Assembly: GCA_963708075.1 (NCBI GenBank)
Contig: OY970194.1
Location: 800,001 to 864,000, forward strand
From: Sedimentisphaerales bacterium
Lineage (GTDB): Bacteria; Planctomycetota; Phycisphaerae; Sedimentisphaerales; Anaerobacaceae
Length of the DNA stretch: 64,000 nt
Direction: 5' to 3'
Shown here piece by piece: positions 1 through 64,000 of the stretch. The translations under genes were made by a program, and so were the position numbers. The notes beneath the pieces are model-generated. The model searched no databases. It was given only the letters and a program-made list of their open reading frames with translations, and was not told the DNA's origin. Numbering within the stretch: the stretch's first letter is position 1; the number at the start of each line of letters is the position of its first letter.

Positions 1-123
1 TACGTGACGATTGTTGCCTTCGGATTGGTTCTGATCGCGACCATAGGGGTCACGATCGCCGGCACGACACAGCACAGGTTTTCTCGGGCGGATCTGCCGG
101 CAACCGCAGCTTCGATAGCGTGA
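1..123 (+). CDS. 3' end of a membrane protein, probably CcsA/HemX-like cytochrome c assembly family (partial)
   Basis: Frame 1 reads YVTIVAFGLVLIATIGVTIAGTTQHRFS...*, a TM helix followed by H-x-F. It lies directly upstream of hemA, the usual position of CcsA/HemX-like genes. Confidence 0.5.
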   Translation, partial: YVTIVAFGLVLIATIGVTIAGTTQHRFSRADLPATAASIA

Positions 124-130
124 GTATCCA

Positions 131-1441
131 ATGAGCATCGTACTTCTCGGCCTGAATCATAAGAGCGCCGCCGTGGAGGTTCGGGAACGGCTGGCATTCA
201 ACGCGTCCCAAGCCGCGGACGCTCTTCGCCAGCTCCAGCAGATGGAGCCCCAGGCCGAGTTCGTCCTGCTGTCCACCTGCAACAGGGTCGAGTTGTACTA
301 TGCGGGCGAGCAGGACTCGCAGGAGATTGCGGGCCGGCTGGTCGCGTTTCTGTCGGCGTTTCACGGCCTGGAGCCGGAGCAGTTCAGGCCGGCCTTGTAC
401 TTCCACGAAAACGAAGATGCGGTGCGCCACCTGCTGCTGGTGACCTCGGGGCTGGACAGTATGGTCGTGGGCGAAGCGCAGATTCTCGGCCAGGTCAAGG
501 AAAGTTACAGCCTCGCCTGTGCGGCCAAGAGCACCGGCAAGATTCTCAACAGGCTCTTTCATTCTGCGTTCTTCACGGCCAAGAGCGTCCACACGAACAC
601 GGCCATCTCCAACGGCCGGGTCAGCGTCGCCGGCGTGGCGGTCGAGCTGGCCCTGCAACTATTCGCCGATATCGCCCGGGCCAGGGTCGTGGTCATCGGC
701 GCCGGCGAGACGGGAGAGCTGGTCGTGCAGCATCTGCTCAAAGCAGGCTGTACGGACGTTACCGTCGTGAATCGGACCTACGAGCGGGCCGTTGAGTTGG
801 CCGAGCGATGCCGGATCGCCACCGGCAAGTGGGAGGAATTGAGCGAGCACATCGGCCGGGCGAATATCGTGATCTCCTCGGCGGCCGTGCAGGATTATCT
901 CTACACCAGAGCGTCATTCGAACAGACCATAAGCAGGCGAAAAGCAGGGTCGCTGCTGATCATTGACGTGGGCGTACCCCGAAACTTCGATCCAACGATC
1001 AACAAGGTTGGCGACGTCTATCTGTACAGCATGGACGAGTTGAAGGAGGTCGCCGAGCAGAATCTCAAGGCCCGCGAAGAGGACGTCACCAGCGGCCTGG
1101 AGATCGTATACGCCGAGGCTGCGAAGTTCATGGACTGGTTCCGCGCGAAGGACATCGGGCCGCTGATCGGCCGGATGCAGGACGAGTTCCGCCAGATTGG
1201 GCGAATGGAGCTCGAGCGATTCCTGGTCGGACCCAGGCAGAACGCCTCCTGCCGATGCTCGCTGGAGGAGACGGTGGATCGCGTGGTGAACAAGCTGCTG
1301 CATTGTGTGATCAAGAACGTCAACGCTGTGGCGAAGGAAACCGGTCCGGCCGAGGCGGCCAAGCTCGTCGATGCCATCCTGAGGCAGGCCCGCGAAATCT
1401 CCTGCCAGCCGGCAGATAACAAGGGGGACGTGCAGACGTGA
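131..1441 (+). CDS. hemA: Glutamyl-tRNA reductase
   Basis: Motifs GLNHKSA, LSTCNRVELY, GLDSMVVGEAQILGQVK, IGAGETG and IIDVGVPRN. Confidence 0.97.
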   Translation: MSIVLLGLNHKSAAVEVRERLAFNASQAADALRQLQQMEPQAEFVLLSTCNRVELYYAGEQDSQEIAGRLVAFLSAFHGLEPEQFRPALYFHENEDAVRHLLLVTSGLDSMVVGEAQILGQVKESYSLACAAKSTGKILNRLFHSAFFTAKSVHTNTAISNGRVSVAGVAVELALQLFADIARARVVVIGAGETGELVVQHLLKAGCTDVTVVNRTYERAVELAERCRIATGKWEELSEHIGRANIVISSAAVQDYLYTRASFEQTISRRKAGSLLIIDVGVPRNFDPTINKVGDVYLYSMDELKEVAEQNLKAREEDVTSGLEIVYAEAAKFMDWFRAKDIGPLIGRMQDEFRQIGRMELERFLVGPRQNASCRCSLEETVDRVVNKLLHCVIKNVNAVAKETGPAEAAKLVDAILRQAREISCQPADNKGDVQT

Positions 1442-2568
1442 GACCCGCAGCGACATCCCAACGAGCCCTGCGCCTGTTATTCTGGGAGACGACGATCCGG
1501 TGCAATCTGGCCTGCGCGCACTGCCGCCGGCTTGAATCAAATGAGGCCGCTCCGGCGGATCTGTCCACCTCGCAGGCGGAGGTTCTCATCGAGCAGCTTG
1601 CCGAGGTGGGCCGACGGCAGCCGCAGATGCCCGTGCTGGTATTCTCAGGCGGCGAGCCGTTATGCCGCAGCGACTTGTTCCATCTGGTGGACAGGGCCCG
1701 CCGGCATGGGATCATTCTCGCGCTGGCCACGAATGGAACGCTGATCGACAGCGACAAGGCCCGGCAGATCCACGACAGCGGGATTGCACGCGTTTCTGTG
1801 AGCCTCGACGGCGCCACCGCCGACGTTCACGACAGGATGCGGCAGATCCCGGGGGCCTTCGACAAGGCGATTCAAGGGATTCGACATCTCCGCGATCATG
1901 CGGTGCCGTTCCAGATCAACGTCACCCTGACGAAACAGACCGCCCCGCAATTGCAGGAGGTTTATGAGCTGGCACGGTCCCTCGGAGCGGTGGCCGTTCA
2001 TATCTTCATGCTTGTCCCCGTTGGCTGTGGGCAGGTGCTGGCCGAGACGGACATGCTGTCGCCCGAGCAATACGAGCAGATCATGCGGGACATCCAGGCA
2101 CTGGAAAGCAGGGGGGAGATTCAGATCAAAGTGACCTGCGGCCCACATTACGAGAGGATCAAAAGACAAATGCGGAGTGCGGAGTGCGGAATGCGGAGTG
2201 GACATGTGACCGCGAATCCGCAATCCGCAATCCACAATCCGCATTCTTCAAAGGGTTGCCTGGCGGGCCTCGGTGTGCTTTTCGTCAGCCATCGAGGCGA
2301 CGTGTACCCCTGCGGCTATCTGCCGATAGATTGCGGCAATATACTGGATAAGACACTCGCACAGATTTGGGATGAGAACGCCGATCTGGCGAGGATACGG
2401 GATGCCGGGGCTTTGGAGGGCAAGTGCGGCCTCTGCGGCTACAAGCAGGTTTGCGGCGGCTGCCGGGCCCGGGCGTTCGGCATGACCGGCAACTACATGG
2501 CCGAAGAACCTTTCTGTGCTTATGTTCCTCCCGGCGCCAAGGGTAAGCCGGGTGAGGTGGATCGATGA
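1438..2568 (+). CDS. ahbD: Radical SAM/SPASM heme b synthase (alternative heme biosynthesis)
   Basis: LRLLFWETTIRCNLACAHC, SGGEPL, TCGPHY, GCLAG and the SPASM motif KCGLC...CGGCRARA. Start overlaps the hemA stop (GTGA). Confidence 0.85.
   Translation: MRPAATSQRALRLLFWETTIRCNLACAHCRRLESNEAAPADLSTSQAEVLIEQLAEVGRRQPQMPVLVFSGGEPLCRSDLFHLVDRARRHGIILALATNGTLIDSDKARQIHDSGIARVSVSLDGATADVHDRMRQIPGAFDKAIQGIRHLRDHAVPFQINVTLTKQTAPQLQEVYELARSLGAVAVHIFMLVPVGCGQVLAETDMLSPEQYEQIMRDIQALESRGEIQIKVTCGPHYERIKRQMRSAECGMRSGHVTANPQSAIHNPHSSKGCLAGLGVLFVSHRGDVYPCGYLPIDCGNILDKTLAQIWDENADLARIRDAGALEGKCGLCGYKQVCGGCRARAFGMTGNYMAEEPFCAYVPPGAKGKPGEVDR
2170..2245. repeat. Heptamer inverted-repeat element inserted in frame inside ahbD
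   Basis: About 4 units of TGCGGAG/TGCGGAA, a short loop, then about 4 units of AATCCGC/AATCCAC. Translates as MRSAECGMRSGHVTANPQSAIHNPHS. Confidence 0.85.
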
Positions 2569-3815
2569 TCAATATCAGCAAGCTGTACTGTGACCAGATC
2601 ACGCCGGGCGATTGGCTTCGTTACGGCCAGAAGGATTCCGGGGAGCGGCGGGGCGAAATCGTCCCCGCACAGGCCTCGGCCAGGAAGCCCATCGTGGTCT
2701 GGAACATCACCCGCAAATGCAACCTGCAGTGCGTCCACTGCTACAACGATAGCGGGATGGGCAGAACCTGCAACGAAATCTCCACGGACCATGCCAAGGC
2801 CGTCATCGATGATCTGGCCGGCTTCGGCGTGCCATCGATCCTCTTTTCGGGCGGCGAGCCCATGTTGCGTCATGACCTTTTCGAGTTGATTGAGTACGCG
2901 GTCGGCAAGGGGCTGCGGACGGTCATCTCGACCAATGGGACGCTCATAGGCGAGGAGAAGGCCCGGGAGATCAAGCGGCTTGGCGTCTCTTACGTGGGAA
3001 TCAGCCTCGACGGCATCGGCCCGATCAATGACAAGTTCCGAGGCGTCTCCGGGGCATTCGAGCGGGCGGTCCAGGGCATTCGCAACTGCCAGAATACCGG
3101 CGTGCGGGTCGGCCTGCGATTGACGCTGACCCGAAGGAACGTCCAGGATGTCGAGGGGCTGTTTGACTTCTTCGAGGCTGAGGGCGTCGAGCGGGTATGC
3201 TTCTACCATCTGGTCCCCAGCGGCCGGGGCGCGGCTATTGCCAGCGAGGACCTGACCCACGCCCAGGCGCGAGACGCATTGGACCGCATCCTCGCCAAAG
3301 CCCGGTTCTTCAAACAGGCCGGACGCAAAACGGACATCCTGACTGTCGACAATCACGTGGATGGCGTCTATCTCTACCGGAAACTCCTGGCGGCGGGGGA
3401 CTCGCGGGCACCGGACGTCTGGAAACTCCTCACGTGGAATGGCGGCGGCCTCTATAGCAGCGGTGTGGGCATTGGGTGCATCGATTACAATGGCAATGTC
3501 CACCCGGACCAGTTCTGGTGGCGGTACGATCTGGGCAGCGTTCACCAAAGGCCGTTCAGCGAGATTTGGACCAATCCCGACGAACCATTGCTGAAAGGGC
3601 TCCGGGACCGGCGATCGCGGATCAAGGGCCGGTGCCGGTTATGCCGGTTCTTTGACGCCTGTGGCGGCAGTCTGCGGGTGCGAGCCGACGCGTACTTCGG
3701 GGACCCCTGGGCTCCAGACCCGGCCTGCTACCTTACCGATAATGAGATCGGTCTGGGTGAAGCGCAGTGTCAGGAACTCGCGAACGCCGGCGAGTGGTTC
3801 GACATGCCGGAGTAG
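2565..3815 (+). CDS. ahbC: Radical SAM 12,18-didecarboxysiroheme deacetylase
   Basis: N-terminus MINISKLYC...DWLRYG...KPIVVWNITRKCNLQCVHCY, plus CFYHLV, LTVDNHVDG and DPACYL. Confidence 0.87.
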   Translation: MINISKLYCDQITPGDWLRYGQKDSGERRGEIVPAQASARKPIVVWNITRKCNLQCVHCYNDSGMGRTCNEISTDHAKAVIDDLAGFGVPSILFSGGEPMLRHDLFELIEYAVGKGLRTVISTNGTLIGEEKAREIKRLGVSYVGISLDGIGPINDKFRGVSGAFERAVQGIRNCQNTGVRVGLRLTLTRRNVQDVEGLFDFFEAEGVERVCFYHLVPSGRGAAIASEDLTHAQARDALDRILAKARFFKQAGRKTDILTVDNHVDGVYLYRKLLAAGDSRAPDVWKLLTWNGGGLYSSGVGIGCIDYNGNVHPDQFWWRYDLGSVHQRPFSEIWTNPDEPLLKGLRDRRSRIKGRCRLCRFFDACGGSLRVRADAYFGDPWAPDPACYLTDNEIGLGEAQCQELANAGEWFDMPE

Positions 3816-3914
3816 ACGCGACATATCTGTAGCTCCTGTCGAGACTTGGGCCGCCGGACGAAACTGAGTGCATGCAGGGACGGGGCCGGTGCAGGATAGC
3901 GTCGCGCTTATATA

Positions 3915-3930
3915 TTCTCAAATCTGAGAC
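3915..3930. promoter_or_regulatory. Palindromic regulator site TTCTCA-AATC-TGAGAC
   Basis: Same motif recurs at 7912, 8438 and 14837-14908. Lies just upstream of a -35 box. Confidence 0.65.
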
Positions 3931-3937
3931 TTTTTCC

Positions 3938-3966
3938 TTGTCTACTCAGTGGACAGTCGTTATGAT
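3938..3966 (+). promoter_or_regulatory. sigma70-type promoter for the two-component genes
   Basis: TTGTCT-N17-TATGAT. Confidence 0.55.
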
Positions 3967-4065
3967 AAGGGAGGATGAAGGTGTAACGGCTGTTTGCGTG
4001 TTCGGTGGGGAGCGGGGATCCTGGAATTATCCAGCGGCTCATGTTGGGATAGACCGAGGACAGGC

Positions 4066-5865
4066 ATGGTTGCAGAGACCTATGGACTTCACAGTTCGGC
4101 GGATACGGACGGCCGCTTCCATGGATCGCTTGCCGACCAGATTCTGTGGCTGATATCTCTGCGCTGGGTCGCCGTCGGACTGGTCGTAATCGGGACATTG
4201 TCGGGGACATTCCTGTTCCCTGTGGTCGTGGCCCCGCAACCTCTCTACGTCACTGCCGTGGTCCTGCTGGCGTGCAACGTCGGCTATGCCATCGCCGCCG
4301 CAAGGAGCCGTCGCGGCAGGCGAGGGGGTCCCGTCACTCAGGCCATGGTGCAGATGGAGGTGGATCTGCTGGTCCTGACGGCCGTTCTGCATTTTTCCGG
4401 CGGCACCGCGAATCCGTTCTTCTTGTTCTATGTATTTCACGTGATCATCGCGACCATCATCCTGCCGCGAAACCTGTCTTTCGCCGTGGGTTTGACGGCC
4501 ATCGCGTTGTTCGGTCTGCTGGCGGCGGACGAGTTGAATGGCGGGGCGATGCTGGGCCGTTATCCCTTGCAGCTTTCGGCCGGTGGCGGACTTTGGCGCA
4601 ACCCCGTGTATGGGCTGGCGGCTTTCGTGGCTTTCGCCAGCACCGTGATGATCGCTCAGTACCTGACCCATATGATTCTCGCGCGCATGGCGTCAAAAGA
4701 GCTGGAGGCCGCCAGAAACAGCGATCTGCTTCGGGCCATCATCAACGCCATGGCGGAAGGGCTCGTATTTGTGACCACGGATGGGCAGGTCGCTCTGTGC
4801 AACCCCGCCGCCAGGCGATGGCGACAGGACGGCCGCGGGCCAACGGGTGAGTCCGCTGACGGCTTTCCGGCGATTCTGGCCGAACACATCGAGGCCGTGG
4901 GATCGCCACAGCAGGAAAAGACCATTCAGTTTCGCACGGATGGGCCGACGCAGCGGTTCATCGAGGCCAGAAGCTGTCCTGTGGCCGGCCTCAATGGCAC
5001 GCCATTGGGACGCGTCATCGTAGGCCAGGATTTGACGGAGCACAAGAAGCTGGAAGCCGACCTGCTGGACCGCACGGAGCAGGTGACGATGATCAACGAG
5101 ACGCTGAAGATGTCCCAGGTGCGGATGGCGCAGCGGGAGAAGATGGTTGCCCTGGGGCAGATGGCGGCGGGCATCGCACACGAGATCGGCAACCCGTTGA
5201 CGAGCCTGTCGTCCGTCATGCAGTACGTCAGCCGAAAGAGCACCGACCCGGAGCTCAAGGAATTATGTTCCGTCGTGGACCATCATGTGGGCCGGATCTC
5301 CGCGATCCTGCGGCGCATGTTGGACCAGGCACGGCCGGTCACCTCGGAGTACAAATGGGTGGACGTGAACGCACTGATCGAAAACACTGTGTCCCTGATC
5401 CGATTCGACCCGCGGGCCCGGGGCATCACGATCGTGGACGTACCCGACACCGGACTACCCATGGTGTGGCTCAATCCACAGAACCTGGAGCAGTGCCTTC
5501 TCAATATCGTGCTGAATGCGCTCGATGCCATCGAGGCCAAGGGGGCCGGACACGAACACACGATTGAGGTGACGAGGACTTTCAGGAACGAAATGGTCGA
5601 GATTCGCATCCGCGACACGGGCGTGGGAATGAGCCCGGAGGTTTGCCGTCGCGCGTTCGAGTCGTTCTTCACGACCAAGGAGATCAGCAAGGGGACAGGC
5701 CTGGGCCTGTTCATCAGCTACAACCTGATCACGGAAGTGGACGGCGCCATCGAGTTGGAATCCGAGCCGGGCAAAGGAACGACGGCGATCGTTCGCATCC
5801 CGGTGAGGCCCAAGAAGGACCTCATTGGACCCGGCCGGTCGGAAGATGCAGGAGAGACCCGATGA
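4066..5865 (+). CDS. Membrane sensor histidine kinase (multi-TM input with GGTANPF, PAS-like domain, HisKA, HATPase)
   Basis: About 6 TM helices, AHEIGNPL H-box, NALDA, DTGVG and GTGLGL. ATG at 4066 follows GAGGA (ORF track starts at 3994). Confidence 0.93.
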   Translation: MVAETYGLHSSADTDGRFHGSLADQILWLISLRWVAVGLVVIGTLSGTFLFPVVVAPQPLYVTAVVLLACNVGYAIAAARSRRGRRGGPVTQAMVQMEVDLLVLTAVLHFSGGTANPFFLFYVFHVIIATIILPRNLSFAVGLTAIALFGLLAADELNGGAMLGRYPLQLSAGGGLWRNPVYGLAAFVAFASTVMIAQYLTHMILARMASKELEAARNSDLLRAIINAMAEGLVFVTTDGQVALCNPAARRWRQDGRGPTGESADGFPAILAEHIEAVGSPQQEKTIQFRTDGPTQRFIEARSCPVAGLNGTPLGRVIVGQDLTEHKKLEADLLDRTEQVTMINETLKMSQVRMAQREKMVALGQMAAGIAHEIGNPLTSLSSVMQYVSRKSTDPELKELCSVVDHHVGRISAILRRMLDQARPVTSEYKWVDVNALIENTVSLIRFDPRARGITIVDVPDTGLPMVWLNPQNLEQCLLNIVLNALDAIEAKGAGHEHTIEVTRTFRNEMVEIRIRDTGVGMSPEVCRRAFESFFTTKEISKGTGLGLFISYNLITEVDGAIELESEPGKGTTAIVRIPVRPKKDLIGPGRSEDAGETR

Positions 5866-5918
5866 ACGAACCGGCAGAACGAAGTTCGATGATCTTCAGT
5901 CAAGAGAGTACGTAGCCT

Positions 5919-7304
5919 ATGCCTGAGCAAAAACCGCAGATCCTTCTGGCCGACGACGAAGCCACGTTCCGCGAGACCTTCACCAAGGTTCTTGAAGAGG
6001 AAGGGTTCGCCGTAACGGCGGTCTGTGACGGCCGCGAGGCGACGGCCGCCATCATGAGGCAGCCCTATGCCGTGGCCATCCTGGATATCCAGATGCCTGG
6101 AAGTGATGGAATCAGCGTCTTGCGGGAGATCACGGCGATTCGGCCCCAGACGCGGACCATTATGGTGACCGCCTATGGAACCGTGGAGATGGCCGTCGAA
6201 GCCATCAAGCTCGGGGCCTGCGATTACGTGATGAAACCGGTCAACTTCGATGAAATGCTCACGAAGATCCGTCAGCACCTGCGCTACGTGGAGCTGGAGG
6301 CGGAGAACCAGAAGCTCCGCGATGAGTTGAACGGGCGTTTCGACATCAGCCAGATCATCGGGGAAACGCGGGTCATGAAACAGGTCTTCGAGACCGTGCG
6401 CAAGGTCGCGCCGACCCGCAGCAACGTGCTGATCACGGGTGAGAGCGGGACAGGCAAGGAGCTTGTCGCGCACGCCATTCACGCGCTGAGCACGACCAAT
6501 GGCGGCCGGTTCATCGCCGTCAACTGCAGCGCGATTCCGGAGACACTGCTCGAGAGCGAGTTGTTCGGCCATAAACGAGGCAGTTTCACCTCCGCCTTTG
6601 AGGACAAAAAAGGACTCTTTGAGATGGCTCGCGGCGGGACGTTGTTCCTCGACGAGATCGGCCATATGTCGCTGGGCTGCCAGGTCAAGCTGCTCCGTGC
6701 GGTGGAACAGAGGCAGATCCTGCCGGTGGGCTCGACGACACCTGTCGACATCAACCTGCGTCTGATCGCGGCGACGAACCGGGACCTTATGAAGGAGATC
6801 AAGGAAGCTCGATTCCGGGAGGACCTCTTCTATCGCCTGAATGTCGTCGGCATCCACCTGCCTGCCCTGCGCGAGCGGCGTGACGATGTTCCTCTGCTGG
6901 TCCGGCACTTTGTGAAAAAGTACAACGCCGAGATGGGCAAGCACTGCACGGGAGTCAGCGAGGACGTTATGAAGATGCTCACGGATCATGATTGGCGGGG
7001 CAATGTCCGGGAGTTGCAGAACGTGATCGAACGAGCCGTGATATTTGCCGAGAGCGAGGTCATCGAGCTTGCGGATATCGGCTTCACCGGTTCCGACGCT
7101 ACGGCCGATGTGGAGGACCAGGAAGGTTTGCAGGCTTCGATCCGAGCGTACGAGAAAGAGCAAATCTACAGAGCGCTTGCCAAGTATGATTGGGACAAGG
7201 CCGAGACTGCAAAAGCGTTGGGAATAGGAGTCTCGAGTCTGTACAGGAAGATCGATGAACTTGGGATCGTCAATCGCAGAGAACGGTCCCGGAAGATGGA
7301 GTAG
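5919..7304 (+). CDS. sigma54-dependent NtrC/AtoC-family response regulator
   Basis: REC domain (LADDE, DIQMP), GESGTGKE, GSFTSA (GAFTGA-like loop), LFLDEIG, WRGNVRELQN and a Fis-type HTH. Confidence 0.95.
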   Translation: MPEQKPQILLADDEATFRETFTKVLEEEGFAVTAVCDGREATAAIMRQPYAVAILDIQMPGSDGISVLREITAIRPQTRTIMVTAYGTVEMAVEAIKLGACDYVMKPVNFDEMLTKIRQHLRYVELEAENQKLRDELNGRFDISQIIGETRVMKQVFETVRKVAPTRSNVLITGESGTGKELVAHAIHALSTTNGGRFIAVNCSAIPETLLESELFGHKRGSFTSAFEDKKGLFEMARGGTLFLDEIGHMSLGCQVKLLRAVEQRQILPVGSTTPVDINLRLIAATNRDLMKEIKEARFREDLFYRLNVVGIHLPALRERRDDVPLLVRHFVKKYNAEMGKHCTGVSEDVMKMLTDHDWRGNVRELQNVIERAVIFAESEVIELADIGFTGSDATADVEDQEGLQASIRAYEKEQIYRALAKYDWDKAETAKALGIGVSSLYRKIDELGIVNRRERSRKME

Positions 7305-7330
7305 CGGAGTCGATTCCGCGGGATATCTGA

Positions 7331-7792
7331 ATGAAGATTAGCCGGGCTTCAGCCTATGCGTTACACGCGTTGATGTACATGGTCCGACACGTGACCCAGT
7401 TGCCGGCGACCGGGAAGGCCATTGCCAAGGCGGAAGGCATCCCGGCCGGGTATCTGGCCAAGGTGTTGCAGCAGTTGGTCAAGGGGGGCTTTCTCCGGTC
7501 GGTGAAAGGCCGTGAGCGAGGGTATGTCTTCGCCAGGCCGCCGGAGGAGATCACTCTGCTCGAAGTGTTCGAAACGGTCGAGGGCAGACCTCTGTTTGAG
7601 GACTGTCCGCTGAGGCATTGCGCCTGTGGTGGAACGACCCAGAGCTGCCGCATCTTCTATCAGTGGACGATGGCTACCCGAAAATTCAGAACTCTGCTGG
7701 ATGAGACGACGATCGCGATGGCTGCCTGGAACCATCCGGAGCACCGCTTCGACGTGTTGCCGAGTGTCACCTCGATGGAGGAAGCCGGTTGA
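7331..7792 (+). CDS. Rrf2-family transcriptional regulator with Cys cluster (putative Fe-S sensor)
   Basis: YALHAL...YLAKVLQQL...GYVFARPPEEITLLEV and CPLRHCACGGTTQSC. Confidence 0.9.
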   Translation: MKISRASAYALHALMYMVRHVTQLPATGKAIAKAEGIPAGYLAKVLQQLVKGGFLRSVKGRERGYVFARPPEEITLLEVFETVEGRPLFEDCPLRHCACGGTTQSCRIFYQWTMATRKFRTLLDETTIAMAAWNHPEHRFDVLPSVTSMEEAG

Positions 7793-7911
7793 ATCTGACC
7801 GCTTCATACTGCCTGCGCTGCAGGGTGCGCTCTGTCATCAGACGAGTGAGTTTCCGTCCTTTTCCCCGGACCTCAGCAAAAAACAAAGCCCAAAATGCAA
7901 AATTCTGAAGA

Positions 7912-7927
7912 TTCTCGCAGATGAGAA
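7912..7927. promoter_or_regulatory. Palindromic regulator site TTCTCG-CAGA-TGAGAA
   Basis: Copy of the island motif overlapping the ahbA start region. Confidence 0.55.
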
Positions 7928-8385
7928 TGGATGACTTGGATCGTAGAATCCTGGATGCCTTGCAGTACGATTTCCCGCTGAGCGAACGGCCTTTCGATGT
8001 CCTCGCGGAACGGCTGGGGCTCGATGCCGACCTGCTGTGGCAACGCGTGGAACGCATGATCGAGCAGGGGGTAATCCGCCGGCTTGGGGCCAGCATCGAT
8101 TCGAGAAAGCTGGGTTTCTGCAGCACACTGGCGGCGGTTCGTGTCCGGCCGGAGAACGTGGAGCGGGCGGCCGAGGTGATCGGCCGACATTGTGAGGTGA
8201 CGCACAGCTATCTGCGCGACCACGAATTCAACATCTGGTTCACCATCATCGCGGCCGACAACGGCAAGATCACGGCGATACTCGATGAGGTTCGCGGGGA
8301 CTTGTCGTTGGACCCGTCCGACATTCTGAACCTCCCTATGAAACGCATGTTCAAGCTGGATGCGCGTTTCAGTGCCCGGCCATAG
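7921..8385 (+). CDS. ahbA: Siroheme decarboxylase subunit (Lrp/AsnC-like, AhbA/NirD type)
   Basis: LQYDFPLSERPF, IRRLGASIDSRKLGFCSTL and HSYLRDHEFNIWFT. The true start may be ATG 7927. Confidence 0.8.
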   Translation: MRMDDLDRRILDALQYDFPLSERPFDVLAERLGLDADLLWQRVERMIEQGVIRRLGASIDSRKLGFCSTLAAVRVRPENVERAAEVIGRHCEVTHSYLRDHEFNIWFTIIAADNGKITAILDEVRGDLSLDPSDILNLPMKRMFKLDARFSARP

Positions 8386-8437
8386 ATCACTCGCACACCG
8401 ATATCCTTTGAACAAGCCCGTTGATTGCCCTTCGGAA

Positions 8438-8453
8438 TTCTCATATCTGAGAA
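8438..8453. promoter_or_regulatory. Palindromic regulator site TTCTCA-TATC-TGAGAA (perfect 6-bp arms)
   Basis: Intergenic, about 145 bp upstream of a sigma54-like element. Confidence 0.7.
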
Positions 8454-8596
8454 CGTTCTGTCGGGAGGCCGGTTCCTGTCTATCCATCGCCAGTCCCGTG
8501 GATTGAACACGCTGTGACCGTTCGATAGCATGAAGGACGGACAAGAGCTCCGCGGAGAACCCGCGTGATCGTCGCGAGTAGTCTCTGCGGACTCTA

Positions 8597-8612
8597 TGGC
8601 AAGGTTTTTTCG
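8597..8612 (+). promoter_or_regulatory. Possible variant sigma54 promoter
   Basis: TGGCAAGGTTTTTTCG: good -24 element, but -12 is TC rather than GC. About 30 bp before ATG 8643. Confidence 0.35.
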
Positions 8613-8642
8613 GGTCTGCTCATTCAAAACCCAGGTAGGCTT

Positions 8643-9698
8643 ATGATAACTCTGTTCGGAAAAGATGCCTGTCTGCACGCGGGAAACGGGTCGAGCCTGT
8701 CCCGGATCTTGCGACCGATCCTGCCCGACCTGGAGGTGGTGCAGGGACATCTGGCCAACACGCTCCGGGACACCAATGATGGATCGGTGCGTCAGGTCGT
8801 TGATTTCCTGCTCGAATCGCCGGGCAAACGGATGCGACCGGCCCTGGCGCTTCTTTCATCTCGGGCTGCCCTTGGGAAGGGCAATGGCTCACCCGATCTG
8901 GGGCGTGCCTCGCTGAACGTGGCGGCGGCGGCGGAACTCATCCACATGGCCTCGCTGGTCCATGATGACCTGATTGACGCCGCCCTGGTTCGCCATCACC
9001 GCCCCAGCGTCCCCGCGAAATGGGGCAGGAGGGTTTCCGCGGCTGTGGGCGACCACCTGTGCGGAAAAGCGTTCCAGTTGGTGGCCGACTGCGCCGACCC
9101 GCGTCTTTTCGCGATTCTGGGCTCGCCGTTGTGTGCCATGTGCGAAGGAGAACTGATGCAGGTCGCCGGGCGGGGCGATTTCAGTCTCTCCGAGGAGAAC
9201 TGCCTGGCGGTCGTTGAGAAGAAGACGGCAGCTCTATTCAGTGCCTGCTGCGCCGCCGGAGCGATTACGACCGCCCGCGAGCCCATGGCATGTGAGACGC
9301 TTGGGAAGTTCGGGTATCACTATGGCGTTGCGTTCCAGATCCTCGATGACTGCAAGGACCTGCTGAGCGATGAGAAGCGGCTTGGGAAAACGCCGGGACA
9401 GGACCTCGTGGCAGGTGATGTGACCTTGCCCCTGTTGTATCTGATCGGGAACTTCCTGCGGCGCGGCGAGACGCCGTTGGAGTTGAGCCGCAGGGCAGTC
9501 GGGGAAAGGGACCTGGTTCGGCTGGGCAGGGCCTTCCATTCATCGTCAGCGCCGGGAAAGATCGCTCGATTGATTGCATCGCACATCAGCCGGGCCAGAC
9601 AGCAGTTGGAATCGCTCGTCGATTCCGAGTTCAAGGTCAGCCTTCAGCAGTTGGCAGACCATATAGCCATATCCATTTCTGATGTTCTTGCGAGGTGA
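8643..9698 (+). CDS. Polyprenyl diphosphate synthase (IspB/HepT-like)
   Basis: GKRMRP, HMASLVHDDLID, KKTAALF, FQILDDCKD and GKTPGQDL. ATG 8643 is preferred over the ORF-track start at 8565. Confidence 0.92.
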   Translation: MITLFGKDACLHAGNGSSLSRILRPILPDLEVVQGHLANTLRDTNDGSVRQVVDFLLESPGKRMRPALALLSSRAALGKGNGSPDLGRASLNVAAAAELIHMASLVHDDLIDAALVRHHRPSVPAKWGRRVSAAVGDHLCGKAFQLVADCADPRLFAILGSPLCAMCEGELMQVAGRGDFSLSEENCLAVVEKKTAALFSACCAAGAITTAREPMACETLGKFGYHYGVAFQILDDCKDLLSDEKRLGKTPGQDLVAGDVTLPLLYLIGNFLRRGETPLELSRRAVGERDLVRLGRAFHSSSAPGKIARLIASHISRARQQLESLVDSEFKVSLQQLADHIAISISDVLAR

Positions 9699-9794
9699 GC
9701 ATGTGGAGAGGCGAAGGGCCATGATGGTTGATGATGATGGGAAGATCGTCACCCTCGCTCAGCCATCCATCCTGCGTCCTCCCATGAGAATGAA

Positions 9795-11189
9795 ATGATA
9801 GGCAAGATTGCCAAGTACATAGTGCAGACGCCCAGACTGGCGATTCGTACTTTCGGCCGGCTGAACTGGCCGGTACGGATCGCCGTTGTGCTGGCGGGCG
9901 TCGGTGTGTTCAGCGTGACAGCGATTGAGGTGACCGGGCAGCCCGGGTTCTGCAATTCGTGCCACATCATGAATTCATACTACGACAGTTGGACTCACTC
10001 GAGCCACGCCGACGTGAAGTGCCTCGAATGCCATCTGCAGCCGGGCTTCGCCGGACTCATCAAGGGCAAGATCAACGGCCTGGCCCAGGCCATCGACTGC
10101 GCCGTAGGGCGCGTCGGCACAAAGCCCAATGCGACAATCAAGGATGCCTCCTGTCTGCGATCGGAGTGCCACAGCACGAGCGAACTGGCGGCCAAGCCCA
10201 TCGACTGCAACGGCGTTCGCTTCGCTCACGACAAGCACATCGACAAAGTCGTCGACGGAATAAAGATCACATGCGGGACCTGCCACAGCCATTTTGAAGG
10301 GAACGACCATTTCAGCGTGGACCACAACGCGTGTTTCGTGTGTCATTTCCTCGGCAGCAGCGAGACCGCCGGCCGACCGGTTAAAACCAACTGCCAGGGC
10401 TGCCACAAAGTGCCGGACCAGGTCATCCGGCGGGGCTTTGTCAAAATCGACCACAGCGACTTCGTATCCTACAAAGCCAGTTGTGAGGAATCCTGCCACA
10501 AGCGGGAAGTCCGGCCGGCAAGCCAAGTGGAGGATACGGTCTGCCTGAACTGCCACGATTTTGGCAAACCGGCGGATGCAAACAGCCTGGAGCTGCATGA
10601 AAGCCACACGAATGGTGAAAAGGTGCAGTGCTTCGCCTGCCACGGAAAGGTGCCGCATGGCCAGACCCGCGTGGAGTCGGTGTCCGCGATGATGGATTGC
10701 CAGAGCTGCCACAGCGATACCCACCAGGTCCAGCGCACGATCTACAGCACGGAGCATCCCATGCAGCCGGACAAGACGGATCGGGTACTCAGCCCGATGT
10801 TCATGACCCACGTGGAATGTACGGGCTGCCATATCGAGAGGACGGCAAAAGCGTCGGGCATGCTCGACAGTTTCGGGACAGTCGCCCGGATGTCGCCTGC
10901 CGCGTGCGATCGGTGCCACGAACCGGGGACCGGACAGAAGTACGTGCCGTTCTGGCAGGATCGGATCAAGAAACTGTATGAGCAGGTGGAACGACACATC
11001 AAAGAGGCCGAGGCGCTCGCCCTCGCTCAGGCTGGCGAAGAAAAATCGCGGGACTTCAATCTCCGGGTTCAGCAGGCCAGGTCCATCCTCGATTCGATCC
11101 GCTATGACGGCAGTTGGGGCGTTCACAATTTCAAGTACACCGAGGCCCTGCTTCTCGAAGCAGACAAGATGGTTTCCAACGGGAGTTAG
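9795..11189 (+). CDS. Membrane-anchored NapC/NirT-like multiheme cytochrome c (12 heme motifs)
   Basis: N-terminal TM helix, then QPGFCNSCHIM...SSHADVKCLECH. 10 CxxCH plus CLRSECH and CEESCH. C-terminal helical DGSWGVHN motif. Confidence 0.88.
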   Translation: MIGKIAKYIVQTPRLAIRTFGRLNWPVRIAVVLAGVGVFSVTAIEVTGQPGFCNSCHIMNSYYDSWTHSSHADVKCLECHLQPGFAGLIKGKINGLAQAIDCAVGRVGTKPNATIKDASCLRSECHSTSELAAKPIDCNGVRFAHDKHIDKVVDGIKITCGTCHSHFEGNDHFSVDHNACFVCHFLGSSETAGRPVKTNCQGCHKVPDQVIRRGFVKIDHSDFVSYKASCEESCHKREVRPASQVEDTVCLNCHDFGKPADANSLELHESHTNGEKVQCFACHGKVPHGQTRVESVSAMMDCQSCHSDTHQVQRTIYSTEHPMQPDKTDRVLSPMFMTHVECTGCHIERTAKASGMLDSFGTVARMSPAACDRCHEPGTGQKYVPFWQDRIKKLYEQVERHIKEAEALALAQAGEEKSRDFNLRVQQARSILDSIRYDGSWGVHNFKYTEALLLEADKMVSNGS

Positions 11190-11191
11190 AC

Positions 11192-12343
11192 ATGTGCGTA
11201 CGTAAGGAATACGGACGAATACGGGCGGCAGTGGCTGTAGCCTTCTGGATTGCGGCGTTGACTGTCACCGCGACGGCTCAACCTGCCAGTCCGCACCATC
11301 AGTTCCTGGGCGGGCCGTGGGAGGTCCTGGTCAAGCTGGGACTCGAGGGTGCCGGAGTACGCATCCCCGTGTCCATCGCGGATGAGAACAAGCCGCAGTC
11401 GCTCGGAACGGTGACGCCGGTGATGGGAACGCCCATGAAGGTGAAGCTCGAACGATACCTGCCGGACATGAAGCGGGAAACCACCGCCGTCGCAGACCCC
11501 AATGGCGGGCCGGTCGCAAAGCTGTCGTTGCGGGGCGAGAATCTCCAGCAGGACATCTGGCTCTCCGCTCGCGACCGTGAGAGGCAATCCGTATCCGCCG
11601 CCGTCGGGAGCGTCGCAATCCGGGAACTCCCTGGGTCGGTGGATGCTTCCATCCTGCAGGAGTTGACGGAGCCGGAGGTTGTGGGCGTCCTGCTCGTCTG
11701 GCTCTCGGAGACGAGCCCTCCGCTTGCATACACGGTCAAGCCGGGCAAGGTAATAGCGCTGCCGGGGTCTCCCTGGAAGCTCTCGATCACCCGGTACGTT
11801 CCGCACTACAGCATCGACCGGCAGACGAAGGAAGTGACCAGCCAGTCGGATAAGCCTGAAAACCCGGCGGTCGAGATCCGTGCACAGAACGACACGCAGG
11901 ACATCCGACAGTGGCTGTGGTCGCAGTTCGCGATGTCGCCGCACAAGACGCAGCAACTGCCGTTTCGAGTCAGGTTCCTGGATTTCCACGTGAGTGCCGC
12001 CGCGAGCCGATACCTTCTCGTGGTGGCGCCGGGCCCGCGATCTCACTTGCTCTACCTGAAGGATGGCAAGAAGCACATCGAGCCGGTCGAGATGGGCAAA
12101 CGGCATCTTTTCGACGACAAGCGGTATTCTTTCGCCGTCGAAGAGGTGCGGCCGGAGGCGAGGCTCGAAACCGCTTGGCAGAATGGCTCAGAGGTGCTCC
12201 TGCATCCTGCGATTGTGGCAACGATTACGCAAGGCAACGCCGACGAGCAGGTCGTGCTGGAGTTGGGTCAGCCGTTCCACCACAGGACAACTACGGGGAC
12301 TCTTGTCGTGCTGTACAGGCATGTGCCGGACGCTGTGAGATGA
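11192..12343 (+). CDS. Secreted/periplasmic hypothetical protein, beta-rich, no heme motifs
   Basis: Signal peptide ending ATA-QP. Recurrent (N/H/G)P(A/V)-hydrophobic motifs are loosely reminiscent of ResB periplasmic domains. Starts 2 nt after the upstream stop. Confidence 0.7.
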   Translation: MCVRKEYGRIRAAVAVAFWIAALTVTATAQPASPHHQFLGGPWEVLVKLGLEGAGVRIPVSIADENKPQSLGTVTPVMGTPMKVKLERYLPDMKRETTAVADPNGGPVAKLSLRGENLQQDIWLSARDRERQSVSAAVGSVAIRELPGSVDASILQELTEPEVVGVLLVWLSETSPPLAYTVKPGKVIALPGSPWKLSITRYVPHYSIDRQTKEVTSQSDKPENPAVEIRAQNDTQDIRQWLWSQFAMSPHKTQQLPFRVRFLDFHVSAAASRYLLVVAPGPRSHLLYLKDGKKHIEPVEMGKRHLFDDKRYSFAVEEVRPEARLETAWQNGSEVLLHPAIVATITQGNADEQVVLELGQPFHHRTTTGTLVVLYRHVPDAVR

Positions 12344-12422
12344 TCCGCAAATCGAGATACATCCTGTTGTTCACGGACGGGAGGACAAGTACCCGTGCAA
12401 GAGGCACGTGAGGAGTACTGAT

Positions 12423-13781
12423 ATGACAGGTGTCTGGAAACGCAATTGTATGGCTGCCGCTGTGCTGGCTGTGGTCTTCGTGGCTCCGGCGTGGGGCGTA
12501 GAGAAGCCGACCTCGTCGCAGAAGACGTGTGTCACGCAGGAGTGCCACGCGGACTACGCGAAGAAGCCGTTCGTCCACGGGCCGACCGGCCTGGGCAACT
12601 GCGCGAGTTGTCATGACGAGGTGGATGCGAAGGCCCACACGTTCAAGCTCGCTCGGGAAGGCCGGGACCTCTGCGAGTATTGCCATCTCGACCAGTCCAC
12701 GAAAAAGCATGTCCACGAGCCTCTCAAGACGGGTAAATGCACCGATTGCCATGACCCGCACAGCAGCGAGAGCAAGGCAATGATTCACGAGAAGACCGTG
12801 GCGGAGCTTTGCGCAAAATGCCACCAGACCGGCAAGGACGTTCAGTTCATGCATGGCCCGGTGGCGGTCGGCGAGTGCACGATCTGCCATGCTTCGCATA
12901 GCGCGGACCGACCCAAGCTGCTCGTCGACGAGCCGGTGAATCTGTGTTTCTCCTGTCACGTGGTGACGAAAGACGAGCTCTCGCAATTCGAATTTGTGCA
13001 CGAGCCGGCGAAGAATGATTGCATCGGATGCCACAACCCGCACGGGGCCGACCATGCGAAAATGCTGAAAGCCGACGCGCCCGACCTGTGCTACTCGTGC
13101 CATGAGGACATCAAGAAGCTGGCCGAGACGTCGAAGCATAAGCACACAGCAGTGACGGAGAAGGACGGCTGCCTGCATTGCCACACACCCCACGCATCCA
13201 CAGTGCAGTTCGTCCTCAAGGACGCCCCGATGGCCCTGTGCGAGTCGTGCCACGACAAGCCGGTGACGACGGAGGACGGCAAGCCTGTCGCATCATTCAC
13301 CGCGCAGGTCAAAGACAAGAAGTCGCCTCATGGCCCGGTTGCGCAAAAGAACTGTGCCGGCTGCCACTCTGTTCATGGCAGCGAGCATTTCCGTCTGCTG
13401 ATCAAGGACTATCCTCAGGCGTTCTACGCACCGTTCAGTGTGGACAAGTACGGACTTTGCTTCAGTTGCCATCCGGAGAGTCTGGTGTTGACGGAACGCA
13501 CCTCCGAGTTGACGGACTTTCGCAACGGGGATCGGAACCTGCACTATGTGCACGTGAACAAGCAGCGTCAGGGCCGGACCTGCCGTGCGTGCCACGCGAC
13601 CCACGCGAGCGACCTGCCCAAGCACATCCGCGAGAGCGTGCCTTACGGCGTGTGGAACCTGCCGATTCAATACCAAAAGACGGACACCGGCGGCGGTTGC
13701 CAGCCGGGCTGCCATCAACCGTTCGACTACGATCGCCAATCGCCTGTCACATATCCTGTGTTGCCGGGTCCGCGACGTTGA
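12423..13781 (+). CDS. Periplasmic multiheme cytochrome c, paired-CxxCH type (15 heme motifs)
   Basis: AGGAG RBS, signal peptide AWG-V. 13 CxxCH plus CVTQECH and CQPGCH. Repeating HxP...CxxCHxPH...LCxxCH units. Confidence 0.93.
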   Translation: MTGVWKRNCMAAAVLAVVFVAPAWGVEKPTSSQKTCVTQECHADYAKKPFVHGPTGLGNCASCHDEVDAKAHTFKLAREGRDLCEYCHLDQSTKKHVHEPLKTGKCTDCHDPHSSESKAMIHEKTVAELCAKCHQTGKDVQFMHGPVAVGECTICHASHSADRPKLLVDEPVNLCFSCHVVTKDELSQFEFVHEPAKNDCIGCHNPHGADHAKMLKADAPDLCYSCHEDIKKLAETSKHKHTAVTEKDGCLHCHTPHASTVQFVLKDAPMALCESCHDKPVTTEDGKPVASFTAQVKDKKSPHGPVAQKNCAGCHSVHGSEHFRLLIKDYPQAFYAPFSVDKYGLCFSCHPESLVLTERTSELTDFRNGDRNLHYVHVNKQRQGRTCRACHATHASDLPKHIRESVPYGVWNLPIQYQKTDTGGGCQPGCHQPFDYDRQSPVTYPVLPGPRR

Positions 13782-13850
13782 GTCGTCGGCGGTACGGAAG
13801 GAGTCTCTTATGTTCGCGCAAAAAGCAACATACGGCCGTGGCGGCCCGCG

Positions 13851-14849
13851 ATGCTTGTCCTGGCGGCCTGCCTCGCATCACCGCTGGCGGGACAGGAGGG
13901 TCTGCGTCGAATCCGTGTGGGCGATACGATGCCCGAGTTCTCCCTGTCCGACGTCAACGGAACGACCGTGCACTATGGCGGCAAGGAGCCCCGGCCCATG
14001 GGCATTGTGATCCTTCAGGCCGGGCAGAGCCAGCGTGAACGACTGGTGGCGGACATTGAGGCCCTCGTTCAGAAACTCAGATTGGAGGGGGCCGTCTTCG
14101 ATTGTCTCGGGGTGATGACCGGCCCCGGCACAAGCGAATTTCTGCGTTCGCGCGACGCTGACGGAAGGGCGGCACTGCCGATATTCGCGGACCCCAATTT
14201 TGCGTTTTGGGGTCAGCTCGGCGTCATCGCGACTCCGACGGCCGTGGTCGTAGGGGCGGATCACAAGGTACAGTGGATCAAGGCCGGGTACGGGTATGAT
14301 TTCGTGGCCGGTTTTCACGCTCAGTTGAACAAGGCCCTTGGCCTGACGAATGTCACCGACGCATCCGTGCACGTGGAGACCCTGGCGAACAGTTCCGCCC
14401 GAGCCCGCCGGGATAGGCACATCCAGTTGGCAAGGACGCTTGCGAAGAAAGGACGGCTGGAACCCGCGATTGCAGAACTCGAGAAGGTGCGTGAGCTCGA
14501 GCCCAACGCCGTGGATGTTGCTCTGGAGCTTGGTGAAGTGCTGTGCCGGGCCGGCAAGAATGAGGCGGCGCTGAAGATCGCAGCCCAGGTCAAGGCCGAG
14601 TCGGACCCGGACAAGGCCCGTGCGATGCTGATCTCAGCGTGGGCCAGGCGGCAGATGGGCGACCTCGAAGCTGCGGCAGCGATTCTGACCAAGGCCCTGG
14701 CTCTCGATCCGGAATCGTCCCGCATTTTGTACGAGTCAGGCAAAGTGCATCAGGCCCGGGGAGAGTCCGAGAAAGCATTGACCTGCTACCGCCGGGCTCT
14801 GGCGGGGATTTTCGGCGAGGATGACGTAAGCAATGCCTCTCGCAAGTGA
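13851..14849 (+). CDS. Exported redoxin-fold (no CxxC) plus TPR protein
   Basis: VGDTMPEFSLSDVNG, LGVIATPTAVVVG and C-terminal TPR repeats. The real start may be the out-of-frame ATG 13810 (see findings). Confidence 0.8.
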   Translation: MLVLAACLASPLAGQEGLRRIRVGDTMPEFSLSDVNGTTVHYGGKEPRPMGIVILQAGQSQRERLVADIEALVQKLRLEGAVFDCLGVMTGPGTSEFLRSRDADGRAALPIFADPNFAFWGQLGVIATPTAVVVGADHKVQWIKAGYGYDFVAGFHAQLNKALGLTNVTDASVHVETLANSSARARRDRHIQLARTLAKKGRLEPAIAELEKVRELEPNAVDVALELGEVLCRAGKNEAALKIAAQVKAESDPDKARAMLISAWARRQMGDLEAAAAILTKALALDPESSRILYESGKVHQARGESEKALTCYRRALAGIFGEDDVSNASRK

Positions 14850-14908
14850 GAAAAGACGCCGAGAATATTCCCGCTTGTGAGATAGTGCATCTCTCTCGCT
14901 TATGGGAC
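14837..14908. promoter_or_regulatory. Three tandem palindromic sites (putative enhancer/UAS)
   Basis: CTCTCG-CAAG-TGAGAA (14837), TTCCCG-CTTG-TGAGAT (14868) and CTCTCG-CTTA-TGGGAC (14893). Confidence 0.7.
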
Positions 14909-14949
14909 TGCGGCAGAGGCTTCGTTGGATGGAGCCGGAAGTTGTTGTT

Positions 14950-14962
14950 ATTCAAGGCCTTA
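14950..14962 (+). promoter_or_regulatory. IHF-like site
   Basis: ATTCAAGGCCTTA has 1 mismatch to WATCAANNNNTTR and lies between the UAS and the sigma54 promoter. Confidence 0.45.
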
Positions 14963-15001
14963 GAGCGATTCGCGTGGCCGGTCGCCGTCTGTTGCTGATG
15001 G

Positions 15002-15017
15002 TGGCATGAGATTTGCT
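15002..15017 (+). promoter_or_regulatory. sigma54 (-24/-12) promoter
   Basis: TGGCATGAGATTTGCT has 1 mismatch to TGGCACGNNNNTTGCW, with exact GG-N10-GC spacing. Confidence 0.8.
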
Positions 15018-15183
15018 CAAGAATGGTGGGCGCGGTGTCTACACACGGTGCAGATGCATGGTGGTGAAGGCCACCGGCATGGGCATGGGCGTGGAGAAGT
15101 GGTAGAGTCTTGCCGGGATATGGCAGCTTGAATCAGCCAATCGGCATGTAATTGATGTATCAGTGGAACAGGAGGAGTGAGAA

Positions 15184-15804
15184 ATGCAGAACAGGTGGTT
15201 AGTACGAGTGGGCTTGGGCGTGATCGTTTCGAGTCTGTTGACGACACCGGCGGTGTGGGCGGCGGCCGCACATTCCGATCTCGTGGGCTGCGACGGCTGT
15301 CATGTGCCGCACAACGCGGACCAGCTTCCCGGTGTGCCGCTGTGGAACGGCAATGAGACGACGGTGACGTTCACGATGTACTCCAGCAAGACGTTCCAGG
15401 CGACCATTGACGGTCAGCCGAGCGGCGCGTCGAAACTCTGCCTCAGTTGCCATGACGGCGCGAACCCGAACTTCCTGTGGATGACGGATAACGAGAAGTT
15501 CGGGGCGGGCGAGTTGGCCAACAGCCACCCGGTTTCCTTCGTCTACGACTCCGCGTTGGCGGCGGCCGACGGGGCTCTGAAAGACCCGTCCCAACCCAGT
15601 ACGCTGGGTCGGACCATCGCCCAGGATCTGCTGGACGGGGACGGCAAACTGCAGTGCAACAGTTGCCATGATGTGCATACTTCCGGCGTGGGCAGGGCAT
15701 TGCGTGGCTACAACTACGGTTACGAGACCATCCAGAATGACGATGGCTCGAGTTCCCAAATGCACCACGGTCCGGAATTGTGCCGCATGTGCCACCTGAA
15801 ATAA
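15184..15804 (+). CDS. Secreted tetraheme cytochrome c, OmcE-like (candidate nanowire subunit)
   Basis: Strong RBS AGGAGGAG, signal peptide, then H...CDGCHVPH...PLWN...FTMYSS...SKLCLSCHDG...SHPVSF...CNSCHDVH...LCRMCHLK*. Confidence 0.8.
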   Translation: MQNRWLVRVGLGVIVSSLLTTPAVWAAAAHSDLVGCDGCHVPHNADQLPGVPLWNGNETTVTFTMYSSKTFQATIDGQPSGASKLCLSCHDGANPNFLWMTDNEKFGAGELANSHPVSFVYDSALAAADGALKDPSQPSTLGRTIAQDLLDGDGKLQCNSCHDVHTSGVGRALRGYNYGYETIQNDDGSSSQMHHGPELCRMCHLK

Positions 15805-15902
15805 AAGTCATCACACCAACCAGGTAAGGGGAGTGTGATCGTTAGCCCGGGATTGCCTGGCAAGTCCGGCGACGGGGATGGTGTGTCCGCTTTTAGGGAT
15901 AA

Positions 15903-15918
15903 TGGCGGGTCATTTGCT
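15903..15918 (+). promoter_or_regulatory. Second sigma54 promoter
   Basis: TGGCGGGTCATTTGCT with GG-N10-GC, about 38 bp before ATG 15956. Confidence 0.6.
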
Positions 15919-15955
15919 TCTAAAGGGGGCCCGTCGCATTGGACGAAAAACAGGT

Positions 15956-17401
15956 ATGTCGGCTAACAATCCATCACTCTGGAGGGGCATGGTCCTTGCC
16001 GTCGCATTGGCGGCAGCGATTCTTATCGGCGGATGCGGCTCTGCCCAGGAGCGACCGGACGCGAGCACCCCGGTCTTCTTTCCTTCCGGGCCGGAGAAAC
16101 CCCGGCTGCAGTTCCTCACCTCGTTCTCGGGCCCGGCCGATCTGGGCGCCGCCGGCGCCAGCGGGTTCGAGAAGTTCGTCCTGGGCGAGGAGGAAGAGAA
16201 AGAGGGAATAGCGACCCCGTACGGCTTGGCCGTCTTCGACGGCAAGCTCTATGTCTGCGACGTCGGCAAGAGGCGCGTCGAAGTGCTCGATCTCAGGAAA
16301 CGGTCCTTCGGGTACATGACCGAGGACCGGCGGCTGATGAATCCCGTGAACATCTGCATCGAGCGAGACGGGACGAAGTACGTGGCCGACCCGACGGCAG
16401 GAGCGGTTTTTGTCTTTGACGCGGGCAACACGTTGCAGGCGATCCTCGGCAAGGAACTGCGGATCAGCCCGATCGACGTCGCCATCCGCGGACCGCACTG
16501 CTACGTCACCGACTTCGCCGGCAACCAGGTCGTCGTGATGGACAAGACGACGGGCAAGGAGATCCGTCGGATGGGCGAGCAGGGCGACGGCGAGAATCAG
16601 TTCAAGCTCATCAGCGATCTGACTTTTGGCCCGGACGGGGACCTCTATGTGACCGACAAGCTGAAAGCCAGGATCTTCGACTTCGATTCCTCGGGGAACC
16701 TCAAGCGGACGATCGGCCGCCTGGGCGACAACATTGACGAGCTGGTGCGGCCCAAAGGTATCGCGCTGGATCGCGACAGCCGGATCTGGGTGATCGACGC
16801 AGGCGCCTCCCTGTCGCCTTCCGCGTGGTCCACGGAAGTCGCGAAAATATACGACCCCCAGGGTCGCTTGTTGCTGTTCTTCGGCCGGCCTGGGAACGAG
16901 CCCGGGAACATGAACCTTCCGGCCAAAATCATCCTGGACTATGACCATGTCGACCTGTTCAAGCACCGCGCCGTGCGGGGGGCCGACATCAAATTCCTTG
17001 TGTTCGTGTCGAACCAGTACGGCCCGGCCAAAGTAAACGTGTACGGCTTCGGTGACTTTCCCGTTCCTGACAGATCGAAAGAGGTGACGCAAACGCCGCC
17101 TGTGGAAAAAAGTCCGCCGGCGGAATCGGTCCGTCCCGCGGAGCCATCGGCCAAGGCGGTCGCACCTCAGTCGGGGCAGCAGACCGGCGAAGCCCAGCGA
17201 TTGCAGCAGACCAGGACAATCGCCGATCTCTACTACCAGAGTATGGACCAGTATCGTGCCGGTCGGCTCGAAGAGGCCCGGTCGGGGTTCGTGAAAGTCA
17301 TTGCCAGCGGGCTGATCCCGCCTCCCATGGAGGAAACACTCAAAGGGTACATCAAGGACATCGATGGGCGGCTCGCCCGCCAGCGCAGCGGACAGCGTTG
17401 A
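15956..17401 (+). CDS. NHL-repeat beta-propeller lipoprotein with C-terminal TPR-like helical domain
   Basis: Lipobox IGGC, FFPSGPEKPRLQFL, NHL repeats (PYGLAV, PKGIALD...IWVID), a Pro/Gln linker and a helical tail. Confidence 0.88.
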   Translation: MSANNPSLWRGMVLAVALAAAILIGGCGSAQERPDASTPVFFPSGPEKPRLQFLTSFSGPADLGAAGASGFEKFVLGEEEEKEGIATPYGLAVFDGKLYVCDVGKRRVEVLDLRKRSFGYMTEDRRLMNPVNICIERDGTKYVADPTAGAVFVFDAGNTLQAILGKELRISPIDVAIRGPHCYVTDFAGNQVVVMDKTTGKEIRRMGEQGDGENQFKLISDLTFGPDGDLYVTDKLKARIFDFDSSGNLKRTIGRLGDNIDELVRPKGIALDRDSRIWVIDAGASLSPSAWSTEVAKIYDPQGRLLLFFGRPGNEPGNMNLPAKIILDYDHVDLFKHRAVRGADIKFLVFVSNQYGPAKVNVYGFGDFPVPDRSKEVTQTPPVEKSPPAESVRPAEPSAKAVAPQSGQQTGEAQRLQQTRTIADLYYQSMDQYRAGRLEEARSGFVKVIASGLIPPPMEETLKGYIKDIDGRLARQRSGQR

Positions 17402-17482
17402 TTGGCGGTGCGATGAATCTGAAATGGGAATGAAGGTGGCGTTCGCAGGGAGGCTACGATTGAGAATTTGGATGTCAAATGT

Positions 17483-18664
17483 ATGCGGCAGCCTGCGCAT
17501 TGCGATCCGGTGCGACTTCGGATGATCCTCATCCTGCTGGGATCAGGATTAGCGATGATGCTCTTGCTGCTGTCCAGTTGCGACGAAGTCGAACGCCACA
17601 AAGTGTTGACCTTCTTCTTCGATGGCGTTCCACCGCTGCAGACGCAGACGTCCGAGACGCAGGTAACGGCCCTGAAGGACAGCAAGCCGGGGGACATTGC
17701 GCCGGCAGGGGGCTGGCACGTTCACCCGCCGTTGAAGAACTGCGTCAACTGCCATGGCGATCAGCGGCAAACGGGTTTCTCCCGTAAGGTGCAGTTGGTG
17801 GCGCAGGTGCCCCAGTTGTGCCACAAATGTCATGACGAGTTTTCCACCCTGGAGTCCTGGGTGCACGGCCCGGTCGCGACGGGTGACTGCCTGGTTTGCC
17901 ACGAGCCTCACAAGACCAAAGCCGAATTCCTGCTCAGGAAGCCGGTCCCCGAACTATGCTATCAGTGCCATGAGGTCCAGGCGATTCGCATGGTCAAAAA
18001 CCACGACGGGGAAGCGTACTCATCCTGCACGGATTGTCACGATGGGCACGCGGGCGCGACCCGGAGCCTTCTGCGGCAGACGTTTCTGGAGAAGCCGGCG
18101 GGTCTGGAGTATCAATCCGAGATCCATCGCCGCAAGTATGAAGAGGCGGCCAGGAAAGCGAGGAGCGATCTGTTGCAGGGGCAGGATTTCCTGGCGTTCT
18201 CCGGCACAATCATCGAGTACCTCCAAGGCGGTCAACTGTGGCCGGCCAGGGCGTATCTCGAAGCCCTGATGAATAGTGACCTGATCATGGATTCCGAGAA
18301 ACCTCTCGTGGCCGATAGCCTGCAAAAGGTGATTGATGTGCAGACGAAGCCGCCAACGGAGCCCCAGGAAGGTCAGGAGCTTGAAGACCCGTCCAGGGAC
18401 GTCGGGGAATCGGCGGCCGCCGCACTCAAGGCCATTCGGGATCAAAGAAGCGAACAGGCCAGAAAGGTCGCCGAGCTCTACTATCGCAGCCTCCAGCAGT
18501 ACCGCGCCGGGCAACTTGTGGAAGCTCGGGAGGGCTTTCGTCAGGTTCTCGGTGCCAGTTCGCTGCCGGCGCCAATAAAGGAAACGGCTCAACAGTACCT
18601 CGACCAGATAGAGCAGGCGTTCATCCAGAAGCAGGAGCAGTCCGGCTGGCGTTTGCTGAAGTAG
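17483..18664 (+). CDS. Pentaheme cytochrome c lipoprotein with helical C-terminal domain
   Basis: Lipobox LSSC followed by LTFFFDGVPP. Heme motifs CVNCH, CHKCH, CLVCH, CYQCH, CTDCH. Start uncertain (17468-17522). Confidence 0.88.
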   Translation: MRQPAHCDPVRLRMILILLGSGLAMMLLLLSSCDEVERHKVLTFFFDGVPPLQTQTSETQVTALKDSKPGDIAPAGGWHVHPPLKNCVNCHGDQRQTGFSRKVQLVAQVPQLCHKCHDEFSTLESWVHGPVATGDCLVCHEPHKTKAEFLLRKPVPELCYQCHEVQAIRMVKNHDGEAYSSCTDCHDGHAGATRSLLRQTFLEKPAGLEYQSEIHRRKYEEAARKARSDLLQGQDFLAFSGTIIEYLQGGQLWPARAYLEALMNSDLIMDSEKPLVADSLQKVIDVQTKPPTEPQEGQELEDPSRDVGESAAAALKAIRDQRSEQARKVAELYYRSLQQYRAGQLVEAREGFRQVLGASSLPAPIKETAQQYLDQIEQAFIQKQEQSGWRLLK

Positions 18665-18705
18665 TATGCCGGCGATCAGGAAGGCCAGGAGCTATACCAT
18701 GGAGG

Positions 18706-20787
18706 ATGGAAGAGACCGAATGTGGTCGGAATCAAGAAACTGAGCGTGTATTGAACCGAGCGAGCAATAAGGCAAGGCATGGCCCGGTAAAGGCATGGCC
18801 CGGCTACAGGGTCCTCGGAAGTGTGCTGTGTTGCGGGCTTGGTCTGATAATGTTGGGCGGCTGCAACGTGATCGTCCGGGGCCAGAAACGGCCTCTCGTC
18901 AAGAACCAGAGAATCCGCGGGGAACTCGAGACGGTCGTCGAGCATCGCGTGGATGAACGGAAAACGGGCGCCGATAAGCGTGAGAGTGAAAGCACAGTGT
19001 TTGAAGAACGGGCAAGAGTCAGGACCAGTGGTGACGTATACCATCCTGATTTCTTGAATTATGATGTCATGGTTGGGGCCGGGCTGGCTCAACAGAACAT
19101 CGAGTCCGATGATCTGTCCGGCTGGAGCACAGGGACTCTCGATGAATATCTCCTGTCCGCCCAGTTGTTGCGCTCCAAACCGTACACGGCCACCGTCAAT
19201 GCCACCAAGACGGAGGACTTGATTGCCCGGCAATTCCTGGGTCCGTTGCAGGCCGACCGCAAGAGTGAATCCGCGTCCCTGATTCTGCGCCCCGAGTCCT
19301 GGCCGATGTCATTTCAGTACAGCAGCAGCGAGACGAGCCAGGACGGCTTCGATCATCTTGCGTCGGACTTCTTTGCCCGCGAGGACGAACGCTTCCGATA
19401 CTCGGTCGATCACGATTTCAGCAAACTGTCGCACATCCACTTCGATTTTGACCGGACCGAGGCACGCCAGGAGACTGTAGGGGCCGTCGTCAACACAGAT
19501 ACGGACGCATACACGCTCTCGCATGATTACATGTTCGGCGAGGACGGGAAGCATCGCCTCGATTCCCTCTTCAATTACATCAACCAGAGCGGCTCGTTCG
19601 AGTTTGAGAACCTCCGCGCACAGGAGCGGCTGAGACTGCAGCACACGCCCAGCCTGCTCAGCAAGTACGATGTCCAGTACAGCAAACTGGAGCGAGAGGC
19701 ACTGGACAGCGAGCAGATTCGCGGCCAGGCGGGCATCGAGCACAGGTTGTTTGAGAGCCTGGTGACCGACTTGGACGGGTTCATCTCTGAAACCGATCTT
19801 GGGTCGGACGGGAAGCTTACGCAATACGGCGGGATCCTCGGCCTGAACTATCGAAAACTGAACCCGTGGGGCACCTTGTTCAGCAGCTACAGCGCCAGTA
19901 TCACTCGCAGCGACCAAACCGGCGGCGCCGGCAAAGGCTTCGTCGTCGGCGAAGCCCACATTGCCACTGACGTAGTCCCGATCGAGTTGGGCCGCACGAA
20001 TATCGATATCTCGACGATTCGCGTGACCTCCGCCCCCGGAAGCGGAGACGTGTTCCTGGAGGGGGATGACTACACGATCTCTCAAAGTAGCGGAAGGGTG
20101 TTCGTCAACACGATCGTCATCGGAGGCGTGGTGCCCCCGAACTTCACGGAGGGGCAGGAATTCTTCGTGGATTACGAGTTCTTCGTGGAGCCGGAGCGGC
20201 AGGAGGACACGTTCCGCCAGAGTTTCTCCATTCGTGAGCGGTTCAAGAATGGTATCTCAACGTACTACGGACTGCGCATGCAGGAGGAGACTGTAACCTC
20301 GACGATGGCCGACATCATCCCCGATGAGTATCTGGCCCATACGTTCGGCATCGACTATACGAACAAAGGCCTGTTCCTGCTGGCGGAGTACATGACGGAG
20401 GATTCCACGCTGATTCCCATGACCAGCACGAAGCTGGAAGGCCGATATCGGTGGCTGATCGGCCCCGCGACGACCGCCAGCCTGGGACTGACGAACCAGT
20501 GGCTGGAGTTTGAGGAGCCGGATGCCCGGGACGTGGACCTTTTCGAAGCCACCGCCGAGCTCTTCAGCCGATTGTCGGACAAGTACAGCATTTCCAGCTC
20601 GGTGGACTATCGTCATGAGGATGACACGCGATTCGGAATCACAAAGGGATTCCAGATTGACAACAAGCTTGAGTACCATTATCGGCAGTTCACTGCTACG
20701 ATTGGCGCCGAATTGAGTTTCCTGGAACGCCGCGATGACGAAATCGACAGTCTGTTCTTCTACATAAAAGCCCAACGGCGTTTCTGA
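18706..20787 (+). CDS. Large outer-membrane beta-barrel (porin of a porin-cytochrome conduit or exporter)
   Basis: Alternating amphipathic beta-strands throughout, terminal ...FFYIKAQRRF, lipobox-like LGGC and no heme motifs. Confidence 0.78.
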   Translation: MEETECGRNQETERVLNRASNKARHGPVKAWPGYRVLGSVLCCGLGLIMLGGCNVIVRGQKRPLVKNQRIRGELETVVEHRVDERKTGADKRESESTVFEERARVRTSGDVYHPDFLNYDVMVGAGLAQQNIESDDLSGWSTGTLDEYLLSAQLLRSKPYTATVNATKTEDLIARQFLGPLQADRKSESASLILRPESWPMSFQYSSSETSQDGFDHLASDFFAREDERFRYSVDHDFSKLSHIHFDFDRTEARQETVGAVVNTDTDAYTLSHDYMFGEDGKHRLDSLFNYINQSGSFEFENLRAQERLRLQHTPSLLSKYDVQYSKLEREALDSEQIRGQAGIEHRLFESLVTDLDGFISETDLGSDGKLTQYGGILGLNYRKLNPWGTLFSSYSASITRSDQTGGAGKGFVVGEAHIATDVVPIELGRTNIDISTIRVTSAPGSGDVFLEGDDYTISQSSGRVFVNTIVIGGVVPPNFTEGQEFFVDYEFFVEPERQEDTFRQSFSIRERFKNGISTYYGLRMQEETVTSTMADIIPDEYLAHTFGIDYTNKGLFLLAEYMTEDSTLIPMTSTKLEGRYRWLIGPATTASLGLTNQWLEFEEPDARDVDLFEATAELFSRLSDKYSISSSVDYRHEDDTRFGITKGFQIDNKLEYHYRQFTATIGAELSFLERRDDEIDSLFFYIKAQRRF

Positions 20788-20813
20788 CCTGTACGTCAGG
20801 AGTCTCTGGAGTT

Positions 20814-21878
20814 ATGAAAATTCGACAAAGCGGCCAACGGAGATGCTCAGCAGGACTTGGGGTCCTTGTGGTCACGCTGCTTCTGGCAGGTGCCGGATGC
20901 GGCCCGCAGCGGCCCGCGCTCTTAAATCGGGCGGAGGCGACACTGGTTTGGCCCAAGCCGCCCGAGCAGCCTCGCATCAGGTACCTCGGAGCGGTGTCCA
21001 CGGAAGCCGACATGGAAAAGCGAGGCTCGCTGCTCGACGGCATCGGTGAATTGCTGTTCGGTGCCAAACCCATGGGCGTTCTGGTGTCGCCCTACGCGGT
21101 GGCCGTGGATCCGACAGGGGTCCTGTACGTGGCGGATTCCGCAGGTGCGGCCGTGCACGCGTTCAACCTCAGAACGCGCGACTACCGCCAGTTTTCCTCG
21201 CTGGGCAAAGAGGCCGGGCTCCAGAAGCCCGTCGCATTGACGACGCTGACCGATCGGGTGTACGTCGTGGACAGTGTCCGGCACGAGGTCTGTGTCTTTA
21301 AGAAGACCGGTGAGTTCGTTTTCGCCTTTGGACGGGATCAGCTCGAAAGGCCCGCCGGCATCGCCTGCCGACGTCCGGAAGGCACGATCTACGTGGCCGA
21401 TGCGGGCAACCATGCCCTTTATGTGTTCAGTCATGAAGGCCAGTTCATCCGGAAGATTGGGACGCGCGGGATCGACGCCGGTCAATTCAATTTCCCCACG
21501 CATCTTCACATCGATGAGGCGGGGCAGCTCTACGTGAGCGACACCCTGAATTACCGCGTTCAAGTACTCGGGCCGGACGACAGGTTCGTGAAAGTGTTCG
21601 GGGACCAGGGCGACCGGCCGGGCAATTTCGCCCATCCGTGTGGCGTCGCCACCGACCATGCCGGAAACATCTATGTAATTGACCGTCAGTTCGAGAATGT
21701 GCAGATCTTCGATCCGCAAGGACGCATCCTGATGGCGTTCGGTGAGGAGGGGAGTGATCCCGGCCAGTTCTGGCTGCCGGCAGGCATCTGTGTCGATGTG
21801 CATGACAGGATCTATGTGGCGGATTCATATAACAAGAGGGTTCAGGTGTTCGAGTTTCTGAAGGAAGGCGGAAAATGA
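20814..21878 (+). CDS. NHL-repeat beta-propeller lipoprotein
   Basis: Lipobox-like GAGC, LVWPKPPEQPRIRYL and multiple FxxPxGI/V...IYVxD...RVQVF repeats. Confidence 0.92.
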   Translation: MKIRQSGQRRCSAGLGVLVVTLLLAGAGCGPQRPALLNRAEATLVWPKPPEQPRIRYLGAVSTEADMEKRGSLLDGIGELLFGAKPMGVLVSPYAVAVDPTGVLYVADSAGAAVHAFNLRTRDYRQFSSLGKEAGLQKPVALTTLTDRVYVVDSVRHEVCVFKKTGEFVFAFGRDQLERPAGIACRRPEGTIYVADAGNHALYVFSHEGQFIRKIGTRGIDAGQFNFPTHLHIDEAGQLYVSDTLNYRVQVLGPDDRFVKVFGDQGDRPGNFAHPCGVATDHAGNIYVIDRQFENVQIFDPQGRILMAFGEEGSDPGQFWLPAGICVDVHDRIYVADSYNKRVQVFEFLKEGGK

Positions 21879-23527
21879 GGAAATGGCCCGCCAGGACGGC
21901 TGTGATATGGCTCGCGACGCTTGGAGTATCGGGCGCGTTGGCCGGCAGTGGCTCGATTCAGGGCACGCCCCACGACCTGTCCCCGGTCGCAGGCGGGGCG
22001 GCCTGCAGTTTCTGCCATACCCCGCACGGAGCCATGCCCGGCACTCCCCTGTGGAGCCACACGCTTTCCACGGCCGTCTATAAAATCTATGAAAGCTCCT
22101 CGCTGGAAGCGAGAGTCGGCCAGCCGACGGGCTCCAGCAAACTGTGCTTGAGCTGCCACGATGGCACAGTGGCATTGACGGAGACCATCACCGGCGGAAC
22201 CGGCGGCGCCTATATTTCTGCCGGGGGCGCCAACCTGGGGACCGACTTATCTGATGACCACCCGATCAGCTTCGTCTATTCATCGGGCCTGTCCGCTGAG
22301 GACTCCCAGATCCGGCCACCCGTCGGGTTGCCCGAGCCGCTGAAACTGGACCGTTCCGGCGAATTGCAGTGCACGACGTGCCACGACGCTCACAACAATC
22401 ACTACGGCAACTTCCTCGTGATGTCCAACACGGGATCGCAGATGTGCGTGAGCTGCCACGACCTGAACGGTTGGACCACGTCGGCGCACGAGAGTTCCGG
22501 TGTTCTGGTCGCCGGGGCCAGCGACCCTTACCTGCAGGAGGGGGATCGCGGAACCCTCGCGGAGGTCGCCTGTCTTGCCTGCCACAGGCCGCACGGCGCC
22601 GGTGGCCATGAAAGGCTCCTCCATTTCGCCCAGATCGAAGACAATTGCCTGAATTGCCACGATGGCATGGTGGCCGGCACGAACATCAAAACGGATATGC
22701 TCAAGCTCAGCCGGCACAATGTGTTCCAGTATCGAGACGTTCATGATCCCACGGAGGTGGCCTCCGCGGCGCCCATGCACGTCGAATGCGTCGATTGCCA
22801 TAATCCTCATGCCGTGCAGCGAGCCCTCGTTCAGCCTCCAATGATCCCCGGCGCCATGCAGAGCGTTTCGGGCGTCACCGTCACCGGCTCCGTGACGGCG
22901 CATGCCCAGTTTGGGTATGAAGTCTGCTTCAAGTGCCATGCCGACAACCCGGAGCGCCCTCTGTCCGACATCACGCGGCAGATCACCCAGACGAATACCC
23001 GCCTCGAATTTGAGCCGTCAGGACCCTCATTTCACCCGGTGGTATCGCCGGGCGTGAATCCGAATGTCCCGAGTCTGATCCCGCCAATGACTGTGGCCAC
23101 GGTCATCAATTGCACCGACTGCCACAGTTCGGATGCGACGTCATCGGCGAGGGGGCCGCATGGGTCCGTCTATCGGCCCCTGCTCGCGGATCGCTACGAG
23201 ACAGTGGACTTCACCCCGGAGAATAGCTCCTCGTACGCGCTGTGTTACCGTTGCCACAGCCGCAACAGCATTCTCGGCGACCAGAGTTTCGCCGGCCACA
23301 GCGAGCACTTGGAAAACGGGATTCCATGCTCGGCCTGTCACGATGCGCACGGCATTAACGCGTCCCAGGGCTCAACGACGAACAACAGCCACCTGATCAA
23401 TTTCGACGTGGTGATCGTTCGGCCGGACCCTGTCACAGGACGGCAGGTCTTCGAGGATTCGGGCGTGTTTCACGGCCAGTGCTACCTGTCCTGTCATGGC
23501 GAAAACCATTCTCCGAAGGGATATTGA
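21875..23527 (+). CDS. Secreted 12-heme cytochrome c with N-terminal OmcE-like tetraheme module
   Basis: SIQGTPHDLS...CSFCHTPH...PLWSH...SKLCLSCHDG...ANLGTDLSDDHPISF...CTTCHDAH...MCVSCH, then 7 more CxxCH and CYLSCH. Confidence 0.9.
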   Translation: MRKWPARTAVIWLATLGVSGALAGSGSIQGTPHDLSPVAGGAACSFCHTPHGAMPGTPLWSHTLSTAVYKIYESSSLEARVGQPTGSSKLCLSCHDGTVALTETITGGTGGAYISAGGANLGTDLSDDHPISFVYSSGLSAEDSQIRPPVGLPEPLKLDRSGELQCTTCHDAHNNHYGNFLVMSNTGSQMCVSCHDLNGWTTSAHESSGVLVAGASDPYLQEGDRGTLAEVACLACHRPHGAGGHERLLHFAQIEDNCLNCHDGMVAGTNIKTDMLKLSRHNVFQYRDVHDPTEVASAAPMHVECVDCHNPHAVQRALVQPPMIPGAMQSVSGVTVTGSVTAHAQFGYEVCFKCHADNPERPLSDITRQITQTNTRLEFEPSGPSFHPVVSPGVNPNVPSLIPPMTVATVINCTDCHSSDATSSARGPHGSVYRPLLADRYETVDFTPENSSSYALCYRCHSRNSILGDQSFAGHSEHLENGIPCSACHDAHGINASQGSTTNNSHLINFDVVIVRPDPVTGRQVFEDSGVFHGQCYLSCHGENHSPKGY

Positions 23528-23528
23528 G

Positions 23529-23927
23529 ATGAATAGAAAAACGATCCTGAAAATTGGCGTCGGAATCCTCGTCATTGGCGGGGGCATCGGCTATTTCATG
23601 TTCCAGGCGATGCAGTCGTCCTGGGCCTACTACTACTCAGTCGATGATTTTGCCGCCGCGGGCGCGGCCGGGCAAGGGCAGTCGTTTCGATTGGCCGGAC
23701 GAGTCAAGCCGGGAAGCATCGAGCGAGACCTGGAAAACGTGACACTGCGATTCACGCTCGCGGGCGCTCAGGCAGAGCTGCCCGTGCAGTACAAGGGTGT
23801 GACGCCGGACAATTTCGTCGAGGACCGGGAGGTGGTCGTGGAGGGCCGTCTGGCGTCCGGCGGCGTGTTCCAGGCCGACACCTTGATGACCCGTTGTGAA
23901 TCGAAGTACCAGGCGAAAGTAGAATAG
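23529..23927 (+). CDS. ccmE: Heme chaperone CcmE (CxxxY variant)
   Basis: N-terminal TM helix, RLAGRVKPGSI, YKGVTPDNF, VVVEG and TRCESKY. Confidence 0.93.
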   Translation: MNRKTILKIGVGILVIGGGIGYFMFQAMQSSWAYYYSVDDFAAAGAAGQGQSFRLAGRVKPGSIERDLENVTLRFTLAGAQAELPVQYKGVTPDNFVEDREVVVEGRLASGGVFQADTLMTRCESKYQAKVE

Positions 23928-23929
23928 AC

Positions 23930-25867
23930 ATGGCGGAATTAGGACAGTTTGCCCTGCGGCTCGGGCTGTTCCTGAGCGTCTACGCGATTCTCGCGGACCT
24001 GCTTGGCCGTTGGCGAAATCGCGGTGAATTGCTCGTAAGCACGCGCAACGCGACGATCGGCTGCCTGTTGTGCTTGACGGTTGCCGCCGCTGCGCTGTTG
24101 GTTCTCCTCGTGCAGGGTGACTTCGCTGTCAATTATGTGGCGGAGCACACCGCCCGCGCGCTGCCGCTTGTCTATAAACTGACAGCGTTCTGGGCTGGCG
24201 CGGCCGGGTCCTTGCTGCTATGGCTGTGGCTCCAGACCGGTTTCATCGTTTTTGCCTTCTCTAAGTGCGGCGGCGGTCTCGATCGATTTTGTGCCGGCGC
24301 CCGGGTGGCGGCGAACCTGGTGGCGGCGTTCTTCCTCCTGGTGCTGATTTTCGACAAGGACCCGTTCCGTACGTCGCTGACGACGCCCGGCGATGGTGCG
24401 GGGCTCAATCCGTTGTTGCAGCATCCGGCGATGGTTCTGCATCCTCCGGCGCTGTTCCTGGGCTATGCCGCGTTCGCCGTGCCCTTTGTGTGGGCGTTGG
24501 CCGCCCTGAAGAGAGAAGACTCGAACGGTTCTCCCGTCCTGTTCGATCGCGCGCGCAATTGGTCGCTGTTTGCCTGGATATTCCTGACTATCGGCATCGG
24601 CCTGGGGGCGTGGTGGGCCTACGAAGAACTCGGCTGGGGCGGCTACTGGGCGTGGGACCCGGTGGAGAACTCCTCCTTGATGCCGTGGCTCACGGGGACC
24701 GCTCTGCTGCACTGTGCGCGTACCTACCGGGCCAATTCCAGGACCGCGACGTGGTTCATGGTTCTGGCGATTGTGACGTTCAGTCTCTGCATCTTTGGGA
24801 CGTTCCTGACACGGTACGGCCTGGTCTCAAGCGTTCACGCCTTCCCCGATCCGGGACTGGGCATCCTGTTTATCGTGCTCCTGGGCATCATCGGGGCGGT
24901 CGCGGGGTTCTTATTCCTGCGCCGCTATTTACAGGACAGGTCGAAATCGCAAGCCGAAGGCCGCAGCGTCCGGTTTGTTGTGTGGAACAACTGGCTCATG
25001 TTGCTGCTGACCTTCGTGGTCCTCGCGGGCACGCTGTTCCCGTTCTTCAGCGGGCTCCTCAGCGACCACCAGATCACCCTGAAGCCCGAGTATTTCACGA
25101 AGATCACAGCCCCCGGCGGGCTATTGCTTCTGCTTCTGCTTGGCGTCTGTCCGCATCTGATCCACCATGGACTCGGCAGAAGTTGGCGAATCCTCGGCGC
25201 GGTCCTTGCCGGCGTAGCGGCGGCGCTGATCTGGGTGTTCGCAAAGAATCTGGCTGTTGCGTATCTTGTCGTCTGCGCGTTCGTCGGATTGAATCTGGCG
25301 GCGGATTTCGTACAGCGGTATATCCGTCGCCGTGCATCTGCCGGCGTGCGTACTCTGTCTCCCGTTTTTCGGTGGTATGGGGCGAGGATTGTGCACATTG
25401 GGGCGCTGCTGACTTTTGTGGGAATCGCCGGCTCCGGGGGATTTGACGTTGAGAAACAGGTCGCCCTCAGGCCGGGTGAACGGACCCAGGTCGGCAAATT
25501 CGAGCTTGCGTATGACGATCTGGATGCGAGTCACGGCCCTAACTTCACCGCCGTGACCGCTGCTGTGTCGGTGTACAAGGGCGACAAGCGGATCGGTGAG
25601 CTTTCGCCGGCCGTCGCCTTCTATGGGCGATCCGACAAGCGCACGAGCGAGGTGGACATCCGGCGGACCCTGGCGAGCGATCTCTACGTCGCCTTGACGG
25701 AAGTCGACAGCGCCACGAAGTTGATTAACCTGACGATCTTTATCAAGCCGCTGATCAATTGGATCTGGATCGGCAGTGGTCTGATGGTGGCTGGGGCAGT
25801 GCTCGTGATCGCCGCCGCGGTCGGTCGCGGGCGAGGCAATTCTCAAGAGGACATGGTTGAAGCATGA
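23930..25867 (+). CDS. ccmF: Heme lyase CcmF
   Basis: WAGAAGSLLLW, GLNPLLQHPAMVLHPP, WAYEELGWGGYWAWDPVENSS and SVHAF. Confidence 0.96.
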   Translation: MAELGQFALRLGLFLSVYAILADLLGRWRNRGELLVSTRNATIGCLLCLTVAAAALLVLLVQGDFAVNYVAEHTARALPLVYKLTAFWAGAAGSLLLWLWLQTGFIVFAFSKCGGGLDRFCAGARVAANLVAAFFLLVLIFDKDPFRTSLTTPGDGAGLNPLLQHPAMVLHPPALFLGYAAFAVPFVWALAALKREDSNGSPVLFDRARNWSLFAWIFLTIGIGLGAWWAYEELGWGGYWAWDPVENSSLMPWLTGTALLHCARTYRANSRTATWFMVLAIVTFSLCIFGTFLTRYGLVSSVHAFPDPGLGILFIVLLGIIGAVAGFLFLRRYLQDRSKSQAEGRSVRFVVWNNWLMLLLTFVVLAGTLFPFFSGLLSDHQITLKPEYFTKITAPGGLLLLLLLGVCPHLIHHGLGRSWRILGAVLAGVAAALIWVFAKNLAVAYLVVCAFVGLNLAADFVQRYIRRRASAGVRTLSPVFRWYGARIVHIGALLTFVGIAGSGGFDVEKQVALRPGERTQVGKFELAYDDLDASHGPNFTAVTAAVSVYKGDKRIGELSPAVAFYGRSDKRTSEVDIRRTLASDLYVALTEVDSATKLINLTIFIKPLINWIWIGSGLMVAGAVLVIAAAVGRGRGNSQEDMVEA

Positions 25868-25971
25868 TGAGCCTGAAATGGATTCTGTTACTTGTATGCG
25901 TAGCCCTAGTGGTCTGGCCGCTACTGGCAAAAGGCCAGGGGCAAGGCAATGGAGATAGGAAGTCATCGTGA
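25864..25971 (+). CDS. Small single-TM protein, 35 aa (not in ORF track)
   Basis: MMSLKWILLLVCVALVVWPLLAKGQGQGNGDRKSS*. ATGA overlap with the ccmF stop and GTGA overlap with the next start. Confidence 0.65.
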   Translation: MMSLKWILLLVCVALVVWPLLAKGQGQGNGDRKSS

Positions 25972-26951
25972 GATACTTTTGGATCACAACGGCTTTCATG
26001 GCCCTGTTTACCCCATCGTCGGGCAATGCTGCGGAGGCGTCGTCGCAGGCTAAGGTCACGGTGGTGGTCACGAATGGCACTGCGAATGGGACAGCCGTCG
26101 AAGGGGATGAGGTTAAGCTCCTGCTCTACAAGGGCCAGGAGCAGATCGATTCACGGTCGGCGAAAGTCGGGCAGGACGGCAAGGCCGTCTTTGAGAACGT
26201 TCCGGCGGGAGAGGGCTTGGCCGTAGTTGCTCGTGCGAAACACCAGAACATGGCCTTCAACAGCCAGCCCGTGCTCCTGGGGTCCGCCTCTGGGGAGGCA
26301 TCGGCGAGTGTACAGGTATTCGATGTCTCCACGGACACGTCGAAGCTGTCCATCGGCACGCATCACATCATAGTCGCAGCACGCTCGATGTCGCTGGAAT
26401 TCAAGGAGTTCATGCAACTGCGCAACCCTTCCGATATGGCGATCACAGGCTCGCAAAGAGACGACCAGAATAGGCCCATCGTGATTGCGATTCGCCTGCC
26501 GAAGGGCTTCAGGGACCTGGCGACGTCCAGCTATCTCGAACAGGAATCGCTGGTCGTGACCGCGGAGGGCTTCTACGATGTTCTGGCTGTACCCCCGGGC
26601 GAGCACGAGGTCACGTTCTCCTACAAGCTCGATATCGGCCGCAGCCCGATGAGCATCTCCAAGGAAATCACACTGCCGACGTCGGAGCTTATGATCTTCT
26701 GGGAACAGGGACAGGGCCGGCTTGAAGGGCTCGGCGAGCCCACCGGCCGGATCACGAACGCCGATGGGATCCCGGTGGAGTACTATCTTCGGGCCAATGT
26801 AAAGCCGGGCGATCAGATCGCTTTTCAGATCTCCGGGCTCAAGGCGAAGCACTCGGACTCAGAGACTTGGATCCTTCTGGCGGTGGTGTTTGCAGCGATC
26901 GTCATTATCGCTCTCCTGCGGCTCCGCGCCGCGTCAACGAGGCCGGGGTGA
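25968..26951 (+). CDS. Periplasmic beta-sandwich protein with C-terminal TM anchor (ccm-associated hypothetical)
   Basis: Signal peptide, V.NGT...DGKAVFENV prealbumin-like segment and a C-terminal hydrophobic helix with basic tail. Confidence 0.75.
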   Translation: MRYFWITTAFMALFTPSSGNAAEASSQAKVTVVVTNGTANGTAVEGDEVKLLLYKGQEQIDSRSAKVGQDGKAVFENVPAGEGLAVVARAKHQNMAFNSQPVLLGSASGEASASVQVFDVSTDTSKLSIGTHHIIVAARSMSLEFKEFMQLRNPSDMAITGSQRDDQNRPIVIAIRLPKGFRDLATSSYLEQESLVVTAEGFYDVLAVPPGEHEVTFSYKLDIGRSPMSISKEITLPTSELMIFWEQGQGRLEGLGEPTGRITNADGIPVEYYLRANVKPGDQIAFQISGLKAKHSDSETWILLAVVFAAIVIIALLRLRAASTRPG

Positions 26952-26955
26952 TTGC

Positions 26956-27699
26956 ATGCACGAGACAGCGGCAAAAGGCGGTCTGACGAGCATGGCTTTG
27001 AGCGTGCACGGTGTAAGCAAGACGTTCGTGACAAGGCCCGTGTTGAGGGGCATCGACTTTGCCGTGCCGATGGGCCAGGCTGTCTGCCTGTGCGGGATCA
27101 ACGGCGCCGGAAAAAGCACCTTGTTGCGGATCATCGCGGGGCTCCTTCGCCCCGATCACGGCACCGTGATTGTCAATGGTTTTGATGTTCGCAAACACGC
27201 GGAAGCTGCCAAACGGCAACTCGGCATGATCTCTCACGCCAGCATGGTGTACCCGGAGTTGACCGTTTTGGAGAATCTCGCGTTCGCAGCGCGTCTGTAC
27301 GGCGTGTCCGACCGCGCTGCACGAATTGAGGAACTCCTGGCCGGCACAGCGCTGAGTTCATTCCGGCACGACAGGGCCGGGATTCTCTCCCGTGGGCTCT
27401 CACAGAGACTCGCGATCGCGCGAGCCTTGTTGCACAGGCCCACAGTGCTGCTGGCGGATGAGCCATTCACAGGTCTGGATGCCGATGTTTCAGAGCGGCT
27501 GGTCGCGATCTTCGACCAGTTCGTACGCGGCGGGGGCACGATTCTCATGACGACCCACGATACGCGCATGGGACTCCGCTGCTGCCAGCGAGTCGTTGTT
27601 TTGGACAAAGGCGTCCTTGTTCTCGACAAGATGAAGAATGAGATCGATTCCGAGCAGTTCGCCGGTGATTATTTGTCCTATGCAAGGAGCATGAGTTGA
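26956..27699 (+). CDS. ccmA: Heme ABC exporter ATPase CcmA
   Basis: GINGAGKSTL, LSRGLSQRLAIARAL and LLADEPFTGLD, in ccm context. Confidence 0.9.
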   Translation: MHETAAKGGLTSMALSVHGVSKTFVTRPVLRGIDFAVPMGQAVCLCGINGAGKSTLLRIIAGLLRPDHGTVIVNGFDVRKHAEAAKRQLGMISHASMVYPELTVLENLAFAARLYGVSDRAARIEELLAGTALSSFRHDRAGILSRGLSQRLAIARALLHRPTVLLADEPFTGLDADVSERLVAIFDQFVRGGGTILMTTHDTRMGLRCCQRVVVLDKGVLVLDKMKNEIDSEQFAGDYLSYARSMS

Positions 27700-28415
27700 G
27701 AGAATTGTGGCTGGGTCTGCGAGCCATCATCATCAAGGACATCGTCGTCGAGCTTCGGGCCAGGCAGGTCCTGCCGACGATGGTGGTCCTGGGCATGCTC
27801 ATTGTCTTCATTCTGCGCATGGCCTCGGAGCCCGGCTCAGCAACCATCGGCGGGGCGGTCATGGGCGTCGCCGCCCTGTGGATCGCTTTTCTCTTCTCGG
27901 GCTTGCTGGCCCAGGAGCGGTCCTTTGCCGCCGAGCAGCAAAATGGGTGCATGGACGGGCTGCTGTTGGCCCCGCTCGACGTCGGGACGATTTACCTTGC
28001 CAAGCTGTTGGCCAACGTGATCATGCTGACGATCTTCGAAATGATCGTGGTCCCCATCGCGATCATATCCTTCAATCTGCATATCGCCGGTGGATGGCTG
28101 CGGCTCGCAGCCATTCTGCTGCTGGGCAATCTTGGTATCTCCAGCATCGGGACGCTGTTCTCGGCGGCGGTCCAACTCACGCGGACCCGCGGATCGCTGC
28201 TGAGCATCGTAGTCCTTGTCATCCTCATGCCGATGATGATCCCCGCAACCTTCGCGTTGCTCGTACTGTTCGGAGCCATGCCGGAGCAAGTCGGCGGGTC
28301 CGGCACACTCGCGTTCGTTGGCAGTTTCAGGGCCGCCATCGGCTATATGCTCGCGTTTGACGCTGTTTTCGTCGTGGCCTCCTGGCTGCTTTTTGGGGTT
28401 GTTGTAGAGGAGTAG
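27696..28415 (+). CDS. ccmB: Heme exporter permease CcmB
   Basis: KDIVVELR, SFAAEQQNGCMDGLLLAP, YLAKLL and about 6 TM helices. Confidence 0.92.
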   Translation: MRELWLGLRAIIIKDIVVELRARQVLPTMVVLGMLIVFILRMASEPGSATIGGAVMGVAALWIAFLFSGLLAQERSFAAEQQNGCMDGLLLAPLDVGTIYLAKLLANVIMLTIFEMIVVPIAIISFNLHIAGGWLRLAAILLLGNLGISSIGTLFSAAVQLTRTRGSLLSIVVLVILMPMMIPATFALLVLFGAMPEQVGGSGTLAFVGSFRAAIGYMLAFDAVFVVASWLLFGVVVEE

Positions 28416-28419
28416 GCGA

Positions 28420-29055
28420 ATGAGACGATTGTTGTTCGCGATGGCCTTCGTTCTTCTGGTCACCTCGACCTGGATTGGATTGACGCAGGGGCAGATTGAC
28501 CCCGTGCAGCGCAACATCCTGTATGCCCACGTTCCAAACTCCGTCTGCGCCCTATTGTGTTTTGTTGTCTTGCTCGTCGCGAGCATCGGCTATCTGACCA
28601 CCGGCAAGCAGGCGTGGGACCTGGTGGCGGTTGCTTCCGCGGAGGCAGGACTCGTGTTTGCGACCATACTGAATGCGACCGGCATGCTCTTCTCGCGGGC
28701 GGAGTGGAACGTCTGGTGGACGGCGAGTCCTCGCCTTGTGACCTCAGCGATTCTGTGGTTCCTGTACGCCGTCTATCTGATCCTGCGAGCCAGCCTGCCC
28801 GGTGCGGAGTACCGCAGGGCACGCATCTGTGCCGTCTTCGGGATCATTGCCTTTCTCGATGTCCCGCTGGTGTTTGTCAGCGCCCGCTTCATCCCGGATA
28901 TCCACCGCCCGAATTTCAGTCTTGACTCGCCCTGGCAGAGTGCGGCGTTGATGTTGGGAATGGCCGGCACAGCGGTCCTTGCGGCCGCCTTGATCTGGCT
29001 GCGCACGAGTCTTCTGCGTAGCGGCGTTGAACTCGAAAAACAGCTTCTCCAATAA
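28420..29055 (+). CDS. ccmC: Heme delivery protein CcmC
   Basis: RNILYAHVP, WNVWWTASPRL (WWD-like motif) and IHRP. Confidence 0.9.
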   Translation: MRRLLFAMAFVLLVTSTWIGLTQGQIDPVQRNILYAHVPNSVCALLCFVVLLVASIGYLTTGKQAWDLVAVASAEAGLVFATILNATGMLFSRAEWNVWWTASPRLVTSAILWFLYAVYLILRASLPGAEYRRARICAVFGIIAFLDVPLVFVSARFIPDIHRPNFSLDSPWQSAALMLGMAGTAVLAAALIWLRTSLLRSGVELEKQLLQ

Positions 29056-29066
29056 GGAGTGGAAAC

Positions 29067-29201
29067 ATGGTTTACCTCGTGTTGGGATTCTGCACCGTAT
29101 GGGTGTGCCATTTCGCCTACCTGTTCGTGATCGACCGGCAGGCGAGGCAACTGCGCCACAGGCTCGATGCCCGTGTGAGAGAGACACCAGGTAGCGTATG
29201 A
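29067..29201 (+). CDS. ccmD: CcmD-like small membrane protein, 44 aa (not in ORF track)
   Basis: TAAGGAG RBS; MVYLVLGFCTVWVCHFAYLFVIDRQARQLRHRLDARVRETPGSV* (TM helix plus basic helix) directly after ccmC. Confidence 0.75.
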   Translation: MVYLVLGFCTVWVCHFAYLFVIDRQARQLRHRLDARVRETPGSV

Positions 29202-30726
29202 CGATCTTGGCGACGGGACCCACGAAGGGATTGACTATGCCACCCATCGATAACAGTCTGCTTTGCCGCGACCTGCCTTCACAGCCTCAGCCGGAAATAG
29301 GGACAGTCCTGGTGACGGGCGCCACCGGGTACATCGGGGGACGGCTGGTTCCCGAGTTGTTGGCGCGGGGATACAGGGTACGCGTGATGGCACGCGCGGT
29401 CTCGGATGATCTTAAGGATCGCTGGCCCGGTGTGGAGATCGTCGTCGCAGATGCGCTGAATGCCGAGAGCTTGCGAAAGGCGTTGGAGGGGATTCACGCC
29501 GCCTATTACCTGATCCATTCGCTGCTCTGCGGGCCCGAGGAATTCGAGGCCAAGGAGATCCAGGCCGCGGAGAACTTTCGCAACGCCGCCAAGGCGGAGG
29601 GGGTCGCAAGAATCATCTATCTCGGAGCACTGGGGGACGTCCGTGCGTCTCTGTCCCCGCATCTGAGGAGCAGGATGCAGGTGGCGGAGGAGCTTGGCGC
29701 GGGCCCGTCCCAACGACCGCCCTTCGCGCGGCGATCATCATCGGCTCCGGCAGCGCCTCGTATGAGATCGTTGAGCATCTGGTGAAGAATCTTCCCATGT
29801 TCCTGATCCCTCGCTGGGCACAGACCAGGTGCCAGCCGATTGCCATCCGCGACGTGATCAAGTACCTCGTCGGCGTGCTGGAGACGCCGGAGACTCGCGG
29901 CAAGTCATTCGACATCGGTGGTAGCGACATCCTGACCTACAAGCAGATGATGGAAATATTCGCCGGCCTCCTGGGAAGGAGGAGGCTTTTCGTTCCCTGC
30001 CCCTTCTGCAATATCCGATTCTTTTCGTACCTTGCCAGTCTGTTCACGCCCGTGCCTGCCGCAATTACCGCGTGTCTCATGCAGGGAATCACCAGCGAGG
30101 TCGTCTGTAAGAACCAGGACATCAAGCGAATCCTGGCATTTCAGCCCCTCGGGTACCGGGAAGCGCTCGTGAGGGCCATGTCGCGAGAGGAACAGGACAA
30201 GGTGCATACCCGCTGGTCCGACGCCTATCCCCCCGCACATGAGCTGGCGATGAAACTGCACGAGATCAAAGGACCGGTGCGCTACACGAGCGAGCATTCG
30301 CTCCTGAGCGACAAGGATGCTCCTTCGCTGTTCCGCTCCATCTGCACAATCGGCGGCAAGGAGGGCTGGTTCTATAGCAACTGGCTCTGGCGGTTGCGGG
30401 GAATGATCGACCGAGTCCTGCTGGGTGTCGGGTCCTTGCGAGGGAGGAGGAGCTCGTCCAGCCTGCGAGTCGGCGACGTGATTGACTTCTGGCGGGTCGA
30501 GAGTCTTCGGCAGGACGGCATGCTTCTGTTGCGGGCGGAAATGAAACTGCCGGGCAAGGCATGGCTCCAGTTCAATGTCGATCCGCACGGGGGCAGGAAC
30601 CGATTGTCCGTAAAAGCGTACTATCAGCCCGCCGGGGTGTTTGGAAAACCCTACTGGTACGCGTGCCTTCCTTTTCATTTCCTCATCTTCCAGAACCTCA
30701 TCAAGCAGATCGAGAAAAGAGCATAG
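29198..30726 (+). pseudogene. SDR/NAD(P)-binding plus DUF2867-like protein (YbjT-like), frameshifted
   Basis: VLVTGATGYIGGRL. Adding one base near 29705 restores GPVPTTALRAAIIIGSGSASYE. C-terminal LRAEMKLPGKAWL. Confidence 0.8.
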
Positions 30727-30773
30727 GAAGCAGCCGCCAGGGCAAACGCAAGATTACCTGGCAGATCACGCGT

Positions 30774-30853
30774 ATGTCATTGCGAGGAGCGCAGCGACGA
30801 AGCAATCTCAACTCCTGGCATGGTAGATTGCTTCGCTTCGCTCGCAATGACAT
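30774..30853. repeat. REP-like palindromic element
   Basis: ATGTCATTGCGAG-GAGCGCAGCGACGAAGCAATCT...AGATTGCTTCGCTTCG-CTCGCAATGACAT, nested inverted repeats. Confidence 0.85.
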
Positions 30854-30978
30854 GCAGGGAATGCACCAGAAAAGCGTTGACGAGCTCACGGTTCGACTGG
30901 ATGATGCGTGGAGTTCCGAGGGATGGCAACACGCGTCGCCCTGGCGTGGAACGGTCGAGGAGATAGGAGGTCGGAGCC

Positions 30979-31092
30979 ATGAAGACATATGGTGTCGGTG
31001 TGTTTGGCATCAGGTGGGTGGCCGGCGAGCACATCAAGGCCTGCACACGCAATCCGCACATAGGAGTCGTCGCATTGGGCTCCCCACAGTGA
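30979..31092 (+). pseudogene. Truncated N-terminal remnant of a Gfo/Idh/MocA oxidoreductase
   Basis: AGGAGG RBS; MKTYGVGVFGIRWVAGEHIKACTRNPHIGVVALGSPQ*, a degenerate Rossmann start. Confidence 0.55.
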
Positions 31093-31103
31093 AAGGGCTC
31101 ATC

Positions 31104-32381
31104 GTGAAAAAGGCAAAGCTGGCAATCGAGGGCGGGCCGAAGGCGGTGACGAACAAGCTGGCCGGCTGGCCCCAGTTCGATGAGAAGGCGATCACGGCCG
31201 TGGAGGAGGTCCTGCGCTCGGGCAAGGTCAATTACTGGACGGGACCGAAGGGAATGGAGTTCGAGAAGCAGTTCGCGGCGTGGCAGGGCAGCCGGTTTGC
31301 GATCAGTACGTCCTCCGGCACATCGGCGCTCCACGTGGCGTTGACCGCGCTGGGCATCGGGCCCGGCGACGAGGTCATCGTGCCCAGCTATACATTCATC
31401 GCCAGCAGCTTTTCCATCGTGCAGGCCGGCGCCATTCCGCGCTTCGCCGATGTCAATCTCGACGATCACTGCATCAGCGTCGCCTCCGCAGAGAAGCTGG
31501 TCAACAAGCGCACAAAGGCGATCATGCCCGTCCATCTGTACGGCAACGTCTGCGACATGGACCCGATCCTGGAGTTCGCCCGCAAACATAAGCTCTACGT
31601 GGTCGAGGACAACGCGGAGGCCTTTGGTGGGGTCTATAAGGGCAAGAAAACCGGCACGCTCGGCCACATCGCCGCATGCAGTTTCTGCCAGAATAAGACC
31701 TTCACCACCGGCGGCGAAGGAGGCATGGTGACGACGGATGACGAAGATCTGGCATGGAACGCCCGCAGCTTCCGCGACCACGGCTACGACGTCAAGGAGC
31801 GCCTGCACCTGCTGGAACTGGAGCAGAAACTGCCTTATATCCACAACATGGTCGGCTGGAACTATCGCATGACGGAGATGCAGTCGGCGATCGGCCTGGC
31901 CGAGCTGGAGCGCATCGACACGTGGAATCTGCCGACGCGCCGGCGTAACGCGCACATTATTATCGACGCTATCAAAGATCTGCCGCAAGTCAGGTATCTG
32001 CCTGTAGACACGCCGGAAAGACAAAATGGCTGGTACGTCATGGCCTTCTCGCTCGACGTCGAGAGGATGAACTGCGACATTCATCAGTTCGTCGCGGCCG
32101 CGGGCGCCGAGGGAGCCCCATGCTGGCGGGTCTTCTGGCCCCAGTGCCACACGGAGCGGGCTTACACCGAACACAGGGCCTTTGGACGGAGCGGTTTCCC
32201 ATTCACGTCGAAGGAGTACACTGACCCTGCCAGCGTCAACTACCGCAAGGTCAAGGTGCCCAACGCGATCTGGCATCAAAGCCACACCTTTACCTGCTTC
32301 GCGTATCCAACCTTCACGGAGGACGACTGCCGGCAAATCGGTGCGGCCCTGGCCAAGGTGATCCAGGCCTATGCCAAGTAG
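31104..32381 (+). CDS. DegT/DnrJ/EryC1/StrS PLP-dependent aminotransferase
   Basis: SSGTSALHVAL, IMPVHLYG, SFCQNKTFTTGGEGG and GWNYRMTEMQ. GTG start at 31104; the ORF-track extension to 30561 is spurious. Confidence 0.93.
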   Translation: MKKAKLAIEGGPKAVTNKLAGWPQFDEKAITAVEEVLRSGKVNYWTGPKGMEFEKQFAAWQGSRFAISTSSGTSALHVALTALGIGPGDEVIVPSYTFIASSFSIVQAGAIPRFADVNLDDHCISVASAEKLVNKRTKAIMPVHLYGNVCDMDPILEFARKHKLYVVEDNAEAFGGVYKGKKTGTLGHIAACSFCQNKTFTTGGEGGMVTTDDEDLAWNARSFRDHGYDVKERLHLLELEQKLPYIHNMVGWNYRMTEMQSAIGLAELERIDTWNLPTRRRNAHIIIDAIKDLPQVRYLPVDTPERQNGWYVMAFSLDVERMNCDIHQFVAAAGAEGAPCWRVFWPQCHTERAYTEHRAFGRSGFPFTSKEYTDPASVNYRKVKVPNAIWHQSHTFTCFAYPTFTEDDCRQIGAALAKVIQAYAK

Positions 32382-32393
32382 GGAGACCGTTGC

Positions 32394-33461
32394 ATGCGAA
32401 AAGTAAGATACGCTCTCATCGGTTTTGGCGGCATCGCCGAGAACCGCATCGCCAGGGAAGGGTTCGGCCTCGATAAGAGCCGCTTTGCAGGACACCCACG
32501 CGCAGAGCTCGTCGGTGCGACGGATAGAGTCGTGGCACGGCGGGATGCAGCGGTGCGCCTGGGCCTCAAAGGGTACGATTCCATCGAAGCCGTCCTGAGC
32601 GATCCGGCGATAGAGGCGGTCTTCATTGCCACCAACAACTTGTTCCATGCGCCGCTGGCTCAGCAAGCGATCCGGGCCGGCAAGCACTGCCTCATCGAGA
32701 AGCCAATCACGACCACGCTCGAAGACGCCACGACATTGCAGCGGTTCGCACGCGAGCGGGGCGTGAGTTTGGCGGTTGATCACATGATGACCGAGAACGC
32801 GTACAATCGCCGTGCCAGGGACTTGATCGGCCAAGGCGCCATTGGCGAGGTAAACGACGTATCTCTTCACATGGAGTTCTGCTATGGCTCGACTCCTGAC
32901 GAGGCGGCGACCTGGCGATGTGCCGACCCAAAGGAAATCGGCGGCCCCATCGGCGACGTGGGCAGCCATTGCCTCTACATGGCGGAGTTCCTGCTTGGTA
33001 GCGAGGTGATGGACCTATCCTGCGTCTACACGCCCAGGACGCTGAAGATCGCCGTGGAGAATGGGGCATTCGTGCAGTTTCGCCTGCGCAACGGGGTCCA
33101 GGGGACTGTACGCGTGGCCTTCAACCAGCTTCGTGGTGGCCCGGGCGGCACCTTGACCGGCCTGGGCTATGAAGTCTACGGCACTCGCGGCGTTCTCAGG
33201 GGCTGCGCTACATTGTTCCAATTGTCGGGCCATCCCGGCGAGCCGGTGGAGGTCCGCCTCGAAGTGGACAACTTCAATCGTATGGAGAAGATCAAGATCG
33301 ATGCGGTACAAAATATCTACCAGGTGGTCATCGGCAGGCACGCCGAGTCCATCATCAATCGTGCGCCGCTGGATGCCGCCGACGCCGTGCATAACCTCAA
33401 ACTCGTCCTCGCCTGCTACCAATCGGCAGAACACGACGGTCGCGTAATCGAGTTCAAATGA
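32394..33461 (+). CDS. Gfo/Idh/MocA oxidoreductase
   Basis: IGFGGIA, GKHCLIEKP and DVGSH. Confidence 0.9.
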   Translation: MRKVRYALIGFGGIAENRIAREGFGLDKSRFAGHPRAELVGATDRVVARRDAAVRLGLKGYDSIEAVLSDPAIEAVFIATNNLFHAPLAQQAIRAGKHCLIEKPITTTLEDATTLQRFARERGVSLAVDHMMTENAYNRRARDLIGQGAIGEVNDVSLHMEFCYGSTPDEAATWRCADPKEIGGPIGDVGSHCLYMAEFLLGSEVMDLSCVYTPRTLKIAVENGAFVQFRLRNGVQGTVRVAFNQLRGGPGGTLTGLGYEVYGTRGVLRGCATLFQLSGHPGEPVEVRLEVDNFNRMEKIKIDAVQNIYQVVIGRHAESIINRAPLDAADAVHNLKLVLACYQSAEHDGRVIEFK

Positions 33462-33475
33462 CATAGAGGAATCAG

Positions 33476-34501
33476 TTGAACGGCTATCAGAGGATCAAAG
33501 CCGCAGTTGAAGGCAGGCATGCGGACACGCGGCCGGTGATGCTGCACAACTTCTTGATGGCGGCACGCGAAGCCGGCTACGCCATGGCCGAGTATCGTGA
33601 AGACCCCAGGAAGGTCGCCGCGAGTTTCATCCAAGCCGTCGAGACGTACCGATATGACGGGATCGTGGTGGACGTCGATACGGCGACTCTCGCGGGAGCC
33701 GTGGGCGTTCCGGTCGATTTCCCGGAGGATCAGCCGGCAAGGGCGTATCGGTCCGGCATGGCCCATCTTGAACAAGTGAAAGACCTCGATCCACCCGACA
33801 TTGGCAACCATCGCTACGTTCGAAACTGGCTTGAAGCAGTTCGGATTCTGCGCGAGCATTTCCGCGATGAGATTTATATACGAGGCAATTGCGACCAGGC
33901 GCCGTTCTCGCTGGCGAGCATAATGCGGACACCCGAGCAGTGGATGATGGATCTGGTGACGGACGAGGACGGTGTCTTCTCGCTGCTGGAGTATTGCACG
34001 ACAGCGGCCTGTCAGTTCATCCGGCTGATGGCTCAGACAGGTTGCCACATGGTCTCGAACGGCGACAGCCCCGCCGGTCCGGAGATGATCTCTCCTGCCA
34101 TGTATCGCCAATTCGCTCTGCCGTATGAGAAGCGAGTAGTCGAGGAAGCACACAGACATGGGTTGCCTTACACGCTGCACATCTGCGGCAAGACCAACGC
34201 GATTCTGAAGGATATGCTCAGAACCGGCGCTGATTGCTTCGAGCTGGACTACAAGACGGAAATCGAGCTGGCATTTTCCTTGTTCAAAGATACTGCTTGC
34301 TTGATCGGAAACATCGATCCCTCCGGCGTCCTCGCACTGGGTACCGCCGATGATGTGAAACGCGAAACGCAAAGAGTGCTGGACGTGTATTCCGGCTGCG
34401 CCCGCTTCATCCTCAATGCCGGATGCGCGATACCTGCGGAAACGCCGAGCAAGAATATCCGCGCCTTGATCGCCACGGCGCGGGCACACGGTGCGTGCTG
34501 A
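33476..34501 (+). CDS. Uroporphyrinogen decarboxylase-fold protein (MtaA/CmuA-like)
   Basis: LHICGKT, GNIDPSGVL and FILNAGCAIP. Confidence 0.88.
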   Translation: MNGYQRIKAAVEGRHADTRPVMLHNFLMAAREAGYAMAEYREDPRKVAASFIQAVETYRYDGIVVDVDTATLAGAVGVPVDFPEDQPARAYRSGMAHLEQVKDLDPPDIGNHRYVRNWLEAVRILREHFRDEIYIRGNCDQAPFSLASIMRTPEQWMMDLVTDEDGVFSLLEYCTTAACQFIRLMAQTGCHMVSNGDSPAGPEMISPAMYRQFALPYEKRVVEEAHRHGLPYTLHICGKTNAILKDMLRTGADCFELDYKTEIELAFSLFKDTACLIGNIDPSGVLALGTADDVKRETQRVLDVYSGCARFILNAGCAIPAETPSKNIRALIATARAHGAC

Positions 34502-34505
34502 CCTG

Positions 34506-35453
34506 TCAGCAGATAATGCGTAGTCTCCGAGGGAGCACGCGGTAGTCGATGGTCTGAATGGGACTTGGATGCATTTCTCCGTCGTCGCACACCCGGCTGG
34601 GGTGATTCAGTGTAACGGAGAGGGAGGTGGCCTGAAAACGCGTGGCTCGCTTATGCCGCTCCAATGCCCTGCGATAGACGAGCGGGATCAGTTGCAGGGC
34701 TTCCCACTTGCTCGCCATCTCGATCAGCAAGCAGTCCAGGATGCCATCATCAGGCTGGGCGCCGGGGAGCATCGTCAGTCCTCCAAATCGCGGAGCATTG
34801 CCGACGAGAAGCACGGCATAGCGGCCATGAAACGTCCGTTCGTCTGTTTTCACAGTCATTTCCCACCCGGCACTCATTTCCCGAATCACGCTAAATGCCG
34901 GAATCACGTAGCGCAACGAACCCCTGAATCTTGTCATCCTTAGGCTCCTGGCGGCGACCTCGGCGAAGTAGCCCAGACAGGACGCCGAGCAGAAGTAGTG
35001 ACTCCCTGCCTGTCCGACATCTACGTCCCGGGCCCTTCCGTTGAGAATGATTCTGCACGCTTCTCGCACGCTTTGAGGGACGCCCAGGCTCTTTGAGAAA
35101 TCGTTCGATGAGCCTGCGGGGACAATGCCGATCGGGGGCAGGTGCTCCTGCCCGGACGCGAGAAGTCCGTTGACCACGTCGTTAAGGGTGCCGTCGCCTC
35201 CGACGACGATGACAGTATCCGCACTCCGTGCTGTGGCGGCCAACTCCCTGGCGTGGCCGGGATACTCGGCCACATGCAATGAGAAGACAAGTCCCTGCAC
35301 GTGCAGGAAGTCTATTGCCTCGCGGACCCTCAGCCGGCCCGATCCCCAGTTGGCCTGTTCGTTGGCGATGATGATGTTGGAGCGTATGCGCTGCGGAGAA
35401 ATCTCTTCCGGCGTACAAGGGTGTTGAGTTCCCAGTGAAAACGCTGCTCTCAT
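34506..35453 (-). CDS. Diacylglycerol kinase family lipid kinase (YegS/DagK-like)
   Basis: VGGDGTLNDVVNG, PAGSSNDF and PDDGILD. Confidence 0.9.
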   Translation of the reverse strand: MRAAFSLGTQHPCTPEEISPQRIRSNIIIANEQANWGSGRLRVREAIDFLHVQGLVFSLHVAEYPGHARELAATARSADTVIVVGGDGTLNDVVNGLLASGQEHLPPIGIVPAGSSNDFSKSLGVPQSVREACRIILNGRARDVDVGQAGSHYFCSASCLGYFAEVAARSLRMTRFRGSLRYVIPAFSVIREMSAGWEMTVKTDERTFHGRYAVLLVGNAPRFGGLTMLPGAQPDDGILDCLLIEMASKWEALQLIPLVYRRALERHKRATRFQATSLSVTLNHPSRVCDDGEMHPSPIQTIDYRVLPRRLRIIC

Positions 35454-36351
35454 GTTATCCATGGCCGTTTACGATTCTTCGCTTCCGCAATGGCTCTCCG
35501 CGCGAGGGCTGCATCCGTGTCCACCTGAAAATCAAACATGCCCACGCAGATGAAATCCGCGCCGTTGGCGAATGCGAACCGGAATGCGTCCTCGGGTGGA
35601 ACGGCGCCTGCGGCCATGATCTTGAAGGCGATCCAGGGGACCTTCACGTCCCGCATGAAGGCCGCCGTCTTCTCGGGATCGTGGCAGAACATGTTGTCGT
35701 GATACTCCGCGTAATGGGGCGACTCCTTCTCGAACATCTCCAGGAACCGTCGATTCTCCTTCGGATGGGAAGACCAGTAGCGATCGTGATGGAAAGTCGT
35801 GAAGTAGAAGTCGGGCTTGAGCCCTTCCTTCTCGCAAAAGACGACGGGCTCGAGCCGATGGGCGCCGATACCGACGGGAATATCATACTTCCTCATGATC
35901 TTGAACGCTCTTACGATGTTGCCCTGTTTGCCCTGATGGTACCAGGTGTCGCTGGCGCCGCCCCACAGATAGGCCGCGGAGGCGCCCAGTTCCAGGTGCT
36001 CCACGAGCAGCCGTTCGTATTCCTCGATGTCCGTCGTGATCACGTCGGCAATCCACTTCATCTGGCCGCCGAACTCGTCCCAGTACCGGGCCAATCGCAT
36101 TCGCTGAAAGTTATGGTTCTTGAGGACGATGGAATTGATTCCGTTTTCTTCGCATTTCTGTAACGTCTCGAACACTTTCTTCTCGGTGTTGTACTGTCCG
36201 GCAAGGGCGTTCACGTAGAGCAGGTTCTCGCGTGCATGTTCGGGCTGATCAGATTGCTTCCGCTGATCAGGCGGCTGATCGACAGGTTGCGGATCTTTCC
36301 GACGGGCATACCCTTCGGATCGAGCGTCGTTTCCGAATTGTTTGAACCCAT
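35450..36351 (-). pseudogene. Aldo/keto-reductase-like TIM-barrel protein, frameshifted
   Basis: MGSNN...MPVGKIRNLSISRLISGSNLISPNMHAR joins LLYVNALA if one base is added near 36227. Also PWIAFKIMAAG and ADFICVGMFDFQ. Confidence 0.72.
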
Positions 36352-36406
36352 GCTTATGAACCTCTCCACATTGTCATTGGCTCACGTTTGTTCATGGCGC
36401 GCCGGC

Positions 36407-37521
36407 TCAGAAATCGGGAATGCGAATGACCTCTCCGCCCTTCATCGCCGACTCGTGGGCCAGGATGCCCACGGACGTCCAGTTGGCGGATTGGCTGGCG
36501 TTGGGGAAGGGGTCACGATTCTCCACGAGGCTCATGATGAACTCGTGAGCCAGGTGCGGATGCGAGCCCCCGTGCCCGCCGCCCTGCGTGAATGACAAGT
36601 GCTGATGCTCCGCCAGATCGTACACCCCCTTGGTCGTGAACATGCGGATCGGCTCCGGCAGCCGGTGGGCATAGTCGGGCACTTTGACCCTCTGCGGAAT
36701 CTCCGGCTCCGGCTTCTTGGCCGTATGGATGATCGGGTCTTCACCCTCGACCAGGGGCCATTCAAAGGCTTTCTTAGTACCGTACACGTCGAAGCTCTCG
36801 CGATACTGGCGCGCGGTGTCGAAGAGCGACCGGTAGATTCGGCGCAGATATCAGAGTCTTTGAACTTGATGTGCGTGGTCTCGACGGCGAACGGCGAATT
36901 GTACTTCGGAATGAGTTCTTCGCGGATGCGGCCGGAGCCGAAGCAGGAGACGTATTCGGCCGTCGCGCGAGTCAACGCCAGGCACGGGCCTACGCAATGG
37001 GTTGCGTAGTACATCGGCGGCAGGCCGGGCCAGTAATTGGGCCAGCCGTCCATGTCCTGCTGGTGACTCGCCTGCACAAACTGGATCTTTCCGAGCTCGC
37101 CCTTATCGTACAACTCCTTGATGAAGAGGAAGTCCCGGCTGTAAACGACGGTCTCCATCATCATGTACTTCTTGCCCATCTTCTTCGCGAGTTTGACAAT
37201 CTCCTGGCACTCGGCGACCGTCGTGGCCATCGGGACCGTGCAGGCGACATGCTTGCCCGCCTTCAGAGCCTTGATCGCCTGCGGCGCGTGATCGGGGATA
37301 GGCGTGTTGATATGGACCGCGTCGATGTTCTTATCCTTCAGCAGGGTGTCGAAATCGGTGTATCGCACGCCCACGCCGAACGAGTCGCCTATGGCGTCCA
37401 GCTTGCGTTTCGTCCGCTGGCAGATGGCGTACATGTTCGCGTGTGGATGCCTCTGGTAGAGCGGAATGAACTCGGCCCCGAACCCTAATCCGACGATTGC
37501 GATATTGATCTTGCCACCCAT
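36407..37521 (-). pseudogene. Gfo/Idh/MocA oxidoreductase, frameshifted
   Basis: IAIVGLGFG and GKHVACTVP. Adding one base near 36841 restores CARIYRSLFDTARQYRESFDVYG. Confidence 0.82.
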
Positions 37522-37545
37522 AATCATTCCTTTCCGCTAAGCACA

Positions 37546-39580
37546 TCATTGTGCGGCCGCTGTTGTCCCTGCCGGCTCCCCAAGGGCATTGAGCGGCTGT
37601 TCGATAACGAGATGATCGCCCAGCACCCGGGCGAGATCGGGCAGGTCATATGTGGTCAGTGCCCCGTGGACTGCGTTGACCAACTGGTTGCGGGACAGAC
37701 CCGATTCGATGATATTCGACCACGAAGTCAGGCCTCGTATCAGCCGGACCGAGCCAAAAAGATTCGGCTCCAGCGCGGCGGCGTGCAGAGCAGGCACGCA
37801 GATGTGTCCCACAGCAACGAGATCGACCGGGCCTTTGGACTGCTCCTGAAGCAGGCGGGCGCATACGAGGATATCTTCCGCTCGCATTCCCACGTAAGAC
37901 CGGCCCAGCAAGTAGGCGGTGAGGACATCCTTGTTATCCGGGCCGAATAGATCGCCGCCCCAGCCGCCGCTCGATTGCGTCTCGCCCGTGCCCCGTACGT
38001 CCACGGCCATAACCACTCGACCAGTATCAACGAGCCTCTCTATCGGTCCGCCCGGCCCGGCATCTGCATCCTTGCCTTTCTCATGAACGTAGAGCACCGC
38101 GCCGGCAAGGGCGTCCCGTTTCGGCACGAAAACGATCGCTGGAAGGAGGACGCCGCTCTCCGGCGTTACCACCGTCTTCTTTACCTCCGGGCTGTCGGTT
38201 CTCGTGGCGCTCGACAGCAGCCTTGGGCAGATCTGCAAGGGCCCGGATACCCGTTATGCGACGGACCTGACTGAGCATGTCTGCCTGCGGAGTTGCGTGC
38301 CAACACTCACGTCGCTTCGCAGCCAACTCCTTCTCAAAATCGCGATTCAGGTCATACGTTGATCTTGCCCCCTCTAAGTGCATTACCTGACCATCAGGCG
38401 CGCATTGAGCCTCTTCGTCGCTGAGGAGCTTGACGGCAGGCTCCGCAATCGCCTTATCGACGCCGAGCAGCCAGCGTGACATCCATCGCGCGACACCCTC
38501 CCGTTGAACGTGGTTGTAGTTGTGCCCCGCATCGTTCTCCAGGAGGCTGATCCGCTCGGCGACACCCATTCGGGTATACAGACGCTTGGCGTAGCGGAAG
38601 CACGTCCACGTGCCCTGAATGTCAAAGAAGTCCTTTGTGGCGGCACAGATGAGAATGGGAGTTGGCGCTCGCATCATCAGGTAATCGGCGTGGTCCATTC
38701 CGAACGCCAGTTGCCCGAAGATATTCTGTTCCGCATCCTGAGGCCCGATGGTGGACAGAAGGGCCTCGAATCCGGTGATGTAGCAGCTTGGGGCTGCGGC
38801 GCGAATCCGGTCGTCCAGCGCCATCAGGTAGGAGGTCTGTGTCCCGCCGCCGCTGTTGCCGGTGCAGCCGATTCGATTTAGATCGACTTCGGGCCGGGAT
38901 TGCAGGTAATCGATCGCGCGCATGCCGTCCCAGATCTCGAACCGTGCGGTGCTGCGGCCGAGCAGAATGCTGCCGACCCCGAGGGTCGTGTGCGCGGTTG
39001 TCCCCTCCACTTTCGGCGATGCGGAGGGCATCTGGCTGCGCTCGCCCTGGTCGATTGGGTCGAACACGAGGGCCGCCATGCCGTTGAGGGCCAATAGAGC
39101 CCCCATGGTTTGATATTCGTCATGGGCTTTCGCTTCGGGCGCATGGCCGCAGGGCACGATCACGCCGGGAAATGGTGGCTTATGACTCTCACCGGTGGGA
39201 AGGAACAGCAGGGCGGTGACGTGGTGCTTCGGCTGGCTCTCGAAGATCACTTTCTCGACACGGTAACCATCGCGTTCAATAACGCCTGTCACTCTGGGAT
39301 TCAAGGGCATTCTAGCAGGCAGGCCGCCAATCGCTTCGAGAAATTTCTCCTGGAGGTTCTTCTGGTAAGCGGTGATCTGTACGGGCGTTTTCAATTCTTC
39401 GTATCGCTGCCGCCATTGCTCGAACTGCTGCCCGGCTTGCTGCCGCAGGTATCGAGCCATCATCTCACCAGCAGGAGCGCCGTCAATGCTCTCCGGCAGG
39501 ACACGCAGAGTCTCGTTTGCCAACGCCGCGACGGTCATCATCAGGCAGCAGCCTGTTATCAGCACGATCACATTGCGCAT
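37546..39580 (-). pseudogene. Secreted acetylxylan-esterase-like alpha/beta hydrolase (two domains), frameshifted
   Basis: Signal peptide, GNSGGG nucleophile motif and DPIDQGER. Frame change near 38190-38215 into KKTVVTPESGVLLP...DVRGTGE. Confidence 0.8.
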
Positions 39581-39779
39581 GATTCCGCCCCTTTCATGGA
39601 TCCGGCGTAATTCTATCCCGAGCGGTGTGTTGCGGCCATAGAAAACGGCAGATTACACAGTGCCCATGTCAGAAATGATGGAACATAACTCATGGACTGT
39701 TGCGAGGGACGCGATTAGAATACCGGCAACGCAGCCCGGGACAGACACAAGTGACGGTTTGTATTGGAGGTCGCGACCT

Positions 39780-41167
39780 ATGGCGAGCAGAACAGGAATC
39801 ATTGCGATATGTGTGTGCCTGACCGTATCGGGGTCCGCGCTGGCGGCTGGAGCGGAATCGCAAGCGACGTGGAAGGCGGGGGTGGCCACGGTGGTGATCA
39901 CGCCGGAGCAGTCCATGTGGATGGCCGGCTATGCGGCCCGGAACAAACCCTCCGAGGGAAAGGCCCACGAACTGCACGGCAAGGCCCTCGCCCTGGAGGA
40001 CGCCGAGGGCGCCCGGCTGGTGATCGTGACGGCGGACCTGATCGGCTTTCCCCGCGAACTTCGGAACCTGGTAGAGAAGGAGGTCGGCGACCGTTACAAG
40101 CTAGGCCGCGAGAGCCTGCTGCTCAATGCGTCCCACACACACAGCGGGCCGGAGCTGCGGGCCTGGCGGACGACTCAGGCATGGGATCTGCCGGAAGGGC
40201 AGATTGACCTGTGCAAACAATACAGCGAGAGTCTGCGAGGCAAGCTCGTCGAGCTTATAGGCCGCGCCCTGGCTGATCTCGCCCCGGCACAGCTTTCCTA
40301 CCTGCACGCGAGAGCGGGTTTTGCCATGAACCGCCGCTCGCAGGGAGGAGGCGGGTACAGCATTGCTCCGAATGCGGACGGCCCAGTTGATCACGATGTC
40401 CCCGTGCTTCGCGTGGACGGCCCGGATGGGAAATTGCGGGCGCTGCTCTTTGGCTACGCGTGCCACAACACGACGCTCGACTTCTACCAATTCTGCGGCG
40501 ATTATGCAGGCTTTGCGCAGGAGTACGTCGAGGAAGCTCACCAAGGGACGACCGCATTGTTTATGATCGGCTGCGGCGGCGACCAGAACCCGACGCCTCG
40601 CCGCACGTTGGAATTGGCGAAACAACACGGGCGTGCACTGGCCAATGGGGTAGAGGCAGCGCTGCAGGCGAAGCCTCGGGCAGTACGCGGACCGCTGCGA
40701 GTAGCCTTGGACGAGGTGCCGCTGGAACTGGAGGGACCGCCCAGTACCGAGCAATTGAAACAGCAGGCGCAGTCCACAGACAAGTACCAGAAGCGCAACG
40801 CCGGGGACGTGCTGAGCGCACTGGAGAAGGCGGGCCGGGTGCCCTCGAGTTATCCGTATCTTGTGCAGGTGGTTCAGTTCGGCGACGATCTGACGATGAT
40901 CGGGCTGGCCGGCGAGGTGGTCGTGGACTACTCGCTTCGTCTGAAGAGGGAGTTTGCCGGGCGCCGGTCTGGGTGGCCGGCTACACCAACGACGTGTTCG
41001 GCTACGTGCCGTCGCGGCGAGTCCTGGAGGAGGGCGGGTACGAGGCCCGCGGCGCGATCCTGTACTACGGGACGATGCTGACGCCATTTGCCCCCTCGGT
41101 GGAAGAGCGGATCATCGGCAAGGTACACGAGTTGGTGGATAAGGTGCGCACGCCAAACCAGAAATGA
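39780..41167 (+). pseudogene. Neutral-ceramidase-like secreted hydrolase, frameshifted
   Basis: NASHTHSGP, FGYACHNT and GCGGDQNP. One extra G near 40960 restores FAGAPVWVAGYTNDVFGYVP. Confidence 0.82.
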
Positions 41168-42564
41168 CATCCTTTGACATTGATCGAAAGGGTTCTGCGA
41201 TGATGGTCGAATCAGTATCAAGGTACTCGGGCTTTTGGAAGTTGATCTCTCTGGCCGCCGTGCTTGCGGCGATCTGTGCGTCACCCGCGTCGGCGGATCT
41301 GAAGGCGCGGATCCATGATTCCGGTTTTGCACTGGCGCACGACACCTACAACGGTATGGGCACCGGAAGCGACGGCAAGATCTACTACGTTCTGTCCTCC
41401 CAGTCCTATGAGGTTGGTGCGAAGATGTTCTGCTACGATCCTGTCACGGACAAGGTCGAGCCCCTGGGGGACATCACCGAGGCGTGCGGTGAGAAGGATG
41501 CCAAGACGATTGTGCAGGGGAAATCGCACGTCACCTTCGTGGAGCGGGAGGGCAAGCTTTACTTCGCCACCCACGTGGGATACTACAGCATCATCGACGG
41601 GATGGAGAAGATAGGTATCCCTCCGCAGGGATGGAAGCCATACCCCGGCGGTCACTTCCTGGCCTATGACATGAAGACAAGGAAGTTCGAAGACCTTGCC
41701 AAAGCCCCGCGTGGCGAGGGGATTCTCACAATGACGATGGATGCGAAGCGAGGACGGCTCTACGGCTTGACCTGGCCTGCCGGGCATTTCCTTCGTTATG
41801 ACCTGGCGAAGAAAGAACTGAAGGACCTGGGCCCCGTTTCAAGGCAGGGCGAGAATGGCAAAGGCGAGAATTACCGCACGCTCTGTCGTTCGTTCGTAGT
41901 CGATCCAACGGATGGCTCGCTCTATTTCACCGTCGGCGATGGCGACATCTTCCGCTATCGTTATGACCGCGACGCCATCGAGGTGGTAAGCGGCGACGAT
42001 CTGCGAAAAGATTACTTTGGACTCTATGACCCGACATCGGCCGGCCACATGGGCTATAACTGGAGACAGACGGTCTGGTATGACCCGGAGAAGGCCATCT
42101 ATGGCGTGCACGGCAACTCCGGCTACCTGTTCCGTTTCGTTCCCGGCGTTTCACAGGTGGAGATCGTGGACCGCATCACATCGAAGCCGTCGCAGCGAAG
42201 CGGGATGTTCGACCAGTTCAGCTACGGCTATCTGGGCTTCACCCTCGGACCGGACGGGAAGACGATTCACTACCTGACAGGCGGTCCGGTGTACGTTGAG
42301 GGTAAGCGAGTCGCGGGGAAATCGAAAACGGCCATGGGTGAATCCAAGGGGATCGAGAATCTCCACCTGATCACCTATGATATCGGGGCCCGCAAGTACA
42401 CGGATCGAGGTCCCATCTTCTTCGAGGATGGACGCCGGCCGTATTATGTGAACTCGATTGCTGTGGGCAAGGACGGCTCGGTGTACGCCCTGTCACGAGT
42501 CACGCAAGGGCCGGATCCGAAAACAGACCTGATCAGCATCCGCGGCCCGTTTGCGGGCAAGTAA
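41164..42564 (+). CDS. Secreted beta-propeller hypothetical protein
   Basis: Signal peptide and repeated DGKIYY/GKLYF/DGSLYF/DGSVY blade motifs. Confidence 0.78.
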   Translation: MTSFDIDRKGSAMMVESVSRYSGFWKLISLAAVLAAICASPASADLKARIHDSGFALAHDTYNGMGTGSDGKIYYVLSSQSYEVGAKMFCYDPVTDKVEPLGDITEACGEKDAKTIVQGKSHVTFVEREGKLYFATHVGYYSIIDGMEKIGIPPQGWKPYPGGHFLAYDMKTRKFEDLAKAPRGEGILTMTMDAKRGRLYGLTWPAGHFLRYDLAKKELKDLGPVSRQGENGKGENYRTLCRSFVVDPTDGSLYFTVGDGDIFRYRYDRDAIEVVSGDDLRKDYFGLYDPTSAGHMGYNWRQTVWYDPEKAIYGVHGNSGYLFRFVPGVSQVEIVDRITSKPSQRSGMFDQFSYGYLGFTLGPDGKTIHYLTGGPVYVEGKRVAGKSKTAMGESKGIENLHLITYDIGARKYTDRGPIFFEDGRRPYYVNSIAVGKDGSVYALSRVTQGPDPKTDLISIRGPFAGK

Positions 42565-42585
42565 ATCCGGGAAAGGGGAGAACGT

Positions 42586-44112
42586 ATGATGTGGTCCATT
42601 ACACTGCAGATCCTGGTGTGGAGCATGGCAGTTGCGCCATCAGCGGCTGGGTTTCCAGGCGTCGATGACTTGCCGAGGCTACTCCCGGGCAGGACGTTTG
42701 CGGAGAATGCGCTGTGGATCGAGAACCCGTTGGAGAAGCGGTTCAACTCTTCGAAGCAGGTCGTGGTGGCCCAGATCAAGGGGCCCGCGGTCATCACGAT
42801 GATCCATTTCGCCATGCCGCAGGCGTTGACGTTGAATCGCGATGTGCTCCTGCGAGCCTACTGGGACGGCGAGACCTCCCCCAGCATCGATTGTCCTCTC
42901 GTCGACTTCTTCTGCGACCCGGCGGGTCTGCGCGAGGAGGTCAACACGCTCCTGCTGAACAAGCGGCGGGGCTTCAACGGCTGGTTCCCCATGCCGTTTC
43001 GCACCTCCGCCAGAATCGAGCTGGTCTATGACGGACCGGTTGCGCCGGGCGATGAGTTGTGGAAGATCATGCCGTGCTACAGTTATGTCATGTACCGGCC
43101 GCTGAGCGAGGTCGCCCCCGATGTCGGTCGCTTCCACGCCCACTGGCGTCAGGAAGGGCTGCTTCTGGGCACTCGCGACTACGTGGCCCTGGAGGCGAAG
43201 GGACAAGGCAAATTCATCGGCTGGAACGTCACCGTGCGAAAACCGGGCAGGGCGGGCTATCCCGTCGACGAAAATGAGAAGTTCTACGTCGATGGCGAGA
43301 TGACGCCGTCGGTGGAGTTCCAGGGGATCGAAGACTCCTTTGGATTCAGTTGGGGCTTTCCGCCGACCCAGAGCGAGTTTCCTCTGACCGGGTACTTCCC
43401 TTTCCTCAAGGGCGGTTGCGGATACCGGTTCTTCCTCAACGATGCGATCTCCTTTGAGAAGTCCCTGCGAGTGACAATCGGTTTTGGCACCAATGAGGAT
43501 CCTTTCTTTCGCAAGGAGTTCAGCCGGCCGGGCAGCACGCTTCAACTGTCGAGCGTCGTGTACTGGTATCAGACCGAGCCACACGCGCAGTTGCCGGTGA
43601 TGCCCGCAGTGGCGGATCGGGCTCCGGCGCCGGAAGAACCGTTCTGGCCGGACAAGGAGAAGCTGCCTTCGGCCGAGGAGTTGAAGAACCGCGGGGTTCG
43701 CTTTCTGATGCTATGCGGCCGGCCGGAGAAGGAAATCATCTACGCATATCCCGGCTTTGGCGCCGAGGTCAAGTCCGGCTATGCCTGGGACGGCTGGAGC
43801 CTGCCGGTCTATCATTCCCGTGCCGACAACAAGGAGGTGCAAATCGAGCTGAGCGTTCCCAAAGAAGCCAAGGGAACGATCCGTGTGTACATGATCGATC
43901 CCGACAACTTCGAGGGCGGCCGGAAGCAATCCGTCACCATCGCCGGCAAATCGCTCGGTGTCATCGAGAGTTTTCAGGAGGGTCGCTGGTTTGAGCAGGC
44001 TGTCACCGGGGCCGAATCGGCCAATGGCAAAATCCTGGTTCAGGCCACTAACATGCGCCAGGGCTCCAACGCGGTGATCTCGATCATCGAGTGGGTCGAA
44101 GCGAAACCCTGA
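42586..44112 (+). CDS. DUF2961 (GH172-like) glycoside hydrolase with C-terminal beta-sandwich
   Basis: YWDGETSPSIDCPLVDFF, PMPFRTSARI, EKFYVDGE, GIEDSFG and SSVVYWYQ. Confidence 0.82.
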   Translation: MMWSITLQILVWSMAVAPSAAGFPGVDDLPRLLPGRTFAENALWIENPLEKRFNSSKQVVVAQIKGPAVITMIHFAMPQALTLNRDVLLRAYWDGETSPSIDCPLVDFFCDPAGLREEVNTLLLNKRRGFNGWFPMPFRTSARIELVYDGPVAPGDELWKIMPCYSYVMYRPLSEVAPDVGRFHAHWRQEGLLLGTRDYVALEAKGQGKFIGWNVTVRKPGRAGYPVDENEKFYVDGEMTPSVEFQGIEDSFGFSWGFPPTQSEFPLTGYFPFLKGGCGYRFFLNDAISFEKSLRVTIGFGTNEDPFFRKEFSRPGSTLQLSSVVYWYQTEPHAQLPVMPAVADRAPAPEEPFWPDKEKLPSAEELKNRGVRFLMLCGRPEKEIIYAYPGFGAEVKSGYAWDGWSLPVYHSRADNKEVQIELSVPKEAKGTIRVYMIDPDNFEGGRKQSVTIAGKSLGVIESFQEGRWFEQAVTGAESANGKILVQATNMRQGSNAVISIIEWVEAKP

Positions 44113-44118
44113 TTTCGT

Positions 44119-44967
44119 CTACCGGGCGATCTCCTTTTTCAGCCACTGGACGCTCTGCTCCATCTTGCCTGGGGCGGCCTCGCACTCGATGGACAGGACG
44201 CCGTTCCACCTGGTGTCTTTCAGCACCTCGATGCAGCCGGCGATGTTCTCGGCATTCACGCCCTCGCCGATGGCCACAACAGATGAGGCGATGCCCGTCT
44301 CTTCGCCCCGGACCGCCCTGGCCAGCGCCTCGCTGACGTCCTTGATGTGACAGTGGGAGAGCTTATCCCTGAATCGCTTGAGGAACTTGACAGGGTCCTG
44401 CCCGGCGATGAACGTGTTGCCCGTATCCAGGTTCATCCGCAGGTACGGGGAATCGGAGAGGCTTAGAATCTGCTCCATCGTGTCCGGATTGGTCGTATAG
44501 GGTCCGTGCGGCTCGACGTTGATGATGATGTCATATCTCTCGGCCCACTCCAGCACGACGCGGTAGTACTGCTTGATCATGGCCATTACCTCTTTGTCGC
44601 TGTACCCTTCGGGCTTGCGGGCGCCGTCCGTCGTGTCCACGCAGGGGCAGCCGACCGCCTTGGCGAACTGGATCGCCCGCAGTGTGTAGGCGACGCCGCG
44701 GTACTGGCCTTCCGGCGAAGAGATCGGAAACGCCGCATCGAGCTGCGACATCTTCAGACCCAGGGAATCGAGATACCGCTTCAGTTTGAGCGGGTCCGAA
44801 TGAAGCGGTATGTGCGGACTGTATCCGAGGGCCTGAATGAAGTAATCCCCATCGATCGTGCCGAATTCGACGTACTTGAGGCGGTGGTCCTTTGCGAACT
44901 GGCACGGGACTTCGTAGGAAGTATCAAGGTGCCGCCAGTTATCCACATGCATGCCCAGTCTCAACAT
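44119..44967 (-). CDS. Sugar phosphate isomerase/epimerase (xylose isomerase-like TIM barrel)
   Basis: NVEPHG, NLDTGN, HCHIKD and SIECE. AAGGAG precedes ATG 44967. Confidence 0.9.
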   Translation of the reverse strand: MLRLGMHVDNWRHLDTSYEVPCQFAKDHRLKYVEFGTIDGDYFIQALGYSPHIPLHSDPLKLKRYLDSLGLKMSQLDAAFPISSPEGQYRGVAYTLRAIQFAKAVGCPCVDTTDGARKPEGYSDKEVMAMIKQYYRVVLEWAERYDIIINVEPHGPYTTNPDTMEQILSLSDSPYLRMNLDTGNTFIAGQDPVKFLKRFRDKLSHCHIKDVSEALARAVRGEETGIASSVVAIGEGVNAENIAGCIEVLKDTRWNGVLSIECEAAPGKMEQSVQWLKKEIAR

Positions 44968-45011
44968 TGCATACTCCTTTCTCTCCAAGTATCAGTCATT
45001 GAGGTGAGTGA

Positions 45012-48000
45012 CTATCGCCGAGCCATTTGCCCGGTCTTCATCTCCGTACAGAGCACTTCCACGCCGCTGAGAGCGGGTGCGGGTCCATCGGAACGGATCA
45101 GCTCGATCTCCAGATTGCGGTCCACGCGTATCCCCGTGAATTCGAGGGGCGCGGCCTGGTCTGATTGGGCAGGGTCGCCGGCCTTGGCAACAATGGTACC
45201 CTGCAACTTGATATCGAACGGTAACTTGCCGGCCGCTGATTCCGCTGGCGTTGGGAAGTAGAGCCGGACGACATATTCACCCGGTCCGTCTGCCTCGCCA
45301 CGCAGCGGAATCACGCATCGTTTCACACCTTGGGCGAAAGAAGATGTCACGTGGATCTTATCAACCTCCGATGCGCTTCCATGAGAGATGTACTTGCCGC
45401 CGGGGAGGAATTCCACCTTCACATCAAGCGAGAAACCCATCGCGCTGCGGTCGGAGGGTAAGCCGGGGCGAGGGTACGCGAGCCAGAGCGTCCCTTTGGA
45501 GTCCCGCATGTCGCCGGGGGCGCCGAAATTGACCGCCAGATGCCGGACGGGTGTGCTGTCGCCGCCGGCGCTGTAGATTCCCCAGCGGACGTGGTCCTTT
45601 CGCGGCTCAAGAGCAAGCGAGCAGGTGATGGGAAACAGGCAGAGGCAGCCTGCGCTCGCCTCGGGAATGAGGGCCAGTCCATCGGCCGCGATGGCATTGA
45701 TCCAGCAGCCGGGCCTTTGCCCCGCGAAGTGGCGGATGCCGCTGTCGTCGAGGAGGTCGTAATAGGCGGTGAAGCCGGAGCGCATGAGAAGCATTTGCGG
45801 GCAGGCAGAGATCGCGCCGCAATGATGTCCCGGGCGGAGAAACTGCCAGGGAGTCTCAACGCCACTGACGGGGTTCGTACGGGTCCTCTGCTGGCCCGTC
45901 TTGAGATCGAACGCCCATGGCTCAGCGTAGATCGTGTCGCCGACAAGGACAGGCCGGTGGCGATAGTTGGCGTCTCGCGCCCACAGCCGCTCGCCCGTCC
46001 TGCCGGAAAGTGCCACCAGCCGGCGCTCGGAGAACTGGCCGGAAAGGAACTGCTTCCAGTAGTGCCCATTGGCGTTGGCTCCGCACAGGACCACGACGCC
46101 GTTGTGATACATGGCGGTCAGCTCGCCGCCTGCAACCGCGGTCCTGCTGCAATCGGTGACGTCGACCGGTATCTCCCAGAGCTTGCCGCCGGTTTTCGCA
46201 TCGAGAGCGACGGCCATGCGTGCGTCGAGCTTCTTCATAGCCTCTTCCGCCTGCCTGGCGTCGCCATCCTTGAGATTGGCCAGATGGGACTTGTCCTGCC
46301 GCAGGAGTTGCTCCCGCTGTCCGGGGGTGATGGTGCTATCCACAAAGAACAGCCAGCCATCGCCGAGCGCGATCGTCAGGTTGACGATGTTGCCTCCCTT
46401 GTATTGCCAAAGCAGATCGCCACTGTCGGCATCCGCAGCGAAGAGCATATTGGACACAGCCTGCTTCTGCATCGTGCTCCCGTAGAGAACGCCGTCGGCA
46501 TAGGCGAGGAAACCCCACCGGGTCGCTGCCTCGCCTGCGCCGGAAGGGATCGGATACGTGGCGCGGGTCTTGCCGGTCTCGGCATCGAGCCGCAGGCACT
46601 TGTCGGCAAGGGCGACGAAGAAGCTGTCGTCAGAGGCGGCCAGGTTCCCGCATTCGATCTGCTTGAGCCGGGTCCGCATCGCGCCGGGGATCTCGCGCTT
46701 CCACAACTGCACGCCATTATAGGAATCGTAGGCCATCACGACGTTCTCACCCTGGATGAACATCCGGCCGTTGACCGCCAGCGGGGCGGCGGCCGCATCG
46801 TGGCGGTTGACCATCGGCGCCGATCCGGGCTCGCCGAACCAGAGCAGCCCAAGCGATCCCGAGAGTACGCGATCGTCGCTGCAGGCTGTGTTGCCGGCGT
46901 CGGCGTACTGGTGTGTCCATCGGCCCGCGCCGGGCAACGGGCCTCGTCGCAAGGTCGCCCATAGACCGTTCGTTTCGCTGGTTCGGCAGCGGCCCAACTG
47001 CATCTCATCCAGCCAGCCGGCCAGCTTGTCGCGTGATAATGCTCCGGCTTTGCTGAGCCGGTCGGCCGGCACCCCCAGGCAGACCGTGCCGCCGCAGGGT
47101 TTCAGATGCCTTGCAAACTGGCCGGGTTCTCCGGGGATTTTGCCTGTGAGCACGAGAGTATCTGAGACGATGAGATTCGCGAAGTAGTTGGAGTACGGCA
47201 GGGGGGATAGCTCGCCATGATCGATTACGACTCTGTCGCCGTACAGGCCCGCCGCGTCGAGCGCCGCCCTCGCCGCTTGCACCTTGGATTGGTCCGGCTC
47301 GATGCCAATGATGTGCAGGTCCGTTCGTTTGGCCAGCTCGAAAGCCAGTCGGCCCTGTTCGGCCCCGAGCAGCAGGCAGTATCCCTTCGTCACGCCGGTC
47401 TCTATGACAATGGCTTCGGCGGCCGCACGATAGACAGGCGTCAGCTCATCTTGTGGATAAGGATCGGTAACCGGAGGCCGGCTGTGCCTGGCGATGCGAG
47501 CATCGTTGTCGCCCGCCTTTGCCGGAGCGAAGCAGTAGATTCGTCCCTTATCGGTGGTCACGTACAGGCAACCATCCGCGATAGCCAGCGAGCGAGCCTT
47601 GCCCTCCACTTGAGCCTTCCACGCCAATTCTCCGGTCTCCCGGTTGAAGGCGCAGACCTCGTTCTGTCCACCGGCCAGAACCAGGTTCTCACATACGATC
47701 AGCTCGGCGTCACAGGAGCTTGTCACCTGCCACTTGATCGTCGGCTCGACTTTCTCGCGGTTGTGCCGGGCCAGGTCCTCTGTCGCCTGCTCAAGGTTCT
47801 GTTGGATCGTCTTACGTGCATCCGGCGCCGCTGAAGCCAGTTGGGTCCGCAGCGTCTTGGTTTTGAATTCGAGCGAATTGCGGCGCCGGCTTGCCTCGGC
47901 GTACGCGGCCCGATCCATGGCACGGATTTCCCGGCCGGTCGCCATGTAGGACATGTTCCCGGAGACGGTGAGCCGACGGCCGGGGAACCACGCGAAGCCG

Positions 48001-48935
48001 GCCCTGCCGCTTTCCTGATCGAGCGCCAGCAGGTGTTCCTGCGTGCCCGTGAAGATCTGGTTGTCCGCGAGCAAGGCATAGGTCCCACCGACCACGCCGC
48101 CTGCCTCCTCGCCTCGCCACCCGTAGTCGCGGTCGAAGACCAGGTTGCCGGTGGATCGGTCGAAACCGACGGGCAGCGATTGGCCGGACGGCACGAACAA
48201 CCGCGTTGCTGTAGCGAGTAGATAGCCTTGCGGGGACAGATCATTTCGATAGGCCTCCCCCTCGCTGATCGTGCCATTTCTCCAAACAAGCGCGCCGTCG
48301 TCGGCGCGAACAGCCACGAGGTAAACATCCTCATGCGGGAATACGCCCGCCCCGAAGTAGACCGTTCCGTCGTCGACAAGCACGCCTGTGCGGATGGGCC
48401 AACGCGAGATCATCCTGCCGTTGCCGAGCAGTCGCTCGTCGGCCGGACCGCCTCGCACCTTCCACAGGAGTTGACCTGTCTCGGCATTCAGGCAATAAAC
48501 CATGCCGTCGTCTGAGCCGACGAATACACGGTCCTTCCAGATCATCGGGGCCAGGCGGATGGGGCCGCCCGTGCAGAAGGACCATGCCTCTGCGCCGGTG
48601 TCGGCGGACAAGGCGTAAACCTTATCAGCGATTGAGGAGCCGAAATAGAGTCGGCCGCCTGCGGCAACGACCTGGAAGGCATCATCGAAATCGACACGGT
48701 CGCGCATGAGGACACCCTCCCGCGGCCGCGTCGCGATTGCGGACCAGGCGGTCCTGGGCTCATGCGCTGAGATATGTTCCCACTGCGGCACGAGCGGCGT
48801 TTTCAGCGACTCGCCGGCGCATCCTGTACGCGCGATGTCGTGGCGGTAGGTGGGCCAGTCAGACGCAGCAGCAATTGCGGCCGTGAACAGCAAAACCAGT
48901 GCGGACCTCAAGGCAATTAGTTGATGCTTCGACAT
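45012..48935 (-). CDS. Large secreted PQQ-like beta-propeller protein with embedded methyltransferase-like domain
   Basis: DWPTYRHDIARTG, repeated A.D.TG...W blades, GYCLLLGAEQGRLAFELA and RPGHHCG/RPGCWIN/GCLC motifs. Confidence 0.85.
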   Translation of the reverse strand: MSKHQLIALRSALVLLFTAAIAAASDWPTYRHDIARTGCAGESLKTPLVPQWEHISAHEPRTAWSAIATRPREGVLMRDRVDFDDAFQVVAAGGRLYFGSSIADKVYALSADTGAEAWSFCTGGPIRLAPMIWKDRVFVGSDDGMVYCLNAETGQLLWKVRGGPADERLLGNGRMISRWPIRTGVLVDDGTVYFGAGVFPHEDVYLVAVRADDGALVWRNGTISEGEAYRNDLSPQGYLLATATRLFVPSGQSLPVGFDRSTGNLVFDRDYGWRGEEAGGVVGGTYALLADNQIFTGTQEHLLALDQESGRAGFAWFPGRRLTVSGNMSYMATGREIRAMDRAAYAEASRRRNSLEFKTKTLRTQLASAAPDARKTIQQNLEQATEDLARHNREKVEPTIKWQVTSSCDAELIVCENLVLAGGQNEVCAFNRETGELAWKAQVEGKARSLAIADGCLYVTTDKGRIYCFAPAKAGDNDARIARHSRPPVTDPYPQDELTPVYRAAAEAIVIETGVTKGYCLLLGAEQGRLAFELAKRTDLHIIGIEPDQSKVQAARAALDAAGLYGDRVVIDHGELSPLPYSNYFANLIVSDTLVLTGKIPGEPGQFARHLKPCGGTVCLGVPADRLSKAGALSRDKLAGWLDEMQLGRCRTSETNGLWATLRRGPLPGAGRWTHQYADAGNTACSDDRVLSGSLGLLWFGEPGSAPMVNRHDAAAAPLAVNGRMFIQGENVVMAYDSYNGVQLWKREIPGAMRTRLKQIECGNLAASDDSFFVALADKCLRLDAETGKTRATYPIPSGAGEAATRWGFLAYADGVLYGSTMQKQAVSNMLFAADADSGDLLWQYKGGNIVNLTIALGDGWLFFVDSTITPGQREQLLRQDKSHLANLKDGDARQAEEAMKKLDARMAVALDAKTGGKLWEIPVDVTDCSRTAVAGGELTAMYHNGVVVLCGANANGHYWKQFLSGQFSERRLVALSGRTGERLWARDANYRHRPVLVGDTIYAEPWAFDLKTGQQRTRTNPVSGVETPWQFLRPGHHCGAISACPQMLLMRSGFTAYYDLLDDSGIRHFAGQRPGCWINAIAADGLALIPEASAGCLCLFPITCSLALEPRKDHVRWGIYSAGGDSTPVRHLAVNFGAPGDMRDSKGTLWLAYPRPGLPSDRSAMGFSLDVKVEFLPGGKYISHGSASEVDKIHVTSSFAQGVKRCVIPLRGEADGPGEYVVRLYFPTPAESAAGKLPFDIKLQGTIVAKAGDPAQSDQAAPLEFTGIRVDRNLEIELIRSDGPAPALSGVEVLCTEMKTGQMARR

Positions 48936-48947
48936 GCTTATCGCTCC

Positions 48948-50297
48948 TCAATCACTCCATAAAGCCGCCAACTGCTTGACGGTTTCATCGACAAGGACCT
49001 GGCCGCCCTTGGGCCCGACGACGTATTTGTCCGCGCTGTATCCGCCGCCTTTGACGGCTTTCTCTGTCGGCAGATAGCCGCAGCTCCCACAGGACAATTG
49101 GACCAGGAGGGTCAGAACCGCGGGACTGCGTGCCTTGATTCGCACGCCGTAGTCCAGGTACAGCTCGAACGGGTTCGTTGCTATGGCGATATCGCCGAGG
49201 CGCAGGACGTGGAATTCAATCGGGTCGATCGGATCGGTGGTGTAGAAAGGCATCACGGCAGGCTCCTGCGGCAGGCTGACCTTTGCGACCGTGTGCCTGA
49301 AGATCATGTTCGTCTGAATATCCTGCTTCGCGAGGGGCATTGTGCCTTCGACGGCATCCACGATCCGGCGGGCAATCTCCTGGCGGCTGGACAGCCCTCT
49401 TTTCTGCCGCATGAGCTCTTCCGCACGGGAGCGGTAGAGCAGATGCGGCGATACATCTCCCGCCGCCGCACATTGCGGCAGGATGAAAATGTCCCGTGAG
49501 AACCGCCGCCGGACCTCGGCTCGCACATCGTGCCAGAAGTCGGCAGAAATCTCACTCCGTCCCTCCGTCTCCTGGGCGGTGCAGGCGATGTTAATGATAA
49601 TCCCGACCGGCGCTTTGTCCTCATCCCAGAAGAAGAGCATCTCAACACCGTGATCCTCGTAACCTTCCGTGTTCGCGAAGTCCTCACGATTCGTGGCACC
49701 ATACATTATTGTCGAGCCATTGAAGTAGTGGGCCCGGCGATTCATGCCGACCACAGCGTGGCCGAGCGTCCAACTCATGCCGGAGGGCTTGCGATTGCGC
49801 CACGCATCCACGGCGACTTTGGCCACGCGACCGACGAAGAAATCTGCGTACTCAGATGCCTTCATGACACCTTCATCTTTGCTGACATCGTACAGGCTTC
49901 CGAAATCCTCGTCGGCAAACCCCGGGCCCGTATGCGTGTGCGTGGCGTTGAGGAACAGCTTCTCAACGTCAAGGTCGGGCAGTTGGGCCTTGACGGCCTG
50001 TCGAAGCCTGTCCTGAATCGGCTTGCGGACGTAGAGCAGGTCACAAGAAATGAGCAGGGCCTGCTCCCGTCGGCTGCTCTCTGCCTGCATTTCCAGGGCC
50101 AAAGCGGTGGCCGTCAGCGGATCTCGTACTTTCTGGGAGATCCGCTTATGCAACTGGCCGATCAGTGCCGCCGGCTTGTCCGGCGTGATATCCGTGGTTG
50201 CCCAGCCGGCGTACAGAACCGAGTCCTTCTGGTCCGGCGCAGCCTTGCACAGGAGCGGAAGGAGCAGGGCGGTGCAGGCTATGATGACCGATCTCAT
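48948..50297 (-). CDS. Secreted neutral-ceramidase-like hypothetical hydrolase
   Basis: GWATTDITP, NATHTHTGP, NPFELYLDYG and GYLPT. Confidence 0.8.
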   Translation of the reverse strand: MRSVIIACTALLLPLLCKAAPDQKDSVLYAGWATTDITPDKPAALIGQLHKRISQKVRDPLTATALALEMQAESSRREQALLISCDLLYVRKPIQDRLRQAVKAQLPDLDVEKLFLNATHTHTGPGFADEDFGSLYDVSKDEGVMKASEYADFFVGRVAKVAVDAWRNRKPSGMSWTLGHAVVGMNRRAHYFNGSTIMYGATNREDFANTEGYEDHGVEMLFFWDEDKAPVGIIINIACTAQETEGRSEISADFWHDVRAEVRRRFSRDIFILPQCAAAGDVSPHLLYRSRAEELMRQKRGLSSRQEIARRIVDAVEGTMPLAKQDIQTNMIFRHTVAKVSLPQEPAVMPFYTTDPIDPIEFHVLRLGDIAIATNPFELYLDYGVRIKARSPAVLTLLVQLSCGSCGYLPTEKAVKGGGYSADKYVVGPKGGQVLVDETVKQLAALWSD

Positions 50298-50324
50298 GCA
50301 TTTCTCCCCTGAGATAAAGAGCCG

Positions 50325-51653
50325 TTACAGATGCCAGGGGCTGCGCATCGGGCGTGACAGCATCCGGCTGGCCTGCGGGTCGTTCACGAAATCTTCCTTC
50401 TGCGGGTCCCACTGCAATTTACGACCCAGCCTTGTGCAGATGTCCGTCAGATGGCAGATCGTGTCCGTGCGAACGGCGACGTCGATGGGACAGATCGTCG
50501 CAGCTCGCGTCTTGACCGCATCAAGGAAGTTCCGCTGGTGGCCCTTGCTTTCCGGCAGGTGAATCTCATCCCGGCCGATCATCGAGGTCAGAAGCGATTG
50601 TGGTTCGGCCCAGATCCCCTGGCGCGTGACGTGCACCCATCCCTCTGTCCCCTGGAAGGTCACGCCATGCTTGGACTGGGCCTCATCCATGTAGACCATC
50701 GTCACGCCGTCAGCGTACCTGTGGTTGACCTTCCAACTGGTGGCGCAGTTGGCCAGTCCATCTTTCGGGAATACGGCGGTCCCTTCGATTTCCACCGGGC
50801 CGGTGTTGTCGGTGCCGTGACCCCATTGGGCGATATCCACGTGGTGTACGCCCCAGTAGCCGCCGATACCGCCGAGGCAGTAGTCGGAGATGTGGTACCA
50901 GATTGAGTAGCTTTCCTCCTTCGTCCACGGCCGGCAACGCTGGTAGGTGTACGGGGCCCACGGTGCCGGGCCGAGCCACATATCGTAGTCGAGACCCTCC
51001 GGCACCGGCTGCACGGGCTGATTCGGCACGGCGAAATCGTAGGGTACGGCCACGAGGATCGTATGCAGCTTTCCGAGCCGGCCGTTGCGAGCCAGCTCAC
51101 AGGCGAAACGGAAGTTCCGGTCTGAGCGCTGCTGTGTGCCCCACTGGAAGACGGTCCCATACTTGTGGCACGCGCCACGGAGGGCCTTGTCCCAGGCGAC
51201 GCTCAGGCCCAGAGCTTTCTCCGTGTACATGTCCTTGCCACTGCGGGCGGCCTCCAGGGAGATGGGGACGTGCCAGTGGTCCGGCGTGGCGATGCACACG
51301 GCGTCGATGTCCGTGCGCCCGCAGATGTCGCGGAAGTCGTTGTACGTGACGCAGTCGCTGTTGCTGTAGTGTTGATCGACGATGCCCTTGGCCTTCTGGC
51401 GTTGACTCTCGCGGACATCGCAGACGGCGACGATCCGGGCATCATTGTGATTGAGAAACGCCCGCATCAGGTCGGTCCCCTGAATCCCCAGGCCGATAGA
51501 GGCCATGACGATCCGCTCGCTCGGCGCGACACTTCCGGCCTTGCCCAGAGCTGACGATGGGACCACATATGGGAATGCGACAAATCCTGCGGCGGCGGCC
51601 GCACTCTTGAGAAACTGGCGACGCGTGCTTGCCATACCCTGTGACATATGCAT
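50325..51653 (-). CDS. Tat-exported Gfo/Idh/MocA oxidoreductase
   Basis: TRRQFLK, ATPDHWH, GKDMYTEK and WLGPAP. Confidence 0.92.
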   Translation of the reverse strand: MHMSQGMASTRRQFLKSAAAAAGFVAFPYVVPSSALGKAGSVAPSERIVMASIGLGIQGTDLMRAFLNHNDARIVAVCDVRESQRQKAKGIVDQHYSNSDCVTYNDFRDICGRTDIDAVCIATPDHWHVPISLEAARSGKDMYTEKALGLSVAWDKALRGACHKYGTVFQWGTQQRSDRNFRFACELARNGRLGKLHTILVAVPYDFAVPNQPVQPVPEGLDYDMWLGPAPWAPYTYQRCRPWTKEESYSIWYHISDYCLGGIGGYWGVHHVDIAQWGHGTDNTGPVEIEGTAVFPKDGLANCATSWKVNHRYADGVTMVYMDEAQSKHGVTFQGTEGWVHVTRQGIWAEPQSLLTSMIGRDEIHLPESKGHQRNFLDAVKTRAATICPIDVAVRTDTICHLTDICTRLGRKLQWDPQKEDFVNDPQASRMLSRPMRSPWHL

Positions 51654-51798
51654 GTCTCCTGATTGACTCTCAGCTCAACCATCACAGGATACCACACTGG
51701 ACGCCACAAGGCAAACATGCATGCCCAAACCGACGAATCTTGACCGGCGTGCCCAGCGCGGTATTATGATGCACGGATGTACAGGAAAGGATGTCCCG

Positions 51799-53724
51799 AT
51801 GCCTGCCTATCGATGTTATCGTGGGATCGCTTTGCTTGTCCTTGCTCTAGTGGTTGCTCGGCCGGTGACCGCCGTGGTCACTTGCGTTCGCGTGACGAGC
51901 GAGCACACGGCCGACACGACCGATCTGCAGCGGTTTCGGCAATTCGGCCAGTGGAAGGACAAGACCGGCAACGAGCTGGCCGTTGCGGTCTGGAAGTACC
52001 TGAGCGACTATGAAACCGGCCTGTACCACTTCAACGAGGTCCTCGACGGCAGCGATTCGTTCGATGAGTATGCCACCGTTCGCGATCCGCTGAAGATCCT
52101 CAACGTCTACAACATGGCTTATTGCGGGATCTTCGGCCCCGTCCTGGACGGCATATTCCACGGCGTGGGCTTTGAGCAGGGCCGGGCATTCGGACTGGAG
52201 CGATGGAATCATTGTGCGACTGAAGTGTGGTACGACGGTGGTTGGCACTACCTCGACGTGGATGTTCGCGGCGTACTGCTTGGCAGCGATGGGACTGTCG
52301 CCAGCCTGCAGCAGGCCCAGCAGGACCGGAATCTATGGGTGGCGCCGGCGAAACCCATTGACCCCTTTTTTCCGAAGGACGAGGACAAGGCCAAGCTTTT
52401 CGACATCTATCATGATAGCCATGTGGATTACTACTACCGCTGGTTCCAGGGTAGCCACACGATGGACTTTTATCTGCGCCAGGGCGAGTCGTTCACCCGC
52501 TGGTGGACGCCGCAGGGCGGACGCTGGCATCATCTGCCTCGCTACAGTCAGACGAAGTGGGTGCGGGAGCTGATCTCGACCCCGCCCATTGGAATGAAGC
52601 CAAATCATCGTGACTTCACTCGCTGGAATCACGGGAACGGGCTATTCCACTATGCCCCCAGGCTGTCGCGCAACTCGACTGATTTCCAGGATGGGGCTTA
52701 CGCTGTGCGGAATCTGGCTCCGGGGGAAGGGGGACTGCATCTTATCAAGGCGGGCGATGCGGAGGTCGTGTTTGAGGTCTTCACACCCTATATTATCGTG
52801 GCAAAGATCAATGACCTCGACGATCCCAACGATGATGCCGAGGCTTCGGTCGTAACGGTAGATGCGGCTGTGCCTCTTGATCTCTCGCTGTCGCTGGATC
52901 ACGGTTTGACGTGGCAGCAGGGAGGTAAGGTCCAAGGTGGCAGGAATGTGGTCGATTTGACTCGACTGGTCAGAGGGACCTACGGCTACCTCCTGAGATT
53001 ATCTGCGGCTGGGAGCGAGGGACAAGCAGCGGTCAATTCCCTGTGCATTGACACGTGGGTGCAGGTCGCGCCGATCAGCCTTCCCCGTTTGAAGAAGGGC
53101 GAGAACCACCTGCGATGTGACGTCGGGGATCGGTATGGCTTGAAGACTATTCCCATGCTGGTGAACCCGGATACCTCGAATCCCAGGGACTTGGAGAAGT
53201 ACCTTGTGGCAATGCCCGGCGATTATGACCCCCGGCGGGACACGTGCCGCATACGAGGCGAGGCGATTCTGCGTCTTACAGCTCCTGCCGGGCTGAAGAT
53301 TGGCTGGCTCAGCGTCGGTGCAACGTTCCGCACGGACCAGGGCGAGCAGGCCGCCAAGACGAACAACCGCATCGCCTACGCTATCGGCGAGCCGCGGGAC
53401 TTCAAGGAGGTTTACCGTTCCTCGGTGCCGACTTGGGTGAACCACTGGCGATACAACTGGGACACGGACATAAGACTGGATCAGCCTGCGGAGGTGGTCT
53501 ACGTGCGGTTCTACGGCGATCCTGGACTGAATACCATGCGGGCGTGTCTTCACCTGCTGCCGAAAGAGCCCCCGACCACACGTTTACAGGTCACACACGA
53601 ATATTCGATGGATGGACGGGCTTATCGCAGCACACAAGACCTGGCCGAACCGGCGGCCTACACGGTCAACTGTGACGGCGATCCGGAGAACATCTCCATT
53701 ACGATTGCCGTTCCCTCGAACTGA
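51799..53724 (+). CDS. Secreted protein with transglutaminase-like (Cys-His-Asp) domain
   Basis: Signal peptide and AYCG...HCATEVWYDGGWHYLDVD. A possible TTGACC-N16-TATTAT promoter lies at 51740-51767. Confidence 0.72.
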   Translation: MPAYRCYRGIALLVLALVVARPVTAVVTCVRVTSEHTADTTDLQRFRQFGQWKDKTGNELAVAVWKYLSDYETGLYHFNEVLDGSDSFDEYATVRDPLKILNVYNMAYCGIFGPVLDGIFHGVGFEQGRAFGLERWNHCATEVWYDGGWHYLDVDVRGVLLGSDGTVASLQQAQQDRNLWVAPAKPIDPFFPKDEDKAKLFDIYHDSHVDYYYRWFQGSHTMDFYLRQGESFTRWWTPQGGRWHHLPRYSQTKWVRELISTPPIGMKPNHRDFTRWNHGNGLFHYAPRLSRNSTDFQDGAYAVRNLAPGEGGLHLIKAGDAEVVFEVFTPYIIVAKINDLDDPNDDAEASVVTVDAAVPLDLSLSLDHGLTWQQGGKVQGGRNVVDLTRLVRGTYGYLLRLSAAGSEGQAAVNSLCIDTWVQVAPISLPRLKKGENHLRCDVGDRYGLKTIPMLVNPDTSNPRDLEKYLVAMPGDYDPRRDTCRIRGEAILRLTAPAGLKIGWLSVGATFRTDQGEQAAKTNNRIAYAIGEPRDFKEVYRSSVPTWVNHWRYNWDTDIRLDQPAEVVYVRFYGDPGLNTMRACLHLLPKEPPTTRLQVTHEYSMDGRAYRSTQDLAEPAAYTVNCDGDPENISITIAVPSN

Positions 53725-53731
53725 CGACCGG

Positions 53732-54376
53732 TCACTGGGCGGAATTTGCAGCAGCCACGGGAGCCTGTTCCTCTGCCTCCGGGGCCTTCGTGGGACCATT
53801 CCATACCCGCAGCTCAGTGATCTCGACCTCGGCGTGCAGACCCTCGGCGGAGTCATCGCCGGACATGCAGGGCTTGATGAAGTACCTGTGAGAACCGGGC
53901 ATGATCGGTCCGCGCAATCCGCCATCTGTCGCCACCGGCGTTGCCGCCCATTCCTGCGTTTCGCACACAAGCTGCCCATTCTCATCGAGGAGGATGATGC
54001 GGAGCGAAAGCAGGGACACGACTTCCTGACCATTGTTGGTAATTTCAATTGCCGTGCGGGTCAGCCCATGCCGCCCCGGCTGCGGCGACACCTTCGTCGT
54101 GATCGCCAGCTTGCCGGCGTAGTCCGGCTGGCGATGATCGTCCAGCATATCCGACAGCACCGGCGGCAAGGACTCTGCCAGGTCCGGCAGTCCCCGGACG
54201 GCGCTCTGCGCCAGTGTCACGAGCCGCTCCGACTTCTCGCCCGCCAGGTGCACGGTGTACAGCAGCACTGCTGTGCAGCACAGGGTGATCGTGATGATCA
54301 CCGCACTGAATCCCATGGCGACGCTCGACAGAAACGTGTGTTTCCGGTACGTGATGTGTGGAACCTGGCCCGTCAT
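53732..54376 (-). CDS. Membrane-anchored hypothetical protein
   Basis: AGGAG RBS; MTGQVPHITYRKHT, one TM helix and a C-terminal beta domain. The 694-aa track ORF is an antisense extension. Confidence 0.7.
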   Translation of the reverse strand: MTGQVPHITYRKHTFLSSVAMGFSAVIITITLCCTAVLLYTVHLAGEKSERLVTLAQSAVRGLPDLAESLPPVLSDMLDDHRQPDYAGKLAITTKVSPQPGRHGLTRTAIEITNNGQEVVSLLSLRIILLDENGQLVCETQEWAATPVATDGGLRGPIMPGSHRYFIKPCMSGDDSAEGLHAEVEITELRVWNGPTKAPEAEEQAPVAAANSAQ

Positions 54377-54673
54377 AAGAACTCTCCTGAAAGCAGTTGT
54401 CCAATCCAGGGTTTCAGTCGGGTCAGACCCGCAAATATTTCCGGGAATCTGCGTATTTCTCCGGCAGGGGGTGGCAGCGTCAAGCGCAGCTTGGCGATGG
54501 CCTTGCTGCGATGCAACCATCGCCAAGGCCTCCGGCCTTGACGATGCCACCCAGATGAGTCCGGGTTTGGCTTGCATCATAGGGGTGTCGCCGCCATAAT
54601 GGGCACGTTTGCAGTGCGGCCTTGGGCCGGACTGTATGGTCACGACCTGTTCAGAGAAGGAAAGGGGTGCCTG

Positions 54674-56023
54674 ATGAACCTGCCAAATGATATTCAACAG
54701 TATTCCACTTCCCGTCGGGATTTCCTCAAGCAGACCTCCGGCGCATTGGCCGGGGCTGCATTGGCTGGCGCGATCAGCACGCGGGCCTATGCCGGTGAGC
54801 AGAACACGATCAAGATCGCCCTGGTCGGCTGCGGCGGACGCGGTACAGGCGCGGCGGACAACGCGCTGTCCACGAAGGGGCCGGTGCAGTTGGTGGCCAT
54901 GGCCGATGCCTTCAACGACCGGTTGCAGGCGAGCCTCAGTAATCTGGCTGGGAAGTTCTCCAAGCAGGTGGATGTGCCCAAGGATCGGCAGTTCGTCGGG
55001 CTCGAAGGCTTCACAAAGGCGATTGACTGCGTTGCCCCGGGCGGGGTGGTTCTGCTGGCGACCCCGCCGGCGTTCCGGCCGATCCATGTGGAGCACGCCG
55101 TAGCCAAGGGTTGCCACGTGTTCATGGAGAAGGCGTTCGCCGTGGATGCCCCGGGCGTGCGGCGGATTCTCAAGGCGGGCAAGGAGGCCGAGGCGAAGAA
55201 TCTCAAGATCGCCGGGGGCCTGATGAGCCGGCATTCCCAGCCGCTCCAGGAGGCAATCGAGCAGATCCACAAGGGTGCCATCGGTGACGTGATCACCTCT
55301 TGGGCGTACCGCGAGCACGGGGCCGTGCCGTTCTCCGACAGACGCCAGGGTGAAAGCGAGCTGGCCCACCAGATTCGTAACTTCCATTGCTTCACCTGGG
55401 CCAACGGGAGCTTCCTTCTGGACTGGCTCATCCATAACCTCGACGTATGCTGCTGGGTGACGGATGCCTGGCCGGTTTCGGCGCAGGGGCAGGGCGGGCG
55501 GCAGGTCCGCACGAACCCGGACCAACTGTTCGACCACTATGCCGTCGAGTACCATTTCCCGAACGGGACACGCCTGTTTGCACAGGGGCGACATATCGAG
55601 AATTGCTGGGGCTTCTTCGGCGACGTCATCCATGGCGCGAAGGGCTCGGCCGTGCTCGGCGAAGGCATCAGCGAGCCCCGCCTGTTCAAAGGGCACAACC
55701 AGACACCCGAGAACGTCATTTGGCGATATAAGGGACCGCCTTGTAACCAGTATCAGGTCGAGCACGATCTGCTGTTCCAGGCGATTCGCGAGAACAAGCC
55801 TTATAACGAGGCGCAACGTTCGGCGTACGCCGCGATGGCCGGCATTCTCGGCCGGATGGCGGCCGAGTCGGGCCAGATGATCACCTGGGAGCAGGCGATG
55901 GCGTCGAACGTGGAGTTGGCCCCCGGCCTGGAGCGCTACACGATCAATTCGAACCCGCCGGTCATGCCGGACGCCAACGGCAACTACCCGGTGGCAATGC
56001 CCGGGTCAACCAAAGTCCTTTAG
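54674..56023 (+). CDS. Tat-exported Gfo/Idh/MocA oxidoreductase
   Basis: SRRDFLK, LVGCGGRGTGA, ATPPAFRPIH and HVFMEK. Confidence 0.92.
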   Translation: MNLPNDIQQYSTSRRDFLKQTSGALAGAALAGAISTRAYAGEQNTIKIALVGCGGRGTGAADNALSTKGPVQLVAMADAFNDRLQASLSNLAGKFSKQVDVPKDRQFVGLEGFTKAIDCVAPGGVVLLATPPAFRPIHVEHAVAKGCHVFMEKAFAVDAPGVRRILKAGKEAEAKNLKIAGGLMSRHSQPLQEAIEQIHKGAIGDVITSWAYREHGAVPFSDRRQGESELAHQIRNFHCFTWANGSFLLDWLIHNLDVCCWVTDAWPVSAQGQGGRQVRTNPDQLFDHYAVEYHFPNGTRLFAQGRHIENCWGFFGDVIHGAKGSAVLGEGISEPRLFKGHNQTPENVIWRYKGPPCNQYQVEHDLLFQAIRENKPYNEAQRSAYAAMAGILGRMAAESGQMITWEQAMASNVELAPGLERYTINSNPPVMPDANGNYPVAMPGSTKVL

Positions 56024-56335
56024 ACTGCGGCACGAGTACCAGGCGTCACCGGGGATGGTCTATCCCTGTGACCATGCCGGCCCAAACTACGTCCGCTAAA
56101 ATCGCTGACTCCTCGCACCTGGAGCGAAAATGCACGTACTATATTCAGAAAAAGACAGCGACCCGTCGGGCTGTGGAAAGAACAGATATTCCGACGTGGG
56201 AATCGCGACATAAGCTTCAACACCTTTACTTTCTTTCACAACCCCCCGGCATACCCACCCAGTGGCCGGGGAGTGTAAGCAAGAAAGTAGACGGCTTCTC
56301 GCGAGTTGGGGAAGCGTCGTTGTGCCCGCCGGCTG

Positions 56336-57619
56336 TCACGCCGGTTGACCGGGCAGGGGGATGACGTTCTCCTGCGGGATTTCCACCGTGCCTTTCTCGA
56401 AGTCCTCGGCCGTCGGCTTGAGCGTCAGGTTGTAGAACTTGGGGTTCAGGTTCGGGTCTTCCATGATCTCTTTCCAGGAAACCTGCTGGCCGGTATAGGC
56501 GGAGATGCGGCCCATCACGGCCGTGGCGCTGGACTCGGCGACCGCCTTCGCCTGGTTCACCGGTTTGCCCTTGTTCACGTAGTACAGGGTATTGATCTGC
56601 TCCTGATGATGGCTGCTCGGCCCCTGCGGCAGATCGGCCGGGATCGGCGATTGCCGGCAGTCCGGGTGATCGCTGCCGTTGGTGTGGCCCTTCTCATAGA
56701 CGAAGTCATGCCCGGTCCAGTTCCAGCAGCCGTTGATCTGCCGGCACATGGAATGGATGTGCACGCCGTCGCCATAGTCGTAGTCCACGCTGAAGAAGTC
56801 GTACATGTCGCCCGCATTGCGCCGGCCCCGGCCGCCGAATCCCACGGCACTGATCGGCGGGCCCCCACAGTACCAATTGGCGACATCAATATTGTGGACA
56901 TGCTGCTCGACGAGATGATCGCCCGAGAGCGAGATCCAGTTTTGCCACGTCCGCACGAGGTCGTCCGGCGTCTTCGGGTTGATAGGGTGGGTCCAGAACA
57001 TGCTGGCGATGCAGAAGGAGACCCGGCCTGCGTAGAGCCTGCCGAGTGCCTTCTCGACCGCCACGGCCTGGTGGGTCTTGATGAAGTTCCAGTCATGGCG
57101 CATCTCTGTGCCGGCGACGATCACCAGACCCTTCTTCTCCGCTTCCGCTCCGGCGGCGATCACGCGCCGGCACCCCGGCGGATCGACTGCCACGGGCTTC
57201 TCGATGAATACGTTCTTGCCTGCCTTGACTGCCGCCTCCAGATGCAATGGCCGGAAGATCGGAGCCTGCGCCATCAGAACCGTCTGGACATCGGTTGCGA
57301 GCAGGTCGTGATAGCTCGCCGGGCCGTCGAAGCAGCGTTCCGGTGGGACGTTCAGGTCCTTTCCCGCCTGCAGGGCCCGCTCCTTGAAATAGTCGGAGAC
57401 CGCCACAAATTGGACGTTGAAGCCGAGAATCTTGCCCGCCTCCAGCGCATCGGCAGCCGCCCCGCGGCCCCGCCCGCCACAGCCGATCAGTCCCAGCTTG
57501 AACGTCCTGCCCTGCCCCTTGGCCGTCGTGCCAAGGATCAACGGCGCCCCGAGCGCTACACCCGTCCCCAACGTTCTCTGCATGAAATTTCGTCGCGACA
57601 ACCTGGCTGATTTCTCCAT
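56336..57619 (-). CDS. Tat-exported Gfo/Idh/MocA oxidoreductase
   Basis: SRRNFM, LIGCGGRGRGA, VFIEKPVAVD and GDHLVEQHVHNID. Confidence 0.92.
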   Translation of the reverse strand: MEKSARLSRRNFMQRTLGTGVALGAPLILGTTAKGQGRTFKLGLIGCGGRGRGAAADALEAGKILGFNVQFVAVSDYFKERALQAGKDLNVPPERCFDGPASYHDLLATDVQTVLMAQAPIFRPLHLEAAVKAGKNVFIEKPVAVDPPGCRRVIAAGAEAEKKGLVIVAGTEMRHDWNFIKTHQAVAVEKALGRLYAGRVSFCIASMFWTHPINPKTPDDLVRTWQNWISLSGDHLVEQHVHNIDVANWYCGGPPISAVGFGGRGRRNAGDMYDFFSVDYDYGDGVHIHSMCRQINGCWNWTGHDFVYEKGHTNGSDHPDCRQSPIPADLPQGPSSHHQEQINTLYYVNKGKPVNQAKAVAESSATAVMGRISAYTGQQVSWKEIMEDPNLNPKFYNLTLKPTAEDFEKGTVEIPQENVIPLPGQPA

Positions 57620-58007
57620 GAGACCGCTCCTTAGAAACTCTTTTGACCTCGGGGTCCCTGCAACAACACTGATCGATGGCGATAGGCAACGGTGTCCGCC
57701 CGCCGCCCGTGACTCTCGTCCCCCGATTGTAATCTCGTGACTGCTCCATTCAAGTGCAATTGTCCGCAATGACCGGAAGGTGTCGGTGCAGGTTTTGGGG
57801 CATTGTGCCGGGTGGCAGCGGCAAGCGCCGGCTTGCCGATGGCTCCTCAGATCCATAGCACCATCGGCAAGCTCCGCAGACTCCGCTTGCCGCTGCCACC
57901 CGGCCTCCGTGATTGAGCAGAATCCTCATTGGCGTTTCGTCCGGAGCGGCTACACTGAGCCGTGGTTCGGCAATCTATGAATGCATGGCGACGGAAAGGA
58001 GTGAGCT

Positions 58008-58592
58008 ATGAACGACATTGTCAAGATCCTGGGATTCGCGGGCAGCCTGCGAAAGGGCTCATACAACAAGGCCATTCTGCGTGCCGCCCTGGAGCTTGTG
58101 CCCGAGGATGCCGAGTTGGAGACGTTCGACCTCGAAGGAATTCCTCCGTTCAACCAGGACCTGGACACGGCCCCTCCCGCGAAAGTGAAGGAGTTCAAAT
58201 CCGGCATCCGGGCCGCGGATGCCATTCTCATTGCCACGCCCGAGTACAACTACTCCATCCCCGGCGTTCTGAAGAACGCGATCGACTGGGCGAGCCGGCC
58301 GTATGCGGAGAATGTCTTCGACGGCAAACCGCTGGGCATTATGGGGGCCTCCCCCGGCATGATCGGGACGGCCAGAGCCCAGTACGACCTGCGCCGGGCG
58401 TGCGTCTTCCTGAACATGTATCCGGTGAACCGGCCGGAGGTGATGGTCTCGTACTGCGAGGACAAAATCGACCAGTCCGGCAGAGTGACCGACGGACACA
58501 CTCGCGACAAGATCAGACAATTGCTCCAGGCGCTGGTCACATGGACGCGGCGACTCCGTGCCGCCGAGTACGCGGAACAGGCAACCTACTGA
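58008..58592 (+). CDS. NADPH-dependent FMN reductase (ChrR/YieF-like)
   Basis: GSLRKGSYN and TPEYNYSIPGVLKNAIDWASR. Confidence 0.93.
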   Translation: MNDIVKILGFAGSLRKGSYNKAILRAALELVPEDAELETFDLEGIPPFNQDLDTAPPAKVKEFKSGIRAADAILIATPEYNYSIPGVLKNAIDWASRPYAENVFDGKPLGIMGASPGMIGTARAQYDLRRACVFLNMYPVNRPEVMVSYCEDKIDQSGRVTDGHTRDKIRQLLQALVTWTRRLRAAEYAEQATY

Positions 58593-58611
58593 GAGTCCAC
58601 GTCGCCGCGCA

Positions 58612-61149
58612 TCATTCGGACTTGATCACTCGGATGTCATCGACGTACACGCTGCCTGCGCCGCCCGCTTTCGGGGCGTCGCGGTCCCCGGCTCCAATGT
58701 ATATCTTCTTGATCGCCGACAATGTCACGCCGCTATCGCTGAACCTCTTCAGCGGTATCTTCCACTCGACCCATTGCGTTGCCGTCAGCACGGTGGAATC
58801 CGGGTGAGTGGCAACGGCTGTGCGATTGTTCTTGTCCTGAATCGCGACGTAGAACGACGCGGGCCCGTTGAGAGCCTTGCCCCGGACGTAGAGGACCAGC
58901 GTGTTCATACCGTTGACGGTCCAGTCCTGCGGTGCAGTCCAGGTTCGCTCGGCCTCCGAGTAGTACGGCTTGATCGCATTGTTGTAGTCCATCGGCATGG
59001 ATTGCGAGCCGCCGTGGACGATGCGGGTCTCCGCGATGGTGCCGCCGTAGTACGGGCTGTCCGCATTCCAGATGTCATGCCCGACGACGGCGCCCGTGTC
59101 GTTGCCGGGGACATTCACAGGCTCGCTGTAGCCATAGCCGTCAAGCCAGGCCTGGAATATGCGGTTCCCGACCTCATTCGTGTAGCTCTCGAAGTCATCG
59201 ACGACGAGAAAAGCGGCCGTGGTGAAACTCCAGACGCTGCCTCGCCACGGGCTGTCGGCGGCGGCCGTGTTGACCTCATCGACGCGCCAGTAATACGTCT
59301 TGCCCCAGTCCAGAGTCCCCGGGTCAAACGTCATGGCATCGGCCGCCTGGCGGTTACGATAAATGTCTGCGGTCGTTGCGTCCGCGTTGGCCACTGCCTC
59401 GGCATTGTCGCCAAAGTACACGTCATGATGCGTGGCGCTCTCACCTGGGCTCCAACGGAGCACCGGGGCCTGATAGACATTCACGGCTGTGTTGGTCGGG
59501 TACGGGGTGGTGGCCCGAAGCGGCAACTGCAGGGGACCGGCCGGGATGATCTGCTTTTCAATCGACGGACTCTGCCACGACAATGCGGCCTTGGCGCTGC
59601 CCCCGTCCTCATGCCAGTCCATCTGCAGGCGGTAGATCTGGCCGGCGACGAGATCCACTTCCACCACCTCATCCGCTGTGCTGCCCCAATTGTTGATCAG
59701 TAACCGGCCGTCCAGCCAGAGCCGGACCCCGTCGTCGGTGTTGACGAACAGTCGATACGTCTGACTGAAGGGGACCTCAAGATCGGCCTTCCAGATCGCC
59801 GAAACGTTGTCACTGAGCCCCCCGGCAATTTCTCCGCCGCCCCAATTGTGGTCGATAGAATTCTCGACTTGCGTCAGCACGGGGGCGCCTTCGGCCTCGG
59901 TGCCCTTGAAGTACTGGGCCTTTACGCCGAGGCCCGGGCCAACCGTCTTGAAACTCCAGACGTTGCCCGGCCGAACCGTGTCGTCGATGAGATGCTCGTC
60001 GATCCGCCAGTAGTAGGTGGTATTCGCCGCGAGCGTGCCGGGGTCGAATGTCATCATAGGCTGATTGCCCTTGCGAGCACTCGCATCGCCCGCCTGGACA
60101 GCCGCCTTGTCCGTGCCGAAGTAGACATCGTGGGACACCGCGCCGGCCCCGGGCAGCCACTCCAGGTCGGCCTCGACGTCCACCCCTTTGCGATTGTCCC
60201 ATGGCTGAGGCGCGTAAGCGGCAGCAGGCGCTGAGGTGAAGCTCCAGACGTCGCCCGTGTAGACGGTCTTGCCGTCTGTTCCGATCTCATCCACACGCCA
60301 GTAGTAGGTCGTCTCCGGGGTCAGAAGAGGGGTAGCGATATGCGCCGCCCGGGAGAGGGGCAGACGGGTCACGTATTCCGCCTGGCCCGGCGTCGGGTTG
60401 ACGCCGAAGTACAGATCGTGGGAAGCGGCGGCGACCCCGGGCGTCCACTGAAGCAGCGGCGAGGACACGTTGATGGCTTTGTCCGCCGGTGTGGGCTCTG
60501 ATGCCTTGGCCGGTCCTCTATCGAACACCGCTGTCACCAGCTTGCCGCCGACATTCGATGTGACGGCGTAGCCGATGTAGACCTTCGGGGGAATCCCGGC
60601 TGCGGTGTCGCTGCCCACCTCCGTCCACGTCTTTCCGTCAGGCGAAACAGACCCGGCAAATGTGTCCCCGGTCCGCGTGACCTTGACCCAGTAGGGTGCG
60701 GTCATCGTCCCGCTACTCTCCACCAGGGCGACGCCGCTGACGGCAGTCCGGTAGAAAAGCATGACCCCGTGGTCCCTGGTGTCCGAATTGACGCTGACCC
60801 CCATGAAGATGAACGGCGAGCCGGCCATGTTTGGCACCACGCGAATCATCACGCCCGCCATAGAGTAGTCAGTCACAGGAGGATCGATGCTGGCCACCCT
60901 CGCGACCAGTTCACCGTTGCCGGTGAGTTCCTTGTACACGTAGCGGAACTGGTCCGACGTGCCCATGATCCCGGTGCCGTCCCCCTTGATGGTCCACGAG
61001 TCCGTGGCCGCCTGATACTGAGCGCTGCCGGCCGCCGCGGGACCGCCGACGTCAATGCTCGTCCAGCCCGCCGGCAGTTGGGCCTGAACAGAGGGTACAA
61101 AGGACAGGATTGAAAGGACCACAACCAGACGAATCACCGCTCTGCACAT
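58612..61149 (-). CDS. Secreted multidomain protein: lectin-like domain, PA14 domain and three FnIII-like repeats
   Basis: GGAGG RBS, signal peptide, three copies of L.W.PG..A..HDxYFG...TYYWRxDE...G.VWSF.T, PA14 motif TDDGVRLWLDG and terminal YVDDIRV. Confidence 0.85.
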   Translation of the reverse strand: MCRAVIRLVVVLSILSFVPSVQAQLPAGWTSIDVGGPAAAGSAQYQAATDSWTIKGDGTGIMGTSDQFRYVYKELTGNGELVARVASIDPPVTDYSMAGVMIRVVPNMAGSPFIFMGVSVNSDTRDHGVMLFYRTAVSGVALVESSGTMTAPYWVKVTRTGDTFAGSVSPDGKTWTEVGSDTAAGIPPKVYIGYAVTSNVGGKLVTAVFDRGPAKASEPTPADKAINVSSPLLQWTPGVAAASHDLYFGVNPTPGQAEYVTRLPLSRAAHIATPLLTPETTYYWRVDEIGTDGKTVYTGDVWSFTSAPAAAYAPQPWDNRKGVDVEADLEWLPGAGAVSHDVYFGTDKAAVQAGDASARKGNQPMMTFDPGTLAANTTYYWRIDEHLIDDTVRPGNVWSFKTVGPGLGVKAQYFKGTEAEGAPVLTQVENSIDHNWGGGEIAGGLSDNVSAIWKADLEVPFSQTYRLFVNTDDGVRLWLDGRLLINNWGSTADEVVEVDLVAGQIYRLQMDWHEDGGSAKAALSWQSPSIEKQIIPAGPLQLPLRATTPYPTNTAVNVYQAPVLRWSPGESATHHDVYFGDNAEAVANADATTADIYRNRQAADAMTFDPGTLDWGKTYYWRVDEVNTAAADSPWRGSVWSFTTAAFLVVDDFESYTNEVGNRIFQAWLDGYGYSEPVNVPGNDTGAVVGHDIWNADSPYYGGTIAETRIVHGGSQSMPMDYNNAIKPYYSEAERTWTAPQDWTVNGMNTLVLYVRGKALNGPASFYVAIQDKNNRTAVATHPDSTVLTATQWVEWKIPLKRFSDSGVTLSAIKKIYIGAGDRDAPKAGGAGSVYVDDIRVIKSE

Positions 61150-61340
61150 GATGTCCTCCTTCAAATGGGAAACCTCCGTTGCCGTGTCGTGCCCACCGAG
61201 GCACCTCCTATACCGTTGAAGACCTGCAAAATGCCGCAATTTGGCAAAGAATGGCTGGCAGAGATGACCACCCCGTATGATAGCAGATCGCCGCCCTCGT
61301 GGCAACAGAAAACCGGCCTTATCAGACCCCGCCCCGGCCC

Positions 61341-62876
61341 GGTGTGCGACTACATTTCGTGGGGTCAGGCGGGTATCTTGCGTTGGATGTCCCAGTAGTT
61401 ATGCCATAGATGGCTGGAACGCACTGACGCCAGGGCCATCATGGCCTCAGCATTGGGTTTGTCCCAGCGCATCCCTGGGCCTTTGAGCCGGACCGTCAAC
61501 GTCTTGCAGAAGGCCTCTGTCGGGCCCGAGCCGATCTCATAGCCGGCCGCTTTGAATTGTGGATACTGCGTCATCTCCTGGCGGACATCAATGAACTTGA
61601 TCAACTGCTCCAGGGCTTTGCGTTTGTCGGCGGCTCGAAGCGTCTTACGCAGGGCTTGGATCTGCTCCAGGGCCTGCTCGGGGCCTTGCTCTAAGAAGCA
61701 GCCACAGATCTGCTCACGCCAATGCTGGCTTTGCACACTGCCTTGGCCATAGACGCTTTGACTGGCCTTGATCACGTTGTCCCGCAGGTGATAGTAATCC
61801 AGGATGTTGGCCTTGAGCATCGGCAATTGGAGGTGGTATTGCTTGCGAATCCACTCGGCCCCGTCGCTCACCGAGTAGGCCAGAGCGGCTTGATCCAGCT
61901 TGAGTTGGCCGGCGTGCTGACGCATCAACTGGCCCAGCGTCTGGGCATTGCCGCTGGTGCCGATGGCATATTGGTGCTGTTTCGAGGGATCGTAGAACGC
62001 CACGATCTTGAACTCCTTGTACGGCAGATCACTGCCGGGATGCATCGGCCGACGCTTGGGCTGGCCCTTACGGCGACGGGCCCGTCGCTTGCGGCGTTTC
62101 TCTTTCTCCACCTGGGTGACCAAGGGCACCTTAACCCCATCGGCTCCGGTGATGATGCAGGTGGATTTGTTCGGTCCGGACCGGCAGTCCTCGGCCGCCC
62201 AGTCGGGGCCCAGAGCCCCCGAACGCTGCTGCGTCAGGACTTGCCGGCCCTCACCCTCGACAAGGCCGCGGACCGTCTCATGGCTGATGTGCAATTGACC
62301 GACGTAGGCCAGATTCTCGGCGGCGGTGCGAAAGTCACTGCCGACCGCCGCCCGGCAGCATAACTGGCGAACCCCCACGCTGTAGCGACTGTGGCTCATG
62401 CCCAGCCATTGATCCACCGGGGTGATGGAGCCCTTGCCGCGATTCCAATAGACCCGGCGGCGGATCTGAACAGGACCATTGACCGTCAGATACTCAATCG
62501 AACGGCAGCCTTTACTCTCGTACCTGGGGCCGTCGTCGCTGGGCATCGGGGGAAAAAGCCGCCTCACTGTGCTGCTGGCGTAATTGAAGGGCTCTCTCAT
62601 AGAGACGCTGGCGAAACAACGCACTGGCCTGGCGAACGAGTTCTTCGCTATCGGCAATGATGCGTCCGGCCTGGGCCTGATTGACGGCCTTGACCACGTC
62701 CTCGATCAAGGTATCGACCTCTCCCCTCATCGCCTTTTTCAACTGTGAGGCAGTGAGCTTCTCGTGCATGAGTACTTCCTTGCTGTATGACTGAATGACT
62801 GAATAATTCCATTCTCATCATACGCTGTCCAACTGCCCACAGGCCATACGATCCCCACGAAAATTAGTCGCACACC
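61341..62876 (-). mobile_element. ISKra4-like insertion sequence, 1536 bp
   Basis: 24-bp terminal IRs GGTGTGCGACTA(CA/AT)TTTCGTGGGG with 22/24 identity. Flanked by direct repeat CGGCCC at 61335-61340 and 62877-62882. Confidence 0.9.
61365..62769 (-). CDS. ISKra4-like DDE transposase in two overlapping frames
   Basis: ORF1 MHEKL...EAAFSP and ORF2 with GADG, SDGAEWI, LDYYH, IGSGPTEAFCK and RLKGPGMRW. The frames overlap at TTTTTCCCCC (62548-62557). Confidence 0.88.
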
Positions 62877-62909
62877 CGGCCCGCGGCTGAAGGGTCGCCA
62901 GCCATGAGA

Positions 62910-63351
62910 AATTGGCTTTGTTTCGCACAATGGGCCCTGCTCGTAGGGGCGGGTTTGAAACCCGCCCGTACAACTCTCGATGCCCTTAAAGGCACACTAC
63001 AAACCGGCCAGGCCAAATTGGCTTTGTTTCTCACCGGGGAATGATCCGTGTCTTCTTTTATAACCCCCTTTCCAAACAGAGGTTAGCGTCTATCCGTCTC
63101 TCGCCGAATTGGCTTTGTTTCACACACCAACTCCTGGCCCGCCCGGCGACAACCCCCGGGAATTGGCTTTGTTTCGCAGGACGCGCCGCAGCCGAATTGG
63201 CTTTGTTTCGCAAGACGGCTCCTGGATTCCCGGCGACTGTCTCTGGAATTGGCTTTGTTTCGCAGATTCGGCCCGTACTCCGCACTCCACAATCTGCACT
63301 CCGCACTCCGCAATCCCAGGGCGTCCGCCCCATAATTGGCTTTGTTTCGCA
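62910..63351. repeat. Seven direct copies of AATTGGCTTTGTTTC(G/T/A)CA with irregular spacers
   Basis: Copies start at 62910, 63016, 63107, 63161, 63195, 63247 and 63334. Spacers are 88, 73, 36, 16, 34 and 69 nt. Confidence 0.9.
62943..62971. repeat. GTAG-type REP hairpin
   Basis: GTAGGGGCGGGTTTGAAACCCGCCCGTAC. Confidence 0.8.
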
Positions 63352-63487
63352 CAACCGCCTTGTTGCTGTCCGCCCAGTGACGGCCCCCGGATTTCACTGC
63401 GTTCCGTCGGTCGGCCGGCAGGCGTGTCTCGCGGGGCATGGAAGACCCTCCGGGAATTTTGATTTTTGATGTTTGATTTTTGATTTG
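63277..63487. repeat. Heptamer tandem tracts
   Basis: (ACTCCGC/AATCCGC-like)n at 63277-63316 and (TTTTGAT-like)n at 63456-63487. Confidence 0.75.
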
Positions 63488-63764
63488 AACGGGGCCATCC
63501 GGCCTGCCTGGGCGCGCCGGCGGATCGGTGAGACGTGGTCACCAGACCCTATCCTATAGATAGACGCTCCAGGGGCCGAAATGTTGCAGGAAGTTTCGTT
63601 AGATAGCGACAATACATTGAGATGCTTTCTAAGCTCTTGCGGCTGAATGACTTATACGTGGCTACCCTCCGGTGTCCCGCCTCTCGGCTTGCATTTCCGC
63701 AGGTTTGGGCGTACACTGAGGTTGTGGCCTCCGAACTGTTGCGCTATTGAGATCGAGAGCAGTC

Positions 63765-64000
63765 ATGGTCGCGGATACGACACTTGCGGATGGCAGTACC
63801 CGAGGAAAGGCACTATGGCTCAAGCTCAGTGTGCTTGGGGCTGTGGTACTCTGTCTCCTTATTGCGGTCCTGCTGCATCGAGACAAGTTGTCTACACCTA
63901 TTCCCAGTGATTCTACGCGGGCCGAGGTTGAGCTAAACGAGTTGCCTAATCCTGTTCCCATCGATTCTACGCGGGTCGAGGTCGAGCCACCCGCGTTGCT
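63765..64000 (+). CDS. 5' part of a membrane-anchored protein with an 18-aa tandem repeat (runs off window)
   Basis: MVADTT...LWLKLSVLGAVVLCLLIAVLL...PIPSDSTRAEVELNEL / PVPIDSTRVEVEPPAL, with a 54-bp period. Confidence 0.6.
   Translation, partial: MVADTTLADGSTRGKALWLKLSVLGAVVLCLLIAVLLHRDKLSTPIPSDSTRAEVELNELPNPVPIDSTRVEVEPPAL

Follow-up and report, generated by a model that had tools for sequence, protein, structure and literature searches.

A short-arm OmcE-family tetraheme cytochrome in a Sedimentisphaerales bacterium, a candidate nanowire subunit from the Planctomycetota

The 64,000-nucleotide stretch of a Sedimentisphaerales genome analyzed here (hereafter, the window) carries a gene whose product, P0001, is a genuine OmcE-family tetraheme cytochrome encoded in a cluster of the omcE/Uet type. 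As a nanowire protein P0001 belongs to a known type, with traits of its own subfamily and a planctomycete host. We infer that P0001 polymerizes, and we think it probable that it works like OmcE, as the unit from which an OmcE-type cytochrome filament is built. The features of the gene and its surroundings are collected in Table 1.

Table 1. Features of the tetraheme gene and its cluster, by position in the window
Feature	Position	Strand	Basis
Sigma-54-dependent response regulator (candidate activator) with a histidine kinase	3994..7304	+	Family scans
10-CxxCH cytochrome, possible quinol dehydrogenase, N-terminus like that of NapC/NirT(NrfH)	9795..11189	+	PF03264 E=5.4e-8; TIGR03153 E=2.7e-15, below cut-off
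Conserved hypothetical	11114..12343	+	No family found; syntenic in close loci
13-CxxCH paired-CXXCH cytochrome, candidate periplasmic wire	12408..13781	+	14 conserved heme motifs
TPR protein	13851..14849	+	Pfam scan
Sigma-54 (-24/-12) promoter-like site	15002..15017	+	Strict pattern match; also upstream of close homologs
Ribosome-binding site AGGAGGAG	15170..15177	+	6 nt before ATG
OmcE-family tetraheme cytochrome c P0001, short-N-arm subfamily	15184..15804	+	206 aa
Probable Sec signal peptide, residues 1-26	15184..15261	+	Judged by eye and alignment
His30, distal ligand	15271..15273	+	121/121; aligned to OmcE N-terminal His; 6 residues before Cys36
CxxCH 1 and His43 (predicted inter-subunit ligand)	15289..15312	+	Invariant in two alignments
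CxxCH 2	15439..15453	+	Motif count, homolog alignment
His115, distal ligand	15526..15528	+	Invariant in both alignments
CxxCH 3 and His165	15655..15678	+	Conservation in two alignments
His194-His195, end of predicted beta-hairpin before heme 4, not invariant	15763..15768	+	Alignment; hairpin in model
CxxCH 4, two residues from C-terminus	15781..15795	+	Tail comparison
NHL beta-propeller with lipobox-like motif (NHL1)	15878..17401	+	Pfam scan; homolog in 71/80 loci
Pentaheme cytochrome with lipobox-like motif	17468..18664	+	Motif count and scan
693-aa probable outer-membrane beta-barrel	18706..20787	+	C-terminal Phe, amphipathic stretches
Second NHL beta-propeller with lipobox-like motif (NHL2)	20814..21878	+	Pfam scan
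Undecaheme, 11 CxxCH and 1 CxxxCH, OmcE-like N-terminal four-heme domain, candidate anchor	21875..23527	+	Profile match to 7TFS
Cytochrome c maturation system I: ccmE, ccmF, hypothetical, ccmA, ccmB, ccmC-like	23496..29055	+	Family scans

Results

An earlier annotation made from the letters of the DNA (the sequence-only reading) had described a 206-residue secreted protein with exactly four CxxCH motifs and the ending LCRMCHLK, and translation of the gene bears this out, with the motif cysteines at C36, C86, C158 and C200. The leader, judged by eye, has a basic N-region, a hydrophobic core and an AxA-type end, and conservation among homologs begins at H30. Four CxxCH motifs in an exported protein of about 200-230 residues are a trait of the OmcE family that P0001 shares, export being read here from the by-eye signal peptide. 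The two-residue tail after the last motif is found in 109 of the 119 four-motif representatives.

The resemblance to OmcE had been proposed in the sequence-only reading, with the proviso that a lack of significant similarity would count against it. Such similarity was found, and the resemblance is now supported by sequence, ligand-His conservation, fold and gene context. Single-sequence comparison with OmcE gave full-length similarity at E=9.4e-13, profile matches were obtained at E=2.5e-34 to 7TFS (OmcE) and at E=1.8e-35 to 9YUQ, the best match, and structure comparison showed the OmcE fold. From its length, its 16 chains and its sequence, 9YUQ appears to be the protein of PMC13712944, the OmcE bundle of Desulfuromonas soudanensis WTL, which has a long N-terminal arm, unlike P0001. 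PMC13712944 states that the bundling loops of that protein lack conservation across homologs, so that bundling is unpredictable for P0001. The OmcS family (6EF8: six hemes, 407 residues) was also considered and rejected, as P0001 has neither six hemes, nor about 400 residues, nor the OmcS fold; the OmcS nanowire is far more distant from it than OmcE.

The N-terminal His of OmcE (7TFS) stands 20 residues before the first Cys, whereas in P0001 the distance is 6 and the N-terminal arm is 14 residues shorter, which could alter the subunit interface. The segment after heme 2 is also shorter in P0001 than in 7TFS, and the hairpin before heme 4 is longer and carries a His-His pair. A His-to-first-Cys spacing of 5 is the commonest, occurring in 47 of the 119 four-motif representatives. 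In a quick IQ-TREE analysis of 117 rows, from which 26 undecaheme-domain rows were left out, all 34 short-arm rows fell on one side of a branch (SH-aLRT 100), and with the arm and the last loop trimmed 32 of the 34 still grouped (FastTree, support 97); both trees were built from rows other than 7TFS and 9YUQ. All but two of 33 named short-arm rows are labelled Planctomycetota. The median length of the loop before heme 4 is 23 in short-arm and 18 in long-arm proteins.

We then counted His conservation over 121 aligned rows, comprising P0001 and its 120 best-scoring homologs. The spaced extra His pointed out in the sequence-only reading (in AH, PH, SHP and VH) are H30, H43, H115 and H165; the first three are kept in 121 of 121 rows and the fourth in 120, the lone miss being a fragment. 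In the alignment, these four are in register with the His of 7TFS and 9YUQ, as in the OmcE family, and the eight canonical His of P0001 are present in 120-121 of the 121 rows. However, that inventory had missed H194 and H195, so that P0001 has ten His rather than eight. H194 is kept in 75 of the 121 rows and H195 in 107 (otherwise Tyr in 9, Phe in 2 and Asn in 1).

Since His195 lies five residues before Cys200, comparable to His30 before Cys36, and is so widely kept, it is possible that His194/His195 could cap heme 4 within one subunit. A nine-His, four-heme protein has been described as an ideal chain stopper and predicted anchor (PMC13712944), and for this reason the extra His is the main threat to the reading of P0001 as a polymer. 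P0001 would then be a cap or terminator of the kind proposed in that paper, in which His195 ligates heme 4 in cis, and which joins a chain via His43 and cannot extend it. In line with this idea, and with the conservation of His195, a His at -5 from the last CxxCH occurs in 15 of 33 short-arm loci and in none of 55 long-arm loci. Among the 17 closest loci, however, 11 have His at position 195; the other six have Y, F, Q, Q, G and G there, and five of these six hold the tetraheme in the same cluster position. Three full clusters (L007, L010 and L011) have no extra His in the loop before heme 4, and OmcE itself carries a ninth His in the alignment. Moreover, the genome holds no second intact free tetraheme of the family that could serve as the major subunit, the second copy being frameshifted and bearing the same extra His. 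We regard the cap as very unlikely.

The frameshifted copy (L081:7357-7977; G000:C1:6459356-6459976) is about 73% identical to P0001, has its own strict sigma-54 site and has no cluster around it. Compared with four aligned homologs, it contains one extra base near codon 57, which splits the reading over two frames; it is either a pseudogene or an assembly error. An intact stand-alone tetraheme copy occurs in locus L004, with an upstream region similar to that of the L081 copy. Among genomes with stand-alone copies, the barrel gene was found elsewhere in four of the five examined.

A promoter-like sigma-54 site of the gene's own, as proposed earlier, is also present. No other place in the window fits the strict -24/-12 pattern (0.07 matches expected; 7 of 100 shuffles gave at least one), and the whole 7.5-Mb genome has 23 strict matches. 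Sites were also found upstream of homologs: of the 83 tetraheme genes whose flank was long enough, 7 are preceded by the strict pattern (expectation 0.004 per region), and a looser pattern precedes 14 of 31 short-arm versus 1 of 52 long-arm genes (0.013 expected per region), both being counts of related, non-independent loci. The ribosome-binding site, which had been called very strong, is present as AGGAGGAG, but this 8-mer by itself is not rare, with 5 occurrences in the window against 1.97 expected. GGAGGAG stands at the equivalent place in loci L001 and L015. At 14950-14962, 40 bases upstream of the sigma-54 site, there is a possible IHF site, one mismatch away from the consensus; IHF sites are usually found about there upstream of sigma-54 sites. 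The kinase and sigma-54 activator encoded further upstream presumably drive the tetraheme promoter. An Rrf2 regulator is encoded at 7331-7792.

The term 'standalone', previously applied to P0001, is apt for its domain structure but not for its gene context, where multiheme, barrel, NHL and ccm genes are its neighbors. According to PMC13712944, even the smallest omcE clusters always encode, besides OmcE and a large barrel, a pair of multihemes and a pair of propeller lipoproteins; the presence of barrel and propeller serves there as a filter for likely nanowire subunits. The kinds of parts that make up the minimal cluster of D. soudanensis are also found here, the barrel as a probable one: two NHL genes with lipobox-like motifs lie nearby, and heme counts identify the pentaheme and the undecaheme downstream and the 13- and 10-motif proteins upstream. 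In addition to its CxxCH motifs, the 13-motif protein has a conserved heme motif of non-canonical form, which brings the number of heme sites to 14 or more. The 693-residue protein is heme-free and matched no Pfam family; its look-alikes in the Atlas, from Thermodesulfobacteriota and Pseudomonadota (score 0.97), are unnamed, and there is a weak Porin_4 lead (33% of one cluster, score 0.87). It is probably a barrel, and this identity is the weakest link of the cluster reading.

Synteny was scored in the best 80 of at least 538 confirmed genome loci, undecaheme matches below 300 bits being dropped as tetrahemes or fragments. In these best 80, the barrel has a homolog in 57 loci, and NHL1, barrel, NHL2 and undecaheme occur together in 48 (42 of the 53 loci of at least 15 kb). 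All five partners are absent in 7 of the 80, among them L018 and L036, which end at the gene. These counts bear on the idea that P0001 is a soluble electron carrier or heme store, tied to the NapC-like quinol dehydrogenase and staying in the periplasm. Its Sec-type leader, in which no sorting signal was seen, its small size and the NapC-like gene upstream agree with this, but the linkage to barrel and NHL lipoprotein is tight (57 of 80), whereas the NapC-like gene has a homolog in just 14 of the same best 80 loci, and P0001 shares its fold with an extracellular filament protein. A periplasmic role is therefore, in our view, highly improbable.

By description of its parts, the cluster also resembles the Uet cluster of Ca. 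Tenderia electrophaga and some Gallionella (10.1101/2022.05.06.490989; PMC10734462), for which a tetraheme, a beta-barrel, two NHL proteins, an undecaheme, maturation genes and a TPR gene are likewise described. A Pfam scan of 30 ORFs of the window showed no counterpart of the Uet parts PPIase UetB, c7 trihemes UetDEG and cupredoxin UetF, and the window has no 3-motif ORF. Uet-like gene sets have been interpreted as porin-cytochrome conduits. On such a barrel-undecaheme conduit, P0001 might be a monomeric or short-oligomer surface cytochrome (compare UetA beside UetC and UetJ) that lengthens the heme chain by one unit, or by a few, without building micrometre filaments. The shared parts fit this picture, the same His and heme arithmetic would serve a single docking step on a partner's terminal heme, and clusters of this kind are common in further groups such as Bacteroidota and Calditrichota, for which we found no filament report. 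However, both structurally characterized homologs polymerize, and the Uet paper itself allows polymers. In addition, the gene's own sigma-54 site and strong ribosome-binding site inside the cluster, together with the stand-alone extra copies that have their own promoter (L081 and L004), fit a subunit needed in excess. A surface cytochrome of this kind thus seems to us unlikely.

In the OmcE nanowire system of Geobacter sulfurreducens the maturation genes are resB/ccsB, whereas Ccm genes adjoin P0001, and the glycosylation-gene block of the Geobacter OmcE locus was not found among the downstream ORFs scanned. The hosts also differ, a planctomycete here and G. sulfurreducens for OmcE, and the planctomycete filament is a prediction.

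A second multiheme block lies just before the window on the minus strand (L082:4623-14265). It encodes cytochromes with 24, 6, 8 and 9 motifs, a membrane protein that contains cytochrome b, and an NHL propeller, and two sigma-54 sites stand back to back at C1:796386 and 796422; the island of electron-transfer genes that includes this block is about 45 kb. Putative heme-synthesis genes occupy 131-3815 and 7921-8385 of the window, namely a HemA-like ORF and two radical-SAM ORFs, all three named by eye, and a gene for an AhbA-like siroheme decarboxylase (134 bits, under the cut-off of 140), and a UroD-family gene lies at 33476-34501.

Residues 13-195 of the undecaheme match 7TFS at E=2.5e-23. Its distal His H33, H51, H129 and H173 are kept in 54 of 54 homologs, H51 being the equivalent of His43, and a conserved non-canonical CxxxCH brings its heme sites to 12. 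Its conserved His outnumber its motifs by 16 to 12, a surplus that is compatible with docking but no proof of it. Five other proteins of 459-1400 residues (P0126, P0129, P0150, P0237 and P0244) contain two to four OmcE-like stretches and are possibly fused multi-subunit wires.

Homologs of P0001 numbered 1,825 proteins in a word search and 3,582 representatives at E<=0.001 in an exhaustive profile search, other multihemes included. Among the matches listed, the closest records with a name carry the label Planctomycetota, Phycisphaerae, Sedimentisphaerales or SG8-4, and several are labelled 'Pirellulales' as well. Clusters homologous to that of P0001 are also present under the labels Bacteroidota, Calditrichota, Ignavibacteriota, KSB1, Hydrogenedentota, Verrucomicrobiota and Gammaproteobacteria. 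Of 61 related genomes, 11 have a P0001 match (three solely via longer proteins) and 9 a barrel match. The bacterium's own family accounts for P0001 matches in 10 of 36 genomes and barrel matches in 8 of 36, and neither was matched in the 24 genomes from other families of the order. Because the matches are confined to some genomes of its own family, we consider this a patchy accessory system.

PMC13712944 names OmcE homologs from Thermodesulfobacteriota, Pseudomonadota, Aquificota, Campylobacterota and Nitrospirota; Planctomycetota are absent from its main text, and its supplement and figure alignments could list more. We found no description of an OmcE-type system in Planctomycetota in the literature searched, a coverage that most subscription papers fall outside. 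Five-CxxCH OmcE-like proteins with the extra motif between hemes 3 and 4 (L025:17371-18048, L044:9878-10558 and L080:16380-17057) resemble the five-heme variants from diverse uncultured phyla reported in PMC13712944, and in L080 four OmcE-like paralogs share a single locus. L016 carries a close homolog of the short-arm type (60%); its contig, binned as Woesearchaeota within a genome of 0.8 Mb that has no barrel match, is probably mis-binned. Strain ZRK34, with a complete genome that does not bear the label MAG in its record, has two tandem short-arm tetraheme genes adjoining ccm genes (L027:9881-11179), with barrel and undecaheme elsewhere in the genome; this strain is a possible bench system.

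Discussion

P0001 would be exported by Sec and loaded with heme by the adjacent Ccm system. It can be read as two 'His...CxxCH-x-x-His...CxxCH' repeats, a layout that leaves the C-terminal heme 4 without a downstream His and His43 without an upstream heme. In OmcS, the crossing ligand is the His just after the first heme motif. Based on this precedent, the two paired-CXXCH repeats and the two-residue tail after heme 4, we infer that His43 of one subunit would bind heme 4 of the next and so form a head-to-tail heme chain. Both OmcE and OmcS have one interface heme ligated by a His of the neighboring subunit (PMC9473688, PMC12954529, PMC12307469, PMC6584659). The sigma-54 promoter would let the subunit outnumber the products of the assembly genes, and the barrel and two NHL lipoproteins may secrete or mount the chain.

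The OmcE-like first domain of the undecaheme retains all four distal His including H51 and could therefore dock where the filament ends in a free heme 4. By this hypothesis, drawn from sequence, the undecaheme could seize that end and carry the heme chain on into the barrel. The OmcE structure paper is reported not to have found a filament end-piece. It is conceivable, if somewhat unlikely as a whole, that planctomycetes of a lineage called strictly fermentative build short-arm OmcE nanowires in which H51 of the undecaheme makes it the end-piece that wires the filament to the barrel; the extra His before heme 4 may then limit polymerization, as a competing in-chain ligand, until export.

Electrons would most likely pass from the quinone pool to the NapC-like decaheme, on to the periplasmic multihemes, and finally to an acceptor outside, such as a mineral, humic matter or a partner cell. 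Entry from quinol is suggested by the NapC-like gene, a polyprenyl synthase gene at 8565-9698 and an MqnA/D-family gene elsewhere. As the host is an organotroph, outward flow is the best guess. However, Uet clusters have been interpreted as electron-uptake systems (10.1101/2022.05.06.490989; PMC10734462), so that the direction could be either.

If P0001 polymerizes, OmcE-type nanowires extend to the Planctomycetota, beyond the five phyla named in PMC13712944, and if the proteins of the other loci polymerize as well, also to Bacteroidota, Calditrichota, Ignavibacteriota, KSB1 and others. Sedimentisphaerales have been described as strictly fermentative, with nitrate and sulfate reduction possible in some families (PMC11266412). 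If our reading is true, these polysaccharide degraders of anoxic sediments and digesters could pass electrons to a sink outside the cell or on to partner cells. It would also become testable how OmcE wires begin, end and are attached, the undecaheme with its built-in OmcE domain being a concrete candidate.
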